Made by a program: the position numbers and the translations under genes. The notes below the pieces were generated by a model. That model worked only from the letters and a program-made list of their open reading frames with translations, was not told where the DNA came from and made no database searches. DNA of 64,000 nucleotides from Acidimicrobiia bacterium (lineage in GTDB: Bacteria > Actinomycetota > Acidimicrobiia > Acidimicrobiales > JANYDT01), in NCBI GenBank assembly GCA_031368215.1, contig JANLRD010000171.1, forward strand, positions 13,933-77,932, read 5' to 3'. Within the stretch, counting starts at the first letter, position 1; every line of letters starts with the position of its first letter. Positions 1 to 64,000 of the stretch are shown here, one piece after another.

Positions 1-1090
1 CGCACAGACCGGCGATCGGCCGGTCGAGGGGTGCGCCGAGCGTTGCCGCGATCGCTTCAGCGACCTGATCGGAGTGCAGCGTCGGCTCGAGGGGTACGAA
101 CCAGACACCGTGTGTCCGCTTCATCCGGCTGGCGAGTTCGACGGCAAAATGCGTCTTGCCGACTCCCGCCGGTCCGGTGACGGTCACGAGTTGGTGGCGA
201 GCCAACATCGTCTGGACCGCTTCTCCGTCAGCATCTCGGTGGACCAGACGCGAGGTCGGCTGGTACACGTTCCCGAAGGTCGCAACCGAGGCAGGGTCCT
301 CCACAGTTGGCAGCATCGAAATCGGACTGCTCCCGAGGAGCGATGAGTCCTGACGGAGCACACCGGCTTCGAGTTCCTGCAGACGCGGGCCCGGATCCAC
401 GCCCAACTCGTCCACCAGCCGACCGCGGATGCGGCGGTAGGCGCCAAGCGCGTCTGCCTGTCGGCCCAACGCGGCATAGGCCCGCATCAGCAGTTCATAC
501 AGCGGTTCGCGCAACGGATGCTGTGCAGCGAGTTCTTCGAGCTCGGGCAGATGCTCGAGGACGTGGCCTGCGGTCAGCTCGAGCCGCAGCACGTCCTCCG
601 TCGCACCGAGGCGGAGCTCGTCCCAACGCGCCGCCGCGCCAAGCGTGAAGGGCGCGTCACCGAGGCCGCCGAAGGGGGATCCGCGCCATCGGCTGAGCGC
701 GTCGGCGAAGACCTTCGCCGCCCCTCGCTGGTCGACGTCGGAGGTTCGGCGGGCGGCGGCGATGAGCCCCTCGACGGCCAACGCGTCGACGCCGGCCGGA
801 TCGATGTCCAGGACGTAACCCGGGCGTGTGGCACGAACGGCATCGCGGCCAAGCACCTGCCGAAGTTGGGACACTCGCACTTGCAGAGCGTTGAGCGCGT
901 TCGCCGGAGCCGCGGCGCCCCAGACGTCGTCGATGAGCTGATCCACGGCAACGACGCTTCCAGCGTCCAGCGCGAGGCGTGCGAGGACCGCTCGCGTCCG
1001 CACTCCCGGTACATCGACAGCGTTTCCGCGAACCCGGACTTCGAGCGGGCCAAGAAGGTTCACCTCGATCAGCTGAGGTGCAATCTCCAC
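1..1090 (-). CDS. SARP/AfsR-family transcriptional regulator, N-terminal part (winged-helix DNA-binding + BTAD + start of NB-ARC ATPase). The gene runs off the window start.
   Basis: My own minus-strand translation from the GTG at 1088-1090 gives VEIAPQLIEVNLLGPLEVRVRGNAVDVPGVRTRAVLARLAL..., then BTAD-like LREPLYELLMRAYAALGRQADALGAYRRIRGRLVDELGVDPGPRLQELE, then Walker A GPAGVGKT. It is absent from the ORF track because it is open at the window edge. Confidence 0.8.
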   Translation of the reverse strand, partial: MEIAPQLIEVNLLGPLEVRVRGNAVDVPGVRTRAVLARLALDAGSVVAVDQLIDDVWGAAAPANALNALQVRVSQLRQVLGRDAVRATRPGYVLDIDPAGVDALAVEGLIAAARRTSDVDQRGAAKVFADALSRWRGSPFGGLGDAPFTLGAAARWDELRLGATEDVLRLELTAGHVLEHLPELEELAAQHPLREPLYELLMRAYAALGRQADALGAYRRIRGRLVDELGVDPGPRLQELEAGVLRQDSSLLGSSPISMLPTVEDPASVATFGNVYQPTSRLVHRDADGEAVQTMLARHQLVTVTGPAGVGKTHFAVELASRMKRTHGVWFVPLEPTLHSDQVAEAIAATLGAPLDRPIAGLC

Positions 1091-1141
1091 CCGTCAGACC
1101 CTAGTCAGGGGATCGTCAGTATCGATCGTCAGGATGCGTCC

Positions 1142-1468
1142 ATGTCCGATCAGCCCCTTCTCGTCGCCGCGGCGATCGCTCGCCTCGTCGGCGAAGACCC
1201 GTTGGCTCCGGTCATCCTTGCCGCGGCCGTCGCGGACTATCCGGGCTCATTCGATGCCACCGCAGCATTGGCCCTTGTCAGCGAGGAGTTCGACGATGTC
1301 GTTGCAGTGGCTCGACGTTTGGCGACGGGGCGGCGTCAACGCCAACACGTGGCAATCATCGAATGCTCGCTGCGTCGGGAAGTCGATCGTGCACACCTTC
1401 TGTCTCGCGAGCATCTCGCCGAGTTCCCCGACGACGTGATCGTGAGCTGGCTCGCCGCGAAGCGATGA
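1142..1468 (+). CDS. Hypothetical small protein (108 aa)
   Basis: Internal ATG of track ORF 518..1468; the upstream part of that ORF is antisense to the SARP gene. Codon third positions are GC-rich. I recognise no domain. Confidence 0.35.
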   Translation: MSDQPLLVAAAIARLVGEDPLAPVILAAAVADYPGSFDATAALALVSEEFDDVVAVARRLATGRRQRQHVAIIECSLRREVDRAHLLSREHLAEFPDDVIVSWLAAKR

Positions 1469-1525
1469 CCTTGCTGGCCGGTCACTCGCCGAGCGGGCGG
1501 CGGGGCGCACCGGCCCCGCCGTCGG

Positions 1526-2128
1526 TCAACCCGCCATCAGGGACTGGATCTCTGCATGGTGCTCGAGGCGACGAAGCGCACGACGAACCCGGGACTTGGC
1601 GGTACCTTCCGGTGTACCAGTGGCGACGGCGACCTCGCGGAGGGTGTGCCCTCGGAAGTACGCGAGCTCGATGGCGGCGAACTCGGCCGGTGGAAGCGTC
1701 TGGAGTGCGGTTCGCAACGATTCGTTGGTCCGCGTGCTCGTCTCGCTCGCAACGAGTGCTTCGGCGAAGTCCGGCACGACCGTCTCGCATCCCACCGTCT
1801 GCCAACCGCTCGCCGCTCGCACCTGACGTCGGCGGCGGCTCTCTTCCTGGCGCACGTGGTCGACGGCTCGGCGTCGCGCCAAGGTCACCAGGAAGGGGCG
1901 GAGGCCCCCTCGCGCATGATCGACGATCGCCGCGTTGCGCCAGAGGTGCACGAAGACCTCCTGTGTGACATCCTCTGCCGCTTGTGGATCGATCACGATT
2001 CGACGTGCAGCGGCGAAGACGAGGTTCGCGTAGCGCTCGTACGCCGCGGCCAGAGCGCTTTCATCATTTCGGCAGAGGCGCTCGGTGAGGCTCGGGTCGT
2101 CTTCGGCAAACGTCACGGCGGAGGTCAT
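1526..2128 (-). CDS. ECF-type RNA polymerase sigma-70 family factor
   Basis: Region 2 (AAYERYANLVFAAARRIV...AEDVTQEVFVHLW) and region 4 (LPPAEFAAIELAYFRGHTLREVAVATGTPEGTAKSRVRRALRRL). Start set at the internal Met MTSAVTF, giving about 200 aa. Confidence 0.85.
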   Translation of the reverse strand: MTSAVTFAEDDPSLTERLCRNDESALAAAYERYANLVFAAARRIVIDPQAAEDVTQEVFVHLWRNAAIVDHARGGLRPFLVTLARRRAVDHVRQEESRRRRQVRAASGWQTVGCETVVPDFAEALVASETSTRTNESLRTALQTLPPAEFAAIELAYFRGHTLREVAVATGTPEGTAKSRVRRALRRLEHHAEIQSLMAG

Positions 2129-2361
2129 GACTCCACCGTGCCGACGGGCGTTGACAGACGACTGTCGGGTGACTGTCCGATTGCTGACGGCCACACCTGA
2201 AGGTGTTCAGGGACGGTTCAGCACCGGACCAAGGTCGTCGGAGACGGAGTGGAGTCATGACCGCGCGAACAGGTGCGCGTGGGAGTCATGACCACTGGAG
2301 ACGCACCGACCGGTGATCGTGCGTTCGAAGGCTGCATCGGTTCGGACGTCCGGGTACCGAT

Positions 2362-4047
2362 TCACAAGGCTCGACTCGCCGACCGGGCGAGTCGATCGGC
2401 CATTGTGTCGAGCAACGCACTCGGCGCGGCAGCCAACGTCCCCAGAGCACCAAGAAAGGTCTCACCGGGAATGCGCCAGACGAGCGCTTGGGAAGTCGCA
2501 ACCACGGTCGCCGTGCGGGGACTGCGCTCGAGCAACCCGATCTCGCCGAACCAATCGCCGCTCGACATGTTGTTGATCTGACGATCGGCATCGAAGACGG
2601 CGAAGTCGCCTTCCTGGACGACGAAGACGTCGTCGGCCGGCTCGCCTTGGCGGAGCACAACCGCTCCGGCCGGCACGCGTTCGACGATCACGGACGCGGC
2701 GAGCCGTTCGAGGGCCGAGGGGGAGGCGTCAGCGAACACCCCCAGAACGCCGAGCTTCTGGACAATCGGCTGGAGTTCTCTCCGCCTGGCGTTCGTCGAA
2801 CGCGAGAGGGCAACGAGCTGAGGAATCGACACCAGACCGACAAGCATCACGAGCACGGCGATGGCGACGAGGCTTCCTCGCAGGCCGACGAGGGCGACCA
2901 GTGCGGGTGCGAGCAGCGCACCGAACAGCTTGCCGGCGTTCGATGCCGCACCCACCACGCCGAAGATCCGGCCGAGCATCTCCCGGCGGCTGAGCCGTTG
3001 CAACAGAATCAGCGAAAGCACTTCGAACCCGACGATCCCTGCACCGGTGACCACCAAGGCGACTCCGGCCACCACGGGTGACCCCAGGACAGCGAGGAGA
3101 GCGAGCGGTAGGGCCGTGCTCAGGAGGGTCGCCATCACGACCTCGGTGAGCCGCTCGGCCTCCGCGAACCTTGCCGCTGCTGGAAGCGCACACACCGCCC
3201 CCAGGCCGACTGCGCCGGTCAGCACGCCGACTCCCGTTGTTCCGAGCCCCAGCAGCTCTTCGGCGACGAGAACGTAGAGGACGAGTTCCGCTCCCCGAAC
3301 CGCATACATGACGAAGACCAGACGCATCACGACACTCAGGCCCGCATTTGCCCGCACCGCTCTCCAACCCTCACCGAGCTGATCGAGCCAGCTTGCCCGA
3401 TGGCTCTTCAGCGTCTCGGTCGACGCAACACGTGGCTCCGAGAGGCGCGGAACGAACAGGAGGACGAACGCGGAGAGCGCAAAGCAGACACCGTTGACTG
3501 CGAACGCAGTGGCCGGTGATGCGAATCGGAGCATGAACGCACCGAGGAGCGGTCCGATGAAGGTCATCAGCTGGCGGACCGAACCGACCAGCGCGCTGGC
3601 CGAAGACAGCGAGTCTTCACCAGCCACCGCGGGGAGTGCGGCCGATAGGGCCGGGCGGGCGGGTGCCGCGACGGTGTAGGTCGCGAGGACGAGCCCGAAC
3701 GCAATGGCGAGCCCTGCCCGTTGCTCCGCGGCCACAGCCAACAACAACATCAACACAGCACGCGTCAGGTCCAACGAGATCAGGAGGCGTCGGCGGTCCA
3801 TCCGATCGGCGAGAAGCCCCGCCGGTGCGCTGATCAGCGCCCGCGGGCCGAGACGCACGATCGCCGCGAGCGCGAATCCCCCCGCACCGACGCCACGATC
3901 GAACAGCAGGACGAGGAGCCCGACCCAAAAGATCCCGTCACCGATGCCCGAGACCGCTTCGGCGCAGACAACCCTGCGGACTCCAGCTGCGTGCCGACTC
4001 CGCCTCCCCCCGTTCGCAAACATGTTCCTGCGGATCCTTGGCGTCAT
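2362..4047 (-). CDS. MFS transporter with C-terminal cyclic-nucleotide-binding (CAP_ED) domain
   Basis: Multi-TM N-terminal body followed by VLRQGEPADDVFVVQEGDFAVF...GDWFGEIGLLERSPRTATVVA. The track ORF extends to 4548, but that extension overlaps the divergent gene at 4265, so the start is set at MTPRIRRNMF (4047). Confidence 0.8.
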   Translation of the reverse strand: MTPRIRRNMFANGGRRSRHAAGVRRVVCAEAVSGIGDGIFWVGLLVLLFDRGVGAGGFALAAIVRLGPRALISAPAGLLADRMDRRRLLISLDLTRAVLMLLLAVAAEQRAGLAIAFGLVLATYTVAAPARPALSAALPAVAGEDSLSSASALVGSVRQLMTFIGPLLGAFMLRFASPATAFAVNGVCFALSAFVLLFVPRLSEPRVASTETLKSHRASWLDQLGEGWRAVRANAGLSVVMRLVFVMYAVRGAELVLYVLVAEELLGLGTTGVGVLTGAVGLGAVCALPAAARFAEAERLTEVVMATLLSTALPLALLAVLGSPVVAGVALVVTGAGIVGFEVLSLILLQRLSRREMLGRIFGVVGAASNAGKLFGALLAPALVALVGLRGSLVAIAVLVMLVGLVSIPQLVALSRSTNARRRELQPIVQKLGVLGVFADASPSALERLAASVIVERVPAGAVVLRQGEPADDVFVVQEGDFAVFDADRQINNMSSGDWFGEIGLLERSPRTATVVATSQALVWRIPGETFLGALGTLAAAPSALLDTMADRLARSASRAL

Positions 4048-4264
4048 CACGGCTGTTGAAGAACGTTCGAAGGATAGCGAGCGGACAACGATCTTCTTCG
4101 AGAGATCGACTCGAAACGCACAACGACTTCTGGAGTTCATCTCTCGTTCAACAAACGTCAAGGAACGGGCGGGGAACGCTCGGTTCGCTGGTGGCGATCC
4201 GACCTGAGTGGCGGTTCCGAAGACCGCGGGCGGTTCTGGCTGACGTTGCTGTTCTCGCGAACGG

Positions 4265-5401
4265 GTGAGTACGGTCGAACACGTGATATCCGACTCATTG
4301 GACCTGACCACCGCCCAGTTTGCTGCCGGCACCGGTTGGGACATCCAACCGCAAGGTGCCTGCAAGGCGGGGGTGTGCGTTTCGCTCGAGGCCGGCGCGC
4401 CGTTCAGCGCGCATGCGGCAGCAGCTCGGCTCGGCATGGCGGTCATCCATGATGAACAGGCCGGCATCTGGGCCATCGGACCAGAGTCGTTCAACCAACA
4501 CGCGCTTACGAGTGCCGAGGCGCCAGAGCTGGTCCTCGACGACATCAACGGCCACGAGTTCCGCCTCTCCTCACTTCGAGGTCAGAAGGTGGTGCTCGTC
4601 GCCTGGTCGCCGTATTGAGGCTGTGCCTTCGACCTGCCCGGGTGGCAGGCACTGCGCAGCGAGCTTCACGCCGACGGCCTTGAGGTCGTGACGGTCTCGT
4701 TGGAGATGTCGGGCCCGGAGGCCAGCCGCTCGTACATCGACGCAGCCGCGCCTGAGCACCCTTCGCTGCTCGATCCCGGCCACACCGTCGATGCCCTCTT
4801 CGGAGTCGTGAACATTCCCAACGTTGTCTGGATCGACGAGCGGGGCATGATCGTACGCCCCGCCGAAGCAGGGTGGCCCGGAGCACGACAGGAGTTTCCG
4901 GCCAACCTGAGGTCGTCCCTGCCGAAGGTGGGCCGCGCCAGGACCGCCCCGAGACGCGCCGAAGGAACGCCTGCTGCGAACGTGCTCATCGCCGGCCAGG
5001 ATCGTACGCTCTATGCCGATGCGATCCGCGACTGGGTCGCGAAAGGTGCTGACAGCGTCTATGCGCTCACCCCCGACGAAGTAGTCGCCCGGTCACAACC
5101 GCGGTCGATCACCGAATCGGAAGGGGCTGCCCACTTCGAGCTCGCCAACCACCTGTGGGCGGCCGGGAAACGAGACCTGGCGATCGCCCACTTCAACGAG
5201 TGCCATCGTCTCCAGCCCGACAACTGGACGTACAAACGTCAGGCATGGTCGGCGGTGAGCAACGAACGCGTCGGCGGGGAGTTTGGCCGGTTCGTGCAAG
5301 GCCCGCTCGAAGGCGAGGAAGACGACTGGCCATTCGCATCGGACTTCCGCTCGGACGTCGCCATGGTCGCAGAGGGCGGCTACTACCCCGCCACCATGTA
5401 A
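4265..5401 (+). CDS. Thioredoxin-fold (TlpA/ResA-like) protein with in-frame UGA at 4616-4618: candidate selenoprotein (otherwise a split gene or pseudogene)
   Basis: Track ORFs 4265..4618 and 4688..5401 are in the same frame (4688-4265=423). The only stop between them is TGA, in ...VVLVAWSPY-U-GCAFDLPGWQALRSELHADGLEVVTVSLEM... A hairpin lies 15 nt downstream of the TGA. Confidence 0.55.
4633..4649 (+). other. SECIS-like stem-loop downstream of the in-frame UGA
   Basis: CCTGCC (4633-4638) pairs perfectly with GGCAGG (4644-4649); the loop is CGGGT, containing GGU. The stem starts 15 nt after the TGA. No folding energy was computed. Confidence 0.45.
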
Positions 5402-5515
5402 GGACGCCCGCCCGTGCTGCGAAGTTGTTCGCTCGGTCGCTCCCCGGGCGACTCGGATACCAACAACCTCACGGGTGTCTCGGCGTAACGTTCAGCGGGT
5501 CGGCCTTGACGTCGA

Positions 5516-6244
5516 ATGGGGAAGAACATGATCGAGCTACAGCGCGAAGGCCACGTGTTCGTCCTCACTATGGACGACGGCGAGAACCGTTGGAACACGA
5601 GTTTCGTGCGCGCCTTCGCCGCAGCGCTCGACGAGGTCGAGGCATCCGCAGGTCCTGCCGCGCTCGTGACGACGTCGAACAGCGAGAAGTTCTTTTCCAA
5701 CGGCCTCGACCTCGAGTGGGTGTCGTCCACCGGTGAACATCGGGGCGGTGATCGCTCGGTGTTCGGCGACGAGTTCATGTCGCTGATGGGCAGGATCATC
5801 ACGTTGCCGATCCCGACGGTCGCAGCCGTCAACGGTCACGCGTTCGGTGCGGGCTTCATGACCGCGTTGTGTCATGACGTCCGTATGATGCGTGCCGATC
5901 GCGGATTTCTCTGCGCCAACGAGATGCAGCTCGGCATGGTCATCCCCCGTCCCGAGCTTGCGCTCTTCCGCCACAAGCTCCCCGCACACGTCTTCTTCGA
6001 GACGGTGCAATTGGCGAGACGCTGGTCCGGACCCGATGCGCTTGCCGCTGGCATCGTCAGCGAAACGGCGAGCGCCGAGGAACTGCTCGGCGCCGCCCGG
6101 AAACGGGCGATGGAGTTAGCCCCGCTGGGTGCAAACCGGCGGGCGTTCGGCGCACAGAAGGAGAGCATCTTCGGTGAGAACGCGGCGCTCAACGAACCCC
6201 ATGGGGCGGCATTCATGCTCAAGTACGGAGCACGGTTCCACTAG
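5516..6244 (+). CDS. Enoyl-CoA hydratase/isomerase (crotonase) family protein
   Basis: GHVFVLTMDDGENRWN...FFSNGLDLEW...AAVNGHAFGAGFMTALCHDVRMM is the typical crotonase fold signature. Confidence 0.8.
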   Translation: MGKNMIELQREGHVFVLTMDDGENRWNTSFVRAFAAALDEVEASAGPAALVTTSNSEKFFSNGLDLEWVSSTGEHRGGDRSVFGDEFMSLMGRIITLPIPTVAAVNGHAFGAGFMTALCHDVRMMRADRGFLCANEMQLGMVIPRPELALFRHKLPAHVFFETVQLARRWSGPDALAAGIVSETASAEELLGAARKRAMELAPLGANRRAFGAQKESIFGENAALNEPHGAAFMLKYGARFH

Positions 6245-6330
6245 CCACTGATGGCCGGCGGCGCGTCGATGCCCACGTAAGCGGGGGAAGCGATTGGGGC
6301 GAGACCTGAAACAAGAAGGCCCTCTCGCTC

Positions 6331-6346
6331 TGTGATTACGATCACA
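6331..6346. promoter_or_regulatory. Perfect CRP/GlxR-type palindrome TGTGA-N6-TCACA
   Basis: tgtgattacgatcaca. The palindrome extends to cTGTGATtacgATCACAg (6330-6347). It is centred about 76 bp upstream of the 6415 start codon, in the 170-bp intergenic region. Confidence 0.6.
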
Positions 6347-6414
6347 GACATGCCGCCCCTGCGGTTCACGATGAAGGTCCGGGCGTTTCGTCAGGCTGAA
6401 AGGGAACAAAACCG

Positions 6415-7458
6415 ATGTTGCTCACCGCATGGCGGGACCTGCAGTTCCGACGCCGCAGGGTGGCCATCGCCGTCCTCGGCACAGCATTGGTGCTCTCACT
6501 CAGCCTGGTGATGACGGGAATCTCGGCGTCGTTTCGCAATGAGGTCCACAACACGCTCCGCTCCTTTGGGGCAGACGGATGGCTCCGACCGGTGACGGCG
6601 AACGGCGTGTTGATAGCGAGCGGTCCCTTCGAGGCCGCAACCGCTCCGACCGCAACACAACTCGGCGTCGACCGCGCCGATCCCGTGATGTTCCGCAATA
6701 CATCGGTCGGTCGCGGCGAGAAGGATCGGATTGCCTACTTCGGCGTTGTGCGAGGCGGGCTCGGGGACCCCAACCCGACGAGGGGAGCCAGACTGGCAAA
6801 GGACGGTGACGTCGTTCTCGACACGAAACTCGACCGCAAGGTCGGCGACTCCATCACCGTCGGGGGGAAACGATTCACCGTCGTCGGTCTCGTCCGAAGT
6901 CGGAGCATCCTCGCCGGGGTCCCGATCGCGTTCATGTCGATCGCGGATGCGCAGAGCCTGGCGTTCGGCGGTCGTCCGCTGGCCAACACGGTTGCACTAC
7001 GGGGGACGCCGAAGGCGGTGCCGAGCGGTTGGGCCGTGGACACCGAACGCGACGTCGAGACGGAAATGCTCCAGCCATTGAAGGAAGCGATAAAGACGAT
7101 CGACCTGGTACGCGGGCTCTTGTGGCTCGTCGCCGCGCTGATCGTCGGTTCCGTGATGTACCTGCAGTCACTGGAGCGTTCACGGGACTTCGCGGTTCTC
7201 AAGGCCACCGGTTCGTCAGCCGCTTCGATCGGCGGAAGCCTGGCTCTGCAAGCAATCTTCCTCATGTTGGTGGCATCCGTGCTCGGCATCGGGATCTCGA
7301 TGTTGCTGGCCCCGCAGTTCCCTATGAACGTCGACATACCACCGGCTTCCTTCGCCCTGCTTCCCCTGATTGCCATAGCAATCGGCCTCGTTGCGTCCGT
7401 CACCGGACTACGACGCTCTTTGAAGATCGAACCCGCCTTTGCCTTCCGGGGGGCGTGA
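6415..7458 (+). CDS. ABC transporter permease, FtsX/MacB-like (Rv2563-like)
   Basis: N-terminal TM helix, extracytoplasmic domain, and C-terminal FtsX-type 3-TM bundle (LLWLVAALIVGSVMYLQSLERSRDFAVLKATG...). Confidence 0.8.
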   Translation: MLLTAWRDLQFRRRRVAIAVLGTALVLSLSLVMTGISASFRNEVHNTLRSFGADGWLRPVTANGVLIASGPFEAATAPTATQLGVDRADPVMFRNTSVGRGEKDRIAYFGVVRGGLGDPNPTRGARLAKDGDVVLDTKLDRKVGDSITVGGKRFTVVGLVRSRSILAGVPIAFMSIADAQSLAFGGRPLANTVALRGTPKAVPSGWAVDTERDVETEMLQPLKEAIKTIDLVRGLLWLVAALIVGSVMYLQSLERSRDFAVLKATGSSAASIGGSLALQAIFLMLVASVLGIGISMLLAPQFPMNVDIPPASFALLPLIAIAIGLVASVTGLRRSLKIEPAFAFRGA

Positions 7459-7459
7459 G

Positions 7460-8449
7460 ATGAACGGCGCTTCTGCATCAGAGGGCCACGACGGTCTGCA
7501 GGTGAACGATCTTGTCGTCGAGTACCGGCGCGGCTCCCAGGCGATACGCCCGATCGACGGGCTCAGCTTCAATGCGGGGCCGGGCTCGATCACGTTGCTG
7601 ATCGGCCCGTCGGGCTGCGGAAAGACCAGCGTCCTTTCCTGTCTCGGTGCGATGCTCACACCGACTTCCGGTTCGATCCGCCTACGAGACGTTGACGTGG
7701 TTGGTGTTACGGGCAGGGGGCTCACGAACTATCGGCGCAACGATGTCGGTATCGTCTTCCAGGCATTCAACCTCCTGCCGTCACTCACGGCCGTGGAGAA
7801 CGTCCGGGTGGTCATGAGCGCGGCCGGAGTGAAGCGGCGCCGGGCTGACGAGCGAGCCACCGAGATCTTGACAACACTCGGACTCGGCGGACGTCTGCAT
7901 CATCGTCCCGATGACCTGTCCGGCGGCCAGCAGCAGCGGGTTGCAATCGCCCGTGCCCTGGCGCTCGATCCGAAGTTGCTCCTGGCCGACGAGCCGACCG
8001 CGCATCTCGATCACGGATCCGTGGCGAGCGTGCTGGATGTGTATCGCCGCCTCGCCGATGATGGTCGCATCGTCGTTGTTTCCACGCACGACGACCGAAT
8101 GCTTCCGGTCGCCACCAATGTCGTCGAGTTGGCGCCCCGTTCGCACACGACCGCGCAACCTGGCGTCGTCTCAGTGGCGAAGGGCGAGACGCTCTTCGCT
8201 CAGGGCGACCGTGGCGAGCTCGTCTACGTGATCGAGTCAGGGACGTTCGACGTTGTTCGGCGAGAACCCGACGGCGAGACGGTTGTGGTGGCTGACGTCG
8301 GTGCTGGCGACCACGTCGGCGAGATGGCCCCACTGTTCTCGCTTCCCCGGTCTGCCAGCGTCATCGCAACGAGCGACGCGGTCGTCGAGGGAATGCCGAT
8401 CGAGCAGTTTCGACGTCGCTTCGGCGTGCGGTCGCTCGCCGGTCGGTGA
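7460..8449 (+). CDS. ABC transporter ATP-binding protein with C-terminal cNMP-binding domain (Rv2564/GlnQ-like)
   Basis: Walker [10 protein letters not shown], signature [15 protein letters not shown], Walker B LLLADEPT. The C-terminal CAP_ED domain reads [20 protein letters not shown]...[17 protein letters not shown]. The track start at 7439 overlaps the permease, so the ATG at 7460, just after its stop, is preferred. Confidence 0.85.
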
Positions 8450-8452
8450 ATC

Positions 8453-10642
8453 GTGCAGGCGACCGCTGAAGACCTGCGATCGATCGCGTTGTTCCGTGGG
8501 CTCGATGACTCCATCCTCGCGGAACTGGCCGAAGCGATGTCGACGAGGCATCTCCGAACGGGCGACTGGCTTGCTCCACCCGACGACTCGTTGCCGGGGC
8601 TCAGCGTGGTTCTTGCCGGCGCGCTCGATGTGTTTGCGACGCGTGTCGAGGGCTCGGTTGCACAAGATGTGATCTCGATCGGCGGTTCTTGTGGTTCGTG
8701 GACACTCCTCGGTGGTGGAACGCGTTTGGGAGAGATCCGCGCCACCTTTGATGTGCCGACGACGACGCTCGGTGAACTGCGGAGTGACTCTTTCGAGACG
8801 ATCGCCAACCGGCATCCCGGCGTTCGTGATGTCGTGCTTCGTAACGCCACCATGGAGTTTCGCGACTTCGAGCTCACGCGTGCCGTCCGCAGTGGTTGGG
8901 GCATCGTCGACCCCGAAGCCATCGCCTCTTTGGCGAAGGTTGGCGTCATCCGCGACGTCGCGGCGGGTGAGGTCCTCGTCCGGAAGGGCGACCCGGCGAA
9001 GTCTGCCTATCTCGTGTTATCGGGTAGCTTCCAGGTCACGGGACACTCCGATGACACGTCGGCCGCGAAGGAGCCGACGCTCCCCATGCTGGGCACCGGT
9101 CAGCTCGTCGGAGAGCGGGCCCTGCTGAGAGACGGCGTCCGCAGTGCAACGCTTACTGCGATGCGGGCGTCGCGCGTCGCTGAGTTCGAGACTGGGGCGT
9201 TCCTCGAGATGTGCCGCGCCCATCCGGAGGTGCTGTTGCGGACCGTCGGCGAGTTCATGCGCAGACTGGACTCGAGAGCGCGACCAGAGGCGCCAACGGG
9301 TCATCGGATCGCGCTGGTGGGCGACGGCGTCGCAGACGTGAGCGCATTCGCGAAGCGACTGGCCGCGTCGTTTCCTGAACCGATAGCGGTCATCGACGCG
9401 CAAGAAGCCAGCGCCGCGGTCGGATTGTGCGACGACCTCTCCGACGCTGCCGCGGAGCTGAACCTTCGGCGTCTCGGCGCGTGGCTCGATCGTCGTACCG
9501 AGCAGTCCCCGTGGCTCCTCCTCGTCGCCGATCCCCGGGACCGCCGCTGGACCGCAGCGTGCCTATCCCATGGTGATCATGTCGTCGCGCTGGTCGAGAA
9601 GTCGGGCACGATTCCGAATCGCCATCCGGTGTGGCCGGCTGACGCGCCGACTCTGCAACCGACAACGCTCGTGCTTCTGCATCCGACGTCGACCCGTCTT
9701 CCGAGCGGTACGGCTGGCGTGCTTCGACAATTCCCGGCAAACGCCCACCTGCATGTGCGCATCGACCGCGACGATGATGTCGGCCGAGTCGCTCGCATGC
9801 TCGCCGGCGTTCCCTACTGTCTCGTGCTCTCCGGCGGCGGGGCCCGCGGCTTCGCCCACCTCGGTGCCGTTCAGGCCATGCGCGAGCTCGGCATTCCGTG
9901 CGACGTCGTCGGTGGGACGAGCATCGGCGCCGTCATGGCCGCCTACCAGGGCATGGACCTGAGCATCGAGGAGCAAATCAGCCAGACGGAGGCTGACTTC
10001 AAGGGACTGATGGATTACACGTTGCCGGTGGTCTCACTTCTCAAGGGACGGCGCACCAGTGAACGGATTCAGCGTCACGCGGGCGACCACACCATCGAGG
10101 ACCTCTGGATCCCGTACTTCTGCATCTCGACGAACCTCTCGACCAACAACATGAAGATCCACGATCGCGGATCGATCGCCACCGCCGTTCGGGCGAGCCT
10201 CGCGCTGCCCGGCGTGTTTCCGCCCGTGCACGATGGAGAGCACTTCCTCATCGACGGCGGAGTGCTCAACAACTTCCCTCTCGACGTGATGCGCGCTCGT
10301 AATCCGTTCGGGAAGGTGATCGCAGTCGATGTCGCCGCCAACGTGTTGCTGGAGGCTGTCGGGAACTTCGGCCTCCAGCTCTCGGGTTGGCGCGCTGCAG
10401 TGTCCATGCTGCGACGAAAACCGCTCGCACCGAGCATCGCCACGACACTCGTGCGGACCTCCATGATCGGCTCGGCACGAGATCACGATCGCTACCTCCA
10501 GCTGCGCTTCGCCGATGTCCATATCGAACTCGTCCTCAAGGAAACCGGCCTGCTCGACTTCGGAGGCGTCCGCCCCATTGCCGAGTACGGCTACCGAGGA
10601 TCGAGGCCGCAACTCGCTTCGTGGTGGGAGCAGAGACACTAA
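8453..10642 (+). CDS. Patatin-like phospholipase (NTE family) with two N-terminal cNMP-binding domains (Rv2565-like)
   Basis: The second CAP_ED domain has GQLVGERALLRDGVRSATLTA. Patatin motifs are SGGGARGFAHLG (oxyanion hole), GTSIGA (GxSxG) and DGGVLNNFP (catalytic Asp). GTG start 4 nt after the upstream stop. Confidence 0.85.
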   Translation: MQATAEDLRSIALFRGLDDSILAELAEAMSTRHLRTGDWLAPPDDSLPGLSVVLAGALDVFATRVEGSVAQDVISIGGSCGSWTLLGGGTRLGEIRATFDVPTTTLGELRSDSFETIANRHPGVRDVVLRNATMEFRDFELTRAVRSGWGIVDPEAIASLAKVGVIRDVAAGEVLVRKGDPAKSAYLVLSGSFQVTGHSDDTSAAKEPTLPMLGTGQLVGERALLRDGVRSATLTAMRASRVAEFETGAFLEMCRAHPEVLLRTVGEFMRRLDSRARPEAPTGHRIALVGDGVADVSAFAKRLAASFPEPIAVIDAQEASAAVGLCDDLSDAAAELNLRRLGAWLDRRTEQSPWLLLVADPRDRRWTAACLSHGDHVVALVEKSGTIPNRHPVWPADAPTLQPTTLVLLHPTSTRLPSGTAGVLRQFPANAHLHVRIDRDDDVGRVARMLAGVPYCLVLSGGGARGFAHLGAVQAMRELGIPCDVVGGTSIGAVMAAYQGMDLSIEEQISQTEADFKGLMDYTLPVVSLLKGRRTSERIQRHAGDHTIEDLWIPYFCISTNLSTNNMKIHDRGSIATAVRASLALPGVFPPVHDGEHFLIDGGVLNNFPLDVMRARNPFGKVIAVDVAANVLLEAVGNFGLQLSGWRAAVSMLRRKPLAPSIATTLVRTSMIGSARDHDRYLQLRFADVHIELVLKETGLLDFGGVRPIAEYGYRGSRPQLASWWEQRH

Positions 10643-12372
10643 GGCAATGCGTCGATGGTGACGGTGCCGTCGTGACCGTTCACCGTGATCGTGGCTCCGG
10701 TGGGGATGCGTCGGGTGGCATCGGCGATCGCCGGCACACAGGGAATGCCGAGCTCTCTACTCACGATCACCGCGTGCGTGGCGACCGAGCCGACGTTGAC
10801 AACCACGGCAGCAGCTGCGAGGAATAGCGGCGTCCACGAAGGATCGGTGTTCGGAGCGATCAGGATGTCACCAACCTCGAGCGCGGTCGGGTCGTCGACG
10901 TCGAGCAATACCCGAGCAGTGCCGGTGACCACACCGGGAGAACCAGCCACTCCCTTCAGTACGTCACCGACGGCGACGGGCGAGGTGATGAGGTCGGCGC
11001 GTCGTACCCAATCGGTGAGCGGAGGAGCGGCACCATCGACGATGTACGGCGGCTCCAGTTCGTACAGCGCGAGATAGTCGGCCTCCCGCTCGGCGAGCAT
11101 TGATGTGAACGCGTGTGGGTTGGCGAAGAAGTCATCCAGTTCGACCTCGACGAGCATGTAGATCTGTTTCGGGTGGGCAAGGTGACCGGCAGCCACCATC
11201 CGTCGGCCGAGCTCGTCGAAGCACATGCGCATCTCATGAAGCGCACGAATGTTGTTGGTCTTGGACCGCTCCCGGGCGACCATGAAGACCATGGCAGAGT
11301 GCAGCCCGGTCGAGAGCATGTCGAGCGCCTCGGCGTTCCCCGACAACGAATTCCGGAGTCGGGCGAAGAGGCGCTCACGTTCCTCGGCACCTCGGCGCTC
11401 ACCGGCGCGCGGATCGGCGGCGTCATCATTGCCGCGGAGCCGATCGATCGCCGACAGCAAGAGTGAAGGCTTGGTCTCATACGAGGAGCTGTAGAGATCC
11501 CACTCGTTGGGGCCGCGGGAACCATTTCGATACATGAAGTCGGCGGCGGCGGCGGCGAAGGCCGCGGCGGCGGGTTCGGTGCTCGACCGGACACGTTCCA
11601 GCAGTCCATCGACTCCTTGATCGAACAACGCGGTGAGAACCGACGAACGTCGGGCCTGACGCGACAGGTCCCAGATGGAGTTGGCGATGTCGGCAGAGTC
11701 CACGTCGCCGAATCCCGACAGCAGCGAGGTCACCATCGTCGGATCGATCTCGGCGGTCAGTGCGGCAAGAATGCCGGGCCCGACCGACGCCCCGAGCGAT
11801 GCCCACACGTGCTGGGTGAACATCGCTACCAGATGGCGTTGCACCGACCTCGCCCGGCCGAGGAGTTGCGCGGTGGTGAGGGCCGAGAGATCCGGACGGC
11901 TGTCGCGCAGAGCCTTGGCGTCGCGCTTCTGGCGCTCGATTTCCGGAACGACGGGCGTCGACATGATCCACGCCATCTGCTTGCCGAGCAGTTCGGTGTG
12001 ACGCGGTGAGGTGTGCCAGTCACGCTCCTCGTACGGTGGAATCGCTGACGGATCATCGAAGTAGGCATTGTCGACCGCCTGCCATCCGGCGCCCGAGCGC
12101 ACACCGAACAGACGGGCCTGGGTCAAGGAGTTGTAGAAGTAGCCACCGAAGAGCCCGAAGGTCTCGGGTTTCTCGGAGCTGTACTCGTCCGCGTCGAACA
12201 CGCCCAGCTGGACGAAGCCATCGCGACAACCGAGCACGATGCCGCTCTCCCATGCAAACGTCCAGCCCAACGGACTTACCGGGTCGGACAGAACCTCGCC
12301 GGCGTTGCCGCGCGTGTAGTTGGGAAATCGGTCGGTGGGAACCCGGTCGGCAATCCAGCGTGAGCCCAACAT
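10639..12372 (-). CDS. PEP-utilising enzyme family protein (central domain + C-terminal swivel phospho-His domain, no ATP-grasp domain)
   Basis: The C-terminus GSPGVVTGTARVL...GDILIAPNTDPSWTPLFLAAAAVVVNVGSVATHAVIVSRELGIPCV is the PEP-utilising mobile domain. Confidence 0.7.
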   Translation of the reverse strand: MLGSRWIADRVPTDRFPNYTRGNAGEVLSDPVSPLGWTFAWESGIVLGCRDGFVQLGVFDADEYSSEKPETFGLFGGYFYNSLTQARLFGVRSGAGWQAVDNAYFDDPSAIPPYEERDWHTSPRHTELLGKQMAWIMSTPVVPEIERQKRDAKALRDSRPDLSALTTAQLLGRARSVQRHLVAMFTQHVWASLGASVGPGILAALTAEIDPTMVTSLLSGFGDVDSADIANSIWDLSRQARRSSVLTALFDQGVDGLLERVRSSTEPAAAAFAAAAADFMYRNGSRGPNEWDLYSSSYETKPSLLLSAIDRLRGNDDAADPRAGERRGAEERERLFARLRNSLSGNAEALDMLSTGLHSAMVFMVARERSKTNNIRALHEMRMCFDELGRRMVAAGHLAHPKQIYMLVEVELDDFFANPHAFTSMLAEREADYLALYELEPPYIVDGAAPPLTDWVRRADLITSPVAVGDVLKGVAGSPGVVTGTARVLLDVDDPTALEVGDILIAPNTDPSWTPLFLAAAAVVVNVGSVATHAVIVSRELGIPCVPAIADATRRIPTGATITVNGHDGTVTIDALP

Positions 12373-12468
12373 GATTCGAGATACCCCCTCGCGTTCTCCT
12401 GCACCAGACAGTGAGCGCGTCAGAACATACGTCGAAACGATGTCTCCGCGCCGGGCGACGCGGAAAGC

Positions 12469-13578
12469 TCAGGCGTCGAGTTCGCTCAGCATCTCCGTCG
12501 AACGATGGTCGACGACCGCTTGGAAATGGCGGCTGGCGAGCGTGTCTACCAGCGCGAGTCCGCGCTCATTGGCGAGGTCGAAGGTGGCTCCGACGAGCAC
12601 GGCGGTGGAGCAACTCGTGAGGTGACCGAATCGGTAGTCGTGCCACAGCTGCTCGAACGAGTAGTCGGTCACGCCACGCTGCACGATGCGGTCGTGGTAC
12701 GCCTGCACCAGCGATGCCTCGTGCCCCCGACGGTCCTCGACCGTCAGCGAGCCTCCGAGGAAGTAGCAGAGGTCGTAGATGCCGGGACCGCGGCCGATGC
12801 CCTGCCAGTCGATGACGACAACGGGCTCCGCGCTGCCGGCATCGAAGAACAGGTTGTCGACGCGGTAGTCCTGATGCAGGAGGGTCCACGGCCACTGGGA
12901 GATCTTCTGCATCACGCCCCAGTAGTTGGAGGCGATGAGCTCTCCCGCCTCGGCCCCACCCTCGGGCAGCGACGAAGCGAACTTGGAGTTGAACCCTGCC
13001 CACAGCGCCGGCCACATCTGCGCGAGGCCCTCGATGCGCGCGTGCACCACACTGGGCACCCACTCCATCGCCGGCGTCTGCACCTTGCCCCACCAACACG
13101 AGTGCAGGTCGGCCATGGTCTTCACCGCGTCACGAGCCTGCTGCGGGCTCACGCCCTCGACCTGGTCGCCCATCACCAAGTGACCGAGGTCTTCCATCAC
13201 GACGACGAACTCGGCCGTTCCGCTGACGATGTCGGCCAGGAACACCCGCGGCGTGCGCACCGTTGTGTTGGCGTCGAGCTCGCGCATGAAGCGGATCTCG
13301 GCCTCGTACATGCCCAGCCCCACGCCCTGGGCGCGGTTCTCCTCGAACGGCGACGGCGACTTCACGATCACGCTCGCCGGCGCGGCGCCGCGGTCACCCG
13401 CGTAGGAGAGACGGATGCGGGCCAACTCGCCCATCACCCCGACCCCGGCGCCCAGCGGTTCGATCTCGATCAAAGAAACTGATGACGGACCAGGAAGAGC
13501 CCCCGATAGGTGCAGCACCTCGGTCATCCACTCGGCGGTAACGGCGGCGGGGTTGGCGGGAATGCTGAGCGCGGACAT
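12469..13578 (-). CDS. Phosphotransferase (APH/CHK kinase-like) family protein
   Basis: LLHQDYRVDNLFFD (catalytic loop HxDxxxxN) and VVIDWQGIGRGPGIYDL (the DW/DxD region) are typical of the aminoglycoside/choline kinase-like fold. Confidence 0.7.
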   Translation of the reverse strand: MSALSIPANPAAVTAEWMTEVLHLSGALPGPSSVSLIEIEPLGAGVGVMGELARIRLSYAGDRGAAPASVIVKSPSPFEENRAQGVGLGMYEAEIRFMRELDANTTVRTPRVFLADIVSGTAEFVVVMEDLGHLVMGDQVEGVSPQQARDAVKTMADLHSCWWGKVQTPAMEWVPSVVHARIEGLAQMWPALWAGFNSKFASSLPEGGAEAGELIASNYWGVMQKISQWPWTLLHQDYRVDNLFFDAGSAEPVVVIDWQGIGRGPGIYDLCYFLGGSLTVEDRRGHEASLVQAYHDRIVQRGVTDYSFEQLWHDYRFGHLTSCSTAVLVGATFDLANERGLALVDTLASRHFQAVVDHRSTEMLSELDA

Positions 13579-13630
13579 TCGAACGAGCTTAGGAGGGCAC
13601 CTCGCACGGACCCAAGAGGGGCGCCGGCCG

Positions 13631-14152
13631 TCAGACGCGGGTCGTGGTCGAACCGGCGGGGGAGTTCCGGAACATGTTCTCGGCGTCGAAGCCGATCCGA
13701 GTGTCGGGAACGATCTCGATCACGACACGACCGGGAGTATCGAGATGGTGGACGAAGGCCTTCTGCTGGTCGGTGCTTCCGGGCCGGACCTTCGCCGCGA
13801 GGGTCGGATAGAACCACGCCTTCGTGGCTTCGTCATCATGCACGATCGCGTTCCCTTTGTAGGTCACCGTCTGGCTGACGCCGATGTCCGTTCCCCGGCT
13901 CGAGACGGCGATCGCCACCCGTGGCCGAGCCTCGACCGCCGGGACACGCTTGCGCCGTCTGGTGCACGTGAGCCAGAACCGCCCATCATGGGCGACGAAG
14001 TTCATGATGACGCCGACCGGATCACCGTCCTTGGTCGACCACATGAAGCAGCACTCCGTCTGCGTGCCGAGGAGTCGCTGCTCACGTCGATCGTCGAGTG
14101 AGAACGTCGAGACGTCTTCATAGGAATCGGTGTAGGTCTCGTCGTCACTCAT
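13631..14152 (-). CDS. Pyridoxamine 5'-phosphate oxidase (PPOX)-like / F420-dependent-like small flavoprotein
   Basis: The C-terminal 173 aa of track ORF 13631..15229 start at MSDDETY. The remainder of that ORF is antisense to the Rieske gene. PPOX-like split-barrel pattern (GVIMNFVAHDGRFWLTC...). Confidence 0.6.
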   Translation of the reverse strand: MSDDETYTDSYEDVSTFSLDDRREQRLLGTQTECCFMWSTKDGDPVGVIMNFVAHDGRFWLTCTRRRKRVPAVEARPRVAIAVSSRGTDIGVSQTVTYKGNAIVHDDEATKAWFYPTLAAKVRPGSTDQQKAFVHHLDTPGRVVIEIVPDTRIGFDAENMFRNSPAGSTTTRV

Positions 14153-14227
14153 GAGCGATGAGTCTCCCCTGTCAACGGCTTCAGCGCCACGTCGGCAGTT
14201 CCTCTGCCGAGCGGCCACAATGCTTCC

Positions 14228-15253
14228 ATGAGTCCATCGCCCGGCAACGACCGCTGGTTCACGAACGAGCACCCGGCGCTGCTTCGGTGCTGGCACCCTG
14301 TCGCCCGAAGCGCCGACGTCGGCGAATCGCCCGTGGCAGTGGAACTCCTCGGAGAGCATTGGTGCGTGGTTCGGCTGAACGGACTGCTGACCGCTCTGCC
14401 GGACCGCTGCCCCCACCGCTTCTCGCCACTGTCGGCCGGCCGTGTCGTCGAGGGAACCCTCGAATGCGCTTACCACGGGTATCGCTTCGGACCCGATGGG
14501 CACTGTGTCGAGATCCCGGCGCAGTCCCCATCGCTTCCGATCCCGCCGCGTGCGCATTGTCAGCCGGCCCACGGCGTGTGCGATCACCTCGGCCTCGTGT
14601 GGGTCGCCATCGAAGCGCCCGTCGTCGATCTCCCCGAGGTTCCCGAGCATCACGACCCCACCTTCGTGCACTGCCCGCTTCCCCCGCTCGACTGGCACGC
14701 CAGCGCCGCCCAGATGACCGACAACTTCCTCGACCAGGGTCACTTCCCGTTCCTCCACCTCGCAACGTTCGGCGCAGTGGACGATCGCGTCGTTCCCGAC
14801 TACGAACTGGAGCGACGCGGTCTGGGGTTCACGGTTCGCCACACCCACAAGACCAAAGCACTGGCCGACTCCCACCCGGGCGCAGCGCAAACCCGCATCA
14901 TCGAGCGCGAAGACCTCTTCGTCTACACAGCGCCCCACCACGTGTATCTCCGGATCAACTACAAGTCGGAGAACGCGGTGCTCACGATCAGCTTCTGCCA
15001 CCAACCGGTGAACGAAACGACCACGCGACTCTTCTGCACCGACTACCGCAACGACATCGCCGACACGGCGAACGAACGGCAGCAGACTGCCGACTTCCAG
15101 ATGGCCGTGGCGGCGGAGGACAGGGCCCTCCTCGAGCGTGTTCACCGAAAGGGCGTTCCGCTCGACGTGACGGCCGAAGTTCACACGAAGGCGGACCGCA
15201 TCACCTTGGAGATGCGCCGAATCCTTCATGAACTCGTCACGCTCCCGACCTGA
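14228..15253 (+). CDS. Rieske [2Fe-2S] non-haem iron oxygenase (VanA/Ndm/PaO-like)
   Basis: Rieske ligands CPHRF-x16-CAYHGY; mononuclear-iron motif DNFLDQGHFPFLH. Confidence 0.85.
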   Translation: MSPSPGNDRWFTNEHPALLRCWHPVARSADVGESPVAVELLGEHWCVVRLNGLLTALPDRCPHRFSPLSAGRVVEGTLECAYHGYRFGPDGHCVEIPAQSPSLPIPPRAHCQPAHGVCDHLGLVWVAIEAPVVDLPEVPEHHDPTFVHCPLPPLDWHASAAQMTDNFLDQGHFPFLHLATFGAVDDRVVPDYELERRGLGFTVRHTHKTKALADSHPGAAQTRIIEREDLFVYTAPHHVYLRINYKSENAVLTISFCHQPVNETTTRLFCTDYRNDIADTANERQQTADFQMAVAAEDRALLERVHRKGVPLDVTAEVHTKADRITLEMRRILHELVTLPT

Positions 15254-15767
15254 GCAGCTCCGGCAGATCGGTACGCTCTTGTTCCGGACGCCAAGTTACG
15301 TATCAGCAGCCGAAGGCGTCGAGACGGCACCCGACCTCTGCGAGCTGTTCACCATGAATCGCCTTGGCGAACCCGGGCTCGCCTCGCGGGATGACCTCGG
15401 TGATTCCTTCGACCAGTGGTCGGTCCCGAACGTCTGGCCCGACCGTCCGAGCGACCTGCGCGAGATCTGGTTGGAGTACTACGCAGCAATGGAGTCGCTC
15501 GCCGTCGACCTGATGCGACTGTTCGCCATCGCCCTCGGCATCGACGAGCACTTCTTCGACGACAAGATCGACAACCACATCACGAACCTGTGCGCGAACC
15601 ACTACCCACCGGTCATTGCGGAAGCGTTGCCGGGACAGTACCGCAAGGGCCCTCACAGTGACTGGGGCAGCCTTACCGTGCTCTTCCAGGACGACACCGG
15701 CGGACTCGAGGTCCTCGACCGACGGACCGGCGACTGGATCGGAAAGATCCAGGCTGCCTACTCGTGA
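15228..15767 (+). pseudogene. Remnant of a 2OG-Fe(II) oxygenase (IPNS-like), truncated at both ends
   Basis: It contains the middle of the fold (NVWPDRP...FFDDK...NHYPP...GPHSDWGSLTVLFQDDTGGLEVLD...GDWI). It lacks the DIOX_N part, which would lie under the Rieske gene 3' end. It stops before the second His / RxS region. Confidence 0.5.
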
Positions 15768-15827
15768 GTTACCGTCGAAAGGTACGTGCACGTAGTACAA
15801 GCGGCTGAGCATGCAACGCGGCAGCCA

Positions 15828-16700
15828 TCAGTGGACGCCCCGGACGAAGGGAACGGCGAGCGACGCCGGGGTCCGGCTGGCCCGAGCACGAAGCACCAGG
15901 GCAGCCAGCGTCACCACGTACGGCAGCGCCAGAAACACCTCATACGGGATATCCGTCTGTGTTCCCTGCAGACGTAGCTGCGACGCGTCGCACAGCCCGA
16001 AGAGGAACGCGCCAGCGACCGCCATGCCCGGTCGCCAACCGGCGAACACGACCAACGCCAACGCCACCCAACCGCGTCCGGCGGTGACATCGCGGATGAA
16101 CAGCCCGAGCGGGCCACACGTCAGCGCGGCGCCGCCGAGCCCGGCCAGACCGCCACCGATGGTTGCTGCGATCCAGCGAAGCCGAACGACGCGGTACCCG
16201 AGCGCATCGGCCGCTTCCGGTGACTCGCCGGTGGCGGCCATCGCCAAACCGATGGTGGTGCGCTGGAAAAGGAACCACAGCGCGAACACACACACGAGCG
16301 TCATCGCCACGAGCGGAGGCATGCCGAGCCGATCGACCCGCGGCGGCTTCTGGCCGATGGAGTACTTCAGCTGGAACAGGTAGGTCGTGCCCGATGACGC
16401 GAGCAGCGTGAAGGCGATGCCGGTGACGACCTGATTGGCACGGATCGTCACGACCGCAAGCGCGAGCAGCGCGCCGAACCCACACCCGACCGAGGTCCCG
16501 GCCAGCAGACCGACCCAGGGCGAGCCGCTGACCTCGTTGGCCATGTATCCGGCGAAGGCTCCCGACAACATCATTCCTTCGAGACCGAGGTTCAAGACCC
16601 CGGCACGTTCCGAGATCAGTGCGCCGAGCGCGGCAAGCGCCACCGGGATCGAGAGACGGATCGCCGCTTCCAGGGTCGCTATCTTGAGCAGTACGTCCAT
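15828..16700 (-). CDS. ABC transporter permease (BPD_transp_2, BMP/nucleoside-type importer)
   Basis: Polytopic membrane protein, ...ERAGVLNLGLEGMMLSGAF... Start set at MDVLLKI, 1 nt after the upstream stop. Confidence 0.8.
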   Translation of the reverse strand: MDVLLKIATLEAAIRLSIPVALAALGALISERAGVLNLGLEGMMLSGAFAGYMANEVSGSPWVGLLAGTSVGCGFGALLALAVVTIRANQVVTGIAFTLLASSGTTYLFQLKYSIGQKPPRVDRLGMPPLVAMTLVCVFALWFLFQRTTIGLAMAATGESPEAADALGYRVVRLRWIAATIGGGLAGLGGAALTCGPLGLFIRDVTAGRGWVALALVVFAGWRPGMAVAGAFLFGLCDASQLRLQGTQTDIPYEVFLALPYVVTLAALVLRARASRTPASLAVPFVRGVH

Positions 16701-16701
16701 G

Positions 16702-17802
16702 TCAGCGCCCTTCTCTTCCCCGATTGGCAAGTGCGTCGCCGATCACGACGAACACGACGATGAGCGCAGTGATCACGCCGACAAGGGTCGACGGCACATT
16801 GAGGACCCGTTGGGTGGACTCAAAACCGATCGTGAGGCCGGCCAGCCCGAGGGCGGCGACCGCGACACCGATCGGATGGAGTCGCCCGACCATGGCCACG
16901 ATGATGGCTTCGAAACCAAATCCGACCGACGCCGCGGCGCCAAGGCGTCCGGTTGACCCAGCCGTTTCCACCATGCCGGCGAGTCCCGCCAACGCGCCCG
17001 CAATCACCATCACCAACAGCACGATCTTCTTCTTGCTGACCTCGTTGGCGTCGAGCGCGTTCGGATTGAAGCCCGTCGCAATGACCCGGAACCCCCCACG
17101 GTGGCGCGCCATGAAGACGGCCGCAATCGGCACGAGGACCATGGCGATGGCAAAACCGATATGGGTGTGCGTTCCGGGGAGTCTGGGGAGTTGCGCCGCC
17201 AATAGTGGGCGACTGTTCGGAACGAACGAGTCCGGATCACGGATCCCCGTCCGCACCGCCCACTGCAGAACCGAACCCGCCACATAGACGAGCATCAGGC
17301 TGGAGATGACCACGTTGGCCCCGAACCGGACCTCGAGCCAACCCGCGAACGCGCTCCAGGCAGCACCCGCCAGCGCGGCGACGAGGAGACCGGTGACGAC
17401 GAGCGGAAATCCGGGCCACGTGCGTATCCCGCCTGCGGTCACCCAAGCGGTGCCGGCGATGGCGCCGATCAGGTACTGACCCTCGCCCCCGATGGTGAAC
17501 ACCCGGGCCCGATAGGCAATGGAATAGCCCAGCCCGATGAGAATCAGCGGCGTTGCCGCCGTCGCGGTGTCGGAGAGCCCTCGCTTGCCGACGAACACCG
17601 CGCGAAGGACCTCCCGGTACGCCGAGAACGCGTTCGTGCCGTCGAAGGCGATGAGCACGCCGCCGACCACGAGGGCAGCAGCCACGGCCGCTAGAGGCAC
17701 AGCGATCTGCGAAACGACGCCACCCGAAGTTGCCCGACGGCCCACGCCGGCGATGAAGCCGCCGGGCGGCGTGCCCGGATGCTCGGCCGTCACGGTGCTC
17801 AT
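16702..17802 (-). CDS. ABC transporter permease (BPD_transp_2)
   Basis: Polytopic membrane protein, ...RVFTIGGEGQYLIGAIAG... ATGA overlap with the upstream ATPase gene. Confidence 0.8.
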   Translation of the reverse strand: MSTVTAEHPGTPPGGFIAGVGRRATSGGVVSQIAVPLAAVAAALVVGGVLIAFDGTNAFSAYREVLRAVFVGKRGLSDTATAATPLILIGLGYSIAYRARVFTIGGEGQYLIGAIAGTAWVTAGGIRTWPGFPLVVTGLLVAALAGAAWSAFAGWLEVRFGANVVISSLMLVYVAGSVLQWAVRTGIRDPDSFVPNSRPLLAAQLPRLPGTHTHIGFAIAMVLVPIAAVFMARHRGGFRVIATGFNPNALDANEVSKKKIVLLVMVIAGALAGLAGMVETAGSTGRLGAAASVGFGFEAIIVAMVGRLHPIGVAVAALGLAGLTIGFESTQRVLNVPSTLVGVITALIVVFVVIGDALANRGREGR

Positions 17803-19307
17803 ACGACCGTCACCTCGTGCGATTCCCCGGCCATCGCCAGTCCGATCGCCGCTCGGTCAAAGGGAGGGAAGAACGGCCCGAGCAGGCGTCCCCCGGCGAG
17901 AACGACGATCCGGTCCGCTACCGCGAGGAGTTCGTCGAGCTCGGCGCCGATCCAAAGCACGGCAGCACCCTCGTTGGCACACCGGACCAATCGGGCCGCA
18001 ACACTGTCAGCGGCGCCAGGGTCGAGGCCGCGCGTCGGGTAGCACGCAAGCACTGCTTTTGGTGTGCCGTCGAGTTCACGGGCGAGGACGAGCTTCTGGG
18101 CATTGCCGCCCGACAGCGAGGACGCTCTCGCGCCGGGGCCCGACGTGCGAACATCCCAGAGGGCCAACTCATCCACTCGGCCGGCGCGCCGCTTGGTCCG
18201 CGAACGCCGCCACCGCGGAACCCGGCCTAGGTCCAAGTTGTCGGAAAGGTCCATGGAGCCGACGAGACCGAACTGATAGCGGTCCGAAGGTATGTAGGCG
18301 AGGCCGCGCGTTCGACGGCTGCGTGGATTTCCCGGAATCAACGCGAGGCCATCGAGCTCGACTCGCCCCACTTTCATCGCGACGCGGGCCGACACGACGG
18401 CCTCGAGGTCGGACTGCCCGTTGCCGTCGACACCGGCGACGCCGACGATCTCTCCGCCCGCCACCGACAGGTCGATGCTCTTCAGCCTCCCGACCTCGAT
18501 TCCGGAAAGAACCAGGCGGCCGCTGACGCGGCTGCCTTCGCGTCCACCCCGATCGGTGAATGTGCCCGAACTCTCGTGACCGATCATCGCGCTCGCGAGG
18601 CTGGACCTCGTGTGGTTGGCGACCGGTTCGTCTCGAACGACCTCTCGGCCTTCGGCGAGAACCGTCACCCGATCAGCTCCGTCGAAGACTTCCGCCAAAC
18701 GGTGACTGATGAAGGCCAGAGCGCGTCCCTCGGCGGCCAAGGTCCGACACACCGAGAGAAGCGATTCCGCCTCCTGATCCGTGAGCACGGCCGTCGGCTC
18801 ATCGAGCAGCAGAACCCGAGCGTCGGCGTCGAGAGCGCGGAGCAGCTCCAAGCGCTGCTGTTCTCCTACGGAGAGGCGACCGGCCGGTACGTCGTCTCGA
18901 ACGGACAGCCCCGTGCGCTCGATCAACTGCGCCAGGCGCGCCGTTTCGCTTCGGCCGGGTCTGCGTCGCCAGCCATCGGGTCGGGCGAGCACCAAGTTCT
19001 CCGATGCGGTGAGGGTCGGCACCAGTGTGAAGTGCTGCTGCACCAGTGCGACGCCCATTGCCCTCATGCGTTTCGGGTCGAACCGTTCGACGAGCTCGCC
19101 ACCAACTCTGACCGTGCCTTCGTCGGGCCGATCGAGTCCGGCGAGGATCCGCACAAGTGTGGTCTTGCCGGCGCCGTTGGAGCCGAGCAGCGCATGGATC
19201 TCGCCGGCGCGCAAGGTGAGATCCACCCCGCGCAGCGCAAGGGTGTCTCCGAAACGCCGGTGAATTCCGCGCATCTCGACGAGCGACGTGCCGTTGGCTT
19301 CAACCAT
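17799..19307 (-). CDS. ABC transporter ATP-binding protein, duplicated ATPase (sugar/nucleoside-importer type)
   Basis: First Walker A GSNGAGKTT, signature LSVGEQQRLELLRAL, Walker B LLLDEPT, and a second degenerate ABC half (LSGGNAQKLVLAREL). Confidence 0.85.
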   Translation of the reverse strand: MVEANGTSLVEMRGIHRRFGDTLALRGVDLTLRAGEIHALLGSNGAGKTTLVRILAGLDRPDEGTVRVGGELVERFDPKRMRAMGVALVQQHFTLVPTLTASENLVLARPDGWRRRPGRSETARLAQLIERTGLSVRDDVPAGRLSVGEQQRLELLRALDADARVLLLDEPTAVLTDQEAESLLSVCRTLAAEGRALAFISHRLAEVFDGADRVTVLAEGREVVRDEPVANHTRSSLASAMIGHESSGTFTDRGGREGSRVSGRLVLSGIEVGRLKSIDLSVAGGEIVGVAGVDGNGQSDLEAVVSARVAMKVGRVELDGLALIPGNPRSRRTRGLAYIPSDRYQFGLVGSMDLSDNLDLGRVPRWRRSRTKRRAGRVDELALWDVRTSGPGARASSLSGGNAQKLVLARELDGTPKAVLACYPTRGLDPGAADSVAARLVRCANEGAAVLWIGAELDELLAVADRIVVLAGGRLLGPFFPPFDRAAIGLAMAGESHEVTVV

Positions 19308-19354
19308 GTACGACGCACTCTCCTAGGAACGGGCACGTGCCCGCCAATCAGCGA

Positions 19355-19386
19355 GATGCCGGGCGGATACGAGTCCGCCCGGCATC
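19355..19386 (-). other. Intercistronic 13-bp perfect stem-loop between the SBP and ATPase genes
   Basis: gatgccgggcgga-tacgag-tccgcccggcatc, with no following U-tract. A 14-bp palindrome cgggcacgtgcccg lies at 19330-19343. Confidence 0.5.
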
Positions 19387-19418
19387 TTCGCGAGAACATT
19401 CCGTGCTGCGGGAATGCC

Positions 19419-20582
19419 TTACGCAGGCTTGGTGATGAACGGCACCTTGAAGGTGCCGGCCTTGATGTCGGCGAGCTTCGTTTCGTACAGCTTCATGGTG
19501 TCAGCCGGGATCTTCGACGCCCAATCGGGGCTGATGATCATGTCCATGCCGCCGTTGCCGAGGCTGACGGAGTAGTACTGCGCTTCCTTCTTGCCCGCCG
19601 CGACATCGGCGACCATCAAGGCGAAGACCTTGTCGAGGCGCCACGAGAACGATGACAGCACCGACTTGCCAACCTTCGACATGTCACCGACGTAGCCGGT
19701 GGAAACGTCGCCACCGTCGTTCGCCGCTTCGATCTGACCGAAGGTCGGGCCCTGGCCGCAGCCGACGAACATCGTCGCACCCGCTGACTTCTGGGCGAGA
19801 GCTGCCTCCTTCGCCTTCTGCACGTCGTACCAGTCACCAACAGCCACGAACGAACCGGTGGTCGCCGGGAGGACTTCCTTGGCACCGGCGAGGAAGGCTT
19901 CGTACATCGAGTAGCAGACCGGGATCTCGAACCCTCCGGCTCCGGCGACCTTGCCCTTCCCTTGAACGCCGGCGGCGAGAATTCCGGAGAGGTACGACGC
20001 CTCGAAGAACGGCTGGTCGTAGTCGCCCACGTTCGCCTTCACATCACCGAAGCCGCCGGCGTAGGAGAAAATCGTGTTGGGGAAGTCTGCCGCCACTTTC
20101 TTCACGTCGTCGCCGTAGTTGAACGAGTGCGCCACGATCGGGTTGAAACCGGCTTCGGCGAGCGCACGGAGAGCACGCTCGGCCTCGGCGCCCGGTGGCA
20201 CGTTTTCCTGGAGCTGGATCTCCGAGACAAGCCCGGCTTTCTTGAGCTCATTGGCGCCGTTGAAGGCCGCTTCGCCCCACGAGCCATCCGCCCATTCGGC
20301 CGAGTAGATCATGCCGAACTTCGGCAAGCCGGCGGCCGCGGGAGCAGCGGCCGATTCGGCGGCCGCGGCAGTTTCGACGGCAGCAGCAGTTTCGGTCGGC
20401 GCGGCCGTATCAGCAGCAGCCGCGGCAGTCTCGGCGGCGGCGGTCTCGGCGGCGGCAGTTTCGGCCGCGGCCGTGGTGTTGGAGCTCTTGTCACTCGAAC
20501 AGCCTGCGGCGATGAGGGAGAGCGACAGAAGGGCGCCGACAAGGAACTTTCGGCGGGAGCGGAGGAGTGGGGGCGTGGTCAT
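19419..20582 (-). CDS. BMP-family (PnrA/Med-like) ABC substrate-binding lipoprotein
   Basis: Signal peptide with lipobox LIAAGCSS, a long Ala/Glu/Thr linker, then a BMP-like body (...FNPIVAHSFNYGDDVKKVAADFPNTIFSYAGG...). Confidence 0.8.
   Translation of the reverse strand: MTTPPLLRSRRKFLVGALLSLSLIAAGCSSDKSSNTTAAAETAAAETAAAETAAAAADTAAPTETAAAVETAAAAESAAAPAAAGLPKFGMIYSAEWADGSWGEAAFNGANELKKAGLVSEIQLQENVPPGAEAERALRALAEAGFNPIVAHSFNYGDDVKKVAADFPNTIFSYAGGFGDVKANVGDYDQPFFEASYLSGILAAGVQGKGKVAGAGGFEIPVCYSMYEAFLAGAKEVLPATTGSFVAVGDWYDVQKAKEAALAQKSAGATMFVGCGQGPTFGQIEAANDGGDVSTGYVGDMSKVGKSVLSSFSWRLDKVFALMVADVAAGKKEAQYYSVSLGNGGMDMIISPDWASKIPADTMKLYETKLADIKAGTFKVPFITKPA
20421..20465. repeat. 15-bp tandem repeat x3 inside the lipoprotein linker (encodes TAAAE repeats)
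   Basis: cgcggcagtctcggc / ggcggcggtctcggc / ggcggcagtttcggc. The wider low-complexity tract spans about 20335-20480. Confidence 0.7.
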
Positions 20583-20696
20583 GAGCGCAAACGTAGCTGA
20601 GCGAGGCCATCCGATGTCGAGTCAGGCAAGCACTCTTCACACTGCGGAAACGCACCCACCAGGGTCTTTGGGGCTCCCCAGGGTCGCTTTGGCGGC

Positions 20697-22484
20697 TTAC
20701 TCGACGTTCGCCGAGGTCCCGTACCGGACACCTCGCTCGATCAGCCAGCGCCGGTAGGCGAGGCTCGTCTGGTCGGCGCGTTGGTGCACCTCACGCGACG
20801 GCGAGAGGGGGAGTCGCACAGGACGCTGCGACTCGACGATGTCAACGTCCTGCTCGAAGATCAGCGCGCCGAACGCATTGAAGGCGGCGAGGTCGGCATC
20901 GGGGTTATAGGAAGTGGTGATCATCCACGCCCGGTTCGAACCCTCGGTCTCCGGGCTCACCGCGAGCAAAATCTCGAAACCGTCCCGCGCTCCCCCGTCG
21001 GCCTCACTTGGGATCTTCACGAGCCGCGCGGCGTAGGGATGCGACACACCGTAGGTGTACGTAACAATGCCGCCCTCGCCCCCGGATGGACCGGGTTGCG
21101 GCTGGAAGAACACGCAGTTCGTGGCCAACAACTCGCCGTCGACGACACGGACGGCGTAGTCGGACACCTCAGTTTCGGGAACCCGGCCGAGATACCCCTC
21201 ATGGACGAAGGGGAAGTGCGCCATGTCGAGAAAGTTCTCCACGATGCGAGGGCCTGACGAGCGCACCCGCTTCGACGCACAGATGGTCGTGAGGCCCGGG
21301 TGGGCTTCGAAGGCGTCGTAAAAGGGGAGATTGCGGGGCTCGTCGCCGATGCACATCCACCACAGACCGAACGCCTCCCGGACCCGGACGGCGGGCAAAC
21401 CGGCAGCAGCAGGAGGGATCCCGTCCGGATGCGCCGGCTGGTGGACGCAGCGTCCATCGGCTCCGAACTGCCAGCCGTGATAGCTGCACCGCAGCCGATC
21501 TCCGTCGAATGACCCGAGACTCAGCTGGGCTCCTCGGTGCGGACAGGTGTCCCGGGTGACGAGAACACCGCCATCGTTTCCGCACAACAGCACGTAACGC
21601 TCGTCGAGCAGCGTGAACGGATACATCGATCCGGGCGTCACTTCCGCGGCGGTCGCGACCGGGAACCATTCATTCACGATCGGGTCGGGCGCCACCGAGT
21701 GCTCGGTGTTCTGCGTTGCTTCCGCCGGTCGGGAGATGCTCACCGGACGGCCACCGGAACCCGATGCGACCACGGTTGTTCCTCTCGAGATGCTGACCGA
21801 GGTCCCTTCCGCGCCCGACGACGCCGTCGTCGTCGATTTCGCGGGGATGTCCGGTGCAGCCGGATAGATACCCGGCATGACGGTGAATCCGGGGGTCCGC
21901 TTGAAACGGTCGGTCCATCGGCGAAGCGCCGGGTAGTCGACCAGGCTGATGCCACCCTGCTCGGCGAGCATCACGTCCGGGAAGAGCGCGAGATCGGCAA
22001 TGGTCGGATGGGGGGCTCTGGCAACCCAGTCGCGGCTCTCCTGTTCCTGGAACCACAGGTGCTCGTCGAGGACGCGGAACAACCGATGAGCCCCGGAGCG
22101 CACCGCGTCGATGTCGAACGGGTAGCCGAGCGTGTCGTGAAGCCGGGCCGCGGACGCGGTGTTCGTCGTGCCCTCGGCGAAGAGCATCCACGACGCCACC
22201 TCGCCCAGGACCTCCGGGTCATGCGTCGGGTACCACTGCCCGCTCGCGTCGTACTTCGCCGACAGGTACACGAGGATCGCGTGGGCATCGCGCAGGATGT
22301 AACCGTCGTCGTCGATCACCGGGATGTGTCCGAGCGGGTTGATCTCGGCGAAGGCTTCGCCCTTGTGTTCCCAACCGGGGAAGAAATCGATCAGGACCGA
22401 CTCGAAGGACACGCCGAGGATGTTCATCAGCAGCCGCTGCTTGTAGCAGTTGACCGAGAGTTCGTAGTCGTAGAGCTTGATCAT
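20697..22484 (-). CDS. Glutathione S-transferase domain fused to a complete Rieske non-haem iron oxygenase
   Basis: The GST part runs MIKLYDYELSVNCYKQRLLMN...INPLGHIPVIDDDGYILRDAHAILVYL... A Ser/Thr/Gly linker follows, then Rieske CPHRG-x16-CSYHGW and the iron motif ENFLDMAHFPFVH. It is a single ORF with no internal stop. Start at 22484 with GAGGTGA 7 nt upstream. Confidence 0.75.
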   Translation of the reverse strand: MIKLYDYELSVNCYKQRLLMNILGVSFESVLIDFFPGWEHKGEAFAEINPLGHIPVIDDDGYILRDAHAILVYLSAKYDASGQWYPTHDPEVLGEVASWMLFAEGTTNTASAARLHDTLGYPFDIDAVRSGAHRLFRVLDEHLWFQEQESRDWVARAPHPTIADLALFPDVMLAEQGGISLVDYPALRRWTDRFKRTPGFTVMPGIYPAAPDIPAKSTTTASSGAEGTSVSISRGTTVVASGSGGRPVSISRPAEATQNTEHSVAPDPIVNEWFPVATAAEVTPGSMYPFTLLDERYVLLCGNDGGVLVTRDTCPHRGAQLSLGSFDGDRLRCSYHGWQFGADGRCVHQPAHPDGIPPAAAGLPAVRVREAFGLWWMCIGDEPRNLPFYDAFEAHPGLTTICASKRVRSSGPRIVENFLDMAHFPFVHEGYLGRVPETEVSDYAVRVVDGELLATNCVFFQPQPGPSGGEGGIVTYTYGVSHPYAARLVKIPSEADGGARDGFEILLAVSPETEGSNRAWMITTSYNPDADLAAFNAFGALIFEQDVDIVESQRPVRLPLSPSREVHQRADQTSLAYRRWLIERGVRYGTSANVE

Positions 22485-22501
22485 CTCGTCACCTCGGTAC
22501 A

Positions 22502-24304
22502 CTAAATGTCGAGTACGAGTCGAGGGGTTCGCGACCGCGACACACAGATGGTCATGCGGTTTCCTGCGGCTCGTTCGGAATCGTTGAGGTACACGTCTTG
22601 ATGGTCGGGTTCGCCGGCCAGGACCGCTACGACGCAGGTACCGCACGCGCCCTGCTCACATGAGGAGGGCACGGCGACCCCGTTGTTCCGGAGCACCTCC
22701 ATGATCGACGAACCCGGCGGAACGGCCAGGGTGAGGGCCGAGCGGGCGAGCTCTACCTCGAATGCGGTCGACATGTCGAGTGGCGTGGTGTTCTTGAAGT
22801 ACTCGAAATGGACCGCCTGATCGGGCCAGCCCGCCGCTGCAGCGGTGGCGCGCGCGGCGTCGAGCATCGGGCCGGGTCCGCAGATGTAGACATTCTCGCC
22901 CTCGCCCGGACTTTCGAGCAGAGTTCGCAGTGCTTCGCCGGTGGCCGCCGGTGACAATCCGAGATGGAACGTCACCCGATCGCCGAACGCCTCCAGGACC
23001 TCGGCAAACGCAACGTGATCCGGCGACTGGGCGAAGTAGTGCAACGCGAAGTCGAGCGAGCTCGCCTGCAGGGCCTGCGCCATGGACAGCAGAGGTGTCA
23101 CGCCGATCCCTCCGGCGATCAGCACCGTTCTGAACGAGTCGCGCCGCAAAGGGAAGTTGTTGCGCGGTTGGGAGATCGCGAGGACGTCGCCTTCGCGCAC
23201 CAGGTCATGCAGGCACGACGATCCGCCACGCGAAGCGGCTTCGAGCTTGACGCCGATGACGTAGCGGCCCTGCTCACCCGGTCCGTTGACGAGTGAGTAC
23301 TGGCGGATCAAACCGTTCGGCAGGTGCACATCGATGTGGGCCCCCGGCTGGAAGGTCGGGAGTTGGCCCTCGACGGGATCGAACTCGAACGAGACGATGC
23401 CCTCGCCCACATCTCGCTTGCGGGCCACGACCACCCGCACGAGTCCGCCGACTCGCCCCTCGACGGCGGTCTCCGGCATTGTCGAGAGTTCGAGCGACAC
23501 CTGGCCGATCCTTGCCACCATCGGCTCCGGTGTCGGTCGCTTCTTGGCCTCGGCCTCGCGGGCATCACGGAGCCGGTTGATCCTGGATGCGTGATAGCGG
23601 AGGACCGCCAGTTCCGAGCCCGGCTCGGGTGACCGGCTCAGCACACTGCGGATCACCGACCTGGCCGAGTCGACCGGCTGCACGAAGAACACGATTGTGG
23701 ACTTCGCCTCTGGAGCTTCGCCGAGCTGGATCGAGGTGAGTTCGATCCAACCGTCGCCCCGGTTCGTGACCGAGACCAGCGCGTCGGCGTGTTCAGCCGT
23801 CCCGTGCCCGGCGTCGGGGACCTCCGTCGACGGGACGAAGTGGTATGAAGCCAACGCGTCGAGCACGACGTGCGGCTCGACGTTCGCCGGCACGGAACGC
23901 AGAGCGAACGGATCGCCTGTGTCGAGACTCGCGATCACCGGGACATCACCTTGCGGTGCCTCCCCCGTCCACACGAACCCGTAGCGCTCGACCATCGGGA
24001 ACGTGACGTTGCAGATCGTGCGCGCCGGCGCGTCTGCGGGATGGGCGGGGATGTAGGTGCAGCCGGCCGATCGGTTGGCGTAGCGCCACCCGTGATACTG
24101 GCAGCGCAGTTCCCGTCCTTCGTTGTGGCCGAGCGTGAGGCGGACGCCGCGGTGGAGGCAGCGGTTCTCCCACACGTTCACGTACCCATCGTCGGCACGC
24201 CAGAGGGCGAGTTCACGGCCGAGGAGCAGACCGTGGAAGACGTGTCGCGGCGGCAGGTCGTCGCTCCGGGCCACCGGATACCAGTTGGCCGTCAGATCTT
24301 CCAT
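22502..24304 (-). CDS. Oxygenase reductase with extra N-terminal Rieske domain (Rieske + FNR-like flavin/NAD module + plant-type [2Fe-2S] ferredoxin; NdmD-like architecture)
   Basis: CLHRG-x16-CQYHGW; RQYSL and LIAGGIGVTPLLSM; C-terminal CEQGACGTC...ICVSR. Confidence 0.8.
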   Translation of the reverse strand: MEDLTANWYPVARSDDLPPRHVFHGLLLGRELALWRADDGYVNVWENRCLHRGVRLTLGHNEGRELRCQYHGWRYANRSAGCTYIPAHPADAPARTICNVTFPMVERYGFVWTGEAPQGDVPVIASLDTGDPFALRSVPANVEPHVVLDALASYHFVPSTEVPDAGHGTAEHADALVSVTNRGDGWIELTSIQLGEAPEAKSTIVFFVQPVDSARSVIRSVLSRSPEPGSELAVLRYHASRINRLRDAREAEAKKRPTPEPMVARIGQVSLELSTMPETAVEGRVGGLVRVVVARKRDVGEGIVSFEFDPVEGQLPTFQPGAHIDVHLPNGLIRQYSLVNGPGEQGRYVIGVKLEAASRGGSSCLHDLVREGDVLAISQPRNNFPLRRDSFRTVLIAGGIGVTPLLSMAQALQASSLDFALHYFAQSPDHVAFAEVLEAFGDRVTFHLGLSPAATGEALRTLLESPGEGENVYICGPGPMLDAARATAAAAGWPDQAVHFEYFKNTTPLDMSTAFEVELARSALTLAVPPGSSIMEVLRNNGVAVPSSCEQGACGTCVVAVLAGEPDHQDVYLNDSERAAGNRMTICVSRSRTPRLVLDI

Positions 24305-24334
24305 GGCGGTTTCGCTCTCGACGCTTCGTGGTGA

Positions 24335-25249
24335 CTACGCGGCAGGAATGACGCCGTAGGTCAGACCCTTGTCGGAGAGCCAGCGCCGGTAGTGGATCGC
24401 GCTCTTGTCGGCGCGGATCGGCGTTTCGGCACGTGGGTCGAGGGGGAGCCGCTTCGGATACTGGCTTTCGAGGATCGTCTTGTCCTGCCCGAAGATCAGC
24501 TGCTGGAAATGCCGAAGGGTGTTGTCGGTGCTCACGTCATCGACCATGGCGAGGAAGTTGTGGGCCCGGATGCGTTCCTCGGTCATCGGCTGGTTGAACA
24601 GCGCGATCACGTCCATGCGGCTCGGGTCGGCGTGCACCGACTTGTAGAGCATCACGCAGTACGGGTGGGGCACCCGATACGTGTAGTTGGTGACCTGGCC
24701 ACCGGCGGCGCTCGCCGCGGCAACCGGTTGGTAGAACTTGCAACCCGTTGCCAGCACCTGGGCCTCGGTCGTCTCGACGTTGTACTCGACCACTTCGGTG
24801 CGCGGCTCGATGCCGAGAAGTCCGGTGTGCACGTACGGGAAGTGGCCCATGTCGAGGAAATTCTCCACCGCACGCGGTGCGGAGACGCTGACCATCAGGC
24901 TCCCGCCGTTGAGGATCCGACGGTCGGCTTCGTCGCACTCCGGGATGTCGAAGATCTCGTGGTCCGGATTGCCGAGCGTGGTCCAGAGATACCCGAACTT
25001 GACTCGTGTCGGGAGTGGATCGGTCACCGTCGTGGGGTCCATCTCCGCACCTGCGGCCGAGCCGACCAGACCGGAGGGATCGGCCTCACTCGCCCAGACG
25101 AATGGTCGGCCAACGCTGTCGCGGGTGTAGCTGATCGCCTGGCCGAGGAGCAACGTGCGGTGAAGCCGGAACGGGACAACTTCATCAAGCGCGCTCAGCG
25201 GGTGCCATTCGTGGAGGACCACAGGGTCGACGAGTACAGGCGAACACAC
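24335..25249 (-). CDS. Rieske-oxygenase catalytic-domain protein lacking the Rieske cluster ligands (NdmC-like architecture)
   Basis: Iron motif [13 protein letters not shown] and C-terminal [13 protein letters not shown]...IHYRRWL. There is no CxH...CxxH in the N-terminal 100 aa. GTG start. Confidence 0.75.
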
Positions 25250-25352
25250 GGGTCCAATATTGCACTCTCACAGCGCCGGCACCGCCGAGGGGCGGGCCTC
25301 CGTCCACCGGACCACTACGCAGCGGCGCAGCCCGGCTCCTACGCTGGCCGCC

Positions 25353-27002
25353 ATGAGCTCTCCCCGTGCCGGTCAACGTGCCCAGATCTCCGACCTCGAG
25401 GACATCGCGCAGCTCGTCACGTCGTACTACTCGCTGAGCCCTGACCTCTCCGATCCGGCGCAGCGTGTCGCGTTCGGGACGTCGGGACACCGCGGGTCCA
25501 GCCTGGACGGCGCGTTCAACGACGCCCACATCGCGGCAACCACGCAGGCGATCTGCGAATACCGCCAGGGACAGGGCATCGGTGGTCCGCTCTTCCTCGG
25601 TCGCGACACCCATGCGCTGAGCGTCCCCGCCCACGCGACCGCGCTCGAAGTGCTCGCCGCGAACGGAGTCACGACGATGGTCGACGCCGCCGACCGCTAC
25701 GCACCGACACCCGCCGTCTCGCACGCCATCATCGCGATGAACCGGGGACGCGCAGCGACGGACACCGGGCGTGCTGATGGCATCGTCGTCACCCCGTCGC
25801 ACAACCCACCCCGCGATGGCGGGTTCAAGTACAACCCTCCGCATGGCGGTCCTGCCGACACCGATGCCACGGGATGGATCGCCGGCCGGGCGAACGAGAT
25901 CCTCGAAGCGGGCGGCAAGGGCATCAAGCGCATCAGTCTCGCCCGAGCCATCACGGCCGACACTACGTACACGTACGATTACCTCGGCACATACGTCGAT
26001 GATCTCCCGAACGTCGTCGACCTCGATGCCATACGCGCCGCCGGCATCCGAATCGGTGCAGATCCGCTCGGTGGAGCGAGCGTCGACTACTGGGGCGCTA
26101 TCGCGGAACGACATCGACTCGACCTCACCGTCATCAACCCTGTCGTGGACCCCACGTGGCGCTTCATGACCCTCGATTGGGACGGCAAGATCCGGATGGA
26201 CTGCTCGTCACCCAACGCCATGGCATCACTCATCGCCAACCGTGATGCGTTCCAGATCTCGACCGGCAACGACGCGGATTCCGACCGCCATGGCATTGTC
26301 ACGCCCGATGGCGGGCTGATGAACCCCAACCACTTCCTCGCGGTGGCGATCGACTACCTGTTCTCACACCGGAGCGGATGGCGGGGCGACTGCGCAATCG
26401 GTAAGACGCTCGTGTCCTCATCGATGATCGACCGGGTGGCGGGAGTGTTGGGGCGCCGCCTCATCGAAGTCCCGGTCGGCTTCAAGTGGTTCGTGCCGGG
26501 GTTGTCCGACGGATCGATCGGCTTTGGTGGGGAAGAGTCGGCCGGGGCATCGTTCCTCCGCAAGGACGGCAGCGTATGGACCACCGACAAGGACGGGATC
26601 ATCCTGTGCCTCCTTGCTGCCGAGATTCTGGCCATCACCGGTTCATCACCGAGCGAGCACTACCGCCGTCTCACCGACTCCTTCGGTGACCCCGCCTACG
26701 CGCGCGTCGATGCGCCGGCGACGCGTGATCAAAAGGCCGTGCTCGCGAAGCTCGCCCCGGAACAGGTCACCGCGACGATGCTCGCCGGCGAGGCGATCAC
26801 CGCGAAGCTCACCGCCGCGCCCGGGAACGGCGCGACCATCGGCGGGCTCAAGGTCAGCACCGAGAACGCCTGGTTCGCGGCACGCCCCAGCGGCACCGAA
26901 GACGTCTACAAGATCTACGCGGAATCCTTCCGAGGGCCCGAGCACCTCGTCGAGGTCCAGGCCGCGGCACGGGCACTCGTGAGCGAAGTCCTCGGCGCCT
27001 GA
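25353..27002 (+). CDS. pgm: Phosphoglucomutase, alpha-D-glucose phosphate-specific
   Basis: [10 protein letters not shown], active-site [36 protein letters not shown]-type metal loop; about 549 aa from the internal Met MSSPRAG. Confidence 0.9.
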
Positions 27003-27093
27003 GGGCATCTCGACTTCCCGAGTTCTGCGGAGCGCCCCATGACGGTTACCCGCAATTCGTCTGGCCGACACGTTGCCGAACCAGCCTGGGTAC

Positions 27094-28176
27094 ATGACCT
27101 TCAAGAGAATTCTCCGCCTGGCGGCTGTTTCAGGGACCCTACTGGGGCTTTCGGTTGTGTCGATCGTGTCCGGCACGTCGGCAACGGCACAGACAGCCGA
27201 CGAGAAGTTCAGCGTTGGCTTGATCGGTGACTACAACTACGGGCCGCTCAACGGAGCGTTGTGGCAGGAGAGCGGGCGAATGATCGCCAACATCAACGCC
27301 AACAAGCCGAGCTTCGTCATCCACAACGGAGACATCAAGGCCGGAAGTTCCGAGTGCACCGACGCCGTCGTCACTGCGACCAAGGCACAGTTCGACAGCT
27401 TCACGATGCCGCTCGTCTACCTCTTCGGTGACAATGAGTGGACCGACTGCCACCGCATCCTGTCGAGCAACCCGAGGTCCGCATTCGGTGATCCATTCGA
27501 ACGGCTCGAGAACCTGCGGACGACCTTTTACTCGTCGAACCGCACCCAGGGAACGAACCCGTTCACGGTCACCCGACAGGCCGACGTGGATCAGCAGTTC
27601 CCGAGCTACGTCGAGAACGTCCGATGGAAGCGCGGACCGGTCATGTTCATCGGTCTGAACATCCCGGGGAGCAACAACAACTGCGAGAGTCCATATCAGG
27701 CAACCAGAGTTCCGAGCCTCTACGAGTGCAAGGTTCGGGAACCCGCAGTCCTCAAGTGGTTGAGCGACTCCTTCGCCGAGGCAAAGCGACTGCGGGCGAA
27801 GGCGGTGTTCATCGCCATGCAGGGGAATCCGGACTTCGAGAACAAGAACGTTGATATGCCCACGTACGACAACAACGGGTACAAGCGGTTCCTGAAGACT
27901 CTCCAAAACGAAGTCGTTCAGTTTCCCGGGCAGGTGGTGCTCACGCATGGTGACAGCCACACACAGCACATCGACAAGCCACTGACCGACGTGATCGACG
28001 TTCGGGATCCTTCGGCGAAGGGCAAGGTCATCGGATCGCTTCTGCGGGTGGAGACGTTCGGCAACCCGGAGACCCACTGGGTCAAGATGACCGTCGACCC
28101 TGCTTCAAAGGATCTCTTCACGTTCGAGCGGATGATCGTCGCGGGCAACCCTGCACCGAAGGCCCCGCCAAGCTGA
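27094..28176 (+). CDS. Secreted metallophosphoesterase (calcineurin-like)
   Basis: Signal peptide MTFKRILRLAAVSGTLLGLSVVSIVSGTSATA; motifs GLIGDYNYG, HNGDIKAG, FGDNEWTDC. Confidence 0.6.
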   Translation: MTFKRILRLAAVSGTLLGLSVVSIVSGTSATAQTADEKFSVGLIGDYNYGPLNGALWQESGRMIANINANKPSFVIHNGDIKAGSSECTDAVVTATKAQFDSFTMPLVYLFGDNEWTDCHRILSSNPRSAFGDPFERLENLRTTFYSSNRTQGTNPFTVTRQADVDQQFPSYVENVRWKRGPVMFIGLNIPGSNNNCESPYQATRVPSLYECKVREPAVLKWLSDSFAEAKRLRAKAVFIAMQGNPDFENKNVDMPTYDNNGYKRFLKTLQNEVVQFPGQVVLTHGDSHTQHIDKPLTDVIDVRDPSAKGKVIGSLLRVETFGNPETHWVKMTVDPASKDLFTFERMIVAGNPAPKAPPS

Positions 28177-28247
28177 CGCGATGGTCAATCGGAACGGCAG
28201 AATGGCCGTGTGCACCAAAGGGTGCTGAGCGTGAGCAGGAGGCCAAC

Positions 28248-29102
28248 GTGTTGAGTCGGAAGACCGGCTATCTCACCGTTCGTGACCGCGAAGACGCGGA
28301 CATCCCGCTCGCCACCCATGAACTCCAGGGTGAGGGCTTCACACTCCTGTCCCAGGTGTTCTCACCGACAGAGGTAGGCGCGCTCGCCGACGAGATCTCC
28401 TCCGTGTTCGACGAGGTTGAGCCTGACATCCGTTCGACCCGTGCCGCCGATGGCCACTTCGAGCCGTTCCGTTACGAAATGCTCAACCGGAGCGCTCTGT
28501 CCCAGCGGGCGATCGGCCATCGGGCGATCCTGTCGGTCATCGAGCCGCTCCTCGGCGAGGATTGCCACGTCATAGCGAACACCGCGTGGCGCCAGCCGGC
28601 CGACGACGACCGGCACGGCGGACGCTTCTGGCACATCGATTCCGGTCCCCACGTCCCCCGTCCTGCCGAGGTTCCCTGGGACGAACGAATCCCCTATCCG
28701 ATCTTCGCCGTGGCCGCTCACATCTTCTTGATCGACTGTCCACTCGAATGCGGGCCGACGGGCGTGATCCCCAAGAGCCACACATCTGGCCAGGCACCTC
28801 CTCGTGATCGCGCTGGGGACGACACGCTCACGTGGAACGGTGTCGGCCCGGAGCCGATCGTCGCCAAGGCCGGTGATGTGTCGTTGTTCGTCTCCGACGC
28901 CTGGCACCGTCGCCTGCCCAGTCTCGAGGGCGACCCCGGCCGGTTCTTCCTCCAGGTGCACTACGGACGACGTGACCTTGCCCAGCGACTCCGGACGACC
29001 GACCGGGCGAACCATTTGTCCCACGCAGCGATCGAGCGGGCAACAACGCCGCGGGAGCGGTCACTCATCGGCCTGCACAAGCCGGGCTTCTACGACGGGT
29101 AG
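28248..29102 (+). CDS. Phytanoyl-CoA dioxygenase (PhyH) family 2OG-Fe(II) oxygenase
   Basis: FWHIDSGPH (HxD) ... LFVSDAWHRRLPS is the typical PhyH-family pattern. Confidence 0.7.
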   Translation: MLSRKTGYLTVRDREDADIPLATHELQGEGFTLLSQVFSPTEVGALADEISSVFDEVEPDIRSTRAADGHFEPFRYEMLNRSALSQRAIGHRAILSVIEPLLGEDCHVIANTAWRQPADDDRHGGRFWHIDSGPHVPRPAEVPWDERIPYPIFAVAAHIFLIDCPLECGPTGVIPKSHTSGQAPPRDRAGDDTLTWNGVGPEPIVAKAGDVSLFVSDAWHRRLPSLEGDPGRFFLQVHYGRRDLAQRLRTTDRANHLSHAAIERATTPRERSLIGLHKPGFYDG

Positions 29103-29116
29103 GGCCGAGCGAGGAG

Positions 29117-29662
29117 TCACGACCCGCCCACGGGAGTTGGGCGGAACCGATAGATCGCCGGCCCGTCCGCAGTCGGGTGGAACACCACGGAAACCGCCAT
29201 GCCGATGTGAACGTCGTCGACGTCACAGCCGACGATGTTGGTCAGGACACGAGGACCTTCGTCCAACTCGACGTAGGCCACGACGTAGGGGCCGTGCTCC
29301 GCCCACACGCCCGCACCCTTTCGAGTGATCGAGAACGAGTAGATGGTTCCCCGGCCCGACGCCGGCACCCATTCGACCGACGACGACGCGCACAGCGGGC
29401 AGAAGCTCTTCGGATACCAGAGCGTTGCTCCGCACTCCACACAGCGCGGAAGCACGAGCTGTCCGACCGCAGTCGCGGTGTCGAAACCGTTACGGCTATC
29501 GGGAACGATCGCGATCACGACCCGACCCGGCGTATCGAGATGACGTACGAAAGCGGCCCGCTGCTCGGTGTCCCCCAGGGGCGAACCTCGACCGCGAGCC
29601 TCGGTAGAGTCATGAGTCTCCCATCCAAAGGCTTGGGACGCCACGGTTGGCAGAAGCGCCAC
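29117..29662 (-). pseudogene. Chimeric remnant ORF: PPOX-like C-terminal fragment joined to the 3' 117 codons of a DUF35 (Zn-ribbon/OB-fold) gene
   Basis: ...AAFVRHLDTPGRVVIAIVPDSRNGFD resembles the C-terminus of the 13631 gene (AFVHHLDTPGRVVIEIVPDTRIGFD). It is followed by VGQLVLPRCVECGATLWYPKSFCPLC..., identical to the 49039 gene. Confidence 0.65.
29131..29476. repeat. Direct repeat copy A (346 bp, 4 mismatches to 49053-49398)
   Basis: Hand alignment at a constant offset of 19922 nt. Mismatches are at 29138, 29249, 29360 and 29363. Confidence 0.85.
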
Positions 29663-29726
29663 GGATCAGCGAACAATCCGGAGCGCGCCACCTCAAGTCT
29701 GGTGCGAGACAGCCGATGTAGGTTTC

Positions 29727-30914
29727 GTGCGCGCACGAACCAAGTGGACACGAAGCGGGCGCACCGGGACGTTCGCGGTGATCGTCGCGCCCCTCTTGCT
29801 TCTCGCCGCTGCGATGCCGTTCCCCGATCAAGGCGTGTTCGCCTCGAGAACGCCAACTCGGTCCCGCCGGCTGCCAGCGTCGTTCCGAGCCGAAGGGCGC
29901 CGAACGCGACTGCCGAACCTGGCGCTGATGTTGAGCGACGAACGGACGACCCCGCCGCAGGCCCCAAGCACGATCGTCACTGCATGGCCTCGCGAACTCG
30001 CCACGACGGCGTCGCCTTCCACGTCATCGCCTCGAGCGATGACGCCCGCGTCTGGCGAGCTGTTCTTCGCCTCGGACCGCTCGGGTAACTTCGAGGTCTA
30101 CGCAATGCGTCCCGATGGTTCGTCGGTGCGTCGCCTCACGACTGACAGTGCTTCGGACGCTTGGTGGCCCCGTCCATCTCCGGACCGAACTCGCGTGCTG
30201 TTCTACCGGACTCCCACCGGAGTACATGACCTGGACTACAGCCGGACGCGCCTGTGGGTCATGAACTCGGATGGAACGGGCCAGCGCGAACTGCGGGCAG
30301 TCGGTTCGGACGGCTGGGACCTGCAGGGGCATGCCGAGTGGTCTCCTGATGGGGAAAGCCTCGTCATGTTCGGCGGAGATCGATCGAACCCACAGATCTT
30401 CATCACTGACTCCTCGGGCCGATCGCCCCGTCAGATCACCCAACGACCGGGTACAAATCTTGATCCGTCGTTCAGCCCAGACGGCAGCGCGGTGGCCTTC
30501 GTTGGATGTCCGCAGGCGACGTGTTATCCCCTCGACTACGAGATCTATGTGTTGTCGCTGGCCACGTTGTCAGTGGAGCGGATCACGGATGACCGACTTC
30601 GAGATCACGACCCCGCGTTCTCGCCCGACGGTCGCACCATGGCTTGGCTCACGCAATTCGAGTCCGCTGGCGAGAAAGGACCGGGTGTGTGGGACGTCCG
30701 CCTGGCCTCGCTGCATTCGGGCGATGCACCGCGCCGGCTCTTCGGGGGTCGGGACATCACCAGCAGACCCGTGTGGGGAACGAACGATTCGCTGTTTGTG
30801 CACCGGCTCGTGGTCGGCGTCGATCCAAACTTTCAGATCTATCGAGTCAATATCGACGGAACCTCGAGTAGGCGCCTCACCGACTCGCGAAGTTCCAACG
30901 AGTACCCCGGCTGA
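29727..30914 (+). CDS. TolB-like PD40/WD40 beta-propeller protein, secreted or membrane-anchored
   Basis: Repeated PD40 units: LFFASDRSGNFEVYAMRPDGSSVRRLT, PSPDRTRVLFY, WSPDGESLVMF, FSPDGSAVAFV, FSPDGRTMAWL. Confidence 0.75.
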   Translation: MRARTKWTRSGRTGTFAVIVAPLLLLAAAMPFPDQGVFASRTPTRSRRLPASFRAEGRRTRLPNLALMLSDERTTPPQAPSTIVTAWPRELATTASPSTSSPRAMTPASGELFFASDRSGNFEVYAMRPDGSSVRRLTTDSASDAWWPRPSPDRTRVLFYRTPTGVHDLDYSRTRLWVMNSDGTGQRELRAVGSDGWDLQGHAEWSPDGESLVMFGGDRSNPQIFITDSSGRSPRQITQRPGTNLDPSFSPDGSAVAFVGCPQATCYPLDYEIYVLSLATLSVERITDDRLRDHDPAFSPDGRTMAWLTQFESAGEKGPGVWDVRLASLHSGDAPRRLFGGRDITSRPVWGTNDSLFVHRLVVGVDPNFQIYRVNIDGTSSRRLTDSRSSNEYPG

Positions 30915-30930
30915 CCCACGCCTTCTGGTA

Positions 30931-31950
30931 TCACGCCGACGGATACTCCATGACATCGGGGCCCTGCGGGGCCAGTCGGCGCAGGCCCGAGCCATCTGCA
31001 GCGACAGAGAATATTTGGAACTTCACCGCACCCGGCGCGAGGCGATGAAAGTATATACGCTTACCATCTTTTGACCACTCGGGTCGGCTGTTGATGGCGC
31101 GATCCTTGATGAGGCGGCGCACATCGGCGCCTTTGATGTCGGACACTCTGATGTCCCACACCGGGGGCTTGCCCGAGATCTCTGTCAGCCAAGCGAACCG
31201 GTTGCCGTCCGGGGAGTAGTACGGGTCATGGTCACGGAGCCGATCGTTCGTCACCCGTGTGACCTTGCCCCCGTTGATCGGGATCGTCAGCACCTCGTAG
31301 TCGTGGGGCTTGCAGTACGACTTCGGGCAACCTATGAATACTATGCGGCGTCCGTCCGGTGAATAGCTCGGGTCGAGATTCGTTCCTCCGCGGCGAGACA
31401 CGTTCATTGGGTTCTGGCCGGTCGCCGATGTCACGTAGATCTGCGGACTGAGGCGGCTGCCGCCGAACATGACAAGGTTCGCGCCATCTGGGGACCATTC
31501 GGCGTGCCCCTGCTGCCGCCAACCGTTCGCATGTCGGCCGCGAAGCAAAGTGATGGATGAACCGTCTGCGGCCATCACCCACAACGTCGCTTTGGTGTAG
31601 TCGCGGTCGTGGGAACCTCTTGGAGTCCTATAGAGGAGGATGTGTCGCCGATCTGGCGAAATTCGACCCCACCACGAATCGAAACGCGCATCGTCAGTGA
31701 GCTGACGTACCTGAGTTCCATCGGCCGATGTCGAGTAGACCTCGAAGTTGCCAGAACGGTCGGAGTCGAACACCAGATACCCCGTTGGGACGGTGGTGCG
31801 AGATCGCGGCAGGGCAGTTATCGATGGATCGGGACCGGACACCGGCCATAAACCCATCAGCGTCGCAAACCCCAGCCCGGCCAGAACCGTCAGAAGCCCG
31901 ATCACCACCAAGACAGACAGGATGACCCTGCGCTTTCCCCGCTTACGCAC
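30931..31950 (-). CDS. TolB-like PD40 beta-propeller protein with N-terminal TM anchor (paralogue of 29727)
   Basis: KRRVILSVLVVIGLLTVLAGLGFA, then LVFDSDRSGNFEVYSTSADGTQVRQLT, ISPDRRHILLY, WSPDGANLVMF, YSPDGRRIVFI, YSPDGNRFAWL. Confidence 0.75.
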   Translation of the reverse strand: MRKRGKRRVILSVLVVIGLLTVLAGLGFATLMGLWPVSGPDPSITALPRSRTTVPTGYLVFDSDRSGNFEVYSTSADGTQVRQLTDDARFDSWWGRISPDRRHILLYRTPRGSHDRDYTKATLWVMAADGSSITLLRGRHANGWRQQGHAEWSPDGANLVMFGGSRLSPQIYVTSATGQNPMNVSRRGGTNLDPSYSPDGRRIVFIGCPKSYCKPHDYEVLTIPINGGKVTRVTNDRLRDHDPYYSPDGNRFAWLTEISGKPPVWDIRVSDIKGADVRRLIKDRAINSRPEWSKDGKRIYFHRLAPGAVKFQIFSVAADGSGLRRLAPQGPDVMEYPSA

Positions 31951-32542
31951 CGAGCAGCTCCGCCTGGGGTGCCACGACGGTTGACCCGGCTGCGATCGAA
32001 CGCATCAGCAGAGCGTTCGCACCAACCCGGCAGCCATCCCCGAGAGTTATCGGCCCGAACACTTTCGCTCCGTCGAAGAGCGTGCAGTTCGAACCGATCA
32101 CCGGGAAGCCATCACGATCGGGGTCTCGAAAGCCGACGGTACCCACCGACACGCTCTTGAAGACCTTGACGTTTTCTCCGATGACCACGCCTGCTCCGAT
32201 CGCGATGCCCATTGGATGGGCCACGACGAACCCGGGACCAATCTGTGCCTGCGGGTAGATCTCCGCGCTGAACAGCACTACTCCGGTGAGTAACAAGAGT
32301 CGAGCGACGGGGAACCAGCCGCGCAAGTGTGCGGCGTGTGCGGCTCGGAAGGTCACGACAGAAAGGAATCCGGCCTGAGTAAGAACGTCGAATGTGCGGC
32401 GCAGCCCTCGATTCTTGACGTGGTCGATTCCGATTAGGGCCTCAAAATCGGCGCGCAGGAGTTTGCGAACGGGACTGTCGTGGCGCAATCCTGCGTACTT
32501 CCGATCAGACCCGTCACCGCTGCTTTTCTCGCTTGTTGTCAC
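31943..32542 (-). CDS. Hexapeptide-repeat O-acetyltransferase (serine acetyltransferase/EpsC-like)
   Basis: LbH repeats: HPMGIAIGAGVVIGENVKVFKSVSVG...VIGSNCTLFDGAKVFGPITLGDGCRVGANALL. Confidence 0.75.
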   Translation of the reverse strand: MTTSEKSSGDGSDRKYAGLRHDSPVRKLLRADFEALIGIDHVKNRGLRRTFDVLTQAGFLSVVTFRAAHAAHLRGWFPVARLLLLTGVVLFSAEIYPQAQIGPGFVVAHPMGIAIGAGVVIGENVKVFKSVSVGTVGFRDPDRDGFPVIGSNCTLFDGAKVFGPITLGDGCRVGANALLMRSIAAGSTVVAPQAELLGA

Positions 32543-33678
32543 GGTTTCATTCTCCTACTCGGCTCCGTCAGCGTTTCCTCGAACGCGCGCAGCGCAGCTT
32601 GGCCCACGCGCGCCGCAGAGAACGACGCAGCCTGCAATGGTCCGGCCGCACGTAGATCGGCACACAGCGATGGGTCACGCACAATCCGGTCCATTCCGTT
32701 CGTGATGGCGAGCGTGTCGAGCGGATTAACGAACAGCGCGGCGTCACCAAGGACTTCGGGGAGCGACGTGCGGTCGGACGCCAGCACCGGGGTACCCAAG
32801 GACATCGCCTCAAGTGGCGGTAGTCCGAATCCCTCAAAGAGCGACGGGTACGCCAGGAGAACCGCTTCACGCATCAACCAGAGGCGGACGGCTTCGTCGA
32901 CCCTGCCCACATTCAGCACGCTGCCTACCGGGGCCGACGAGACCTTTTGCTGCTCTTCGCCGCCCTGCCACCAACGAGCGCCGGCCAGCACAAGTGTCAA
33001 CTCGCCCATCCCGTCACGCGCGCGCAGATCGAGGAACGCATCGATCAACCGGCCGACGTTCTTGCGAGGATGAAGGTTCCCGAGATACAGGACGAAGGGG
33101 GCGCGTACTCCCACTTCTTCAGCCCACCTCCGTGCGTGTCCTTCCGTGGCGTCGTCGAGCGCCACCGGATCGGCGACGCGGTTCGGGACGACCTTGACAC
33201 GCGCCGGGTCGAGCCCGTAGGACGCAATGAGGTCCGATCGCGAGTATTCGCTGGGCGTCAGCACCACACCGGCCCCGCGGGCCTGTCGCGGGACCAACAA
33301 GTTCAGCCGGCGACGCGCCCCGGATGGGTACATCTCGGGGTGGTGCAGAAACGAGAGGTCACCAATGACGACAGCCGTCGGGATGGACGAACGAACGACC
33401 ACGTGCGTCACCGTCACTACGAGGTCGGCCCGTTGCGACCGCAACGCAAGAGGCAGGTCGACCGCAAAATGTCGCAACCCCCGCCTCCGGGGCACGTCGA
33501 TGAGTGGGAAGTCCGCCCTGTCCCTGACAGCGCAGGGCACGTTGGTGCCGGGCGCCGCCAAGATCGGGAACTCGTGGGACTGGTTTTTGATCGCGAGGCC
33601 TTCGAGCAGACCGGTCATCCACGTCTCATCGCCGCCAATTCCGGACTCGAGGGGCGCCCCGTCGATCAGGACCCTCAC
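32539..33678 (-). CDS. Glycosyltransferase family 4 (GT-B)
   Basis: EGFGLPPLEAMSLGTPVLASDRTSLPEV (the EX7E region). GTG start in a GTGA overlap with the upstream stop. Confidence 0.8.
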   Translation of the reverse strand: MRVLIDGAPLESGIGGDETWMTGLLEGLAIKNQSHEFPILAAPGTNVPCAVRDRADFPLIDVPRRRGLRHFAVDLPLALRSQRADLVVTVTHVVVRSSIPTAVVIGDLSFLHHPEMYPSGARRRLNLLVPRQARGAGVVLTPSEYSRSDLIASYGLDPARVKVVPNRVADPVALDDATEGHARRWAEEVGVRAPFVLYLGNLHPRKNVGRLIDAFLDLRARDGMGELTLVLAGARWWQGGEEQQKVSSAPVGSVLNVGRVDEAVRLWLMREAVLLAYPSLFEGFGLPPLEAMSLGTPVLASDRTSLPEVLGDAALFVNPLDTLAITNGMDRIVRDPSLCADLRAAGPLQAASFSAARVGQAALRAFEETLTEPSRRMKP

Positions 33679-34763
33679 GGGAAGCAGCCGGCCCAACGTT
33701 GCATGGACTCGCCCAACTCTCGGTAGATCTTGCGGTAGTGCGCCGGGCGGGGGCTCCTCCCGGCCTCGACGAGGAATTCCTCGCTGAAGTCGGCAAACAT
33801 TCGGTTGTATTCACCGACCGCGACACGTTCCACAGCAGCGTCCACCGCCGCAAAAAAGCCTTCGGCCATCAGATGCATCCAGTGCTCAAGCATCACGACA
33901 CGTTCGAGCTTCGTCTGCTTCGTGTGCTCAACAATCGGACGTCCGAAGGCGAACAGATCACCTCGCAGATCCATGAGTTTCTTCACCACGTAGCCGCCCC
34001 AAATGTCGTCGTGACGACTGAGTTGCCAGCCATCGACCCAGAGGTCGGGAAGGAAAAAGTACGCGGGAGTGATGTCGGCTGCAAACGACGTGTTCATCCC
34101 GCACACCGGGATGTTACCGAGAGCGATGCGGTTCTCATGGCCGTAGAGACCCGGGTCGTACGGGGGCTCTTTCGGCAGCTTGTCCACGCCGTTGAGGTCC
34201 AAAATGTTGTCCCACACCCCCATATTGATCTTTACCGGGCCCGACGCTGTGGTCTCCTCGACACGCGAGCGTTCCTCGTTGCGGAATTCGTAGGGATATC
34301 CGCGTGCATAGAAGCCTGGGGCCGTTATGGAGTTGACCCACTCCCCTCTCAGCGCCGGCGCGTTCGTAACTGTCGCAAGCGCCTCAAGGTGTGTCTCCAG
34401 CCAGCCGGGCCGCACACGGCAGTCGTAATCGAGCGCCACGATGACGTCATAGCCTTCCCGGTACGCAAGCACGTGCCCAAAGTTGCGGCACGCAGCGCTC
34501 TTGTGAGGGATGGCATCCCAGTTCTCACCCATGATGTCGCGCTGGGCGGAATAGTCGTAATACACGACGTTGCCACGGGGCGCCGGACTAAGATTTCCGT
34601 CGCTGTCATCGGGGACGATGATCGTAACGTCTTCAGAGAGTTCTTCGAAGATCGTCCAATCGGGATCGTTCGGCATCGGAATCACAACAGCGACTCGGCG
34701 CTGATCGACCCGGCCATCGTTTGCCAACAGCGACGAGGTCGAGGCGGCGGCGGACATATTCAT
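33675..34763 (-). CDS. Reversibly-glycosylated-polypeptide / UDP-arabinopyranose-mutase-like protein (GT75-like)
   Basis: Collinear matches to my recollection of plant RGP1: SAACRNFG (dSACRCFGY), ALDYDC (TIDDDC), ARGYPYEFRNE (VRGYPFSLREG), IPVCGMNTSFAADITPAYFF ([21 protein letters not shown]), RHDDIWGGYVVK (RYDDMWAGWCIK). Confidence 0.6.
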   Translation of the reverse strand: MNMSAAASTSSLLANDGRVDQRRVAVVIPMPNDPDWTIFEELSEDVTIIVPDDSDGNLSPAPRGNVVYYDYSAQRDIMGENWDAIPHKSAACRNFGHVLAYREGYDVIVALDYDCRVRPGWLETHLEALATVTNAPALRGEWVNSITAPGFYARGYPYEFRNEERSRVEETTASGPVKINMGVWDNILDLNGVDKLPKEPPYDPGLYGHENRIALGNIPVCGMNTSFAADITPAYFFLPDLWVDGWQLSRHDDIWGGYVVKKLMDLRGDLFAFGRPIVEHTKQTKLERVVMLEHWMHLMAEGFFAAVDAAVERVAVGEYNRMFADFSEEFLVEAGRSPRPAHYRKIYRELGESMQRWAGCFP

Positions 34764-34795
34764 TTCTGGTCTCCTGGATTCGACAAAGGGAAGGA

Positions 34796-35734
34796 TCAGG
34801 CCGAGCGACGGATCGCGCGTAAATCGGCAAAGTTCGCAAGGATGTATTCCTCAAGCGCGTCGCGCCACGGGCGCATCTGGTTCAGGCCGAGTAGCTCGAG
34901 CGCGCGGTTCGTCATGCTTTCCGACCTTGGCCGGTTCGAGGAATAGTCCGCGGCAAAGAACTCCGAATCCACTTCGACCAGCTCGACCTCGTCGAGCAAA
35001 CCCAGCACATCCAGAATGTGGAGCGCGACGTCGTAACGGCTACCGTCGCCTTCGCACGCCATGTGGTAGCGCCCATAGTTCGTCGTCTCGACGAGGCCGA
35101 GCAAGGTTTTCGCAAAGTCCTTCGTGTACGTAGGAGTCCCGAGCTTGTCACCGACGGCGTAGATCGTGGGTCGACCCTCACGGACCTGATCGAGCATCTT
35201 GGCGACGAACTTGTGGTCCTTACCCGGCCCGCCACCGACCATCCATCCGGCGCGAACGATGAAGTGCTGCGGCTGCAATTGCTCGACAAAATGTTCGCCT
35301 GCCAGTTTCGTCGCGCCGTAGGTGTTGATCGGGTTCGGTCGATCCCGTTCGTCATAAGGGCCGTCCTTGACCCCGTCGAACACCCCCGCCGTGCTTATGT
35401 ACACAAGCGGAATTCCTGCTTCCGCACATGCGAGCGCTACGTGCCGGGTCGCTGTCGCATTCGTCAAGTAGGCCGCAGCAGCATCCGCGTCGGAAATCTC
35501 GAGATCCGTCTCGGCCGCGAGGTGCGCGACCAGCGACGGTCTTGCGGTAACTATCGCATCCTTAACAGCCTCCTCGTCACGTACGTCGAGATACTCCAAG
35601 CGTGGGCCACGCCGCCCCCACACCGGGGGTGAGATGTTGATGTCGGTTGCTACGACATTGTGGCCGGCGTCGACGAAAGCGGGCACCAAGGCACTGCCGA
35701 GCATGCCGGCCGTTCCGGTCATTAGGACATTCAC
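34796..35734 (-). CDS. NAD(P)-dependent sugar-nucleotide reductase/epimerase (RmlD-like SDR)
   Basis: LMTGTAGMLGSAL Rossmann motif and YGATK (YxxxK). GTG start preceded by GGAG, in a GTGA overlap with the upstream stop. Confidence 0.75.
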   Translation of the reverse strand: MNVLMTGTAGMLGSALVPAFVDAGHNVVATDINISPPVWGRRGPRLEYLDVRDEEAVKDAIVTARPSLVAHLAAETDLEISDADAAAAYLTNATATRHVALACAEAGIPLVYISTAGVFDGVKDGPYDERDRPNPINTYGATKLAGEHFVEQLQPQHFIVRAGWMVGGGPGKDHKFVAKMLDQVREGRPTIYAVGDKLGTPTYTKDFAKTLLGLVETTNYGRYHMACEGDGSRYDVALHILDVLGLLDEVELVEVDSEFFAADYSSNRPRSESMTNRALELLGLNQMRPWRDALEEYILANFADLRAIRRSA

Positions 35735-36738
35735 GATGGCTCCATTACTGGGGTTGTTGTTGGGTTGCGGGAAGGCTGCTGCTGGGCGCGTATTGGCTCG
35801 AGAGCTATACGCGCGTTTCGGAGTTGGGAGCGGGACGCACAACGGTGGTTGGCGTTACCGACAACCCCGAAGAGGGCATGAGCGCCGGCGCGGGCGATGA
35901 ACCCGAGCGCCTCGACAGCCTGGAGAACTGCGGTCGATGCTGCGCTGTTGCGGGTTGCGAAGTATCGGTTGAAATTTCGCAGGGCGAGAGGCGACGCGGT
36001 ACCCGTTTGACGTCGGGTGCTCTGTCCCATGAGATGGATCGAGGCACACCTCGGCTCGTACCACACAGTCCATCCGTGAAGACGCGCGAGTCGGCAGAGG
36101 TCGACGTCGTCCATGTACGCGAAGAACCGCTCGTCCATCGGCCCCGTGTCGTCAAGCACCGCGCGGCGGATCAGCAAACAAGCGCTTGAGACCCATGATG
36201 GCGTGAACGGCTGATCCGTGTCACGAGCGAGCCAAAGCGAGCGATCGGCTGCGCGACGCGAGATCCGTTCGACCATGAGGAAGAAGACAGCTGCGCCAAA
36301 CAAGGTGGGCTCGTTGCCCGCCGTCCAGCGTTGCCAGCTTCCGTCGCCGTACACCAGCCTCGGTGCGACCACGCCTGCCCGGTGATCAGAGCGAAGCCGT
36401 TCGACAAGCAGGTCGAGGCAACCAGGGGTGAGCTGCGCGTCTGCGTTGAGCAGCAGGATGTCGCGGCCCCGAGCTACAGCCATTCCTTGGTTGTTCGCTC
36501 GCTGATAGCCCTCATTGCACGCGTTCTCGATGAGCGTAACCTGCGGCCAAAGGTCACGGACGAGTTGACCGCTGGCATCCGCAGAACCGTTGTCCACGAC
36601 GATCACCTCGTGGCGCAGCCCCGCGGCAGGGAAGTCACGAACGCTCGCCAGGCACAAGTCAAGAAGATCGCGAGTGTTCCAACTCACGATGACGACACTC
36701 AAGTCCGGCTCGTCGTGGGTCCAGTCAACGCCAGTCAA
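35731..36738 (-). CDS. Glycosyltransferase family 2
   Basis: LSVVIVSWNTRDLLDLCLASV...VIVVDNGSADAS...NEGYQRANNQG. TTG start at 36738 with GGAG 7 nt upstream; the alternative track start is 36804. Confidence 0.75.
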   Translation of the reverse strand: MTGVDWTHDEPDLSVVIVSWNTRDLLDLCLASVRDFPAAGLRHEVIVVDNGSADASGQLVRDLWPQVTLIENACNEGYQRANNQGMAVARGRDILLLNADAQLTPGCLDLLVERLRSDHRAGVVAPRLVYGDGSWQRWTAGNEPTLFGAAVFFLMVERISRRAADRSLWLARDTDQPFTPSWVSSACLLIRRAVLDDTGPMDERFFAYMDDVDLCRLARLHGWTVWYEPRCASIHLMGQSTRRQTGTASPLALRNFNRYFATRNSAASTAVLQAVEALGFIARAGAHALFGVVGNANHRCASRSQLRNARIALEPIRAQQQPSRNPTTTPVMEPS

Positions 36739-36740
36739 CG
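36721..36740. repeat. 10-bp tandem duplication (ccagtcaacg x2) at the Wzy-PD40 / GT2 gene junction
   Basis: Read directly from the sequence. One copy supplies the VDW codons of the upstream gene. The other supplies its TGA stop and, in another frame, the VDW codons of the GT2 ORF. Confidence 0.8.
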
Positions 36741-39700
36741 GACATCTCCTGGATTCGCTGCGTGACCTGCAGAGGACGGTCAGTACGTTTCGCGAGATCG
36801 ACAACTCTCAGATCGGACTGACCCGGAGGGGTGAACGAGACGTACAACAACCGCTTCCCGTCCGGTGACCAGACCGGCGAAAACGCACCCCGGCCTTTCG
36901 GGTCAGCGATCACGTCGAGCCGCCGGGTACGCAAGGTGGCACGCATGAGGAACCAACCGTCGATCCGAACGCCGGCCGACCTGTCCAGAGTCCCCGCTCC
37001 GCTCAGTGACGGAAGCGGACCCTGTCCGCGATAGCTGACAAAAGCCAAAGACCGCCCGTCAGGCGACCACGCCGGACTGAAGTTCATATGGACGTCGTCC
37101 GTGACCTGAACGGCGTTGCGCCCGTCAGCGTCCGCAACGAGGATCTGCCGTGTTGCTCCAACGTTGGACGAGAACGCGACCCGCCGACCGTCAGGCGAAA
37201 ACCTAGGCGACAAGTCCGTCACGCTGTTCGCACCGGCGGTAGCGTTCGTGAGGCTGATCACCTCGCCCGAGACGAGGTCTAGTCGGAGGATGAAGGACTC
37301 GCCGGTAGGCGAGACGTTCGTAAACACCACGTAGCGACCGTCAGGCGAGATATCAGGATCGGCGTTCGCACGCTGCTCGCCATCGGGCACCGCGTCACGC
37401 CAGTCCTCGATCGTCGGCCCGGTGAGACGTCGTAGGTTGGTCCCGTCGGCGTTCACGACGAATATTTGCAACGACGGGTCGACCAAAGCGACACCGGTCG
37501 TGATCGCTGAGTCAAGCAAACCAAACGTGAAGTGCCTGATTCGCTTCGCTTGCGCCGGTTGCCTGGGCTCAACGGGGTAAGCGTCGAGTGGCGCAGTGGC
37601 TGCAAACACGATCCTTCGCCTGTCACGGCTCCACCGCCCGGACACGACACGGAGGTTCGCTGGCAGCACAAGGGGCTCTTCACCCCACCGGTCACTGCCC
37701 GACGACCACACCGACGGTGCACCTTTGTCGTCGATACCGGAGAAGAGCAGTCCGCCCTTGGGGCGCAGTGCACCGAACACCGGGTCCGTGCCGGGTCCCG
37801 TATGATCGGTCCAGTCGAGCCAGGTCAGCGCGAGGTCCTGGGTAGCGGCCACGACTCGAGGGTTTGAGCCGTCAACGTCGATCGCACAGACGCACATGTC
37901 ACGCGATGACAAGGCAGCCACGAATCCAATCGCCTTGCCGTCCGGCCGCCACACGGGGTTGAACGCCGAAGGCTCGTTGGGGGCGCAGCGGTTCGTCGGC
38001 GCCCGTGTCGCGCAATCCAATCCGACGTTAAGCACGCGCTCGGCCCCGGTTGCCAGATTTCGCACAGGGAGGAACCAACCGCGGAGCTTCACCTGGAGTT
38101 TTTCCGTGCCAGGATCCCTTGGGTTATCGCCACCGCGGTATGAGCTGTAAGTAAGCAGGCGGCCGTCCGGAGAGATTGCGGGATCAACGTTGTAATTCGA
38201 ATCGACAACGAGGTGCCGACGACCGGAACCATCCGACGCCATGGTGTCGATCGCGGTCGGCACAGTCTTCGACAGGTCGTCGGCAACTGTGTTGGCGAAG
38301 ACGATCCGCGAGCCCCCGGCGTACCAACGGGGATCGGCGTCGAAACCGCCGGCACGTGTTTGTGCAGCCGAGACGTTGGTCACCTCAAGCGTTGCCGTGT
38401 CGAGCCGGAACAAGCCGATGTGCTCGAACTGCGGCCATGACGACGTGAAGATGATCGAGCGGCCGTCAGGCGAGTCCTTCGGCTGCTGATTACGCCAAGC
38501 GTTGTTCGTGAGCTGCACTCGCTCGGTTCCGTCTGGGTCCATCACGTAGACCTGTTCAGGGGACCCTTCGGGGCCGCGGCGCGCCGTGAACAGAATCTTC
38601 GTCCCGCCGAACGCCCATACCGGCCAGAAGTAGTCGAGTCCGTCATCGGGCGTTATGCGTGTCAGCGTTCCGTTACGAGACCGGTAGATCCCGTGACGCC
38701 CGGTCGAGCGTTCGGCACCGGCGACGATGACGTCAAGGGACGTGGACTCCGATGCGTTCGCGACCAGCGGAGAGTCGTCCGACGTCTGCGCTATCGCCGG
38801 CGGCGAGTTAATGGCCAGACAGGTCCCGCAGAGAAGAAGGAAGGTAATGCCCAGACGTCGGGTCGTTGGTTTAGGTCGCACTGCGGGGCCGCTATTGAGT
38901 CGAAATCGGACCAGACGTCCAGATCTCGTCTGGAAACGTCTTCGCTGAACTGAATGCCGCTCGAATGTTCCATCGCGCTCCGAGATCTCAGTGCATGCCA
39001 GAACCAGGCCGGTCAACATCCAAAAGAGCGTCCGAGGAGCTTCCTGGCGAAGAGCAAAGAGCAAATTCTCTTCGACAGCGAAAAAGAGAAAACACGCCGC
39101 CACTCCGGCGCCGATTGCGCTAAATAGACGATCTCTGCTTCGGGAGAGTCGAACGGCGGCGTGGAGCAACCCACCCATGACGAACAGCAGGCCCACCATC
39201 CCAACGACACCCGTCTCCGAGAGCTGGAGGAGATAGAGGTTGTGCACCGGGTTACCGGCAAAAATGACGCCCGCGTTCTCGAACTTCGGTGCGACGACTT
39301 GAAAGTTGTTCAGCCCTCTACCGATTAGAGGTGATCCGACGAACATCTCGGTCGCGACATCGTTGAGCTGCGAGCGCGAGTCGATCTCGACGGCGAAGTG
39401 TGCCGTGTGGAAATTGTCTCGGTAGAGGCTGACCAGTTGCGGGGAGGCGACGGTGACGAGCCCAAGACCGAGCGCCACCCACACGGCCAGTGCTCGCCCC
39501 GGCAAGCGGTTCGTGACTACCGCCCACAGAACGAGCACCGGTGCTGCGACCGCCACACCGAGCAAAGCCGCTCGTGTCTGCGAAATCATCAACGGACAGA
39601 AGGACGCCGTGCTGACGATCAGACAAATCACCCGCCGGCGACGCCCTTGGAGCCCGAGCGCCAAGGCGAGCGCGAGCAAGCCAATCTGGCCGAGGAATGC

Positions 39701-40438
39701 GGCCATGAACACCGGATGATTGATCGTTCCGAACGGTCGGTTCAGCACGCCCTCGGTTGTGACACGGCCAGCCACCATCGTGGTGGGGGTGCCGAGGAAC
39801 GACAAACCCAGCGGACCGCCAGTCACTTTTTGTCCAACAACGATCACTAGCTCGATCGCGGCGATCGTCCCGAGGGACGCCAGCACGAGATGCACGTCGT
39901 GACGGGAGCGGACCCTAGCTGCAACAAGCAGGAAAAGGGCAAACAGCGCCGCCATCCGGAAGAATTCCGCCAGGACGAGCCCACGGTCTTGAGCTACGAG
40001 AGCGCTCGGCAGCAGCAAGATGGACGAGAAAAAGGCAATCCGCACCGATGGTCGGCTCATCAGTCGCCTCAGGTCGACGGACATCGTGCCCTCAAAAAGC
40101 CAGAAGCCATACAAGAGCACCACCAGCACGTCGAGGCTCGACACATAGAGCCCAGGAGCGCCGCTGGGTACGAAGGACAGCGAGCCGAGCGACTTCTTTA
40201 CAACGAGTCCAAGCGACAGCACGGTAGTGACCAACAAGATGTCGCTGCGGCGCGGCGTGATCAGAAGGACCGTTCCGAACACGACCGCGGCCACCAACGC
40301 TGCGGAGATCTTAAACCCCATCAGCGCACCGATCCACCCCAAGCCCGCGGCAAGAATGCAGAGCGAAAACAAGCGGCGACGCCCGACGACGAATCCGTCC
40401 GGTGAGGCGGTCGAGGTGTTCATGGACAAATCGGACAT
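36725..40438 (-). CDS. O-antigen ligase/polymerase (Wzy-like) membrane domain fused to about 750 aa of PD40 beta-propeller repeats
   Basis: About 480 aa polytopic N-terminus with Wzy_C-like loop, an extra TM (LGITFLLLCGTCLAI), then many SPDG/DPDG PD40 units (DSPDGRSIIF, ISPDGRLLTY, ISPDGRYVVF, FSPDGRRVAF, WSPDGRSLAF, WSPDGKRLLY). Confidence 0.75.
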   Translation of the reverse strand: MSDLSMNTSTASPDGFVVGRRRLFSLCILAAGLGWIGALMGFKISAALVAAVVFGTVLLITPRRSDILLVTTVLSLGLVVKKSLGSLSFVPSGAPGLYVSSLDVLVVLLYGFWLFEGTMSVDLRRLMSRPSVRIAFFSSILLLPSALVAQDRGLVLAEFFRMAALFALFLLVAARVRSRHDVHLVLASLGTIAAIELVIVVGQKVTGGPLGLSFLGTPTTMVAGRVTTEGVLNRPFGTINHPVFMAAFLGQIGLLALALALGLQGRRRRVICLIVSTASFCPLMISQTRAALLGVAVAAPVLVLWAVVTNRLPGRALAVWVALGLGLVTVASPQLVSLYRDNFHTAHFAVEIDSRSQLNDVATEMFVGSPLIGRGLNNFQVVAPKFENAGVIFAGNPVHNLYLLQLSETGVVGMVGLLFVMGGLLHAAVRLSRSRDRLFSAIGAGVAACFLFFAVEENLLFALRQEAPRTLFWMLTGLVLACTEISERDGTFERHSVQRRRFQTRSGRLVRFRLNSGPAVRPKPTTRRLGITFLLLCGTCLAINSPPAIAQTSDDSPLVANASESTSLDVIVAGAERSTGRHGIYRSRNGTLTRITPDDGLDYFWPVWAFGGTKILFTARRGPEGSPEQVYVMDPDGTERVQLTNNAWRNQQPKDSPDGRSIIFTSSWPQFEHIGLFRLDTATLEVTNVSAAQTRAGGFDADPRWYAGGSRIVFANTVADDLSKTVPTAIDTMASDGSGRRHLVVDSNYNVDPAISPDGRLLTYSSYRGGDNPRDPGTEKLQVKLRGWFLPVRNLATGAERVLNVGLDCATRAPTNRCAPNEPSAFNPVWRPDGKAIGFVAALSSRDMCVCAIDVDGSNPRVVAATQDLALTWLDWTDHTGPGTDPVFGALRPKGGLLFSGIDDKGAPSVWSSGSDRWGEEPLVLPANLRVVSGRWSRDRRRIVFAATAPLDAYPVEPRQPAQAKRIRHFTFGLLDSAITTGVALVDPSLQIFVVNADGTNLRRLTGPTIEDWRDAVPDGEQRANADPDISPDGRYVVFTNVSPTGESFILRLDLVSGEVISLTNATAGANSVTDLSPRFSPDGRRVAFSSNVGATRQILVADADGRNAVQVTDDVHMNFSPAWSPDGRSLAFVSYRGQGPLPSLSGAGTLDRSAGVRIDGWFLMRATLRTRRLDVIADPKGRGAFSPVWSPDGKRLLYVSFTPPGQSDLRVVDLAKRTDRPLQVTQRIQEMSVDWR

Positions 40439-40450
40439 TTCGAACCGGAC

Positions 40451-41455
40451 TTAAAGGGTTGACGGTTGAGAGACGGGTAAGGGCCGTGGCGAACGGGCCG
40501 GCGCCGAGCGGAAGCCAGCGTTGGTGTGGTGCATCAGCACCTTCCAATACATCCACTGTGCAACCCGGCTGTCAGAGTGCACCGGACGCGAGTCGAGCCA
40601 TCGTTCGAGGGGTGGAACAGTCCAACGGTTGAACAGAACTTCGCGCACAAGACCCCGCGTTATCGCCCGCGGCGAGTTCTCCAGTGACAAGACGCCGTAG
40701 CGCTCCTTAACCCCCGATTCGGGGATGAGGTGCGTGAGGTCGCGAAGCCCTCTGCCAATCGCTCGCTGGACGCGCCCCGCGCTCGCAACCGTGTGTGGGT
40801 GGAAGTGCTCGCCGCGCGCGCCCGGGTTGTAGATGGCGCGGAGGCCGGCTCGTTCGATCCACCGATAGCCCAACTCCACGTCCTCGTTGCCGATCTCGGC
40901 CCAGTCCTCGTGGAACCGAAGGTTGCGATCGATGACCGTGTCTCGAGGCAGGGACAGATTCATGCTCCAGAAGTGCTTCCAGCCGACCGGCCCACCGGCG
41001 TTTTCAGCAATCTCGTCGTACGCGAACGGTTGGTAGAACCGCGTGAAAGGAGTCTGAACCATCTTCTCGGACTGGCGGACGAAGCCTAAAACCGCAACCG
41101 GCTCCGGTGCGTGCGCGAGATGGGTTCGCGCATGCTCTCGAAGGAACTGCGGCTCTACCCAAAGATCGTCATTGATGAAGAGCACGTGATCGAACTTCGC
41201 CTCGTCCGTGCCGCGGTTTCGCTTGACGGCTGGCAACCGCTCAGGCATCCAAAGAAGTCGCACGCGACCGTCGGTGTCACGCTCGTGCGCACGCACCATC
41301 TCCGGCGTCCCGTCGATTGAGTTATCAACAACGAGAACTTCGAAACGGTCGGACGGGTAGTCCACCTCGAGCAGTAGTTGGATCGTCCGATCCACCACCT
41401 CGCACCGGTTGTATGTGGGCATGACGATCGAGAAACCGGGGAGGTTGGCGTTCAA
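40451..41455 (-). CDS. Glycosyltransferase family 2
   Basis: FSIVMPTYNRCEVVDRTIQLLLEVDYP...VLVVDNSIDGT...INDDLW. Confidence 0.8.
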   Translation of the reverse strand: MNANLPGFSIVMPTYNRCEVVDRTIQLLLEVDYPSDRFEVLVVDNSIDGTPEMVRAHERDTDGRVRLLWMPERLPAVKRNRGTDEAKFDHVLFINDDLWVEPQFLREHARTHLAHAPEPVAVLGFVRQSEKMVQTPFTRFYQPFAYDEIAENAGGPVGWKHFWSMNLSLPRDTVIDRNLRFHEDWAEIGNEDVELGYRWIERAGLRAIYNPGARGEHFHPHTVASAGRVQRAIGRGLRDLTHLIPESGVKERYGVLSLENSPRAITRGLVREVLFNRWTVPPLERWLDSRPVHSDSRVAQWMYWKVLMHHTNAGFRSAPARSPRPLPVSQPSTL

Positions 41456-42942
41456 GGCGTGACCTCACCGACTCGGCTCTCAGCGGATCCCTTGAAGAGG
41501 GAGCGCGCCCCGGCAAGTGAAAACACACCTGCGGCGCGCAGGATGACGGGCCACGAGGCCACGCCGACCAAGAGGGATACCCACCAGGTGAGTCCGAGCC
41601 CTCGGTACAGCACCGAAACTGCGCCGCTGAGAGCAAACATCCCAAGGGCGATTCGCACGAAACGCACTGGCTGCAACGGGCTGTCGGTGAGCCTCGTGAC
41701 CGCGATCGTCGAGCACGCTACGAGGAAGAACGAGGTCAGCAGCGTTCCGAGGGCTGCTCCTTCCGGTCCGTAGCGGCGTACGAGAAATACATCGACGATG
41801 ATGTTCAGCACGATCGCTGCCGAGACGTACACCAGCGTGACCTGCTGGCGTCCCGCCGCCACAAGCACAAACCCCTGCCAAACATTGACCACCATGAAGA
41901 TCAACGCGAAGGCCAGCGTTTGAAGCGGACGGACCGCTCCCGCATACTTGCCTGCGTAGACCGACTGGACGAACGGGTCACCGAGTACCAGCAATATCAT
42001 CGGCACTGGGGCAACGACGGCAACGAGCGCCTCAGCACCGTGCTGGTACACCTTCCGAAAGCGCCCCCTATCCGGTATGTAGGTCGCGGCGAGGATAGGG
42101 AACAGCACGTTCGTCAGGATGATCGACGTGAGCAGCACGTTCTCGATGGGCTGGAACGCAGCCCCGTAAACGCCGACATCGGTTCGTGGACGAAGAGCTA
42201 CCAGAACCAGAGCATCGAGCTTCAGGTACGCGACACCCGCTATCCCAATAAGAGCGAACGGGAACGCCTCACGAAGCAAGGCAGGGAGTGCGCGCCAGTC
42301 GACACGAAGACTGAGACCAAAACGCGAGTAGACGATGAACGCCATCAGCGCAACACCAATCCACGCAGATGCCACCGGCGCCGCAACGATGGCCACGAGC
42401 CCGGCCGAGCGTCGGATCAGCACGACGATGATGATCAACTCGAGCAACTCAATCGCAGTTCGGATTGCCGCGTCATACTCTTGACGCAGTTCCACTTGAA
42501 AGATGATCCCGATCGACATCAACGCATCCGTAAAGAAGAGCAGGGACGACACGAGCACTGCGAAGTGGACGATGCGATCCGCACCGAACGCGAAACACAC
42601 GCCTTGCGCGGCCGCTGCGGTGACCAGACCGGTTGCCATGCGAGCGGTCAGCATTGAGCCGAGAATCGCAGGGGCGACGGCCGGGTCCTGCGAAATGGAT
42701 CGCACGGCGAGGTTGCGAAGGCCGAACTCGCTGACGAGCGCGAACACCGCGGTGACCGTGATGACGAATACATAGTCGCCATAGCGTCGCGGTCCGAAGT
42801 AGCGGATGAGAGCCAGCGAGATGCCGACATTGACGCACAGGTGGACCCCTCTTGCAAGCAGCTGAGCAATCGTGCTCACTGCTACAGAAACAGCAACGGG
42901 TCGGGGCGAGCGAGCGCGTTCTATCCCAATGTTGACGCTCAC
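41452..42942 (-). CDS. Polysaccharide flippase (Wzx / MOP superfamily)
   Basis: About 14 predicted TM segments. GTG start in a GTGA overlap with the Wzz stop; the track ORF extends to 43059. Confidence 0.7.
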   Translation of the reverse strand: MSVNIGIERARSPRPVAVSVAVSTIAQLLARGVHLCVNVGISLALIRYFGPRRYGDYVFVITVTAVFALVSEFGLRNLAVRSISQDPAVAPAILGSMLTARMATGLVTAAAAQGVCFAFGADRIVHFAVLVSSLLFFTDALMSIGIIFQVELRQEYDAAIRTAIELLELIIIVVLIRRSAGLVAIVAAPVASAWIGVALMAFIVYSRFGLSLRVDWRALPALLREAFPFALIGIAGVAYLKLDALVLVALRPRTDVGVYGAAFQPIENVLLTSIILTNVLFPILAATYIPDRGRFRKVYQHGAEALVAVVAPVPMILLVLGDPFVQSVYAGKYAGAVRPLQTLAFALIFMVVNVWQGFVLVAAGRQQVTLVYVSAAIVLNIIVDVFLVRRYGPEGAALGTLLTSFFLVACSTIAVTRLTDSPLQPVRFVRIALGMFALSGAVSVLYRGLGLTWWVSLLVGVASWPVILRAAGVFSLAGARSLFKGSAESRVGEVTP

Positions 42943-44564
42943 GACTGGGGCTCGGCGATGGTGAGGTCGATCTGGTCGCCGCTGCCTGTTGTACGGTCCG
43001 AAACGGCAGGTTTGGGGGAGCGGACATCGAACGCATAACCAGGTGCCAGCGTCACCCATGTGTAGTCCCAGTCGTGCTCAAGTACAGACGGCTGGGCGAA
43101 TGCACCGCTGCGGCGGAGCGACCGATACGTCGCGACGAACGCAAAGAGTCCCCCGAGCACGAGCCCGAGGATGAGGTACATCCAGCGCGCAGGGGCAGCG
43201 GGATACAAAGGCAGCCCTGCCTTATCGAGCCGCGTGAGCTCGACCGATCCGCGTTGGGTTCGTGACACAGCCTTTTCGTACTCCGTGCTCAGGTTGCGCA
43301 CGATGTCCTTCGCCAGTTCTTGGTTCAGTGCGAGAACCCCGAGGCCCGCTTCAGTGTCGGGTAGTGAAGCCGCCGCCTCGGGCTTGGCATCGACGAACTT
43401 CTTCAGTGACGCACTCTTCGCGGAGAGGCCAGCAATCTCAGCGGTGAGCCGCTGGCTCGTGGACAAGAGGTCCGTGTAATTCGAGTTGGCACTGCTATTT
43501 GAAACCTCAGTCGAACTTCGACCGGTCTGGATGGAGGTCTTGCTGTTCGTCGTCGGCGCGGTCTTGGCGAGCTGGGCCTTCGTTTCCGCAAGCCGGGCCT
43601 TTACTGAGCTCAGCTCGGCCTCGGTGCTGTTGAGCTGCGTGCGCAACTCCTGAAGGCTCGACGCGCTGAGCGCGAGCGACGCGTCGAGACTCGTAATGTT
43701 GTTCGCCCGCTTGTACTCCGCAACTGCTTGTTCCGCTTCTGCTTGACTCGTAAGCGCTTTATCAAGCTGCATCGCGATGGCAGCGCGATTGGCCTCGGCC
43801 TCGGTCGAGGACCGCGTGCTGCTCATCTCGACGAGTACGTCCGCCGCGGTGTTCGCGATGTCCCGGGAATCTTCCGGCGTCCCGCCAACAGCCGAGATCT
43901 CGACGACAAACGAGTCGCTGACAGCACTGGCGCTCAACCCGGTGGAGACATCTTCCAGCGCCTGATCGCGCTTGGTCGGCTCGCGGTACATGCCATGGCT
44001 GACATACGCGCGGCCCCGTTTGATGATCCCGGCGACGACCGCCTTAATGTCGTGGATCCCGCCGGTCTCATCGGGACGCTGATCGAGCTTCAGCCGCGTG
44101 ACGATCCGCTCGGCGACGTCGTGGGTGCCAAGGACAGCTATCTGGGTACTCGTGAGAGAGGTGGCCAGCGTCGAATCGACGATGCCGGGCTGGCTGCCGA
44201 GGTCGGTGCCCGTGCTGCTAAGGATCGTCGCATCTCGACCACGCACGAGCACGCGCGTCGATGATTGGTACGAGGCCGGGATTACAAAACTCCCAAGAAA
44301 CGCGAGGATTCCAGCGATGAGGGCGACGACAGGGACCCGCCACCAGGCGCGAAGTTTCAGTTCCGGCCGCTCCTCGCTCGACCGCTGGTGCCGGTAACCA
44401 TCGGCTCGATCAGATTGGTCGTTCGGTAACTGAGTCGAGCTGCGGACTGAAGTGGTCTCGTCGCGTGCAATGGACCGGCGCCGAAGGGACGGGCGCCTCC
44501 AGCGGGTGCGCCTCGATTGCTCAGTGAAGCTGGGCGGAGTTTCCATATCGTTCGGCACGTTCAT
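42939..44564 (-). CDS. Polysaccharide chain-length determinant (Wzz/GumC-like), no kinase domain
   Basis: N-terminal TM (VVALIAGILAFLGSFVI) + Wzz motif SYQSSTRVLV, a long coiled-coil region, and a C-terminal TM (WMYLILGLVLGGLFAFV). Confidence 0.7.
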   Translation of the reverse strand: MNVPNDMETPPSFTEQSRRTRWRRPSLRRRSIARDETTSVRSSTQLPNDQSDRADGYRHQRSSEERPELKLRAWWRVPVVALIAGILAFLGSFVIPASYQSSTRVLVRGRDATILSSTGTDLGSQPGIVDSTLATSLTSTQIAVLGTHDVAERIVTRLKLDQRPDETGGIHDIKAVVAGIIKRGRAYVSHGMYREPTKRDQALEDVSTGLSASAVSDSFVVEISAVGGTPEDSRDIANTAADVLVEMSSTRSSTEAEANRAAIAMQLDKALTSQAEAEQAVAEYKRANNITSLDASLALSASSLQELRTQLNSTEAELSSVKARLAETKAQLAKTAPTTNSKTSIQTGRSSTEVSNSSANSNYTDLLSTSQRLTAEIAGLSAKSASLKKFVDAKPEAAASLPDTEAGLGVLALNQELAKDIVRNLSTEYEKAVSRTQRGSVELTRLDKAGLPLYPAAPARWMYLILGLVLGGLFAFVATYRSLRRSGAFAQPSVLEHDWDYTWVTLAPGYAFDVRSPKPAVSDRTTGSGDQIDLTIAEPQS

Positions 44565-44576
44565 GGGGGCCGTTCT

Positions 44577-45488
44577 TCAGCGCTCGAGGAGCGCGTGTGT
44601 GGAAAGACCGCGTGACCGCGTGTGGACGCTGAGATAGTTCGCAGCGATAAGGGTTAATGCCCTCGCTGCGAGAGCTCCAGCAGCGAGCCACCGCAAGGGG
44701 TTCCAAAGTTGCGGCGCTTCGAACGTCTTCCAATACAAATACGCCCCGCGATGGAAGTGCCTGATCACCGGGGCCGGCCAGCCGCTCCGGCTTCCGCCCT
44801 CCTTGTGCACCACGGCGGACGCTGGGACGGTCCAAACCTTGAGGCCGCGATTCGACATCCGATGACACCAGTCGGCGTCCTCCCAAAACAGGAAGTAGCG
44901 CTCGTCGAATCCACCCGTCTCCTCGATGATCCGGCGCGGAATGAGCATGCAGGCGCCCGACACCCAATCGCAGACAAACGGCTCGTTGCCCGCGTCGAGC
45001 CCGGAAAGAAAGCGCCGAGACCATCGGTTGGCAGGGAACCGACGTGTGAGAGGTGAACGACGTCCGAAGATGCCCGCAGCGGCGGTCGGAAACGAACGAG
45101 CCGTTCCCTGGTCACGGCCGTCTGGGTAGTACAGGCGAGGCGCGGCGATTCCCAGGCCTTCGTTCTCAGCGGCAAAACGAATGAGCATGTCGATGGAGCC
45201 GGGCTGACTGATCGTGTCGGGGTTCAACACCAGTACGAACGGGGCCTCGCTCGCTCGCATCCCCACATTGACCGCTCGAGCGAAACCCACGTTCTTCTGC
45301 ATCTGTATCGCTCGCACTTTGGGGAATCGGTCGACGAGCACGTCGACCACGCCGTCGGAGGAGGCATTGTCAACGACGACGACGTCGTACGAGTAGGACA
45401 CCGCTTCGTCGAGGGCTTCAACGCACCGGACGACGTCGTCGCCAGAGTTGTAGGTGACGATCACGACGGAAAGTTTCACCTCGTCCAT
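44577..45488 (-). CDS. Glycosyltransferase family 2
   Basis: LSVVIVTYNSGDDVVRCVEAL...VVVVDNASSDG...NVGFARAVN. ATG overlaps the upstream stop by 1 nt. Confidence 0.8.
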   Translation of the reverse strand: MDEVKLSVVIVTYNSGDDVVRCVEALDEAVSYSYDVVVVDNASSDGVVDVLVDRFPKVRAIQMQKNVGFARAVNVGMRASEAPFVLVLNPDTISQPGSIDMLIRFAAENEGLGIAAPRLYYPDGRDQGTARSFPTAAAGIFGRRSPLTRRFPANRWSRRFLSGLDAGNEPFVCDWVSGACMLIPRRIIEETGGFDERYFLFWEDADWCHRMSNRGLKVWTVPASAVVHKEGGSRSGWPAPVIRHFHRGAYLYWKTFEAPQLWNPLRWLAAGALAARALTLIAANYLSVHTRSRGLSTHALLER

Positions 45489-46480
45489 CAAAACGCTCCG
45501 CGGCGCAGCAGGACGACGAATGCGGTGCGTCCAAGGATTTTCAGATCGAGCCAAAGGCTTTGGTGCGAGACGTAGTTGAGGTCCAAGCGCAGTCGCTCGC
45601 GGACGGTTAGGAGGCTACGGCCTTTCGTTTGCGCCGACCCGGTCATGCCCGCCTTCGTGAGAAGGCACGAAAGTTCAATCGCGGAATAGCGGCACACGAG
45701 CTCGGGGAGATCGGGGCGCGGCCCGACGAGACTAATGTCCCCCTTCAGCACGTTGACTAGATTCGGGAGTTCGTCAAGCGTGGTGCGCCGCAACCATCGG
45801 CCAAACGGCGTATTTCGTGGATCGTCGGCGACTTTGTAGAACACATCGTCGTTATGCGCAGTGTGGTCCAGCGTCACGTAGTAGTCCGGGAACCGCTCGC
45901 GCGCGTCGACGTACATCGTTCTGAACTTGATGAATGTGAAATGGCGCCCGTTCCTGCTGACACGCTGCTGTTTGAAGAACGCAGGGCCGGAAGAATCGCG
46001 ACGAATGAGAACAACCAGCGCCAACATCAACGGTGCAGTAAAAACAAGAAGAACAACTGCGCCCACGATGTCGAGCGCGCGTTTCAAGAACCGATACGTA
46101 AGGGTGTCATTCGGTAAAATGACAAATTCAGCCAGCTTCAATTTACGCGCAAGAAGTTCCTCGGTGGTCTCGTCAACGAGCTTCGACTTCTCCTTGCATC
46201 CGACGTCGGACTCAATGACGGATTCCGGCCATTGCGTGAGATCGATCAACCCAGGATGCGGCGGCCCGGTGGTTAGTGTCACCGAAAGGCTTCGGTGGCT
46301 ATTTTGGACGGGCGTTTCAGCGACCATTGGGGCGCCACCGACGTGGCGCGAGGCCGTCGATGACGGCCGTTGTCTGCTGCTGACGACCGGTCCGGCGGCC
46401 AGCGTGCGCACAAATTCATCAACCGGCGACCGCTGCCCTCGCCACGACAATTGTCGGGTGCCGTTTCGGTTCTGGCCCAC
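45488..46480 (-). CDS. Polyprenyl-phosphate sugar phosphotransferase (bacterial sugar transferase, WbaP/EpsL-like priming enzyme)
   Basis: KRALDIVGAVVLLVFTAPLMLALVVLI...GPAFFKQQRVSRNGRHFTFIKFRTM...DPRNTPFGRWLRRTTLDELPNLVNVLKGDISLVGPRP. The start is uncertain. Confidence 0.8.
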   Translation of the reverse strand: MGQNRNGTRQLSWRGQRSPVDEFVRTLAAGPVVSSRQRPSSTASRHVGGAPMVAETPVQNSHRSLSVTLTTGPPHPGLIDLTQWPESVIESDVGCKEKSKLVDETTEELLARKLKLAEFVILPNDTLTYRFLKRALDIVGAVVLLVFTAPLMLALVVLIRRDSSGPAFFKQQRVSRNGRHFTFIKFRTMYVDARERFPDYYVTLDHTAHNDDVFYKVADDPRNTPFGRWLRRTTLDELPNLVNVLKGDISLVGPRPDLPELVCRYSAIELSCLLTKAGMTGSAQTKGRSLLTVRERLRLDLNYVSHQSLWLDLKILGRTAFVVLLRRGAF

Positions 46481-46805
46481 TACTCCTCCTTCCCTTCAAA
46501 CACCGGCGTCCGTTCAAAGACCTTCGCCTTCCGGGCGCAAGCCTTGGTCGCTCGGTCGCTCAACCCTAAGGATGCGGATTCGGCGAGGCAATAGCCGAAA
46601 GAGGTATTGCCTTCACGAAGCAGTAGCCAAAACGTGTCTTTTCCCACGCTCTACGGAAGGAAAGAATGGCGCGGCGTAGCGAATGACTTTGGACACTTAT
46701 TCGGATCAGCCTTTGGCGGTCAAGCGAGGTTGGTGTGGCACAGATATTGCGGTGCCACTGCCATCGTGACACCGAATCTAGGGTGGACCTAGAGCCCAGT
46801 CAGAA

Positions 46806-48911
46806 TCAACCAAGGCGGATAATTTTGGCTACCGATGGAACCCTGTTTGCGTCCAATACAAACATCATGTAGTCGCCGGGAGGCGCCACTTGCGAGTTCA
46901 ACGGTCCATTCACGGTCACAGGGGTCGTTCCGTTTGCATCGGTTGTTCCGATCGTCGCCCCCAGCTGTACGGAACGTTGGTCCATATCGACGGAATGGGT
47001 CATCGACCCCAACGCCATGATGACGACCTCAGCGGGTCGGGGACCGATCACGGTGACGTTGAAGGCACCACGGAAACCGACAGACAATGGGGCGGAGGAA
47101 ATCGTGGGCCGTGGCTTCGACAGGTAGTCCGGTGAGTAGTACTGCAACGACGGCTTTTCGAGCGTAGTAGACGTCACTTGGCCTCTACCTCCCCCGATCA
47201 GCACCCGCCCGTCGGGGAGTAACAAGGCGACCGAGTGATAGCCCCGGACGACGTCCGATGACGATGTTCCGTTCGTGACCGCGAAGCTATTCTTTGGATC
47301 GACGTACTGAGCAGTCATGACTCCTGCATCACCGTTCATGTCGTGCCCGTTCACGATCAAGATTCGACCGTCGGGGAGCAACACCGTGCTCGGATGGTGG
47401 CGTTTCGTACCAAGTTCGATGGACGGCCGCCATCCGGGACTCGTCGAAGGGTCAAACACGTCAGCTTGATGCTGCGCTGTCTTGCCCATGTTGCCCCCGG
47501 CGACGATAAGAGACCCATTCGAGTATCCCCAGTCACCGTTGTTGACTCGAATCGGCAGCATCGCGGTCGAGGCGCCGTAGTTGATTCCGTCGCCGGCGGC
47601 TCCCGGGCGGGGTTGACGCCCGGCCACCCATACACTGGGCAGCGTGGAGCTTGCGAGCACCGGGTACCCGAACTCGCCGCCCATGATGATGTCCGCTCCT
47701 CCAACGCTGGTTGGCAGCACGAATATGTGCGTGTAGTCCTGCGCCGCGAGCAAAGGCGTGGTGTTCGCCGCCGCAGCCTTCAACACCCGAGCGTTGGTGA
47801 TCGGGTCGATCGTCTCAATCGAGAGATTCGGAAAGAAGCCGCTGGTGGTCACAAACTCGTGACCGCCCATCGTCATCATCCGACCGTCGGGGAGGCGAGT
47901 CACGGTCGGATACCAGCGACCGTTCGTGGTGTACGGACCGACACCGAGCATCTGACCCGGAAGGCGAGTCCACACTCCATTTTTGAAGACGGATTGCGTG
48001 GTGAGCCCGAACACGATCGTCTCGCCCGTCGATTGCACTTTTACTTGGCGAGTGCCTCCCGAGATAATCAGACTGCCGGTCGAGGTATGAGCTGCTCCCG
48101 TACAAATCAGGTCGTCGATGATGTAGGCGTCGCCTGAGAGCACCCCGTCGAACTGGATCGATTCAGCAATCTTGTTCACCACTAGGCTCGCCGGCGGAAT
48201 CGACCCGATTGCTGAAGGCGCGTACGTCCACGAGATGCTGTGGCTCGGTGTATCGGCCGTTGGTGGTTCGGCGCTGCGCGACGTCCCAATGAACACCGTG
48301 CTTCCGTCGCCCATCAGCGCAGCATGGACCGGAGCCGCCCACTGCCCGTCAGAAGTCCGCAGCACGATGGGAGCACCCCAGCTGTCGGCTCCCCCGGGCT
48401 CGGTCACCGAGATCGACGGAGGGAACAATGTTGTCGAAGACGGCACTGCGGTCGAGGTCGACGTCGACGCGGAAAACGACGTTGTCGAAGTGGTGCCCCC
48501 CGGTATGGTTGGCGCCATAGCAGCCATTGGCGCGACAGTCGTAAGCGCAGCTGGCCCACCAACCAAATTCGCCGTGGCCGGTTCATCCAGGTCGGCCTGT
48601 TCGATGACGGCGTCAAGTTGCGCAGGCGAGAGCGCCGGAATGTTCAAGCGCCGTTTCCGGTCTACCTTCGAGCGACGGTTGAAATGAAAGACCGGCGGGC
48701 CGCCCCCGTGAAGCACGTCATGAAGACTCGCGTTTGCGTGCTCCGATCTCGGGTCCGCAATTTGGTCGACACCCATGACCGATTCGGGCATTCGACCGAG
48801 GCCATCGCTCGAGCCGGGTGTCAATGCGGTCGACTGGTTCGAGACCAGGAGACTCGCAATCACGGCTGCCGACGCAAGTAGGACCCGTCGTTTGGACGAC
48901 CGCTGCCACAT
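46806..48911 (-). CDS. Secreted glyoxal/galactose-oxidase-like copper radical oxidase (kelch propeller + C-terminal DUF1929; GlxA-like)
   Basis: Signal peptide, Ser/Thr-rich linker, and repeated propeller blades (RWYPTVTRLPDGRMMTMGG, HHPSTVLLPDGRILIVNG, RGYHSVALLLPDGRVLIGGG). C-terminal Ig-like domain ...APPGDYMMFVLDANRVPSVAKIIRL. Confidence 0.7.
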   Translation of the reverse strand: MWQRSSKRRVLLASAAVIASLLVSNQSTALTPGSSDGLGRMPESVMGVDQIADPRSEHANASLHDVLHGGGPPVFHFNRRSKVDRKRRLNIPALSPAQLDAVIEQADLDEPATANLVGGPAALTTVAPMAAMAPTIPGGTTSTTSFSASTSTSTAVPSSTTLFPPSISVTEPGGADSWGAPIVLRTSDGQWAAPVHAALMGDGSTVFIGTSRSAEPPTADTPSHSISWTYAPSAIGSIPPASLVVNKIAESIQFDGVLSGDAYIIDDLICTGAAHTSTGSLIISGGTRQVKVQSTGETIVFGLTTQSVFKNGVWTRLPGQMLGVGPYTTNGRWYPTVTRLPDGRMMTMGGHEFVTTSGFFPNLSIETIDPITNARVLKAAAANTTPLLAAQDYTHIFVLPTSVGGADIIMGGEFGYPVLASSTLPSVWVAGRQPRPGAAGDGINYGASTAMLPIRVNNGDWGYSNGSLIVAGGNMGKTAQHQADVFDPSTSPGWRPSIELGTKRHHPSTVLLPDGRILIVNGHDMNGDAGVMTAQYVDPKNSFAVTNGTSSSDVVRGYHSVALLLPDGRVLIGGGRGQVTSTTLEKPSLQYYSPDYLSKPRPTISSAPLSVGFRGAFNVTVIGPRPAEVVIMALGSMTHSVDMDQRSVQLGATIGTTDANGTTPVTVNGPLNSQVAPPGDYMMFVLDANRVPSVAKIIRLG

Positions 48912-49038
48912 AACATCTCCGTCCCGCACACTTCGTCACCAGGAGCAAACCTCGCTCCCGTTTCCCGATGGGAAAGACTGCCCGGAATCGCAGTATTGCT
49001 CGAAACGTATCGAAAATCCAGCGGAAATGTGTTTTCTG

Positions 49039-49461
49039 CTACTCCGCGCCGTCGGGAGTCGGGCGGAACCGATAGATCGCCGGCCCGTCCGCAGTCGGGT
49101 GGAACACCACGGAAACCGCCATGCCGATGTGAACGTCGTCGACGTCACAGCCGACGATGTTGGTCAGGACGCGAGGACCTTCGTCCAACTCGACGTAGGC
49201 CACGACGTAGGGGCCGTGCTCCGCCCACACGCCCGCACCCTTTCGAGTGATCGAGAACGAGTAGATGGTTCCCCGGCCCGATGCGGGCACCCATTCGACC
49301 GACGACGACGCGCACAGCGGGCAGAAGCTCTTCGGATACCAGAGCGTTGCTCCGCACTCCACACAGCGCGGAAGCACGAGCTGTCCGACCGCAGTCGCCT
49401 CCCAGAATGGTCGGGTCTCGCTGTTCACGTCGACGTTGCGCACCGGGAGCGAACTGCTCAT
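49039..49461 (-). CDS. DUF35 Zn-ribbon/OB-fold protein (thiolase partner)
   Basis: CVECGATLWYPKSFCPLC zinc ribbon + OB-fold, with an ATGA overlap with the thiolase gene. The upstream part of the track ORF to 50013 is antisense or shadow. Confidence 0.8.
   Translation of the reverse strand: MSSSLPVRNVDVNSETRPFWEATAVGQLVLPRCVECGATLWYPKSFCPLCASSSVEWVPASGRGTIYSFSITRKGAGVWAEHGPYVVAYVELDEGPRVLTNIVGCDVDDVHIGMAVSVVFHPTADGPAIYRFRPTPDGAE
49053..49398. repeat. Direct repeat copy B (346 bp) inside the intact DUF35 gene
   Basis: See copy A. The four differences (49060, 49171, 49282, 49285) all fall on third codon positions and are synonymous. Confidence 0.85.
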
Positions 49462-50633
49462 GACGTCCTCCCGAGGATGAGCGTGGCGGAACCGGTGCGA
49501 GTGCCCAGGTTGCCGCCGGTGCCGTGAGCGAGGGCGAGCTCGCAACCAGGCACCTGCACCGCAGCATTGGCTTCGCCTCGAAGCTGTCGAACGGCCTCGA
49601 TGATCTTCGTCATGCCGCCTCGGTTGGACGGATGGTTGTTGCAGAGCCCACCGCCATCGGTGTTGAAGGGCAATCGGCCACCGGCCTCGAGCGCGCCCGA
49701 TTCGACGAAGGAACCGCCCCTCCCCTTCTCGCAGAATCCCAGGTCCTCGAGCGTCTGCAGCACGGTGATCGTGAAGCTGTCGTAGATCGACACGTACTCG
49801 ATGTCTGCTGGGGTGACACCGGCCTCGGCGAAGGCCCGCGGACCCGACCACACAGCAGCGGTGTGGGTGAGGTCGACGCGCCCGTTGGCGCTGTGCTTGA
49901 TCGCCTCGCCGTGCCCGAGCACCGACGCACATCGATCGGGCCGGGCAAGGTCGCGGGCCACCTCGGGGCTGACCACGACAACCGCACCGCCTCCGTCGGT
50001 GATGACGCAGCAATCGAGTCGATGGAGCGGATCAGCCACCATGGGCGAATCGAGCACCTGCTCGACCGTTACCACGTCGCGAAGGAAGGCGTTCGGATTG
50101 TGCGATGCATGTTTCGACGCCGCGACCTTGATCATCGCCAGCTGACTGCTCGTCGTTCCGAACTCGTGCATGTGGCGGGCGGCGGCCAGCGCATACATGT
50201 TGGGGACGTTCGAACCCCACTGCGACTCGAACGGACCCTCGGGCGCACTGGCACCGCCCGCACTTCCACCGGGTGCTCCGCCTCCGGTGCGGGGCTTGCC
50301 GCCCAGCGTGATCAGCGCCACCTGGCACTTTCCCGCTGCAATCGCCGCAGCAGCATGGCCGACGTGGGCAAGGTACGAAGAGCCACCGGTCTCGGTGGTG
50401 TCGGTGTAGTTGACGCGCAGACCGAGATAGTCCGCCATCGAGATGCCGCCGAACCCGGGTGCGTCTCCGGCACAGAAGTACGCGTCGACATCGGAAAGAG
50501 TAAGCCCGGCATCGGCGAGGGCTCCGACGCCAACCTGCGCGTGGATCTGCGGAAGGCTCAGATCGGGCAGATGCCGGCCAGGGTGTTCGAAGACCCCGGC
50601 GATCTTGGCGAGGTTTCGTGCGTCGCGAGCCAT
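49458..50633 (-). CDS. Thiolase-like protein (SCP-x/lipid-transfer-type acetyl-CoA acetyltransferase)
   Basis: Thiolase N- and C-terminal domains (...VALITLGGKP..., ...NTDGGGLCNNHPSNRGGMTKIIEAVRQLRGE...) and the typical pairing with DUF35. Confidence 0.8.
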   Translation of the reverse strand: MARDARNLAKIAGVFEHPGRHLPDLSLPQIHAQVGVGALADAGLTLSDVDAYFCAGDAPGFGGISMADYLGLRVNYTDTTETGGSSYLAHVGHAAAAIAAGKCQVALITLGGKPRTGGGAPGGSAGGASAPEGPFESQWGSNVPNMYALAAARHMHEFGTTSSQLAMIKVAASKHASHNPNAFLRDVVTVEQVLDSPMVADPLHRLDCCVITDGGGAVVVVSPEVARDLARPDRCASVLGHGEAIKHSANGRVDLTHTAAVWSGPRAFAEAGVTPADIEYVSIYDSFTITVLQTLEDLGFCEKGRGGSFVESGALEAGGRLPFNTDGGGLCNNHPSNRGGMTKIIEAVRQLRGEANAAVQVPGCELALAHGTGGNLGTRTGSATLILGRTS

Positions 50634-50764
50634 CCGGCGAACCTAGCGGCGGACCCCTCGAGAATTCGAACCCACGGCCTCCTTTCGTGCACGACTTCGG
50701 AAGTTCTCGCCGCAACCGCTAGCTTCAGGTTCGCAAGGCCTGAGCCCGCGGAGAGAGGAGCCTC

Positions 50765-52630
50765 GTGTCCATACGGATCGATCCCGATACCGGCCTGAAG
50801 GTTTTCGCCACACGGGCGGCCAAGGCGACAGACAAGATCGCGGGCAAGGGCTATTCGATCCTCGACGACGCATCCCTCACCACGCTTCCGCCGCCTCCGC
50901 CTGGTGCGGTGTTCAACGCCGAGGAACAGGCGAAGTACCAGGCGTACAAAGAAGCTCGCCGGGGCGCGGCGGACTACATCCCGATCGACGGTGCCTTCAG
51001 CTCGTACCTGAAGGACGTCTACTCCGCCGACCCGGTGCCTCGAGAGGCGCTCACCGACGCATGCGAGGTCCTCGTCGTGGGCGCCGGCTTCGCCGGTCTG
51101 CTCCTCTGGTATCGGCTGCGCCAGGCGGGGTTCGTCGACGTTCGGTTCTGCGAGAAGGGTGGCGACGTCGGCGGCACCTGGTACTGGAACCGCTATCCCG
51201 GTGTGGCGTGCGACGTCGAGGCCTACAGCTACCTGCCGCTCCTCGAAGAGATGGGATACATCCCGTCGATGAAATTCGCATCGGGGTTCGAGATCCTGGA
51301 GTACTGCCAGGCGATGGCGGACAAGTTCGGCTTCTATGACCACTGCCTCTTCCACACCACGGTCGAGAAGACGGAGTGGGACGAAACGACCGGCTTGTGG
51401 ACGGTGCAGACCGACCGCGGCGACGCGATGCGTGCGCGCTACGTCATCCTCGCCAACGGCATCCTCACGAGTCCCAAGCTGGCCCGCATCGAGGGGATGG
51501 AGACCTTCTGCGGTGAGGCGTTTCACACCTCACGCTGGAACTACAACGTGGATCTCGATGGCAAACGGGTCGGGATCATCGGGACCGGGGCCACGGCGGT
51601 GCAGGCGATTCCGGAGCTGGCCAAGGTCGTCGGCGAGCTGTACGTGTTCCAGCGCACACCTTCGACCATCGACGTGCGTGATCAGCGGGCGACCACCGAC
51701 GAAGAAGTCGCCGCATGGGCCGACGAACCGGGATGGGCCCGCGCACGGCGGGCGCGCTTTTCGAAGATCTCCGCGGGACGCACGGCCATCAAGGCCAACG
51801 ACGATTATCTCGCCGGCAAGGTGGCCGACTTCAAAGAGCGCAAGGAACACGAACGGCAGCTCTCACCGGACGAGATGATCGACAAGCAGCTCGATACCAA
51901 CTTCCGCATCATGGAGCAGGTGCGGGCGCGTGTCGATGCGATCGTCAAGGATCCCAAGACGGCAGAGGCGCTCAAGCCGTACTACCCCTACGGCTGCAAG
52001 CGCCCCACGTTTCACGACGAGTACCTGCCGACGTTCAATCGACCCAACGTGTTCCTCGTCGACACCGCGCCGACGGGCGTGAGCCACATTAATGAGCGGG
52101 GCGTTGTGCATGACGGTGTCGAGTATCCGCTCGACGTGCTGATCTACGCCACGGGCTTCCAGTGGATGGCCACGTCTACGTTCAACATGATCACCGGCCG
52201 GGGCGGTCGCACGTTGAGCGAGAAGTGGAAATCCGAAGGCACGAAAACGTTCCTCGGCATTCACAGCAACGGCTTCCCGAACCTCTTCATCGTGACCGGC
52301 CCGCAGGGTGGGGGCGGGAGCTTCAACTTCACCGACGCCATCGAACAGCATGTCGAGTACATCGCCTCGCTGCTCACCACGATGCGAGACCGCGGCGTCA
52401 ACGTGGTCGATGTGCGAGAGGAGCCGGAGATCGCATACGCGCAACACTGCCGGGAGGCAGACATCGCCAGCGCGAAGTTGCGTGACTGCCTGTCGTATTA
52501 CAACGGCCACGGCGACGCCGAGCCGGGAAGCCTGGCCTACTACGGTGGCAGCGCGTGGCACCGCTGGCGCAACCGCGCCCAGGACTCACTCGATCCCTAC
52601 GTGTTCGCCACCGCGGACACCGGCCCCTGA
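50765..52630 (+). CDS. Type I Baeyer-Villiger flavin monooxygenase
   Basis: VVGAGFAGL (FAD), GGTWYWNRYPG, BVMO fingerprint FCGEAFHTSRWN (FxGxxxHxxxW), GIIGTGATAVQ (NADP). Confidence 0.85.
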   Translation: MSIRIDPDTGLKVFATRAAKATDKIAGKGYSILDDASLTTLPPPPPGAVFNAEEQAKYQAYKEARRGAADYIPIDGAFSSYLKDVYSADPVPREALTDACEVLVVGAGFAGLLLWYRLRQAGFVDVRFCEKGGDVGGTWYWNRYPGVACDVEAYSYLPLLEEMGYIPSMKFASGFEILEYCQAMADKFGFYDHCLFHTTVEKTEWDETTGLWTVQTDRGDAMRARYVILANGILTSPKLARIEGMETFCGEAFHTSRWNYNVDLDGKRVGIIGTGATAVQAIPELAKVVGELYVFQRTPSTIDVRDQRATTDEEVAAWADEPGWARARRARFSKISAGRTAIKANDDYLAGKVADFKERKEHERQLSPDEMIDKQLDTNFRIMEQVRARVDAIVKDPKTAEALKPYYPYGCKRPTFHDEYLPTFNRPNVFLVDTAPTGVSHINERGVVHDGVEYPLDVLIYATGFQWMATSTFNMITGRGGRTLSEKWKSEGTKTFLGIHSNGFPNLFIVTGPQGGGGSFNFTDAIEQHVEYIASLLTTMRDRGVNVVDVREEPEIAYAQHCREADIASAKLRDCLSYYNGHGDAEPGSLAYYGGSAWHRWRNRAQDSLDPYVFATADTGP

Positions 52631-52687
52631 GCACACCAAGGAAGGGCCGTGGCTGCTGCGGCATCGCCTTCGGCAGTCGTATCGACC

Positions 52688-53311
52688 CTACGCGCCTAGA
52701 GATTCGACGAAACCGAGTATCGGCTGGCAACGTCGCATCGCCGAATCGGAGGCGGGATCCCAAGGAAACCGACCTGCTCGATCGGGCCAGAGGATCTGCG
52801 ACACCTGCAGTTCGTCGTGAAGTCCGCGCTCTTGAGCGAAGCGACAGGCGTCGAGCACGTAGTCCGTTGTGGCCACGACTCGTTCGGGTACTGGCAGAAG
52901 CCGCACGGTCTCGTCGAGTTCCCCTCGGAGCACCCGGTCCCAATCCTCGGCGACGTGATTGATGAGATGAGCGCATTGGCGCGACGGCATCCCAACGACA
53001 ATCAGCTCGGGCAGACCGCTGAGTACTCGGCCGATCGAGTACGCCCACGACATCTCCCCAGGCGAACCGATCACGCCCCGAATGGCCATGCCTGTGCGGG
53101 CTACGACTTCGCCAACCCCTCGCCACTCGGCGGCCGGATCAAAGACCTCACCGCGGGCTTCGGCCTCGCACCCGATGCAGCCGCACTGGCGACGGGGCGG
53201 TGAATCAGGGTCAGCGAAGCCACTTGGGGTGAAGCGACCGCGGTTCGGGCGGGACGATGAGCGATGTTTGTGCCGAGTCATGTCGACACTTTGCCAAGGA
53301 GGGGCTGACAA
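52688..53311 (-). CDS. DUF4262-like hypothetical protein
   Basis: ...WAYSIGRVLSGLPELIVVGMP... resembles the DUF4262 core. The assignment is from memory only. Confidence 0.45.
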   Translation of the reverse strand: MSAPPWQSVDMTRHKHRSSSRPNRGRFTPSGFADPDSPPRRQCGCIGCEAEARGEVFDPAAEWRGVGEVVARTGMAIRGVIGSPGEMSWAYSIGRVLSGLPELIVVGMPSRQCAHLINHVAEDWDRVLRGELDETVRLLPVPERVVATTDYVLDACRFAQERGLHDELQVSQILWPDRAGRFPWDPASDSAMRRCQPILGFVESLGA

Positions 53312-53359
53312 TCCCCGTCACCCCGCAGCCCAGACCGAGGTCGGCCCGGACCAGCTCCA

Positions 53360-54268
53360 TCAGCTGAACTGCATTGCTGCTGGGAACGACCCGAAGTTGC
53401 CGGTGGCAACGCCGTTGCGCGTGCTTCCGGTGAACGACGGTGCTCCGGGGATTGCGGTGATCGTGAACGTCCCACCGGCGGCGAAGCTCGCTTTTCCGGC
53501 GTGCACGGCAGCGGTGCACATCGCCGAGTCCGCGGTGTAGAGATCAGTGCCCCACGCCTGACCCGCCTGCGCCGGATCGGCGAGTGGAGGACACTTGAAT
53601 GAGTACGCCGGTCCGTACTGGAAGCCGCTGAGAGCCCGGAGGTTGTCGCGCCAACCGATGACGCTCACCTGCCCGGGTCCCGGAAGCACCGCTTTGACCT
53701 CCGTGGCCGACCCCGCCCCGACGGCCGCGGGAGACCCTCCTGCTGTCGTCGGAGTAGATGCCGCACCCGACGCGGATCCCCCTGCGTCGCAACGAGGTCG
53801 GGCAACCGCAGCAGCGAGCACTCTGATCTGGGCCTCGAGAACATCGAGGTCGACCCACGCCTGATTGCGCTTGGCGAGCGACTGGCGACTGTTCGTGACG
53901 ATGTCGAGCAACGGGTAGCGATCCTTCTGCTTCTTCTCGAGGAGCGCCGTGAGTGTCGCCTGGTCGGCCGTGGCAATGCATCCGGCCACGGCGGCCGATC
54001 CGGCGGCACCGGAACTGCCACTCGACGAGGAGCCCGCGGCGGCCGCTCCCGCTCCGCCGCCCGACCCGCCTCCGGCGCTGCTGCCCGCCGCATCAGGGGG
54101 AAGGCCGCCAGCCTGGGGGAGCGGCGCAACCCGGGGGCGAACACGCGAGGACGGCTTCGTCCCGTAACAGCGGATGTCGTCGACGTCCATCAAGTAGTTG
54201 CAGCACTCACGGAGCGTGCGCTTCCCGTTCAACTTCGGCTTCGATGTGAGGCAGTCGTTGCGCGCCAC
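53360..54268 (-). CDS. LCCL-domain protein with Gly/Ala/Ser-rich low-complexity regions (possibly frameshifted at its 5' end)
   Basis: C-terminal FKCPP...GQAWGTDLYTADSAMCTAAVHAGKASFAAGGTFTITAIPG...FTGSTRNGVATG matches the LCCL pattern. GTG start, with no signal peptide in this frame. Confidence 0.6.
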   Translation of the reverse strand: MARNDCLTSKPKLNGKRTLRECCNYLMDVDDIRCYGTKPSSRVRPRVAPLPQAGGLPPDAAGSSAGGGSGGGAGAAAAGSSSSGSSGAAGSAAVAGCIATADQATLTALLEKKQKDRYPLLDIVTNSRQSLAKRNQAWVDLDVLEAQIRVLAAAVARPRCDAGGSASGAASTPTTAGGSPAAVGAGSATEVKAVLPGPGQVSVIGWRDNLRALSGFQYGPAYSFKCPPLADPAQAGQAWGTDLYTADSAMCTAAVHAGKASFAAGGTFTITAIPGAPSFTGSTRNGVATGNFGSFPAAMQFS

Positions 54269-54399
54269 GCCGGCTCTACCGTGTCGGCACGAGCGATCGA
54301 CACGCCAAGCATCGTCGACATCGTCGTCACCAGCGCTACGACGACGACCCGGCGCAAGACGCTCGGTCGCGTGGAATGCAGATCATCGTGTGCGGACAT
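54229..54399 (-). other. 56-codon ORF encoding only a signal-peptide-like sequence, overlapping the LCCL ORF start in another frame
   Basis: MSAHDDLHSTRPSVLRRVVVVALVTTMSTMLGVSIARA/DTVEPAW... This is my own translation; the ORF is too short for the track. Confidence 0.4.
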
Positions 54400-54580
54400 C
54401 AGGCGACTCCCCGTTTCGAATGGCTACAAGCACGGTGTCGGAACGGCAGTCGATGCCTATCGTGGCAGCACGACATGCGCCTGCGAGGGTGGGCACATCG
54501 TGCTCACCCGAGCGAGTCGAGCCAACGCACGTTCGACCCCCCGTCCGCATGACCTCGCCCGCAGTGCCAATGCCGCGTCG

Positions 54581-55669
54581 TCAGGTGTTCGGGTCGGCTG
54601 CGGGGAACGTGATCGTGAACGTCGACCCGAGGCCGAGGCCGCGCGAGTGAGCAACGATGGAGCCGTTCTGGGCACGGACGAAGGACCGGGCGATCGCGAG
54701 GCCTACGCCGGTTCCGTCGCTGAAGTGTTCGTCGACGCGCACGAAGCGCTCGAAGATGCGTGAGAGGTCGGCCTCTGCGATACCCCGACCGGTGTCCACG
54801 ACCGTGCATATGACCGAGCCAGCCCTACGTTCGACGAACGTATCGACCGAGCCGTGGTCGGTATAACGGATCGCGTTGCCGATCACGTTGGTCGCCACTT
54901 GGACGAGCCGGTCGCGTTCGCCGAGCACTGTGCAGGGTCCCTCACTCGAGAACCTGAGTCGAAGGCCCTTCCCTTCTGCCTGGACCATAAGCATACGCAT
55001 TACTTCGCTCACCACCTCGGCGAAGTCGACGAAGCTCGGCGCAGCCACCTCTGTCAGCTCAGCGGACGCCGACAGCGACGAAAGGTCACCGGCCAGTCGT
55101 CGCAGACGAGCGGCCTCGCGAGAAATCGAGGCGAAGGTTTCGGGGGTGGCCGGAACAACGCCGTCGAGGAGGCCCTCCATCGACCCTTCGATGGTCGAAA
55201 GAGGCGTGCGAAGCTCGTGGGCCACCTCACCGAGAAGATGGAGCCTCCGTTGCTCGGTGCGTTCGAGTTGCATCGCCAACTCGTTCACGTCGGCCGCCAG
55301 CCGGTGAAGTTCGGTGATCTGGCCACCGTCGACGCGGACGGCGTAGTCGCCTGCGGCGATGCGCCGGGTGGCCCCCGATGCCTCCTCGATCGGCTGGGCA
55401 ATCTGGCGGGTCAGTCGACGCGCGACCCATGCGGCGGAGAGAGCGGCAGAAGCGAACGCGGCAAGCAGAACGAGCGGCCCGGCCCTTCCTCGACGGCCGC
55501 GCGCTCGGCCACCGCGACCTCGACCGAAACCGAACGCTTCGTCACCGCTGATGTGGAACAGGTGCACCACGATGCCACCGAACAACGCAGTCGCAACCAT
55601 CAGCATCACCAACGCAATCGCGATCACCGCGAGGTGCGAGCGGAACAGCTGGGATCGGAGCGGTCTCAC
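54581..55669 (-). CDS. Two-component sensor histidine kinase (TM-HAMP-HisKA-HATPase_c)
   Basis: H-box LLGEVAHELRTPLSTI, N-box NVIGNAIRYT, G-boxes DTGRGI and GVGLAIAR. Confidence 0.85.
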   Translation of the reverse strand: MRPLRSQLFRSHLAVIAIALVMLMVATALFGGIVVHLFHISGDEAFGFGRGRGGRARGRRGRAGPLVLLAAFASAALSAAWVARRLTRQIAQPIEEASGATRRIAAGDYAVRVDGGQITELHRLAADVNELAMQLERTEQRRLHLLGEVAHELRTPLSTIEGSMEGLLDGVVPATPETFASISREAARLRRLAGDLSSLSASAELTEVAAPSFVDFAEVVSEVMRMLMVQAEGKGLRLRFSSEGPCTVLGERDRLVQVATNVIGNAIRYTDHGSVDTFVERRAGSVICTVVDTGRGIAEADLSRIFERFVRVDEHFSDGTGVGLAIARSFVRAQNGSIVAHSRGLGLGSTFTITFPAADPNT

Positions 55670-56418
55670 GAGGTACTCGGGCCACTGAGTGCTTTACCGA
55701 CGAATCGGTAGCCGACGCCGCGGACAGTCTCAATACGCCGTGGTCCGGCGCCGTCGTCGAGCATCGCCTTTCGCAGGTTGGCGATGTGCACGTCGACGAT
55801 TCGTTCCTCTCCGAAGAAGTCGCGACCCCAGATGCGATCCACCAACTGCTGCCGGGTGAACACCCGACCGGGGCTACGAGCAAGGGTTACGAGCAGGTCG
55901 AATTGCAGCGCGGTCAGGGTGATCTCGGTCGCGTCGCGCTGCACCCGGTGCTCGTCGATGTCGATCGTAAGGTCGTCGAAACGCAGGATCTCCCGCTCAT
56001 TCTCCGATCGGTGGCCGCCGCGCTCGTTTGCGTCCACGCCACTGCGTGCGGGACGAGCTCGGCGGAGTACGGCCTTGACCCGGGCGACTACTTCACGAGG
56101 AGAGAACGGCTTGGTGATGTAGTCATCGGCTCCGACGGACAGCCCGATGAGTCGGTCCGTTTCCTCCACGGCCGCTGTCAGCATGATCACGTAGCAGTCG
56201 GAGCGGCGACGGATCTCCCGTAGAGCATCGATGCCGTTCATCTTCGGCATCCGAACGTCCAAGAGCACGAGATCGACCGGCGGTTCGCGATCGAAACGCC
56301 GAAGTGCCGACTCCCCGTCACCCAGCTCCTCGACAATGAAATCATCGTCGAGGAGGTACTGGGCAACGAGGCGGCGGATCGGTTCCTCGTCGTCAACAAC
56401 CAAGATCCGCTGGTTCAT
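55666..56418 (-). CDS. OmpR-family response regulator
   Basis: ILVVDDEEPIRRL...LVLLDVRMPKMNG receiver domain, and a winged-helix C-terminus (LTALQFDLLVTLARSPGRVFTRQQL...VDVHIANLRKA...IETVRGVGYRF). Confidence 0.85.
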   Translation of the reverse strand: MNQRILVVDDEEPIRRLVAQYLLDDDFIVEELGDGESALRRFDREPPVDLVLLDVRMPKMNGIDALREIRRRSDCYVIMLTAAVEETDRLIGLSVGADDYITKPFSPREVVARVKAVLRRARPARSGVDANERGGHRSENEREILRFDDLTIDIDEHRVQRDATEITLTALQFDLLVTLARSPGRVFTRQQLVDRIWGRDFFGEERIVDVHIANLRKAMLDDGAGPRRIETVRGVGYRFVGKALSGPSTS

Positions 56419-56442
56419 GGACCCGACGGTATCGGAGGAGGG

Positions 56443-56895
56443 TCAGGCGCCTTGTTCCGGTGGTCCGCCTGCCGACCCGGTCGGGTCCGCGGAAGGGTTC
56501 GTCATCGGCGCGTTCGCCGGGACGTCGGCTCGGCCCTCGAGCACTGCCTTGCGATGGAGGTACTCGACCTCGTTGATATCTCCACGGGCGAAGCGCTCCC
56601 GAAGAATCGCCGCAGCCATGTCGACACCCGGGGCTGACGAGGGGCCCGACCCGGCGCCGGAAACAATGGGGGCCACGACCGCAGGGCCGCCCTTGCGGCG
56701 ACGGAGGAGCGCGGCAACGCCAAAGGCGACCGCGGCGAGGAGCAGCAGCATGATGACGAACATCAACGGGCCGCCTCGACGACCGCCGAACTCGTCATGG
56801 AAACCGCGGCCGTCGTAGCCGTGGCGACGACCCATCTCCCCCATCACCCCCGTGGCGTTGGAAGCGGCGAGAGTAACTGCGCTCGGGAAATTCAT
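56443..56895 (-). CDS. Small membrane protein with C-terminal SHOCT domain
   Basis: Single TM (LMFVIMLLLLAAVAFGVAAL) and ILRERFARGDINEVEYLHRKAVL. Start at MNFPSAV. Confidence 0.6.
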   Translation of the reverse strand: MNFPSAVTLAASNATGVMGEMGRRHGYDGRGFHDEFGGRRGGPLMFVIMLLLLAAVAFGVAALLRRRKGGPAVVAPIVSGAGSGPSSAPGVDMAAAILRERFARGDINEVEYLHRKAVLEGRADVPANAPMTNPSADPTGSAGGPPEQGA

Positions 56896-57135
56896 GATGA
56901 TGTCCTTCTGGTGTTGCGCCGAACGTGCTCCGGCGGCGATGTCTGAAGAACTATCCAATCGGCGCAGTGTGAAGACAGGACCAGCCCGACTATCAAGCCT
57001 TTGTAAACGCGCCCGACCGGGGCTGGTGGCGGGTGCGCAGTCTTGAAGGCGTTCGAGGAGTCGGTCGCCGGCATCGCGCATGGTCCGGGAGCGCGCCCTT
57101 GACCAAGCGGAGCGGGAATGGAGCCGGGCGCAACG

Positions 57136-57978
57136 TCAGGCTTCCGCCGCCAGCATCTCGCTCATCGCCGCGCTGAACGACTCGAAGGTGCCGGTGTTCT
57201 TCCAGACGTCGAGGAACACCTCTGTGTCGGCACCCACGGTGACGTGCAACGGGCTCGCCGGATCTGTGACGGCCGCCACGATGGCCGAGCCGACATCGGC
57301 CGGATTGCCGCCCGTGGCGAGCGCGTTCTTGCTGAAGTTGAGCATGAACCGATTGACCTCGGCGTAGGGCGACGCGTCCTGCACCTGTCCCAGCAACGAA
57401 TCGACCGTGGCAACCAACTCCGTATCGAAGTAGCCGGGCTCGATCGACAGCACACGAATGCCGAACGGGGTCACCTCGGCGGAAAGCGACTCTGACAGCG
57501 CATTGATGGCGTATTTGCCGGCCGCGTAGAAGCCGTATGCCGGGAACGCCGGGAGCCGAGCCGTGATCGAGCTGACGTTCGCGATCACACCCCGACCCTG
57601 CGCCCTCATCGACGGGAGCACCAGCCGCGACATGCGAACCGGTCCCCAGAAGTTGGTCTCGATCGCGGTTCGCGCCTGATCCATCGGGAAGTCCTCGACC
57701 GGCCCAGACAGACCGACGCCGGCGTTGTTGACCAACACGTCGATGTGCCCGTGGCGGGCCAATACGTCCGCGACGGCCGCGCTCGCCGAGGCGTCGTCGG
57801 TCACGTCGAGTGCGATGACGTCGATCTCGACACCTGCCGCGGTGGCGGCGCCCTTGAGAGCTTGGGACTTGGCGGGGTTTCGCATCGATGCGACGACGGT
57901 GTCACCGTTCTTCGCGAACGCCACAGCGGTGTGGAGCCCGATCCCACTCGAACAACCAGTGATCAGTACAACGGACAT
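57136..57978 (-). CDS. Short-chain dehydrogenase/reductase (SDR)
   Basis: VLITGCSSGIGLHTA (TGxxxGxG), NNAG, YAAGKYA (YxxxK). Confidence 0.85.
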   Translation of the reverse strand: MSVVLITGCSSGIGLHTAVAFAKNGDTVVASMRNPAKSQALKGAATAAGVEIDVIALDVTDDASASAAVADVLARHGHIDVLVNNAGVGLSGPVEDFPMDQARTAIETNFWGPVRMSRLVLPSMRAQGRGVIANVSSITARLPAFPAYGFYAAGKYAINALSESLSAEVTPFGIRVLSIEPGYFDTELVATVDSLLGQVQDASPYAEVNRFMLNFSKNALATGGNPADVGSAIVAAVTDPASPLHVTVGADTEVFLDVWKNTGTFESFSAAMSEMLAAEA

Positions 57979-58173
57979 GTGGTTCCCTTCCAGGGTTGGT
58001 TGGCAGCTGCTCGCCTGGTGCAGGAGATTCCCGTACGAACCGAGTACCTCGACAATGGGCGTGCGCCTGCCGACTGTCTGTGATGCAGATCACGCAACGG
58101 AGTGACGATCAGACGGGAATCGCTGGGGCGTTGTTGTTGTCCAAGCGAATGGTGCCCGACGAGGCCCGCGTTT

Positions 58174-59910
58174 CTACACGTAGTCGGTGACGATCTCCCG
58201 GGCGGCTCGGATACCTTCGAACGCGCCTCCTTCGATGTAGCCCTGCGCGTCCTGCGAAACGTGTTCCCCGGCGAAGTGGAACGGACGAACGGGCACACGC
58301 TCGTAGGTGCAGTACTGCTCGCAGTAGCCGGGCGGGTAGTACGAGTAGGCGCCCCACGAGTACGGATTGACGTGCCAGACCGACAGCTGGGCCCGACCGG
58401 TCCAACGCCGCGTGATGCCGGGGTAGACCGGCTCGATCTGGCGGAGGAAGGTGCCGGCGACGGACCGAACGAACGAACCGGCTTTGCCGGGTGAAGCGGT
58501 GTCGGAGAACGGAGCCGCCGGGTTGAGCAGCCGGGACACGTCACCCCCGGTGTAGTTGTTGATGATGCCTGTGCTGCCCGGCTGTCCGACCGTCACCGCC
58601 CACGCTTCCTGGTAACCGGTGTCTGCGTAGGACTCTCCGTTCCCGTTGCCCCAGACGCCGGGTTGGCTCCAGAACCGATCGCTGATCTGCAGCTGCAACT
58701 TGTTGTCCGCACCGAAGCCGAGCGCGTCGATACCGCCCACCTTTCGCGCGTCGGCGTCGAATCCCGAACCGGCGAACCCACCGCTCGCTTTGATTCGCTT
58801 CATCACCCCGAGAGGAACCGCGAAGACCACGCGATCGGCGGTCACGACAGCACCATCCTGAAATTCGAGCGAAGCGCGTCCGTCCGCCGTTCGCCTCGCC
58901 GCGACCAAGGCCTGTCCGAGCGCAACCCTGTCGACACCCAGTTCGGCGGCCTGGGCCAGGGCGATCTGCTGATTGCCGCCCACGACTTTCCAACGCTCGT
59001 CGGACTTCCCATACACCCACCAGGCGCCGGTACCACCGCCGTTGCTGAACCCGAGAAGGGCGAGCAGGTTGAGCACGGACTGACGCTCCGTGTTCTCGCC
59101 GAATTCGATCGTGTAGGCGACATCGATGAACTTCCCGAGGCGCGAGGTGAGTCCACCCGGGACATACCGCTGGATCCATTCGGCGATCGTCATGCGCGAC
59201 AGGGCAAGCGCAGCGGAGGACCACGCTGCGTTGTAGGGCCATGGGTAAGGCGGCAGGATCGACATCTGCGACTGGATGAGCTGCTCGAGCCCGGCGGCCT
59301 TCCAATCCGCGACGGCCTGTGGCCAGGGGTAGTAACCGCCGTTGAACCACAACGTGTCCTCAGCACCGTTGGTCGCCTGCGCATGTCCGCCAAGGTCGAC
59401 TGTGGAGAAGCCGTAGCGACGGCAGAGCGCAAACACGGTCTTGTGCGACGAGTCGATGAGTTCACCGCCCCACTCCGCCCATTGGCCGGTTTCGAAGAAG
59501 CCGTCGTTCGACCTGGTGAAGGTGCGACCTCCGATGCGAGTGTTCGCCTCGTACACCGTGACGCGGGTGAGGCCTGCGTCGCGCAAGGTCATCGCCGCGG
59601 ACATACCGCTGATCCCGGCGCCGATCACCGCGATGGTCGGCTGCGAGCGTGGGCTCGGCGTCGCGTCGACCCGACGGGCGAGGATGAGCTGTCCGATCGA
59701 GGATGCTGCGGCTGTGCCCACGACGCCGGAGGCGAGGAGTTGGCGACGCGTGAAGCCCTCTTCGGTGGCGAGGTACTCACGCTGGCGTCCGACAGCCTCG
59801 TCGGTGTCAGTGCCGGTCAGTCGCGCCGATCGAGAGGCGTCCGCCAATCGCTGGAGCCCGGAAGCGATGTTCGTGCGGGGCATGGGAACCTCTCTCCGTG
59901 GTCGGATCAC
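58174..59910 (-). CDS. Tat-exported flavin-containing amine oxidase
   Basis: Twin-arginine motif TRRQLLASGVVGTAAA; FAD motif VIGAGISGMSAAMTLRDAGL...VYEANTRIGGR; C-terminal HFAGEH. The start may be at 59883 or later. Confidence 0.75.
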   Translation of the reverse strand: MIRPRREVPMPRTNIASGLQRLADASRSARLTGTDTDEAVGRQREYLATEEGFTRRQLLASGVVGTAAASSIGQLILARRVDATPSPRSQPTIAVIGAGISGMSAAMTLRDAGLTRVTVYEANTRIGGRTFTRSNDGFFETGQWAEWGGELIDSSHKTVFALCRRYGFSTVDLGGHAQATNGAEDTLWFNGGYYPWPQAVADWKAAGLEQLIQSQMSILPPYPWPYNAAWSSAALALSRMTIAEWIQRYVPGGLTSRLGKFIDVAYTIEFGENTERQSVLNLLALLGFSNGGGTGAWWVYGKSDERWKVVGGNQQIALAQAAELGVDRVALGQALVAARRTADGRASLEFQDGAVVTADRVVFAVPLGVMKRIKASGGFAGSGFDADARKVGGIDALGFGADNKLQLQISDRFWSQPGVWGNGNGESYADTGYQEAWAVTVGQPGSTGIINNYTGGDVSRLLNPAAPFSDTASPGKAGSFVRSVAGTFLRQIEPVYPGITRRWTGRAQLSVWHVNPYSWGAYSYYPPGYCEQYCTYERVPVRPFHFAGEHVSQDAQGYIEGGAFEGIRAAREIVTDYV

Positions 59911-60204
59911 AACGAGTCTTCCCCTTGTCGTGCCGCGCGTCCAGCACGCGAGTCCGGAAATGCCGCGCCCAATGCGCTCGCGGCGAAACCCGGCACCCGC
60001 GTTCGAAATTGGACAGGACCGTCGACCGTGGGCTGGCAGTCGCCATGATGAGGGCGACGGCCGTCGGCTCCGTGACCTTCGCTGTTGCGGCCGACCCGAC
60101 CCATGCGATGTTCGGCCTGTTCGCCATGGCGCCGAGCGTGAACGGAACGGGCTTCCGGCTCGAACGGCAATCTCCTTTCGGCGTGACTGAGAAACTCCGA
60201 GGCA

Positions 60205-60996
60205 ATGACTACTGAAACGACTTCCGCAGCCATGCGGTGGGCCGACGCGTTGGCGTCGTGGGCCATTCCCGATCGGATACTCGCGAACGCCCCGGCGTCA
60301 CCGTGGATTCATCCGCCGAAGATGTTCAAGTCCTCCGACCACGACCCGGCCGACACACCGTCGATGGTGGCAGCCGTCTCGATGCTCGGCCCCGACGCGA
60401 CGGTCCTGGACGTCGGGTGCGGTGGCGGACGTTCGAGCCTTCCGTCGGGAAGTCGGCTTCGGCGGGTGATCGGCGTCGATGAAAGCCCCGAGATGCTCGA
60501 GCAGTTCGCTGCCGCAGCGACGGAGCGACAGATCGCGTTCGAGACTGTTCTCGGGCGATGGCCCGACGTGGCCGATCAGTGCGGCCGCGTCGACGTAGCG
60601 GTCTGTCATCACGTCGTGTACAACGTCGCCGACATAGCCCCATTTGTACGCGCACTCTGTTCATCCGCTCGGCGCGGCGTCGTCGTCGAACTGACGAACG
60701 TCCATCCCCAAACCCCGTTCAACGAACTCTGGAAGCGATTCTGGAACCTCGACCGACCCGTCGAGCCCACCGCTGGGCTCTTCATCGAGGTCGTCCGCGA
60801 ACTCGGCTATGAACCCGACGTGGTGTCGACGCCCCGGCCGGCCCGGCCAAGTCAGCTCGACAGGTCCGAGATGATCGCGTTCGTGAGGCAGCGGCTCTGC
60901 CTGAACGCCGATCGTGACGCCGAGATCCGCGAGTATCTCGACGCCCGACCCCTCCTGTCTTCTGACACCACGGTGACCGTCAGCTGGCGGACGTGA
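60205..60996 (+). CDS. Class I SAM-dependent methyltransferase
   Basis: Motif I VLDVGCGGGRSS and a Rossmann-like layout. Confidence 0.7.
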   Translation: MTTETTSAAMRWADALASWAIPDRILANAPASPWIHPPKMFKSSDHDPADTPSMVAAVSMLGPDATVLDVGCGGGRSSLPSGSRLRRVIGVDESPEMLEQFAAAATERQIAFETVLGRWPDVADQCGRVDVAVCHHVVYNVADIAPFVRALCSSARRGVVVELTNVHPQTPFNELWKRFWNLDRPVEPTAGLFIEVVRELGYEPDVVSTPRPARPSQLDRSEMIAFVRQRLCLNADRDAEIREYLDARPLLSSDTTVTVSWRT

Positions 60997-61004
60997 GCCT
61001 CGCG

Positions 61005-62030
61005 CTAGTGCGCGAAGTCGGTGATGACCGCTCGTCCGACGTAGCGGCCGGCTTCGAGATCGTCGAACACGTCACCGATCTCTGACAGCGCGGCGGTGCG
61101 GCTGATATGGCTCTTGACCCGGCCCTCGGCCGCCATCTCGACCAGCTCGCGCATGTCCTGCACTGTTCCCACCGCCGAGTAGATGATGGTGGGGTCCCGC
61201 CGGAAGAACTCCCACGGGTTGAGCTGGATGTTGCCTTCGCTGCTCGCCGGTATGCCGACGCCGACGAACAGCCCACCGCGACGCAGCATCTGTAAACCGA
61301 GGTCGAAGCCAGCGAGCTTGGCAGAGAAGACAAGGCAAGCATCGACGCCGCCGAACGCCTGCGCCGCGGCAGCAGCCTCGTCGGCACTCAGCACGGTGTG
61401 GGCTCCGAGCGATTCGACGAACGCCAGGCGTTCTGCGCCGATGTCGACACCGACAACCTTGTACCCGAAGGAAGTGGCGATCTGCACCGCATAGTGACCG
61501 AGGCCTCCCGCCGCGCCGATCACGGCGATCTTGCGGCCGGGCAGGATGTGATGCTTGAGCAGCTTCTTGACTGCGCCGTAGGCGGTGAGGCCACCGCAGG
61601 CGAGCGGCGCCTCCTCATCGCCAATGCTGTCGGGCAGCTTCACCAGTGACTTGGCGTAGACGCAGAACTCCTGCGAGAACGTGCCCATGATGCCTTTCGC
61701 CTGCGCGCAGTGGCGTGGGTCGCCGCGCATGCAGAATTCGCAGGCCCCACACCAGTAGCCGCCGCCGGTGCCACCGAGGCCGAGAATCACCCGGTCCCCG
61801 ACGGACACGAAACGGTCGGCACCCGGCCCCAACTCCTCGACGATGCCGATGCCCTCATGGCCGAGCGGCATGCTGTTCGGGAGCCCGGCCCAGTCGCCTC
61901 GGGCGATGTGCAGATCAGAGTGGCACACTCCCGCCGAGCTCATCCGGATTCGCGCCTCTTCAAACTGGGGCACCGGTGTCGGGAGGTCTTGGATCTGAAT
62001 GACGCCCTGGGCGAGTCTCGCTGCTTTCAT
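61005..62030 (-). CDS. Zinc-dependent alcohol dehydrogenase (MDR family)
   Basis: MKAARL...GVCHSDLH...GHEGIGIV...CGACEFCMRGDPRHC (structural Zn)...VIGAGGLGHYAVQ. The remainder of the 560-aa track ORF is a non-coding extension. Confidence 0.85.
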   Translation of the reverse strand: MKAARLAQGVIQIQDLPTPVPQFEEARIRMSSAGVCHSDLHIARGDWAGLPNSMPLGHEGIGIVEELGPGADRFVSVGDRVILGLGGTGGGYWCGACEFCMRGDPRHCAQAKGIMGTFSQEFCVYAKSLVKLPDSIGDEEAPLACGGLTAYGAVKKLLKHHILPGRKIAVIGAAGGLGHYAVQIATSFGYKVVGVDIGAERLAFVESLGAHTVLSADEAAAAAQAFGGVDACLVFSAKLAGFDLGLQMLRRGGLFVGVGIPASSEGNIQLNPWEFFRRDPTIIYSAVGTVQDMRELVEMAAEGRVKSHISRTAALSEIGDVFDDLEAGRYVGRAVITDFAH

Positions 62031-62251
62031 GCCACTGCTCCTTCGTGCGTTCGGGTGCTTCGTGTCGTCCCGAGAGATGGCGCAGATTGCGCTCACGCAG
62101 TTCAGAGTAGTGAGAAGTCGGCGACTTGCCTCTTTCGAGATCCGGTGGGTGCCTCGAGCCTTCAGGAGTCGCCGATTTCGCTCCACTCTCCGTGAAAACG
62201 CGCCAACGGTGACTTCTTGTCGAGCTTGTCGAACACGTTCCCTCGACCCGA

Positions 62252-62284
62252 GCACCGATGCCGCACCGATGCCGCACCGATGAT
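62252..62284. repeat. 11-bp tandem repeat x3 (gcaccgatgcc / gcaccgatgcc / gcaccgatgat) in a divergent promoter region
   Basis: Read directly from the sequence. It lies 74 bp upstream of the 62358 start and 222 bp upstream of the ADH start on the other strand. Confidence 0.7.
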
Positions 62285-62357
62285 CAACGGCCATGACATT
62301 CCGCTCGACGGTGGCCAACTGGCCAAGCTCTGACAAACTTCGTCGAAAGGAGAACCT

Positions 62358-63695
62358 ATGCCCGACGTGCAAGCCCGACCGACCATCGTCCACGGCGCGC
62401 CACCGGTAGAGCCGCGGCCCATCACCGCGGAGCGCTACATCTCCGAGCCATGGCTGGCCCGTGAGCACAACGTGCTCTGGCCCCGCGTCTGGCAGTTCGC
62501 ATGCCTCGAGCGCGACGTCGCCGAACCCGGCCAGTACGTCGTGCTCAACATCGCCCGCGAGTCGATCCTCGTGTCGTGCACCGAGGACGGCGACGTGGCC
62601 GCTCACTACAACGTCTGCCAGCACCGCGGTGCGCGCGTCATGGTGAACGAGCGTGGCTGCGAGCAGCACTTCACCTGCCCGTACCACGGCTGGAGCTACC
62701 GGACCGATGGTCGTCTAGTGGTGGTGCCGGACAACAACCGGTTCCCCGGTGGGGTGAACCGGACCGAGCGCTCCCTCAAGCCCGTGCGCGTGGGACGCGC
62801 GCTCGGGATGGTGTGGATCTGCATGGACCCCGAGGCCCCGTCCCTCGAGGACTTCCTCGGCCCGATGGTCGACATCATCGGGCCGTACCGTCTCGACACG
62901 ATGACCCTGGTTGCCGACCAGACCGTGGGCCTCGGGTGCAACTGGAAGGCGGTGTTCGACAACTTCTTGGAGCTGTATCACGTCGAGCACATCCATCCCC
63001 AGCACCAGCTGCTGTTCGACTGTCCGACCGCGCAGATCCACCTGTTCTCCACGGGACACACCGGGGTGGTGATCGATGGCCACACGCTGAACAGCCGGAT
63101 GGCGATCGCGGAGGATCCGAACTTCTTCCAGGTGCGCCAACTCCGCATGTTCGGCGCCGACCCCGATGACTACGCCGGTCGGGTGCTCGACATCCGCAGG
63201 GACATCCAGAAGCTGCGCCGCGAGGCGGGGCCGCGCCTCGGCTGGGACTACGGGCCCTTCACGGACGAGCGGCTCACCGACATCGAGCAGTACAACGTGT
63301 TCCCCAACACGATGATCACGATCCAGCCCGACGATGCATTGATCGTTCGGGTTCGACCGCACCCCACCGATCCGAACTGGTGCTACTTCGACAAGCTCAC
63401 CTTTCACCGCCAGCCGGATCCGGAGGTGGCGCGTCGGGCTGGGGTGACGTTCGAACCGTGGAGCGAGGCGGACCTCGCACCGGTCCCGCGTCCGGAGCAC
63501 GACGAGTTCACCCAGGACGACATCATCGCCGGCCGCAAGACCATGACGATCACCATCGACCAGGACGTCCACTACATCCGTGATGTTCAGGCCGGCATGC
63601 ACTCACGAGGTTTCGAATCGCAGATCCTCTGCGATGACGAGGTTCGTATCCAGCACTACCACGACTGGCTCGACCACTGGATGGAGGTGCGATGA
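62358..63695 (+). CDS. Rieske ring-hydroxylating/monooxygenase alpha subunit
   Basis: CQHRG-x17-CPYHGW; iron motif FDNFLELYHVEHIH; RBS AGGAGA upstream. Confidence 0.85.
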   Translation: MPDVQARPTIVHGAPPVEPRPITAERYISEPWLAREHNVLWPRVWQFACLERDVAEPGQYVVLNIARESILVSCTEDGDVAAHYNVCQHRGARVMVNERGCEQHFTCPYHGWSYRTDGRLVVVPDNNRFPGGVNRTERSLKPVRVGRALGMVWICMDPEAPSLEDFLGPMVDIIGPYRLDTMTLVADQTVGLGCNWKAVFDNFLELYHVEHIHPQHQLLFDCPTAQIHLFSTGHTGVVIDGHTLNSRMAIAEDPNFFQVRQLRMFGADPDDYAGRVLDIRRDIQKLRREAGPRLGWDYGPFTDERLTDIEQYNVFPNTMITIQPDDALIVRVRPHPTDPNWCYFDKLTFHRQPDPEVARRAGVTFEPWSEADLAPVPRPEHDEFTQDDIIAGRKTMTITIDQDVHYIRDVQAGMHSRGFESQILCDDEVRIQHYHDWLDHWMEVR

Positions 63696-64000
63696 CCTAC
63701 ACCGCGCAGCAACTCTCGGACCGAGAGCAGATCCGCGACCTGGCGTTGCGGTACTGCCGAGGTGTGGATCGTCTCGACCCGGACTGTATGAAGTCGGCCT
63801 ACTGGCCCGACGCGATCGACGACCACGGCAACTTCGTCGGCAACGCCCATGAGTTCTCCGATCACTGCATGGTCGCCCACCTGCGCTGGAAGTGGACGAT
63901 GCATTCGATCTACAACCACCAGATCGACCTCGAGGCCGACGGCGTCCACGCCCGCGGTGAGATCTACAACATCACCAATTTGTGCCGGGCCGACACCGGT
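63692..64000 (+). CDS. NTF2-like (SnoaL_4 / dioxygenase beta-subunit-like) protein, partial at window end
   Basis: ATGA overlap with the alpha-subunit stop. MTYTAQQLSDREQIRDLALRYCRGVDRLD... is the typical SnoaL-like N-terminus. My own translation; the ORF runs off the edge. Confidence 0.6.
   Translation, partial: MTYTAQQLSDREQIRDLALRYCRGVDRLDPDCMKSAYWPDAIDDHGNFVGNAHEFSDHCMVAHLRWKWTMHSIYNHQIDLEADGVHARGEIYNITNLCRADTG

Follow-up and report, generated by a model that had tools for sequence, protein, structure and literature searches.

The region from 4283 (or 4265) to 5401 on the plus strand of the window, i.e. the whole 64-kb stretch of DNA analysed here, very probably encodes one protein of the family NF041054, in which the UGA codon at 4616-4618 is decoded as selenocysteine (Sec). 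Gene unity, family membership, a Sec/Cys pair, a conserved structured RNA and purifying selection are established in this analysis. The features of the locus are the following:

4283-5401, plus strand: predicted coding sequence (CDS) of a single selenoprotein of 372 aa, in one frame with one internal TGA; TAA stop at 5399-5401
4265-5401, plus strand: alternative version with an upstream start, GTG 4265, which would give 378 aa
4361-4378, plus strand: conserved C-x4-C pair (GACKAGVCV) in an N-terminal domain of about 80 residues; C33 in 80 and C38 in 81 of 81 sequences
4514-4855, plus strand: predicted thioredoxin-fold (ResA/TlpA-like) catalytic domain, from Pfam AhpC-TSA and Redoxin (residues 84-197), PDB matches and an AF2 model of the homologue P0015
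4616-4618, plus strand: in-frame UGA, predicted to be read as Sec; residue 112 counted from 4283, residue 118 counted from 4265
4622-4624, plus strand: invariant Cys codon of U-G-C (81 of 81 sequences), presumed resolving Cys; aligned, across a deletion of one residue, with the second Cys of CxxC
4633-4649, plus strand: SECIS-type hairpin with stem 4633-4638/4644-4649 (CCTGCC/GGCAGG) and apical loop CGGGU (4639-4643), predicted by RNAalifold from 81 sequences
5126-5224, plus strand: TPR-like helical repeat in an all-helical C-terminal domain; Pfam TPR_2, TPR_14 and TPR_1 (residues 288-323) below gathering threshold, with matches to PDB TPR designs

Reading frame and gene extent

The translated region 4265-5401 comprises 379 codons with a single internal stop, the TGA at 4616-4618, which is the sole interruption between the ORFs 4265..4618 and 4688..5401 in their common plus-strand frame; translation thereby confirms the original prediction of two ORFs in one frame, split only by this codon. 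The translation around the TGA reads ...LRGQKVVLVAWSPY*GCAFDLPGWQALRSEL..., with the upstream residues VVLVAWSPY, and the motif W-S-P-Y-UGA-G-C spans 4604-4624.

The N-termini of the orthologues follow the pattern M-I-[LVI]-[DE]-[ST]-L and begin at the codon aligned with GTG 4283, where two of them (L002 and L004) possess ATG. From this alignment of starts, GTG 4283 is probably the start codon and the CDS probably extends over 4283-5401, encoding 372 aa with Sec at residue 112. Position 2 of the NF041054 profile corresponds to residue 8 of the version starting at 4265. Of the proposal of one selenoprotein of about 378 aa, the single gene stands, as the stop column is found in 80 of 80 orthologues and both halves are constrained, and the length is to be corrected to probably 372 aa.

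The divergent upstream gene (MFS and cNMP-binding) most likely starts near 4047, leaving an intergenic region of about 235 nt. In 3900-5600, a search for promoters and terminators yielded none.

A conserved stop-codon column

A scan with one genome per species recovered 267 relatives, the best 80 loci of which were kept. They are mostly MAGs of Acidimicrobiia/Ilumatobacter, besides Blastococcus, Geodermatophilus and Pseudonocardia kunmingensis; the closest orthologue (L001) is 93% identical at the protein level. The original prediction had called selenoproteins uncommon in Actinobacteria, which is overstated for the NF041054 family, with at least 267 species-representative genomes, mostly Acidimicrobiia.

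All 80 orthologous loci possess a stop codon at the exact W-x-P-Y-*-G-C column, in 75 cases TGA and in five cases TAG. The TAG loci belong to Blastococcus (L015 and L018), Geodermatophilus (L025 and L044) and one MAG (L028). The residues W, P, Y, U, G and C of the motif are invariant in 81 sequences, and its second position is Ala in 74 of the 81 and Ser (WSPY) in the window, in its closest orthologues (L001-L005) and in L071. According to PMC5330540 (Santesmasses et al. 2017, citing Mukai et al. 2016), Geodermatophilaceae carry a tRNA-Sec with anticodon CUA together with selenoprotein genes with matching UAG. The codon at the Sec site thus tracks the anticodon of tRNA-Sec, which is hard to explain except by Sec.

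Three full-length homologues of 55-57% identity (P0006, P0015 and P0054) read WAPY-C-GC, with Cys aligned to the UGA. Among the more distant full-length homologues (34-52% identity), about 20 of the 25 fetched possess W-x-x-[WY]-C-x-C at the aligned position, many of them in the form W-A-x-W-C-x-C; at 55% identity or more, few of the relatives are Cys forms. The alignment of homologues proposed as a check on the prediction therefore returns a stop codon in every one of the 80 orthologues and Cys in the Cys-form homologues. One Cys form has TGC at the Sec site yet retains the hairpin described below, which from its sequence is taken as a fossil SECIS.

Selection and gene calling

Compared with L001, dN/dS is 0.10 before and 0.09 after the TGA, and values against L002 and L003 are similar. 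Judged by these ratios, both halves of the gene are under purifying selection. Among the top 120 relatives in the databases, 117 are C-terminal ORFs that lack the rest of the gene. Metagenome gene catalogues thus mis-call this family systematically, and the suspicion that ORF callers split this gene is borne out. The N-terminal fragments in the databases stop exactly one residue before the Sec site, and the starts of the C-terminal fragments vary.

The same records could be read as two independent genes, or as a pseudogene, the TGA being a genuine terminator or having arisen by nonsense mutation or faulty assembly, and 4688..5401 being translated on its own. Public gene sets indeed carry the C-terminal part as a protein of its own, of 231-258 aa, and the Sec machinery is not seen within the 64 kb of the window. 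Such a reading is nevertheless extremely unlikely: all 80 orthologues, which come from many lineages, have their stop at this column, the N-terminal fragments end at one point relative to the site and the C-terminal ones begin at various points, dN/dS is about 0.1 in both halves, and full-length Cys forms exist. Furthermore, the split would cut a single thioredoxin fold, separating strand beta-1 from helix alpha-1, and leave two halves of which neither would fold by itself.

The downstream hairpin

A single protein requires the UGA to be read through, and the candidate element for its decoding as Sec is the hairpin at 4633-4649. The stem is separated from the TGA by 14 nt and the loop begins 20 nt past the TGA; the inverted repeat CCTGCC/GGCAGG with the loop CGGGT occurs once in the window. 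As a feature of one sequence, the hairpin carries little weight. The fold of 71 nt is no better than that of shuffled sequences (z = -0.08), and in this window of 64% GC, a perfect stem of 6 bp or more follows 4-7% of all TGA triplets at a similar spacing.

The comparative evidence comes from an alignment of the stop codon and the following 48 nt in 81 sequences (alignment A1). RNAalifold predicts from it exactly the 6-bp helix 4633-4649 and nothing else, and all 462 of 462 helix cells (100%) form standard pairs. The outer C-G pair is changed to U-A in five sequences and to U-G in seven, and the second C-G pair to U-A in one and to U-G in two, i.e. compensatory changes occur in two pairs of the hairpin. 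In 500 shuffles, neither the pairing nor the covariation score of the real alignment was reached, and the signal collapses in slid controls. The loop occurs in the variants CGGGU, AGGUU, AGGGU and CGUGU, always with G at its second position. The orthologues with TAG retain the hairpin without change.

Because the hairpin encodes the conserved peptide D-L-P-G-W-Q, with which it overlaps, synonymous sites were tested as well. The synonymous entropies of the hairpin codons, compared with codons elsewhere in the gene, are:

Leu codon: 0.23 bits; 41 conserved six-fold codons elsewhere, mean 1.55, minimum 0.61
Pro codon: 0.54 bits; 64 four-fold codons elsewhere, mean 1.47, minimum 0.72
Gln codon: 0.10 bits; two-fold codons elsewhere, mean 0.65

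Within its degeneracy class, each of these three codons has a lower synonymous entropy than any other codon of the gene, which indicates that the RNA is constrained beyond the needs of the protein. At the level of sequence comparison, support for the stop column and the hairpin together is far beyond chance. The perfect 6-bp stem with loop CGGGU, noticed originally in one sequence, is thus confirmed, and it is conserved with covariation and suppressed synonymous change.

Rfam searches of the whole window at gathering threshold, and of 4500-4800 at E values up to 10, gave chance matches only. The minimal SECIS of E. coli fdhF is a 17-nt stem-loop located 11 nt after the UGA, with a bulged U. 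The hairpin of the window is likewise 17 nt long, but has a spacer of 14 nt and no bulged U.

In other systems, read-through of a stop codon can be stimulated by structured RNA that follows it, and the hairpin might merely promote a selenium-free read-through, either by a near-cognate tRNA (Trp or Cys) or through reassignment of UGA (code 4 or 25). Such decoding is very unlikely here. TGA is the commonest stop of the coding-like ORFs in the window; the site is that of a redox-active Cys, a classic Sec/Cys pair; and in four of the orthologous loci the gene has sel genes and tRNA-Sec as neighbours. In addition, the codon becomes TAG, with the hairpin unchanged, in a family reported in PMC5330540 to carry tRNA-Sec(CUA). 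As a separate candidate, genome-wide reassignment of UGA was rejected on the ground that the coding-like ORFs of the window end in TGA more often than in any other stop; TAG variants exist as well.

Protein architecture and predicted location

Decoding of the UGA as Sec would place this residue in the active site of a three-part protein. C33, C38, U118 and C120 (numbered from 4265) are invariant or nearly so. In the central domain, HMMER pairs VLVAWAPYCG-CSFDLP with VIVNFWATWCPPCREEIP of 3kcm (PDB) and finds a corresponding alignment with 4nmu (ResA); Sec thereby takes the position of the attacking Cys, the N-terminal one, in CxxC. The alignment needs a gap of one residue (WAPYCG-C against WATWCPPC), the partners reading C-P-P-C or C-K-P-C. 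The original prediction had located the UGA at the strand-loop-helix that bears the redox Cys motif in TlpA/ResA, with which the alignments to 3kcm and ResA agree; its general statement that Sec usually replaces the nucleophilic Cys of a redox motif fits the alignment of Sec with the N-terminal Cys of the ResA/TlpA motif W-A-x-W-C-x-x-C.

The Cys homologue P0015 was modelled with AlphaFold2 as a stand-in for the protein of the window. Mean pLDDT of this model is 71.9, with about 90 in the thioredoxin core, 53-69 in the N-terminal domain and less than 50 in the linker 199-225; the helices at 227-315 reach 71-91 per 10-residue block, with a mean of about 82. Its best PDB folds are ResA, TlpA, CcmG, DsbE and StoA, with a TMt of about 0.75.

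No signal peptide or transmembrane segment was found: the N-terminus is not hydrophobic and the maximum Kyte-Doolittle mean over 19 residues is 1.09. Accordingly, the protein is predicted to be soluble and cytoplasmic, unlike ResA and TlpA.

Family membership and related proteins

The read-through protein, with U replaced by C, matches the NCBIfam model NF041054.1 with 437.7 bits (cutoff 300, E value 3.6e-131) and does so end to end, residues 8-376 covering profile positions 2-351 of 354. NF041054.1 (WAxxUGC_long) is an equivalog model named 'ResA-like WAxxUGC motif-containing protein'; NCBI names proteins in the annotation of bacterial and archaeal genomes by such models. The family name that the original prediction gave, 'ResA-like WAxxUGC motif protein', is therefore real and, at this score, applicable. 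The window shares with the family the motif W-[AS]-x-x-U-G-C with an in-frame UGA and the three-part architecture, and differs from the family name in possessing Ser for Ala (WSPY instead of WAPY). Family, motif and selenoprotein nature are already captured by this curated model, of which the locus is an ordinary member; the selenoprotein reading is a correct call, useful for annotation, and not a discovery. A literature search on 'WAxxUGC' found no publication or experimental study of the family.

With ResA, TlpA, CcmG (DsbE) and StoA the protein has in common the thioredoxin fold, the W-A-x-W-C... strand-loop-helix and a cis-Pro loop (NIPN). The best matches in PDB by sequence and fold are 3kcm, 4nmu (ResA), 1st9, 1jfu (TlpA), 2b1k and 3erw. 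However, the models of these families match the central domain only and score far below their cutoffs (ResA 49 against 170, TlpA 31.2 against 230, StoA 31.1 against 210, DsbE 15.7 against 123). In contrast to the CxxC of ResA/TlpA, the protein of the window possesses U-G-C, a CxC type that is one residue shorter, as well as an additional N-terminal CxxxxC domain and a C-terminal TPR-like domain, and it lacks the signal peptide or membrane anchor expected of the extracytoplasmic ResA/TlpA.

Pfam PF00578 (AhpC/TSA) is matched with 45.1 bits against a gathering threshold of 26. The Thr of the peroxiredoxin motif P-x-x-x-T-x-x-C, however, is replaced by Ala in 74 of 81 sequences and by Ser in the window; with this Thr not conserved and ResA and TlpA as nearest structures, a peroxiredoxin assignment was not adopted.

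Thioredoxin-fold selenoproteins tabulated by Zhang et al. 2006 (PMC1794560) for Deltaproteobacteria such as Geobacter and Syntrophus include a 'Prx-like thiol:disulfide oxidoreductase' and a 'thiol:disulfide interchange protein'. The three-domain, actinobacterial family of the window may be distinct from these deltaproteobacterial families. The selenoproteins listed for B. saxobsidens in PMC5330540 include FDH, UGSC-motif proteins and an 'AhpC' selenoprotein. As for the Sec-UAG selenoproteins described there from Geodermatophilaceae, five orthologues of the present gene use TAG with the same hairpin, whereas the window itself uses UGA.

Sec machinery and gene neighbourhood

Searches of the 64-kb window with E. 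coli SelA, SelB and SelD (tblastn) found no homologue (best E value 0.2), ARAGORN found no tRNA in it, and Pfam searches of about 45 of its genes revealed no Sec-related, formate dehydrogenase or other candidate selenoprotein gene. Among the orthologues, four of 80 loci have sel genes and/or tRNA-Sec within 3 kb, each time in a different arrangement:

L012: selB and selA beside the orthologue
L014: tRNA-Sec(UCA), selD and selA beside the orthologue
L047: selA and selB beside the orthologue
L058: selD, selB and tRNA-Sec(UCA), the tRNA gene lying upstream with its end 90 nt from the orthologue start

Across the 81 loci, conservation of neighbouring genes does not reach past close relatives (none recurs in more than 11 loci), and the neighbourhood gives no operon-based clue to function.

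That the Sec machinery is not seen within the 64 kb would also suit a relic, i.e. a selenoprotein gene that persists after loss of the Sec trait from its genome and yields only a truncated N-terminal product. The state of the gene makes this exceedingly improbable: measured against the closest orthologue (93% identical), the region after the TGA is intact and as constrained as the region before it, the hairpin of the window is perfect, and in lineages that abandon Sec here, TGA has become TGC and the gene has not decayed.

Proposed mechanism

For a functional selenoprotein, the UGA at 4616-4618 would be decoded as selenocysteine in translation, with the 17-nt hairpin 14 nt downstream acting as a bacterial SECIS. 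SelB carrying Sec-tRNA(Sec) would bind the hairpin and deliver Sec in place of release factor 2. The residue is predicted to lie at the N-terminus of helix alpha-1 in a fold of the ResA/TlpA type, where the attacking Cys of CxxC is located. Sec may then serve as the nucleophile of a thiol-disulfide (or peroxide/selenenyl) cycle, attacking a substrate disulfide or an oxidant, and Cys114, two residues past Sec in U-G-C, would resolve the intermediate via a selenenylsulfide. The N-terminal CxxxxC domain and the C-terminal TPR-like domain probably recruit the substrate or the reductant. This catalytic scheme is extrapolated from ResA/TlpA although the motif is one residue shorter.

Implications for the family

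The locus is to be annotated as one CDS with a Sec exception instead of two ORFs, and the gene would, by its sequence features, indicate a Sec-decoding trait in the source organism, which from the relatives of the gene is most likely a member of the Acidimicrobiia. The family offers natural examples of a SECIS embedded in a conserved peptide (D-L-P-G-W-Q), of a Sec site whose codon, mostly UGA, is UAG in a few lineages while the SECIS stays as it is, and of Sec-to-Cys reversion leaving a fossil SECIS. With a stop codon in 80 of 80 loci and Cys forms rare at 55% identity or more, the close subfamily appears to be almost obligately Sec-dependent.

This subfamily is widely distributed among aerobic Acidimicrobiia of soil and sea and among Geodermatophilaceae, and it repeatedly adjoins selA, selB, selC or selD. 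From this spread, the near-obligate use of Sec and the recurrent adjacency to sel genes, one may speculate, with considerable doubt, that the subfamily could be a main reason for which these lineages keep the Sec trait, and that its shortened U-G-C centre may catalyse reactions open neither to CxxC thioredoxins nor to peroxiredoxins. Such a centre may form a selenenylsulfide in a ring of the CxC type and, with help from the N-terminal CxxxxC domain, act for example like an isomerase or in redox reactions of very high potential.

Orthologues and relatives of the selenoprotein gene

Public metagenome gene predictions split the WAxxUGC family systematically: among the 120 top-ranking database relatives (P0001-P0120), 117 are fragments of the C-terminal part, 231-259 aa long, and fragments of the N-terminal part stop one residue short of Sec.

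Four orthologous loci carry the WAxxUGC gene with selA, selB, selD and/or tRNA-Sec(UCA) at a distance of at most 3 kb. The order of these Sec-machinery genes differs among the four loci, and the selD genes near the WAxxUGC gene are of the Cys form (GAGCGCK). At L058, 90 nt lie between the end of the tRNA-Sec gene and the start of the downstream selenoprotein gene.

Sec-machinery genes near the WAxxUGC gene (locus-internal positions)
L012:510-2784
L014:521-2796
L047:4421-6783
L058:2-2911

One locus possesses a tandem second paralogue (L016:4129-5196, 355 aa, motif WASW-U-GC), which begins immediately after the first copy and has the same hairpin. The homologue P0015 (L083:6001-7077) is of the Cys form, with TGC at the Sec position and the SECIS-type hairpin still intact (TCTGCCCGGGTGGCAGG). 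This hairpin is a fossil SECIS left by a recent Sec-to-Cys switch; alternatively, the UGC of the P0015 gene may be recoded to Sec. More distant full-length relatives (P0121-P0265) make up a wider W-A-x-W-C-x-C (CxC) family and have the three-domain layout of the selenoprotein. Some of them possess signal peptides (P0134, P0146, P0147); the first Cys is absent from P0129 (WASWSEC) and the second from P0218 (WAGWCES).

Gene content of the window

Three genes near the selenoprotein gene each contain a cyclic-nucleotide-binding (cNMP) domain, fused to different partners.

Genes with a cyclic-nucleotide-binding domain (window positions)
2362-4047, minus strand, fused to MFS transporter
7439-8449, plus strand, fused to ABC ATPase
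8453-10642, plus strand, fused to patatin/NTE-like phospholipase

An FtsX permease gene (6415-7458) adjoins the ABC-ATPase/cNMP gene. The latter shares one frame with the following patatin ORF, only TGA 8447-8449 and one codon lying before GTG 8453. No evidence of read-through was seen at this TGA, and the arrangement at 8447-8455 is probably ordinary gene adjacency.

Several Rieske/VanA-type oxygenase genes are located in 14228-15253, 20697-25249 and 62358-63695, and a large polysaccharide-biosynthesis cluster comprises GT2 and GT4 glycosyltransferases, an RmlD-like reductase, a flippase, a Wzz-like protein and a sugar transferase.

Further genes of the window
20697-22646, Rieske/VanA-type oxygenase with N-terminal GST domain
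22502-24304, Rieske + DmmA-like + 2Fe-2S ferredoxin fusion
32539-46480, minus strand, polysaccharide-biosynthesis cluster
36725-40438, minus strand, within this cluster, 1237-aa protein with O-antigen-ligase (Wzy_C) domain and PD40 beta-propeller repeats

TAG as Sec codon

In five orthologues, from Blastococcus, Geodermatophilus and one Actinomycetota MAG (L028), the codon at the Sec position is TAG instead of TGA, and the SECIS hairpin shows no change in any of the five.

TAG Sec codons (locus-internal positions)
L015:3343-3345
L018:3343-3345
L025:3337-3339
L028:3343-3345
L044:3334-3336

These codons are consistent with the tRNA-Sec(CUA) reported for Geodermatophilaceae. The MAG sequence suggests either another UAG-Sec lineage or an unclassified member of Geodermatophilaceae.

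Follow-up and report, generated by a model that had tools for sequence, protein, structure and literature searches.

The locus described here is best explained as encoding a "split" Rieske monooxygenase of the NdmCDE type, embedded in a seven-gene operon that would also import the substrate of the enzyme, a reading to which we assign a probability of roughly 0.7. The window, that is, the whole analyzed stretch of 64,000 nucleotides from an Acidimicrobiia bacterium, carries on its minus strand three consecutive genes, P1, P2 and P3, with P1 and P2 lying 30 nt apart and P2 and P3 17 nt apart. These coordinates and gaps agree with the original prediction, in which this arrangement was likened to NdmCDE, the N7-demethylase of Pseudomonas putida CBB5 that converts 7-methylxanthine to xanthine and formaldehyde (PMC4408171). 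The components of our reading differ in strength: the NdmCDE-type architecture and the electron path predicted from sequence motifs are highly probable; demethylase chemistry, argued by analogy, is likely; a purine-like substrate is slightly favored; and the naming of one particular compound, be it 7-methylxanthine, 7-methylguanine or another, would be unlikely to hold. The features of the three core genes are as follows.

24335..25249, minus strand: P1, NdmC-type oxygenase subunit, 304 aa (Pfam VanA_C, E=2.5e-20)
24827..24865, minus strand: 13-aa iron-binding motif of P1, with His136 and His141 (motif audit)
24479-24493, minus strand: Asp ligand motif of P1, FGQDK (motif audit)
22502..24304, minus strand: P2, NdmD-type reductase, 600 aa (Pfam and NdmD homology)
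24038..24286, minus strand: Rieske [2Fe-2S] domain of P2 (Pfam, residues 7-89, E=2.7e-18)
24092-24160, minus strand: Rieske ligands of P2, CLH...CQYH (motif audit)
23525..24007, minus strand: "spacer" of P2, residues ~100-260, a vestigial oxygenase catalytic domain (hhalign, AF2, Foldseek)
22535..23431, minus strand: reductase half of P2 (FAD_binding_6, NAD_binding_1 and C-terminal Fer2, E=6e-15)
23294-23305, minus strand: FMN site of P2, RQYS (motif audit)
23093-23113, minus strand: NAD site of P2, GGIGVTP (motif audit)
22544-22660, minus strand: ferredoxin motif of P2, Cx4CxxC...C (motif audit)
20697..22484, minus strand: P3, GST and Rieske oxygenase, 595 aa (Pfam)
21870..22484, minus strand: NdmE-like GST domain of P3, residues 1-205 (Pfam GST_N and GST_C, residues 1-200)
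21681..21869, minus strand: linker of P3, S/T/A/G-rich and of low complexity, residues ~206-268 (comparison with fused and unfused relatives)
20697..21680, minus strand: complete C-terminal Rieske oxygenase of P3 (Rieske, 272-353, E=3.7e-21; VanA_C, 412-581, E=1.4e-18)
21477-21545, minus strand: Rieske ligands of P3, CPH...CSYH (motif audit)
21201-21239, minus strand: iron motif of the P3 oxygenase, ENFLDMAHFPFVH (motif audit)
20844-20858, minus strand: Asp motif of the P3 oxygenase, FEQDV (motif audit)

The defining features of NdmCDE were taken from a review (PMC4408171), and the ndm cluster on plasmid NZ_CP143525 of P. putida MT178 served as the reference; the NdmA encoded there shares 91% identity with the crystallized CBB5 protein. 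P1 is 42% identical to NdmC over its full length (E=1e-85), P2 is 37% identical to NdmD end to end, the spacer included (E=3e-136), and residues 1-222 of P3 are 51% identical to NdmE (E=8e-87). The C-D-E gene order is the same as in the ndm cluster, with the GST encoded directly downstream of the reductase gene. The proposed match to NdmCDE is borne out by this full-length homology and shared order; when we asked whether the nearest characterized relatives do without a GST, they turned out to be those of the GST-dependent Ndm system.

P1 had been described as carrying the mononuclear-iron motif in the absence of Rieske ligands, and this description holds. VanA_C is the only domain recognized by Pfam, with no Rieske match, FGQDK is present, and the motif audit detected neither CxH nor CxxH anywhere in the protein; no NCBIfam model matches P1. 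The Rieske motif is missing from 111 of the 114 P1-family copies in 80 related loci, the three exceptions being fusions of a GST with a Rieske oxygenase (RO). A search for Rieske ligands hidden in an upstream exon or behind a frameshift found none, and there is no room for such an exon because a divergent phosphoglucomutase gene begins ~100 nt upstream of P1. In a neighbor-joining tree of catalytic domains (a distance tree without support values), P1, NdmC and P1' form one monophyletic Rieske-less clade. Apparent P1'-P1 fusions in L040 and L058 were rejected, the long open reading frames being out-of-frame upstream extensions. The structure of P1 predicted from a 22-sequence alignment had a mean pLDDT of 54 and was used only for the confident N-terminal strands; at its N-terminus, P1 keeps what is left of the Rieske beta-core, without a cluster.

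P2 contains the modules in the order Rieske, degenerate catalytic domain, FMN, NAD and plant-type [2Fe-2S]. Pfam and motifs agree with the earlier view that a complete Rieske domain precedes a half of the phthalate dioxygenase reductase type; residues 286-600 match phthalate dioxygenase reductase itself (2pia) with E=3e-67, and the Rieske ligands are invariant across 35 family members. The ~160-aa "spacer" noted between these halves exists as a region but is not a linker, since it is a folded, degenerate catalytic domain: residues 6-215 of P2 align to residues 13-180 of P1 in hhalign (probability 93.5%, E=2e-7), AF2 pLDDT is 85-94 over the region, and Foldseek aligned 276-327 columns of P2 to the whole alpha-subunits of SxtT and GxtA (E~1e-14). 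The His-x4-His iron motif is missing from this domain. By sequence comparison, the N-terminal half of P2 is a degenerate oxygenase alpha-subunit whose Rieske domain is intact and whose catalytic domain is dead; in P1, its complement, the Rieske domain is dead and the catalytic domain intact. The predicted electron path on P2 comprises the NAD(P)H site, FMN, the plant-type [2Fe-2S] cluster and the Rieske [2Fe-2S] cluster, and P1 contributes only the 2-His-1-carboxylate iron. The NdmCDE-type architecture is thus supported by homology to NdmC, NdmD and NdmE, the same gene order, the Rieske-less clade, and cofactor motifs that are present or absent as in the Ndm proteins.

In P3, GST_N, GST_C, Rieske and VanA_C all lie in one reading frame, as expected for the proposed union of a GST with a full Rieske oxygenase. 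The GST is NdmE-like, as had been suggested, and many of its residues are at least 95% conserved among 71 family members. Mycothiol, rather than glutathione, is typical of Actinomycetota. The oxygenase half (hereafter fused RO), for which an affinity to NdmA/B had been proposed, instead belongs to a Rieske-bearing sister clade of NdmC and P1, at 32-40% identity; its best solved matches are SxtT and GxtA (E=2e-48), followed by NdmA (E=1e-31). In the unfused relative L086, the GST and oxygenase genes overlap by ATGA. Judging from these sequences, L086 represents an ancestor-like unfused state, and the fusion came about when the stop codon separating the two overlapping genes was lost, with the linker derived from the tail of the GST and the N-terminal extension of the oxygenase.

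Downstream of P3 lie the genes of a Bmp-type ABC importer and, beyond these, additional oxygenase genes:

19419..20582, minus strand: Bmp/PnrA-family substrate-binding lipoprotein, SBP (Pfam Bmp, E=4e-27)
17799-19307, minus strand: double ATPase of the ABC importer (Pfam)
16702-17802 and 15828-16730, minus strand: two BPD_transp_2 permeases of the ABC importer (Pfam)
15279..15740, plus strand: decayed 2OG-Fe(II) oxygenase gene of which residues 95-248 of 340 remain (intact in close relatives)
14228..15253, plus strand: RO3, a third complete Rieske/VanA_C oxygenase, 341 aa (Pfam and motifs)

By gene layout, the oxygenase genes and the importer are predicted to form a single seven-gene operon: gaps are short or genes overlap, and there is no internal terminator-like site on the minus strand. 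Three terminator-like sites were detected, all on the plus strand and fewer than shuffled sequences would give. A promoter scan found nothing, and an Rfam scan of 14-26 kb yielded no riboswitch or credible RNA element, all matches falling far below gathering scores. The same four importer genes follow the oxygenase genes in L001, L004, L086 and L089. RO3 is convergent with the end of the operon and is kept at the same place in L086 and L089; a minus-strand open reading frame at 13631-15229 is misleading, the real gene over 14228-15253 being RO3 on the plus strand. The original prediction left out both the importer and RO3.

The nearest solved relatives of the SBP are AtzT (6pi5; guanine; E=2.5e-27) and a Brucella Bmp protein (3s99; adenine; E=8e-23), both purine-base-binding members of the Bmp family (PMC6834077). 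In an alignment with AtzT at ~30% identity, the stacking aromatics Tyr45 and Trp194 are kept together with Ser97 and Phe98, and the SBP has Val, Cys and Gln in place of Glu165, Asn218 and Asn220, so that recognition of the ligand edge is predicted to differ from that in AtzT. The SBP also has a weak NCBIfam match to a putative B6 binding protein, scoring 83 bits against a cut-off of 400.

NdmCDE-like clusters are present in more than 557 species-level genomes, mainly of Rhizobiales and Acidimicrobiia, and the P1/P2/GST module with the Bmp importer retains 55-65% identity between these groups; the system in the window is a rare variant of a widespread one. Strict co-occurrence of P1, P2 and GST was observed in 66-72 of the 80 related loci. 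The importer is adjacent in 39 of the 80, in Actinomycetota and Rhizobiales alike, and in 12 of the 80 a gene for S-(hydroxymethyl)glutathione dehydrogenase, above the equivalog cut-off, follows the GST gene. In the Ensifer cluster, this gene is accompanied by S-formylglutathione hydrolase and Gfa, resembling a CBB5-type cluster. Such formaldehyde-oxidation genes beside the GST support demethylase chemistry. Neighborhood clustering of the 80 loci revealed no recurrent purine-catabolic enzyme beside the module, and the window contains neither a formaldehyde-detoxification gene nor a purine-catabolic gene.

These observations are consistent with the following scheme. The Bmp-type ABC transporter would bring in a methylated purine-like N-heterocycle, from which P1, and probably the fused RO too, would remove N-methyl groups as formaldehyde. 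In canonical alpha3 oxygenases, each iron receives its electrons from the Rieske cluster of a neighboring subunit; P1 and the pseudo-alpha half of P2 are probably packed as such neighbors in a heteromer, with the Rieske cluster of P2 feeding the iron of P1. The GST domain may act as a scaffold, as proposed for NdmE, and its fusion would anchor another active site in the same complex with the reductase. RO3, which is nearest to HpxD, could carry out ring demethylation or hydroxylation, and the product would enter purine salvage or catabolism.

The substrate and the chemistry are the points on which other readings compete most seriously. The same architecture might act on some other N- or O-methylated compound that is not a purine and is taken up by the Bmp transporter: a pyridine or pyrimidine bearing a methyl group, a heterocycle resembling vitamin B6 or a flavin, or a methoxy-aromatic. 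We consider this the less probable but a genuine possibility. Bmp-family binding proteins also accept non-purine ligands, three of the residues with which AtzT hydrogen-bonds purines have changed in the SBP, and the weak B6-type match is compatible with this option, as are the vanillate O-demethylase type of the Pfam catalytic domain and the lack of linked purine-catabolic genes; furthermore, a different substrate is possible because P1 is only 42% identical to NdmC. A purine-like substrate is nevertheless supported by the guanine- and adenine-binding relatives of the SBP, with both stacking aromatics retained, by the recurrent Bmp importer, and by the nearest characterized relatives of all three oxygenases (NdmA/B/C, HpxD and SxtT/GxtA), which act on purines or a purine-derived alkaloid. 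At the seven positions that contact caffeine in NdmA, P1 is identical to NdmC in six and conservatively changed in one; two of the seven, F168 and F174, fall within the conserved iron motif and may carry little information on the substrate. It is also possible, although again not favored, that the fused RO and RO3 act like HpxD, hydroxylating the ring instead of demethylating it, such that P1/P2/GST would convert methylpurine to xanthine and the fused RO or RO3 would convert xanthine to urate. HpxD is the best characterized match of RO3 (34% identity, E=2e-47, too low for an orthology call), which has no dedicated reductase gene beside it; the fused RO is slightly nearer to HpxD (33%) than to NdmA (29%), and its best PDB matches, SxtT and GxtA, are hydroxylases. 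Conversely, identities of 33-34% do not settle which reaction is catalyzed, the fused RO branches as sister to the NdmC/P1 demethylase clade and shares its FxxLIFxQD helix, and no uricase or allantoin-pathway genes were found near the fused RO or RO3.

Two further alternatives concern the proteins themselves. That P1 is a catalytically inert pseudo-enzyme, for example a paralogue serving regulation or structure, and that only the complete Rieske oxygenases are catalytic, would account for the missing cluster and for orphan P1 genes without P2 or GST nearby in some Acidimicrobiia (L006, L008, L012 and L014). We regard this as highly improbable: the iron ligands H136, H141 and D256 and their flanking motifs are invariant across the P1 family, the homologue NdmC is active with NdmD and NdmE (PMC4408171), and most of the 80 loci lack a complete Rieske oxygenase to which catalysis could fall. 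Even less credible, and already largely refuted, is the idea that GST and oxygenase are joined only through an error of assembly or sequencing, or through a recent frameshift without functional meaning. The linker is indeed of low complexity and poorly conserved, and the fusion is limited to one small, narrow clade; yet the six distinct protein clusters of this clade, from different sources, are all fused (75-86% identity, 575-604 aa), the frame is open without an internal stop in the window and in L001, L003 and L004 despite linkers that differ in length and sequence, and the genes already overlap and are translationally coupled in the unfused relative.

Our preferred reading, an NdmCDE-type monooxygenase coupled to import, extends a system that is treated as unique among Rieske oxygenases and whose complex structure was still unsolved in 2026 (PMC13237722). 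The earlier suggestion that the configuration had not been described stands for the fusion and the actinobacterial context, which alone are new here, and fails for NdmCDE-like clusters as such: Summers et al. 2013, as cited in the review (PMC4408171), noted them outside caffeine degraders, in Sinorhizobium, Mesorhizobium, Devosia and others. Our literature searches found no biochemical data on any non-caffeine NdmCDE homologue and no Rieske 7-methylguanine demethylase. The module is not peculiar to caffeine degraders: hundreds of bacteria from soil, from plant-associated habitats and from water have it, usually beside a Bmp-type importer. As a natural Rosetta-stone case, the fusion points to a GST scaffold and a conventional Rieske oxygenase that work in one assembly. 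The degenerate oxygenase "spacer" of NdmD-type reductases suggests a route from the split cluster to the iron site. More speculatively, and on balance improbably, P1/P2/GST and the Bmp importer could constitute a general, unrecognized pathway for scavenging N-methylated purines, such as 7-methylguanine or 7-methylxanthine from nucleic-acid turnover or plants, to xanthine; its core would be a pseudo-alpha3 heteromer of two "half-dead" subunits, P1 having lost the Rieske cluster and the N-terminal half of P2 the iron site. In that case, the natural fusion would show that GSTs of the NdmE type bring conventional Rieske oxygenases to this shared reductase hub. In practical terms, these are candidate enzymes for regioselective N-demethylation of purine-like compounds.

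Among known systems, NdmCDE of CBB5 has the same components as the window: a VanA-type oxygenase that lacks a Rieske cluster, a reductase that has gained one at its N-terminus, and a protein resembling a GST; the three CBB5 proteins form a tight complex in which the GST is needed for solubility and activity (PMC4408171). The window differs in its acidimicrobial host, in having its GST joined to a complete Rieske oxygenase, in its linked Bmp-type ABC importer where the ndm cluster has an NCS2 permease, and in the absence of NdmA/B orthologues and of frmA or fghA. NdmA and NdmB (N1- and N3-methylxanthine demethylases; PDB 6ick and 6icl) belong to the same family of VanA-type alpha3 Rieske oxygenases and share an aromatic pocket (equivalents of F168, F174 and F223) and the iron and Rieske motifs, whereas the fused RO and RO3 are only 28-29% identical to them and fall in separate clades; because neither is an NdmA/B orthologue, we do not file the locus as a caffeine (Ndm/Alx) pathway. 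The rhizobial ndmCDE-like clusters possess an orthologous P1/P2/GST module, 55-65% identical to the window proteins, often beside a Bmp ABC importer as in the window and also with a GntR regulator. Unlike in the window, the rhizobial GST is always free-standing, the transporter is divergently transcribed, and the usual partner is a second Rieske-less paralogue (27 of 80 loci) rather than a complete Rieske oxygenase. HpxD/HpxE, a Mo-independent xanthine hydroxylase, likewise employs a VanA-type Rieske oxygenase on a purine; it hydroxylates rather than demethylates and relies on a plain PDR-type reductase with no GST. Finally, SxtT and GxtA (PDB 6wn3 and 6wnc), the best solved-structure matches of P1, the fused RO and the N-terminal half of P2, differ from the window proteins in being cyanobacterial biosynthetic hydroxylases that hold both metal centers on one chain.

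The functional unit is larger than the three genes first reported. As originally predicted, those three are consecutive minus-strand open reading frames, with P1 and P2 lying 30 nt apart and P2 and P3 17 nt apart, and they are followed on the same strand by the genes of a complete ABC importer. Spacing on the importer side amounts to gaps of 114 and 111 nt, with the genes otherwise overlapping, and no minus-strand terminator-like site was found within the operon.

24335-25249, minus strand: P1, NdmC-type oxygenase, 304 aa; Pfam VanA_C catalytic domain only
22502-24304, minus strand: P2, NdmD-type reductase, 600 aa; Pfam N-terminal Rieske, FAD/NAD-binding domains and C-terminal plant-type ferredoxin
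20697-22484, minus strand: P3, NdmE-like GST fused to a complete Rieske oxygenase, 595 aa; Pfam order GST_N, GST_C, Rieske, VanA_C
19419-20582, minus strand: Bmp/PnrA-family substrate-binding lipoprotein (SBP), downstream of P3
17799-19307, minus strand: double ATPase of the importer
16702-17802 and 15828-16730, minus strand: two permeases of the importer
14228-15253, plus strand: RO3, a complete Rieske/VanA_C oxygenase, convergent with the operon end

Between them, P1, P2, P3 and RO3 make up one Rieske-less oxygenase, a pair of complete Rieske oxygenases, a single Rieske-reductase and a single GST.

The absence of Rieske ligands from P1 was borne out. A motif audit of the whole protein detected the 13-residue iron-site motif and FGQDK, and neither CxH nor CxxH at any position; across 22 aligned relatives, H136, H141 and D256 are invariant and Rieske ligands occur in none (0/22). 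A missed upstream Rieske exon is ruled out by a divergent phosphoglucomutase gene that begins ~100 nt upstream of P1. The same audit recovered CLH...CQYH, RQYS, GGIGVTP and Cx4CxxC...C in P2, and CPH...CSYH, ENFLDMAHFPFVH and FEQDV in P3.

For comparison with genuine Ndm proteins, we used an NdmA query (residues 34-342, rebuilt from a PDB alignment), which led to a cluster on Pseudomonas putida MT178 plasmid NZ_CP143525 with an NdmA 91% identical to the CBB5 protein. The cluster annotation runs ndmA, ndmB, NCS2 permease, ndmC, ndmD, ndmE, fghA and class III ADH, with ndmC, ndmD and ndmE products of 284, 588 and 222 aa. P1 matches NdmC over its full length (42% identity, E=1e-85), P2 matches NdmD end to end, spacer included (37%, E=3e-136), and residues 1-222 of P3 match NdmE (51%, E=8e-87); the C-D-E gene order is the same in both. 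These matches and the identical order therefore support the proposed NdmCDE-like split, so that the observation is confirmed and its interpretation as an actinobacterial NdmCDE-type system is supported. The complete ndmABCDE cluster of MT178 adjoins integrase genes on this 577-kb plasmid (pTmex-577K), and the annotation gives all its genes generic product names only.

P2 had been described as a Rieske domain, a spacer of about 160 aa and a reductase; the Rieske and reductase modules stood, and the spacer turns out to be a folded, degenerate catalytic domain. When the P2 and P1 families are compared profile to profile, residues 6-215 of P2 align to residues 13-180 of P1 (probability 93.5%, E=2e-7), well beyond the Rieske domain, placing 'FFVQPVDS' of P2 opposite 'FYQPVAA' of P1. 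In the AF2 model, P2 residues ~100-260 have pLDDT values of 85-94 and fold into a four-stranded sheet and then a long helix. Foldseek matches the model to whole SxtT/GxtA alpha-subunits (311-329 residues) over 276-327 columns with E~1e-14, and the C-terminal half to phthalate dioxygenase reductase with E=1e-29. The family consensus has no His-x4-His iron motif in the spacer region, and the N-terminal half of P2 is thus a degenerate alpha-subunit in which the Rieske domain is live and the catalytic domain dead, the reverse of P1. Electrons in canonical alpha3 enzymes go from the Rieske cluster of one subunit to the iron of the neighbouring subunit; we infer that the pseudo-alpha domain of P2 would pack against P1 as such a neighbour. 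On this model the Rieske cluster of P2 would sit about 12 A from the iron of P1 across the subunit interface, with a conserved acidic residue bridging them. The structure model of P1 itself was poor.

The NdmE-like GST family is highly conserved, with many positions at least 95% identical among 71 sequences, including S10, N12, C13, Y14, K15, P55 and D66. The Glu-Ser pair with which GSTs usually bind glutathione is replaced by Asp-Ala in this family. A structural role has been proposed for NdmE (PMC4408171).

The joining of this GST to a full Rieske oxygenase in P3 is established by Pfam domains, motifs and in-frame relatives. Only 6 clusters among 5.8 billion protein clusters combine GST, Rieske and VanA_C in one protein (P0121-P0126; 575-604 aa, 75-86% identical). 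The other relatives of the oxygenase half are all free-standing, at about 335 aa, and none of the best 150 matches from an exhaustive HMMER search over 1.84 billion representatives is an independent GST-oxygenase fusion. An artefact was considered and rejected: the fusion is in frame and without a stop in three related loci, L001 (577 aa), L003 (575 aa) and L004 (604 aa), and the unfused state is found in L086 (GCA_009886115.1), a relative at about 70% identity. There the order is P1, P2, a 229-aa GST, a 368-aa Rieske oxygenase, Bmp, ATPase and two permeases, and the GST stop overlaps the oxygenase start (ATGA). The fusion is therefore real, a recent stop-codon loss between two translationally coupled genes. 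Its linkers are S/T/A/G/R-rich and vary in length and sequence among relatives.

Calling the fused oxygenase NdmA/B-like was correct as to family and completeness, but orthology has to be discarded. Its identity is 28-29% to NdmA/B, 33% to HpxD and 32-40% to the catalytic domains of P1 and NdmC, its best PDB match is SxtT/GxtA (E=2e-48), and in a distance tree it is a Rieske-bearing sister group to the entire Rieske-less clade of NdmC, P1 and P1', a second Rieske-less paralogue found upstream of P1 in other loci. On these comparisons it is a complete Rieske oxygenase of the NdmA/B family that is not orthologous to NdmA/B. Its orthologues elsewhere are often solitary, without NdmCDE-like genes nearby (e.g. 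L087).

RO3 lies outside the coordinates first reported for the system. L086 and L089 keep it in the equivalent position, and among characterised proteins it is closest to the xanthine hydroxylase HpxD (34%, E=2e-47). Beside it, at 15279-15740 (plus), lies an internal fragment of a 2OG-Fe(II) oxygenase (residues 95-248 of 340, 98.7% identical). This gene is intact in L089 and L001, between the last permease and RO3, whereas the window copy has lost both ends to two deletions, one of about 250 bp and one of about 310 bp. The minus-strand open reading frame at 13631-15229 overlaps RO3 and as a whole is probably not real; because its C-terminal part has a PNPOx_N-like match (E=1.7e-7), there may be a shorter flavin/F420-type gene at about 13631-14150 (minus).

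The N-terminal part of the SBP (20300-20480, minus) consists of a lipobox-like LIAAGCSS and a long alanine-rich (AAETA)n low-complexity tether preceding the Bmp domain; weak Rfam matches in this part are composition artefacts. Elsewhere in the window, a polysaccharide-biosynthesis island at 30900-46500 (GC about 0.61 versus 0.65) encodes, among others, GT4 glycosyltransferases and a flippase, as well as a protein of 1237 aa (36725-40438, minus) with an O-antigen-ligase (Wzy_C) domain and PD40 beta-propeller repeats. An ABC ATPase with a C-terminal cyclic-nucleotide-binding (cNMP) domain (7439-8449, plus) adjoins a 729-aa NTE-type patatin-like phospholipase, also with a cNMP domain (8453-10642, plus).

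Clusters of ndmCDE homologues with unassigned function were noted in about 18 organisms, mainly Sinorhizobium and Mesorhizobium (Summers et al. 2013, as related in the review PMC4408171). Our searches considerably widen this range: the P1 family comprises 2198 protein clusters at E<=1e-5, and a scan of species-representative genomes gave more than 557 loci. The nearest relatives are Acidimicrobiia MAGs (83-96% identity), followed at 55-61% by Devosia, Mesorhizobium, Aminobacter, Rhizobium, Hoeflea, Sinorhizobium and Rhodospirillales. Synteny over 80 related loci, assessed with tblastn and clustered ORFs, shows that P1 is present in 80/80, P2 in 72/80, the GST in 66-69, the Bmp-type SBP with its ATPase and permeases in 37-39, a GntR/FCD regulator in 26, and P1' directly upstream of P1 in 27, all proteobacterial but one. 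In these 27 loci, from Rhizobiales and relatives (for example, L081 1394-2251 and L084 11074-11940), the tandem P1' and P1 are ~48% identical and have one Rieske-reductase and one GST in common; the position equivalent to NdmA N282 is Met in P1' and Gln in P1 and NdmC. Four Acidimicrobiia loci (L006, L008, L012, L014, including 'Candidatus Aldehydirespirator') encode a P1 homologue at ~60% identity, and neither a P2-type reductase nor a GST lies within 10 kb of it.

Two associations bear on function. In 12 of the 80 loci, a gene for S-(hydroxymethyl)glutathione dehydrogenase (TIGR02818, scoring above cut-off) comes after that of the GST, which we count for demethylation; Ensifer sp. ENS07 also has S-formylglutathione hydrolase and Gfa, along with a complete Rieske oxygenase, a reductase and a Bmp SBP. 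Across phyla, the Bmp importer is found linked to the P1/P2/GST module, which counts for a purine-like substrate. On the other side, the window holds neither formaldehyde-handling nor purine-catabolic genes, and neighbourhood clustering revealed no purine-catabolic enzyme recurring at the 80 loci. Also counted for a purine-like substrate are the nearest solved relatives of the SBP: AtzT, which binds guanine with a KD of 110 nM (PMC6834077), and Brucella 3s99, with adenine modelled in its binding site. Because the stacking pair of AtzT is kept, with Trp for Tyr45 and Trp for Trp194, as is the Ser-Phe element, and Val, Cys and Gln stand in for Glu165, Asn218 and Asn220, the sequence suggests a planar, purine-size heterocycle with a different edge as ligand. 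At the seven caffeine-contact positions of NdmA (bioRxiv 10.1101/2021.12.17.472166), which count on the same side, P1 has F, F, Y, I, Q, I, F and NdmC has F, F, Y, L, Q, I, F. Against this, a P1-NdmC identity of 42% does not fix the substrate, and our literature search found no substrate assignment for non-caffeine NdmCDE homologues.

The frmA and fghA genes of the Pseudomonas ndm cluster are mirrored by the formaldehyde genes of the 12 loci and of Ensifer. Set against the Ndm system (NdmC, NdmA/B, NdmD, NdmE), the window locus has the same part list, whereas the lineages of the parts differ; it stands out as an actinobacterial NdmCDE-type system in which the GST is fused to an oxygenase, a rare arrangement, the operon includes an importer, and an extra HpxD-like oxygenase is present.
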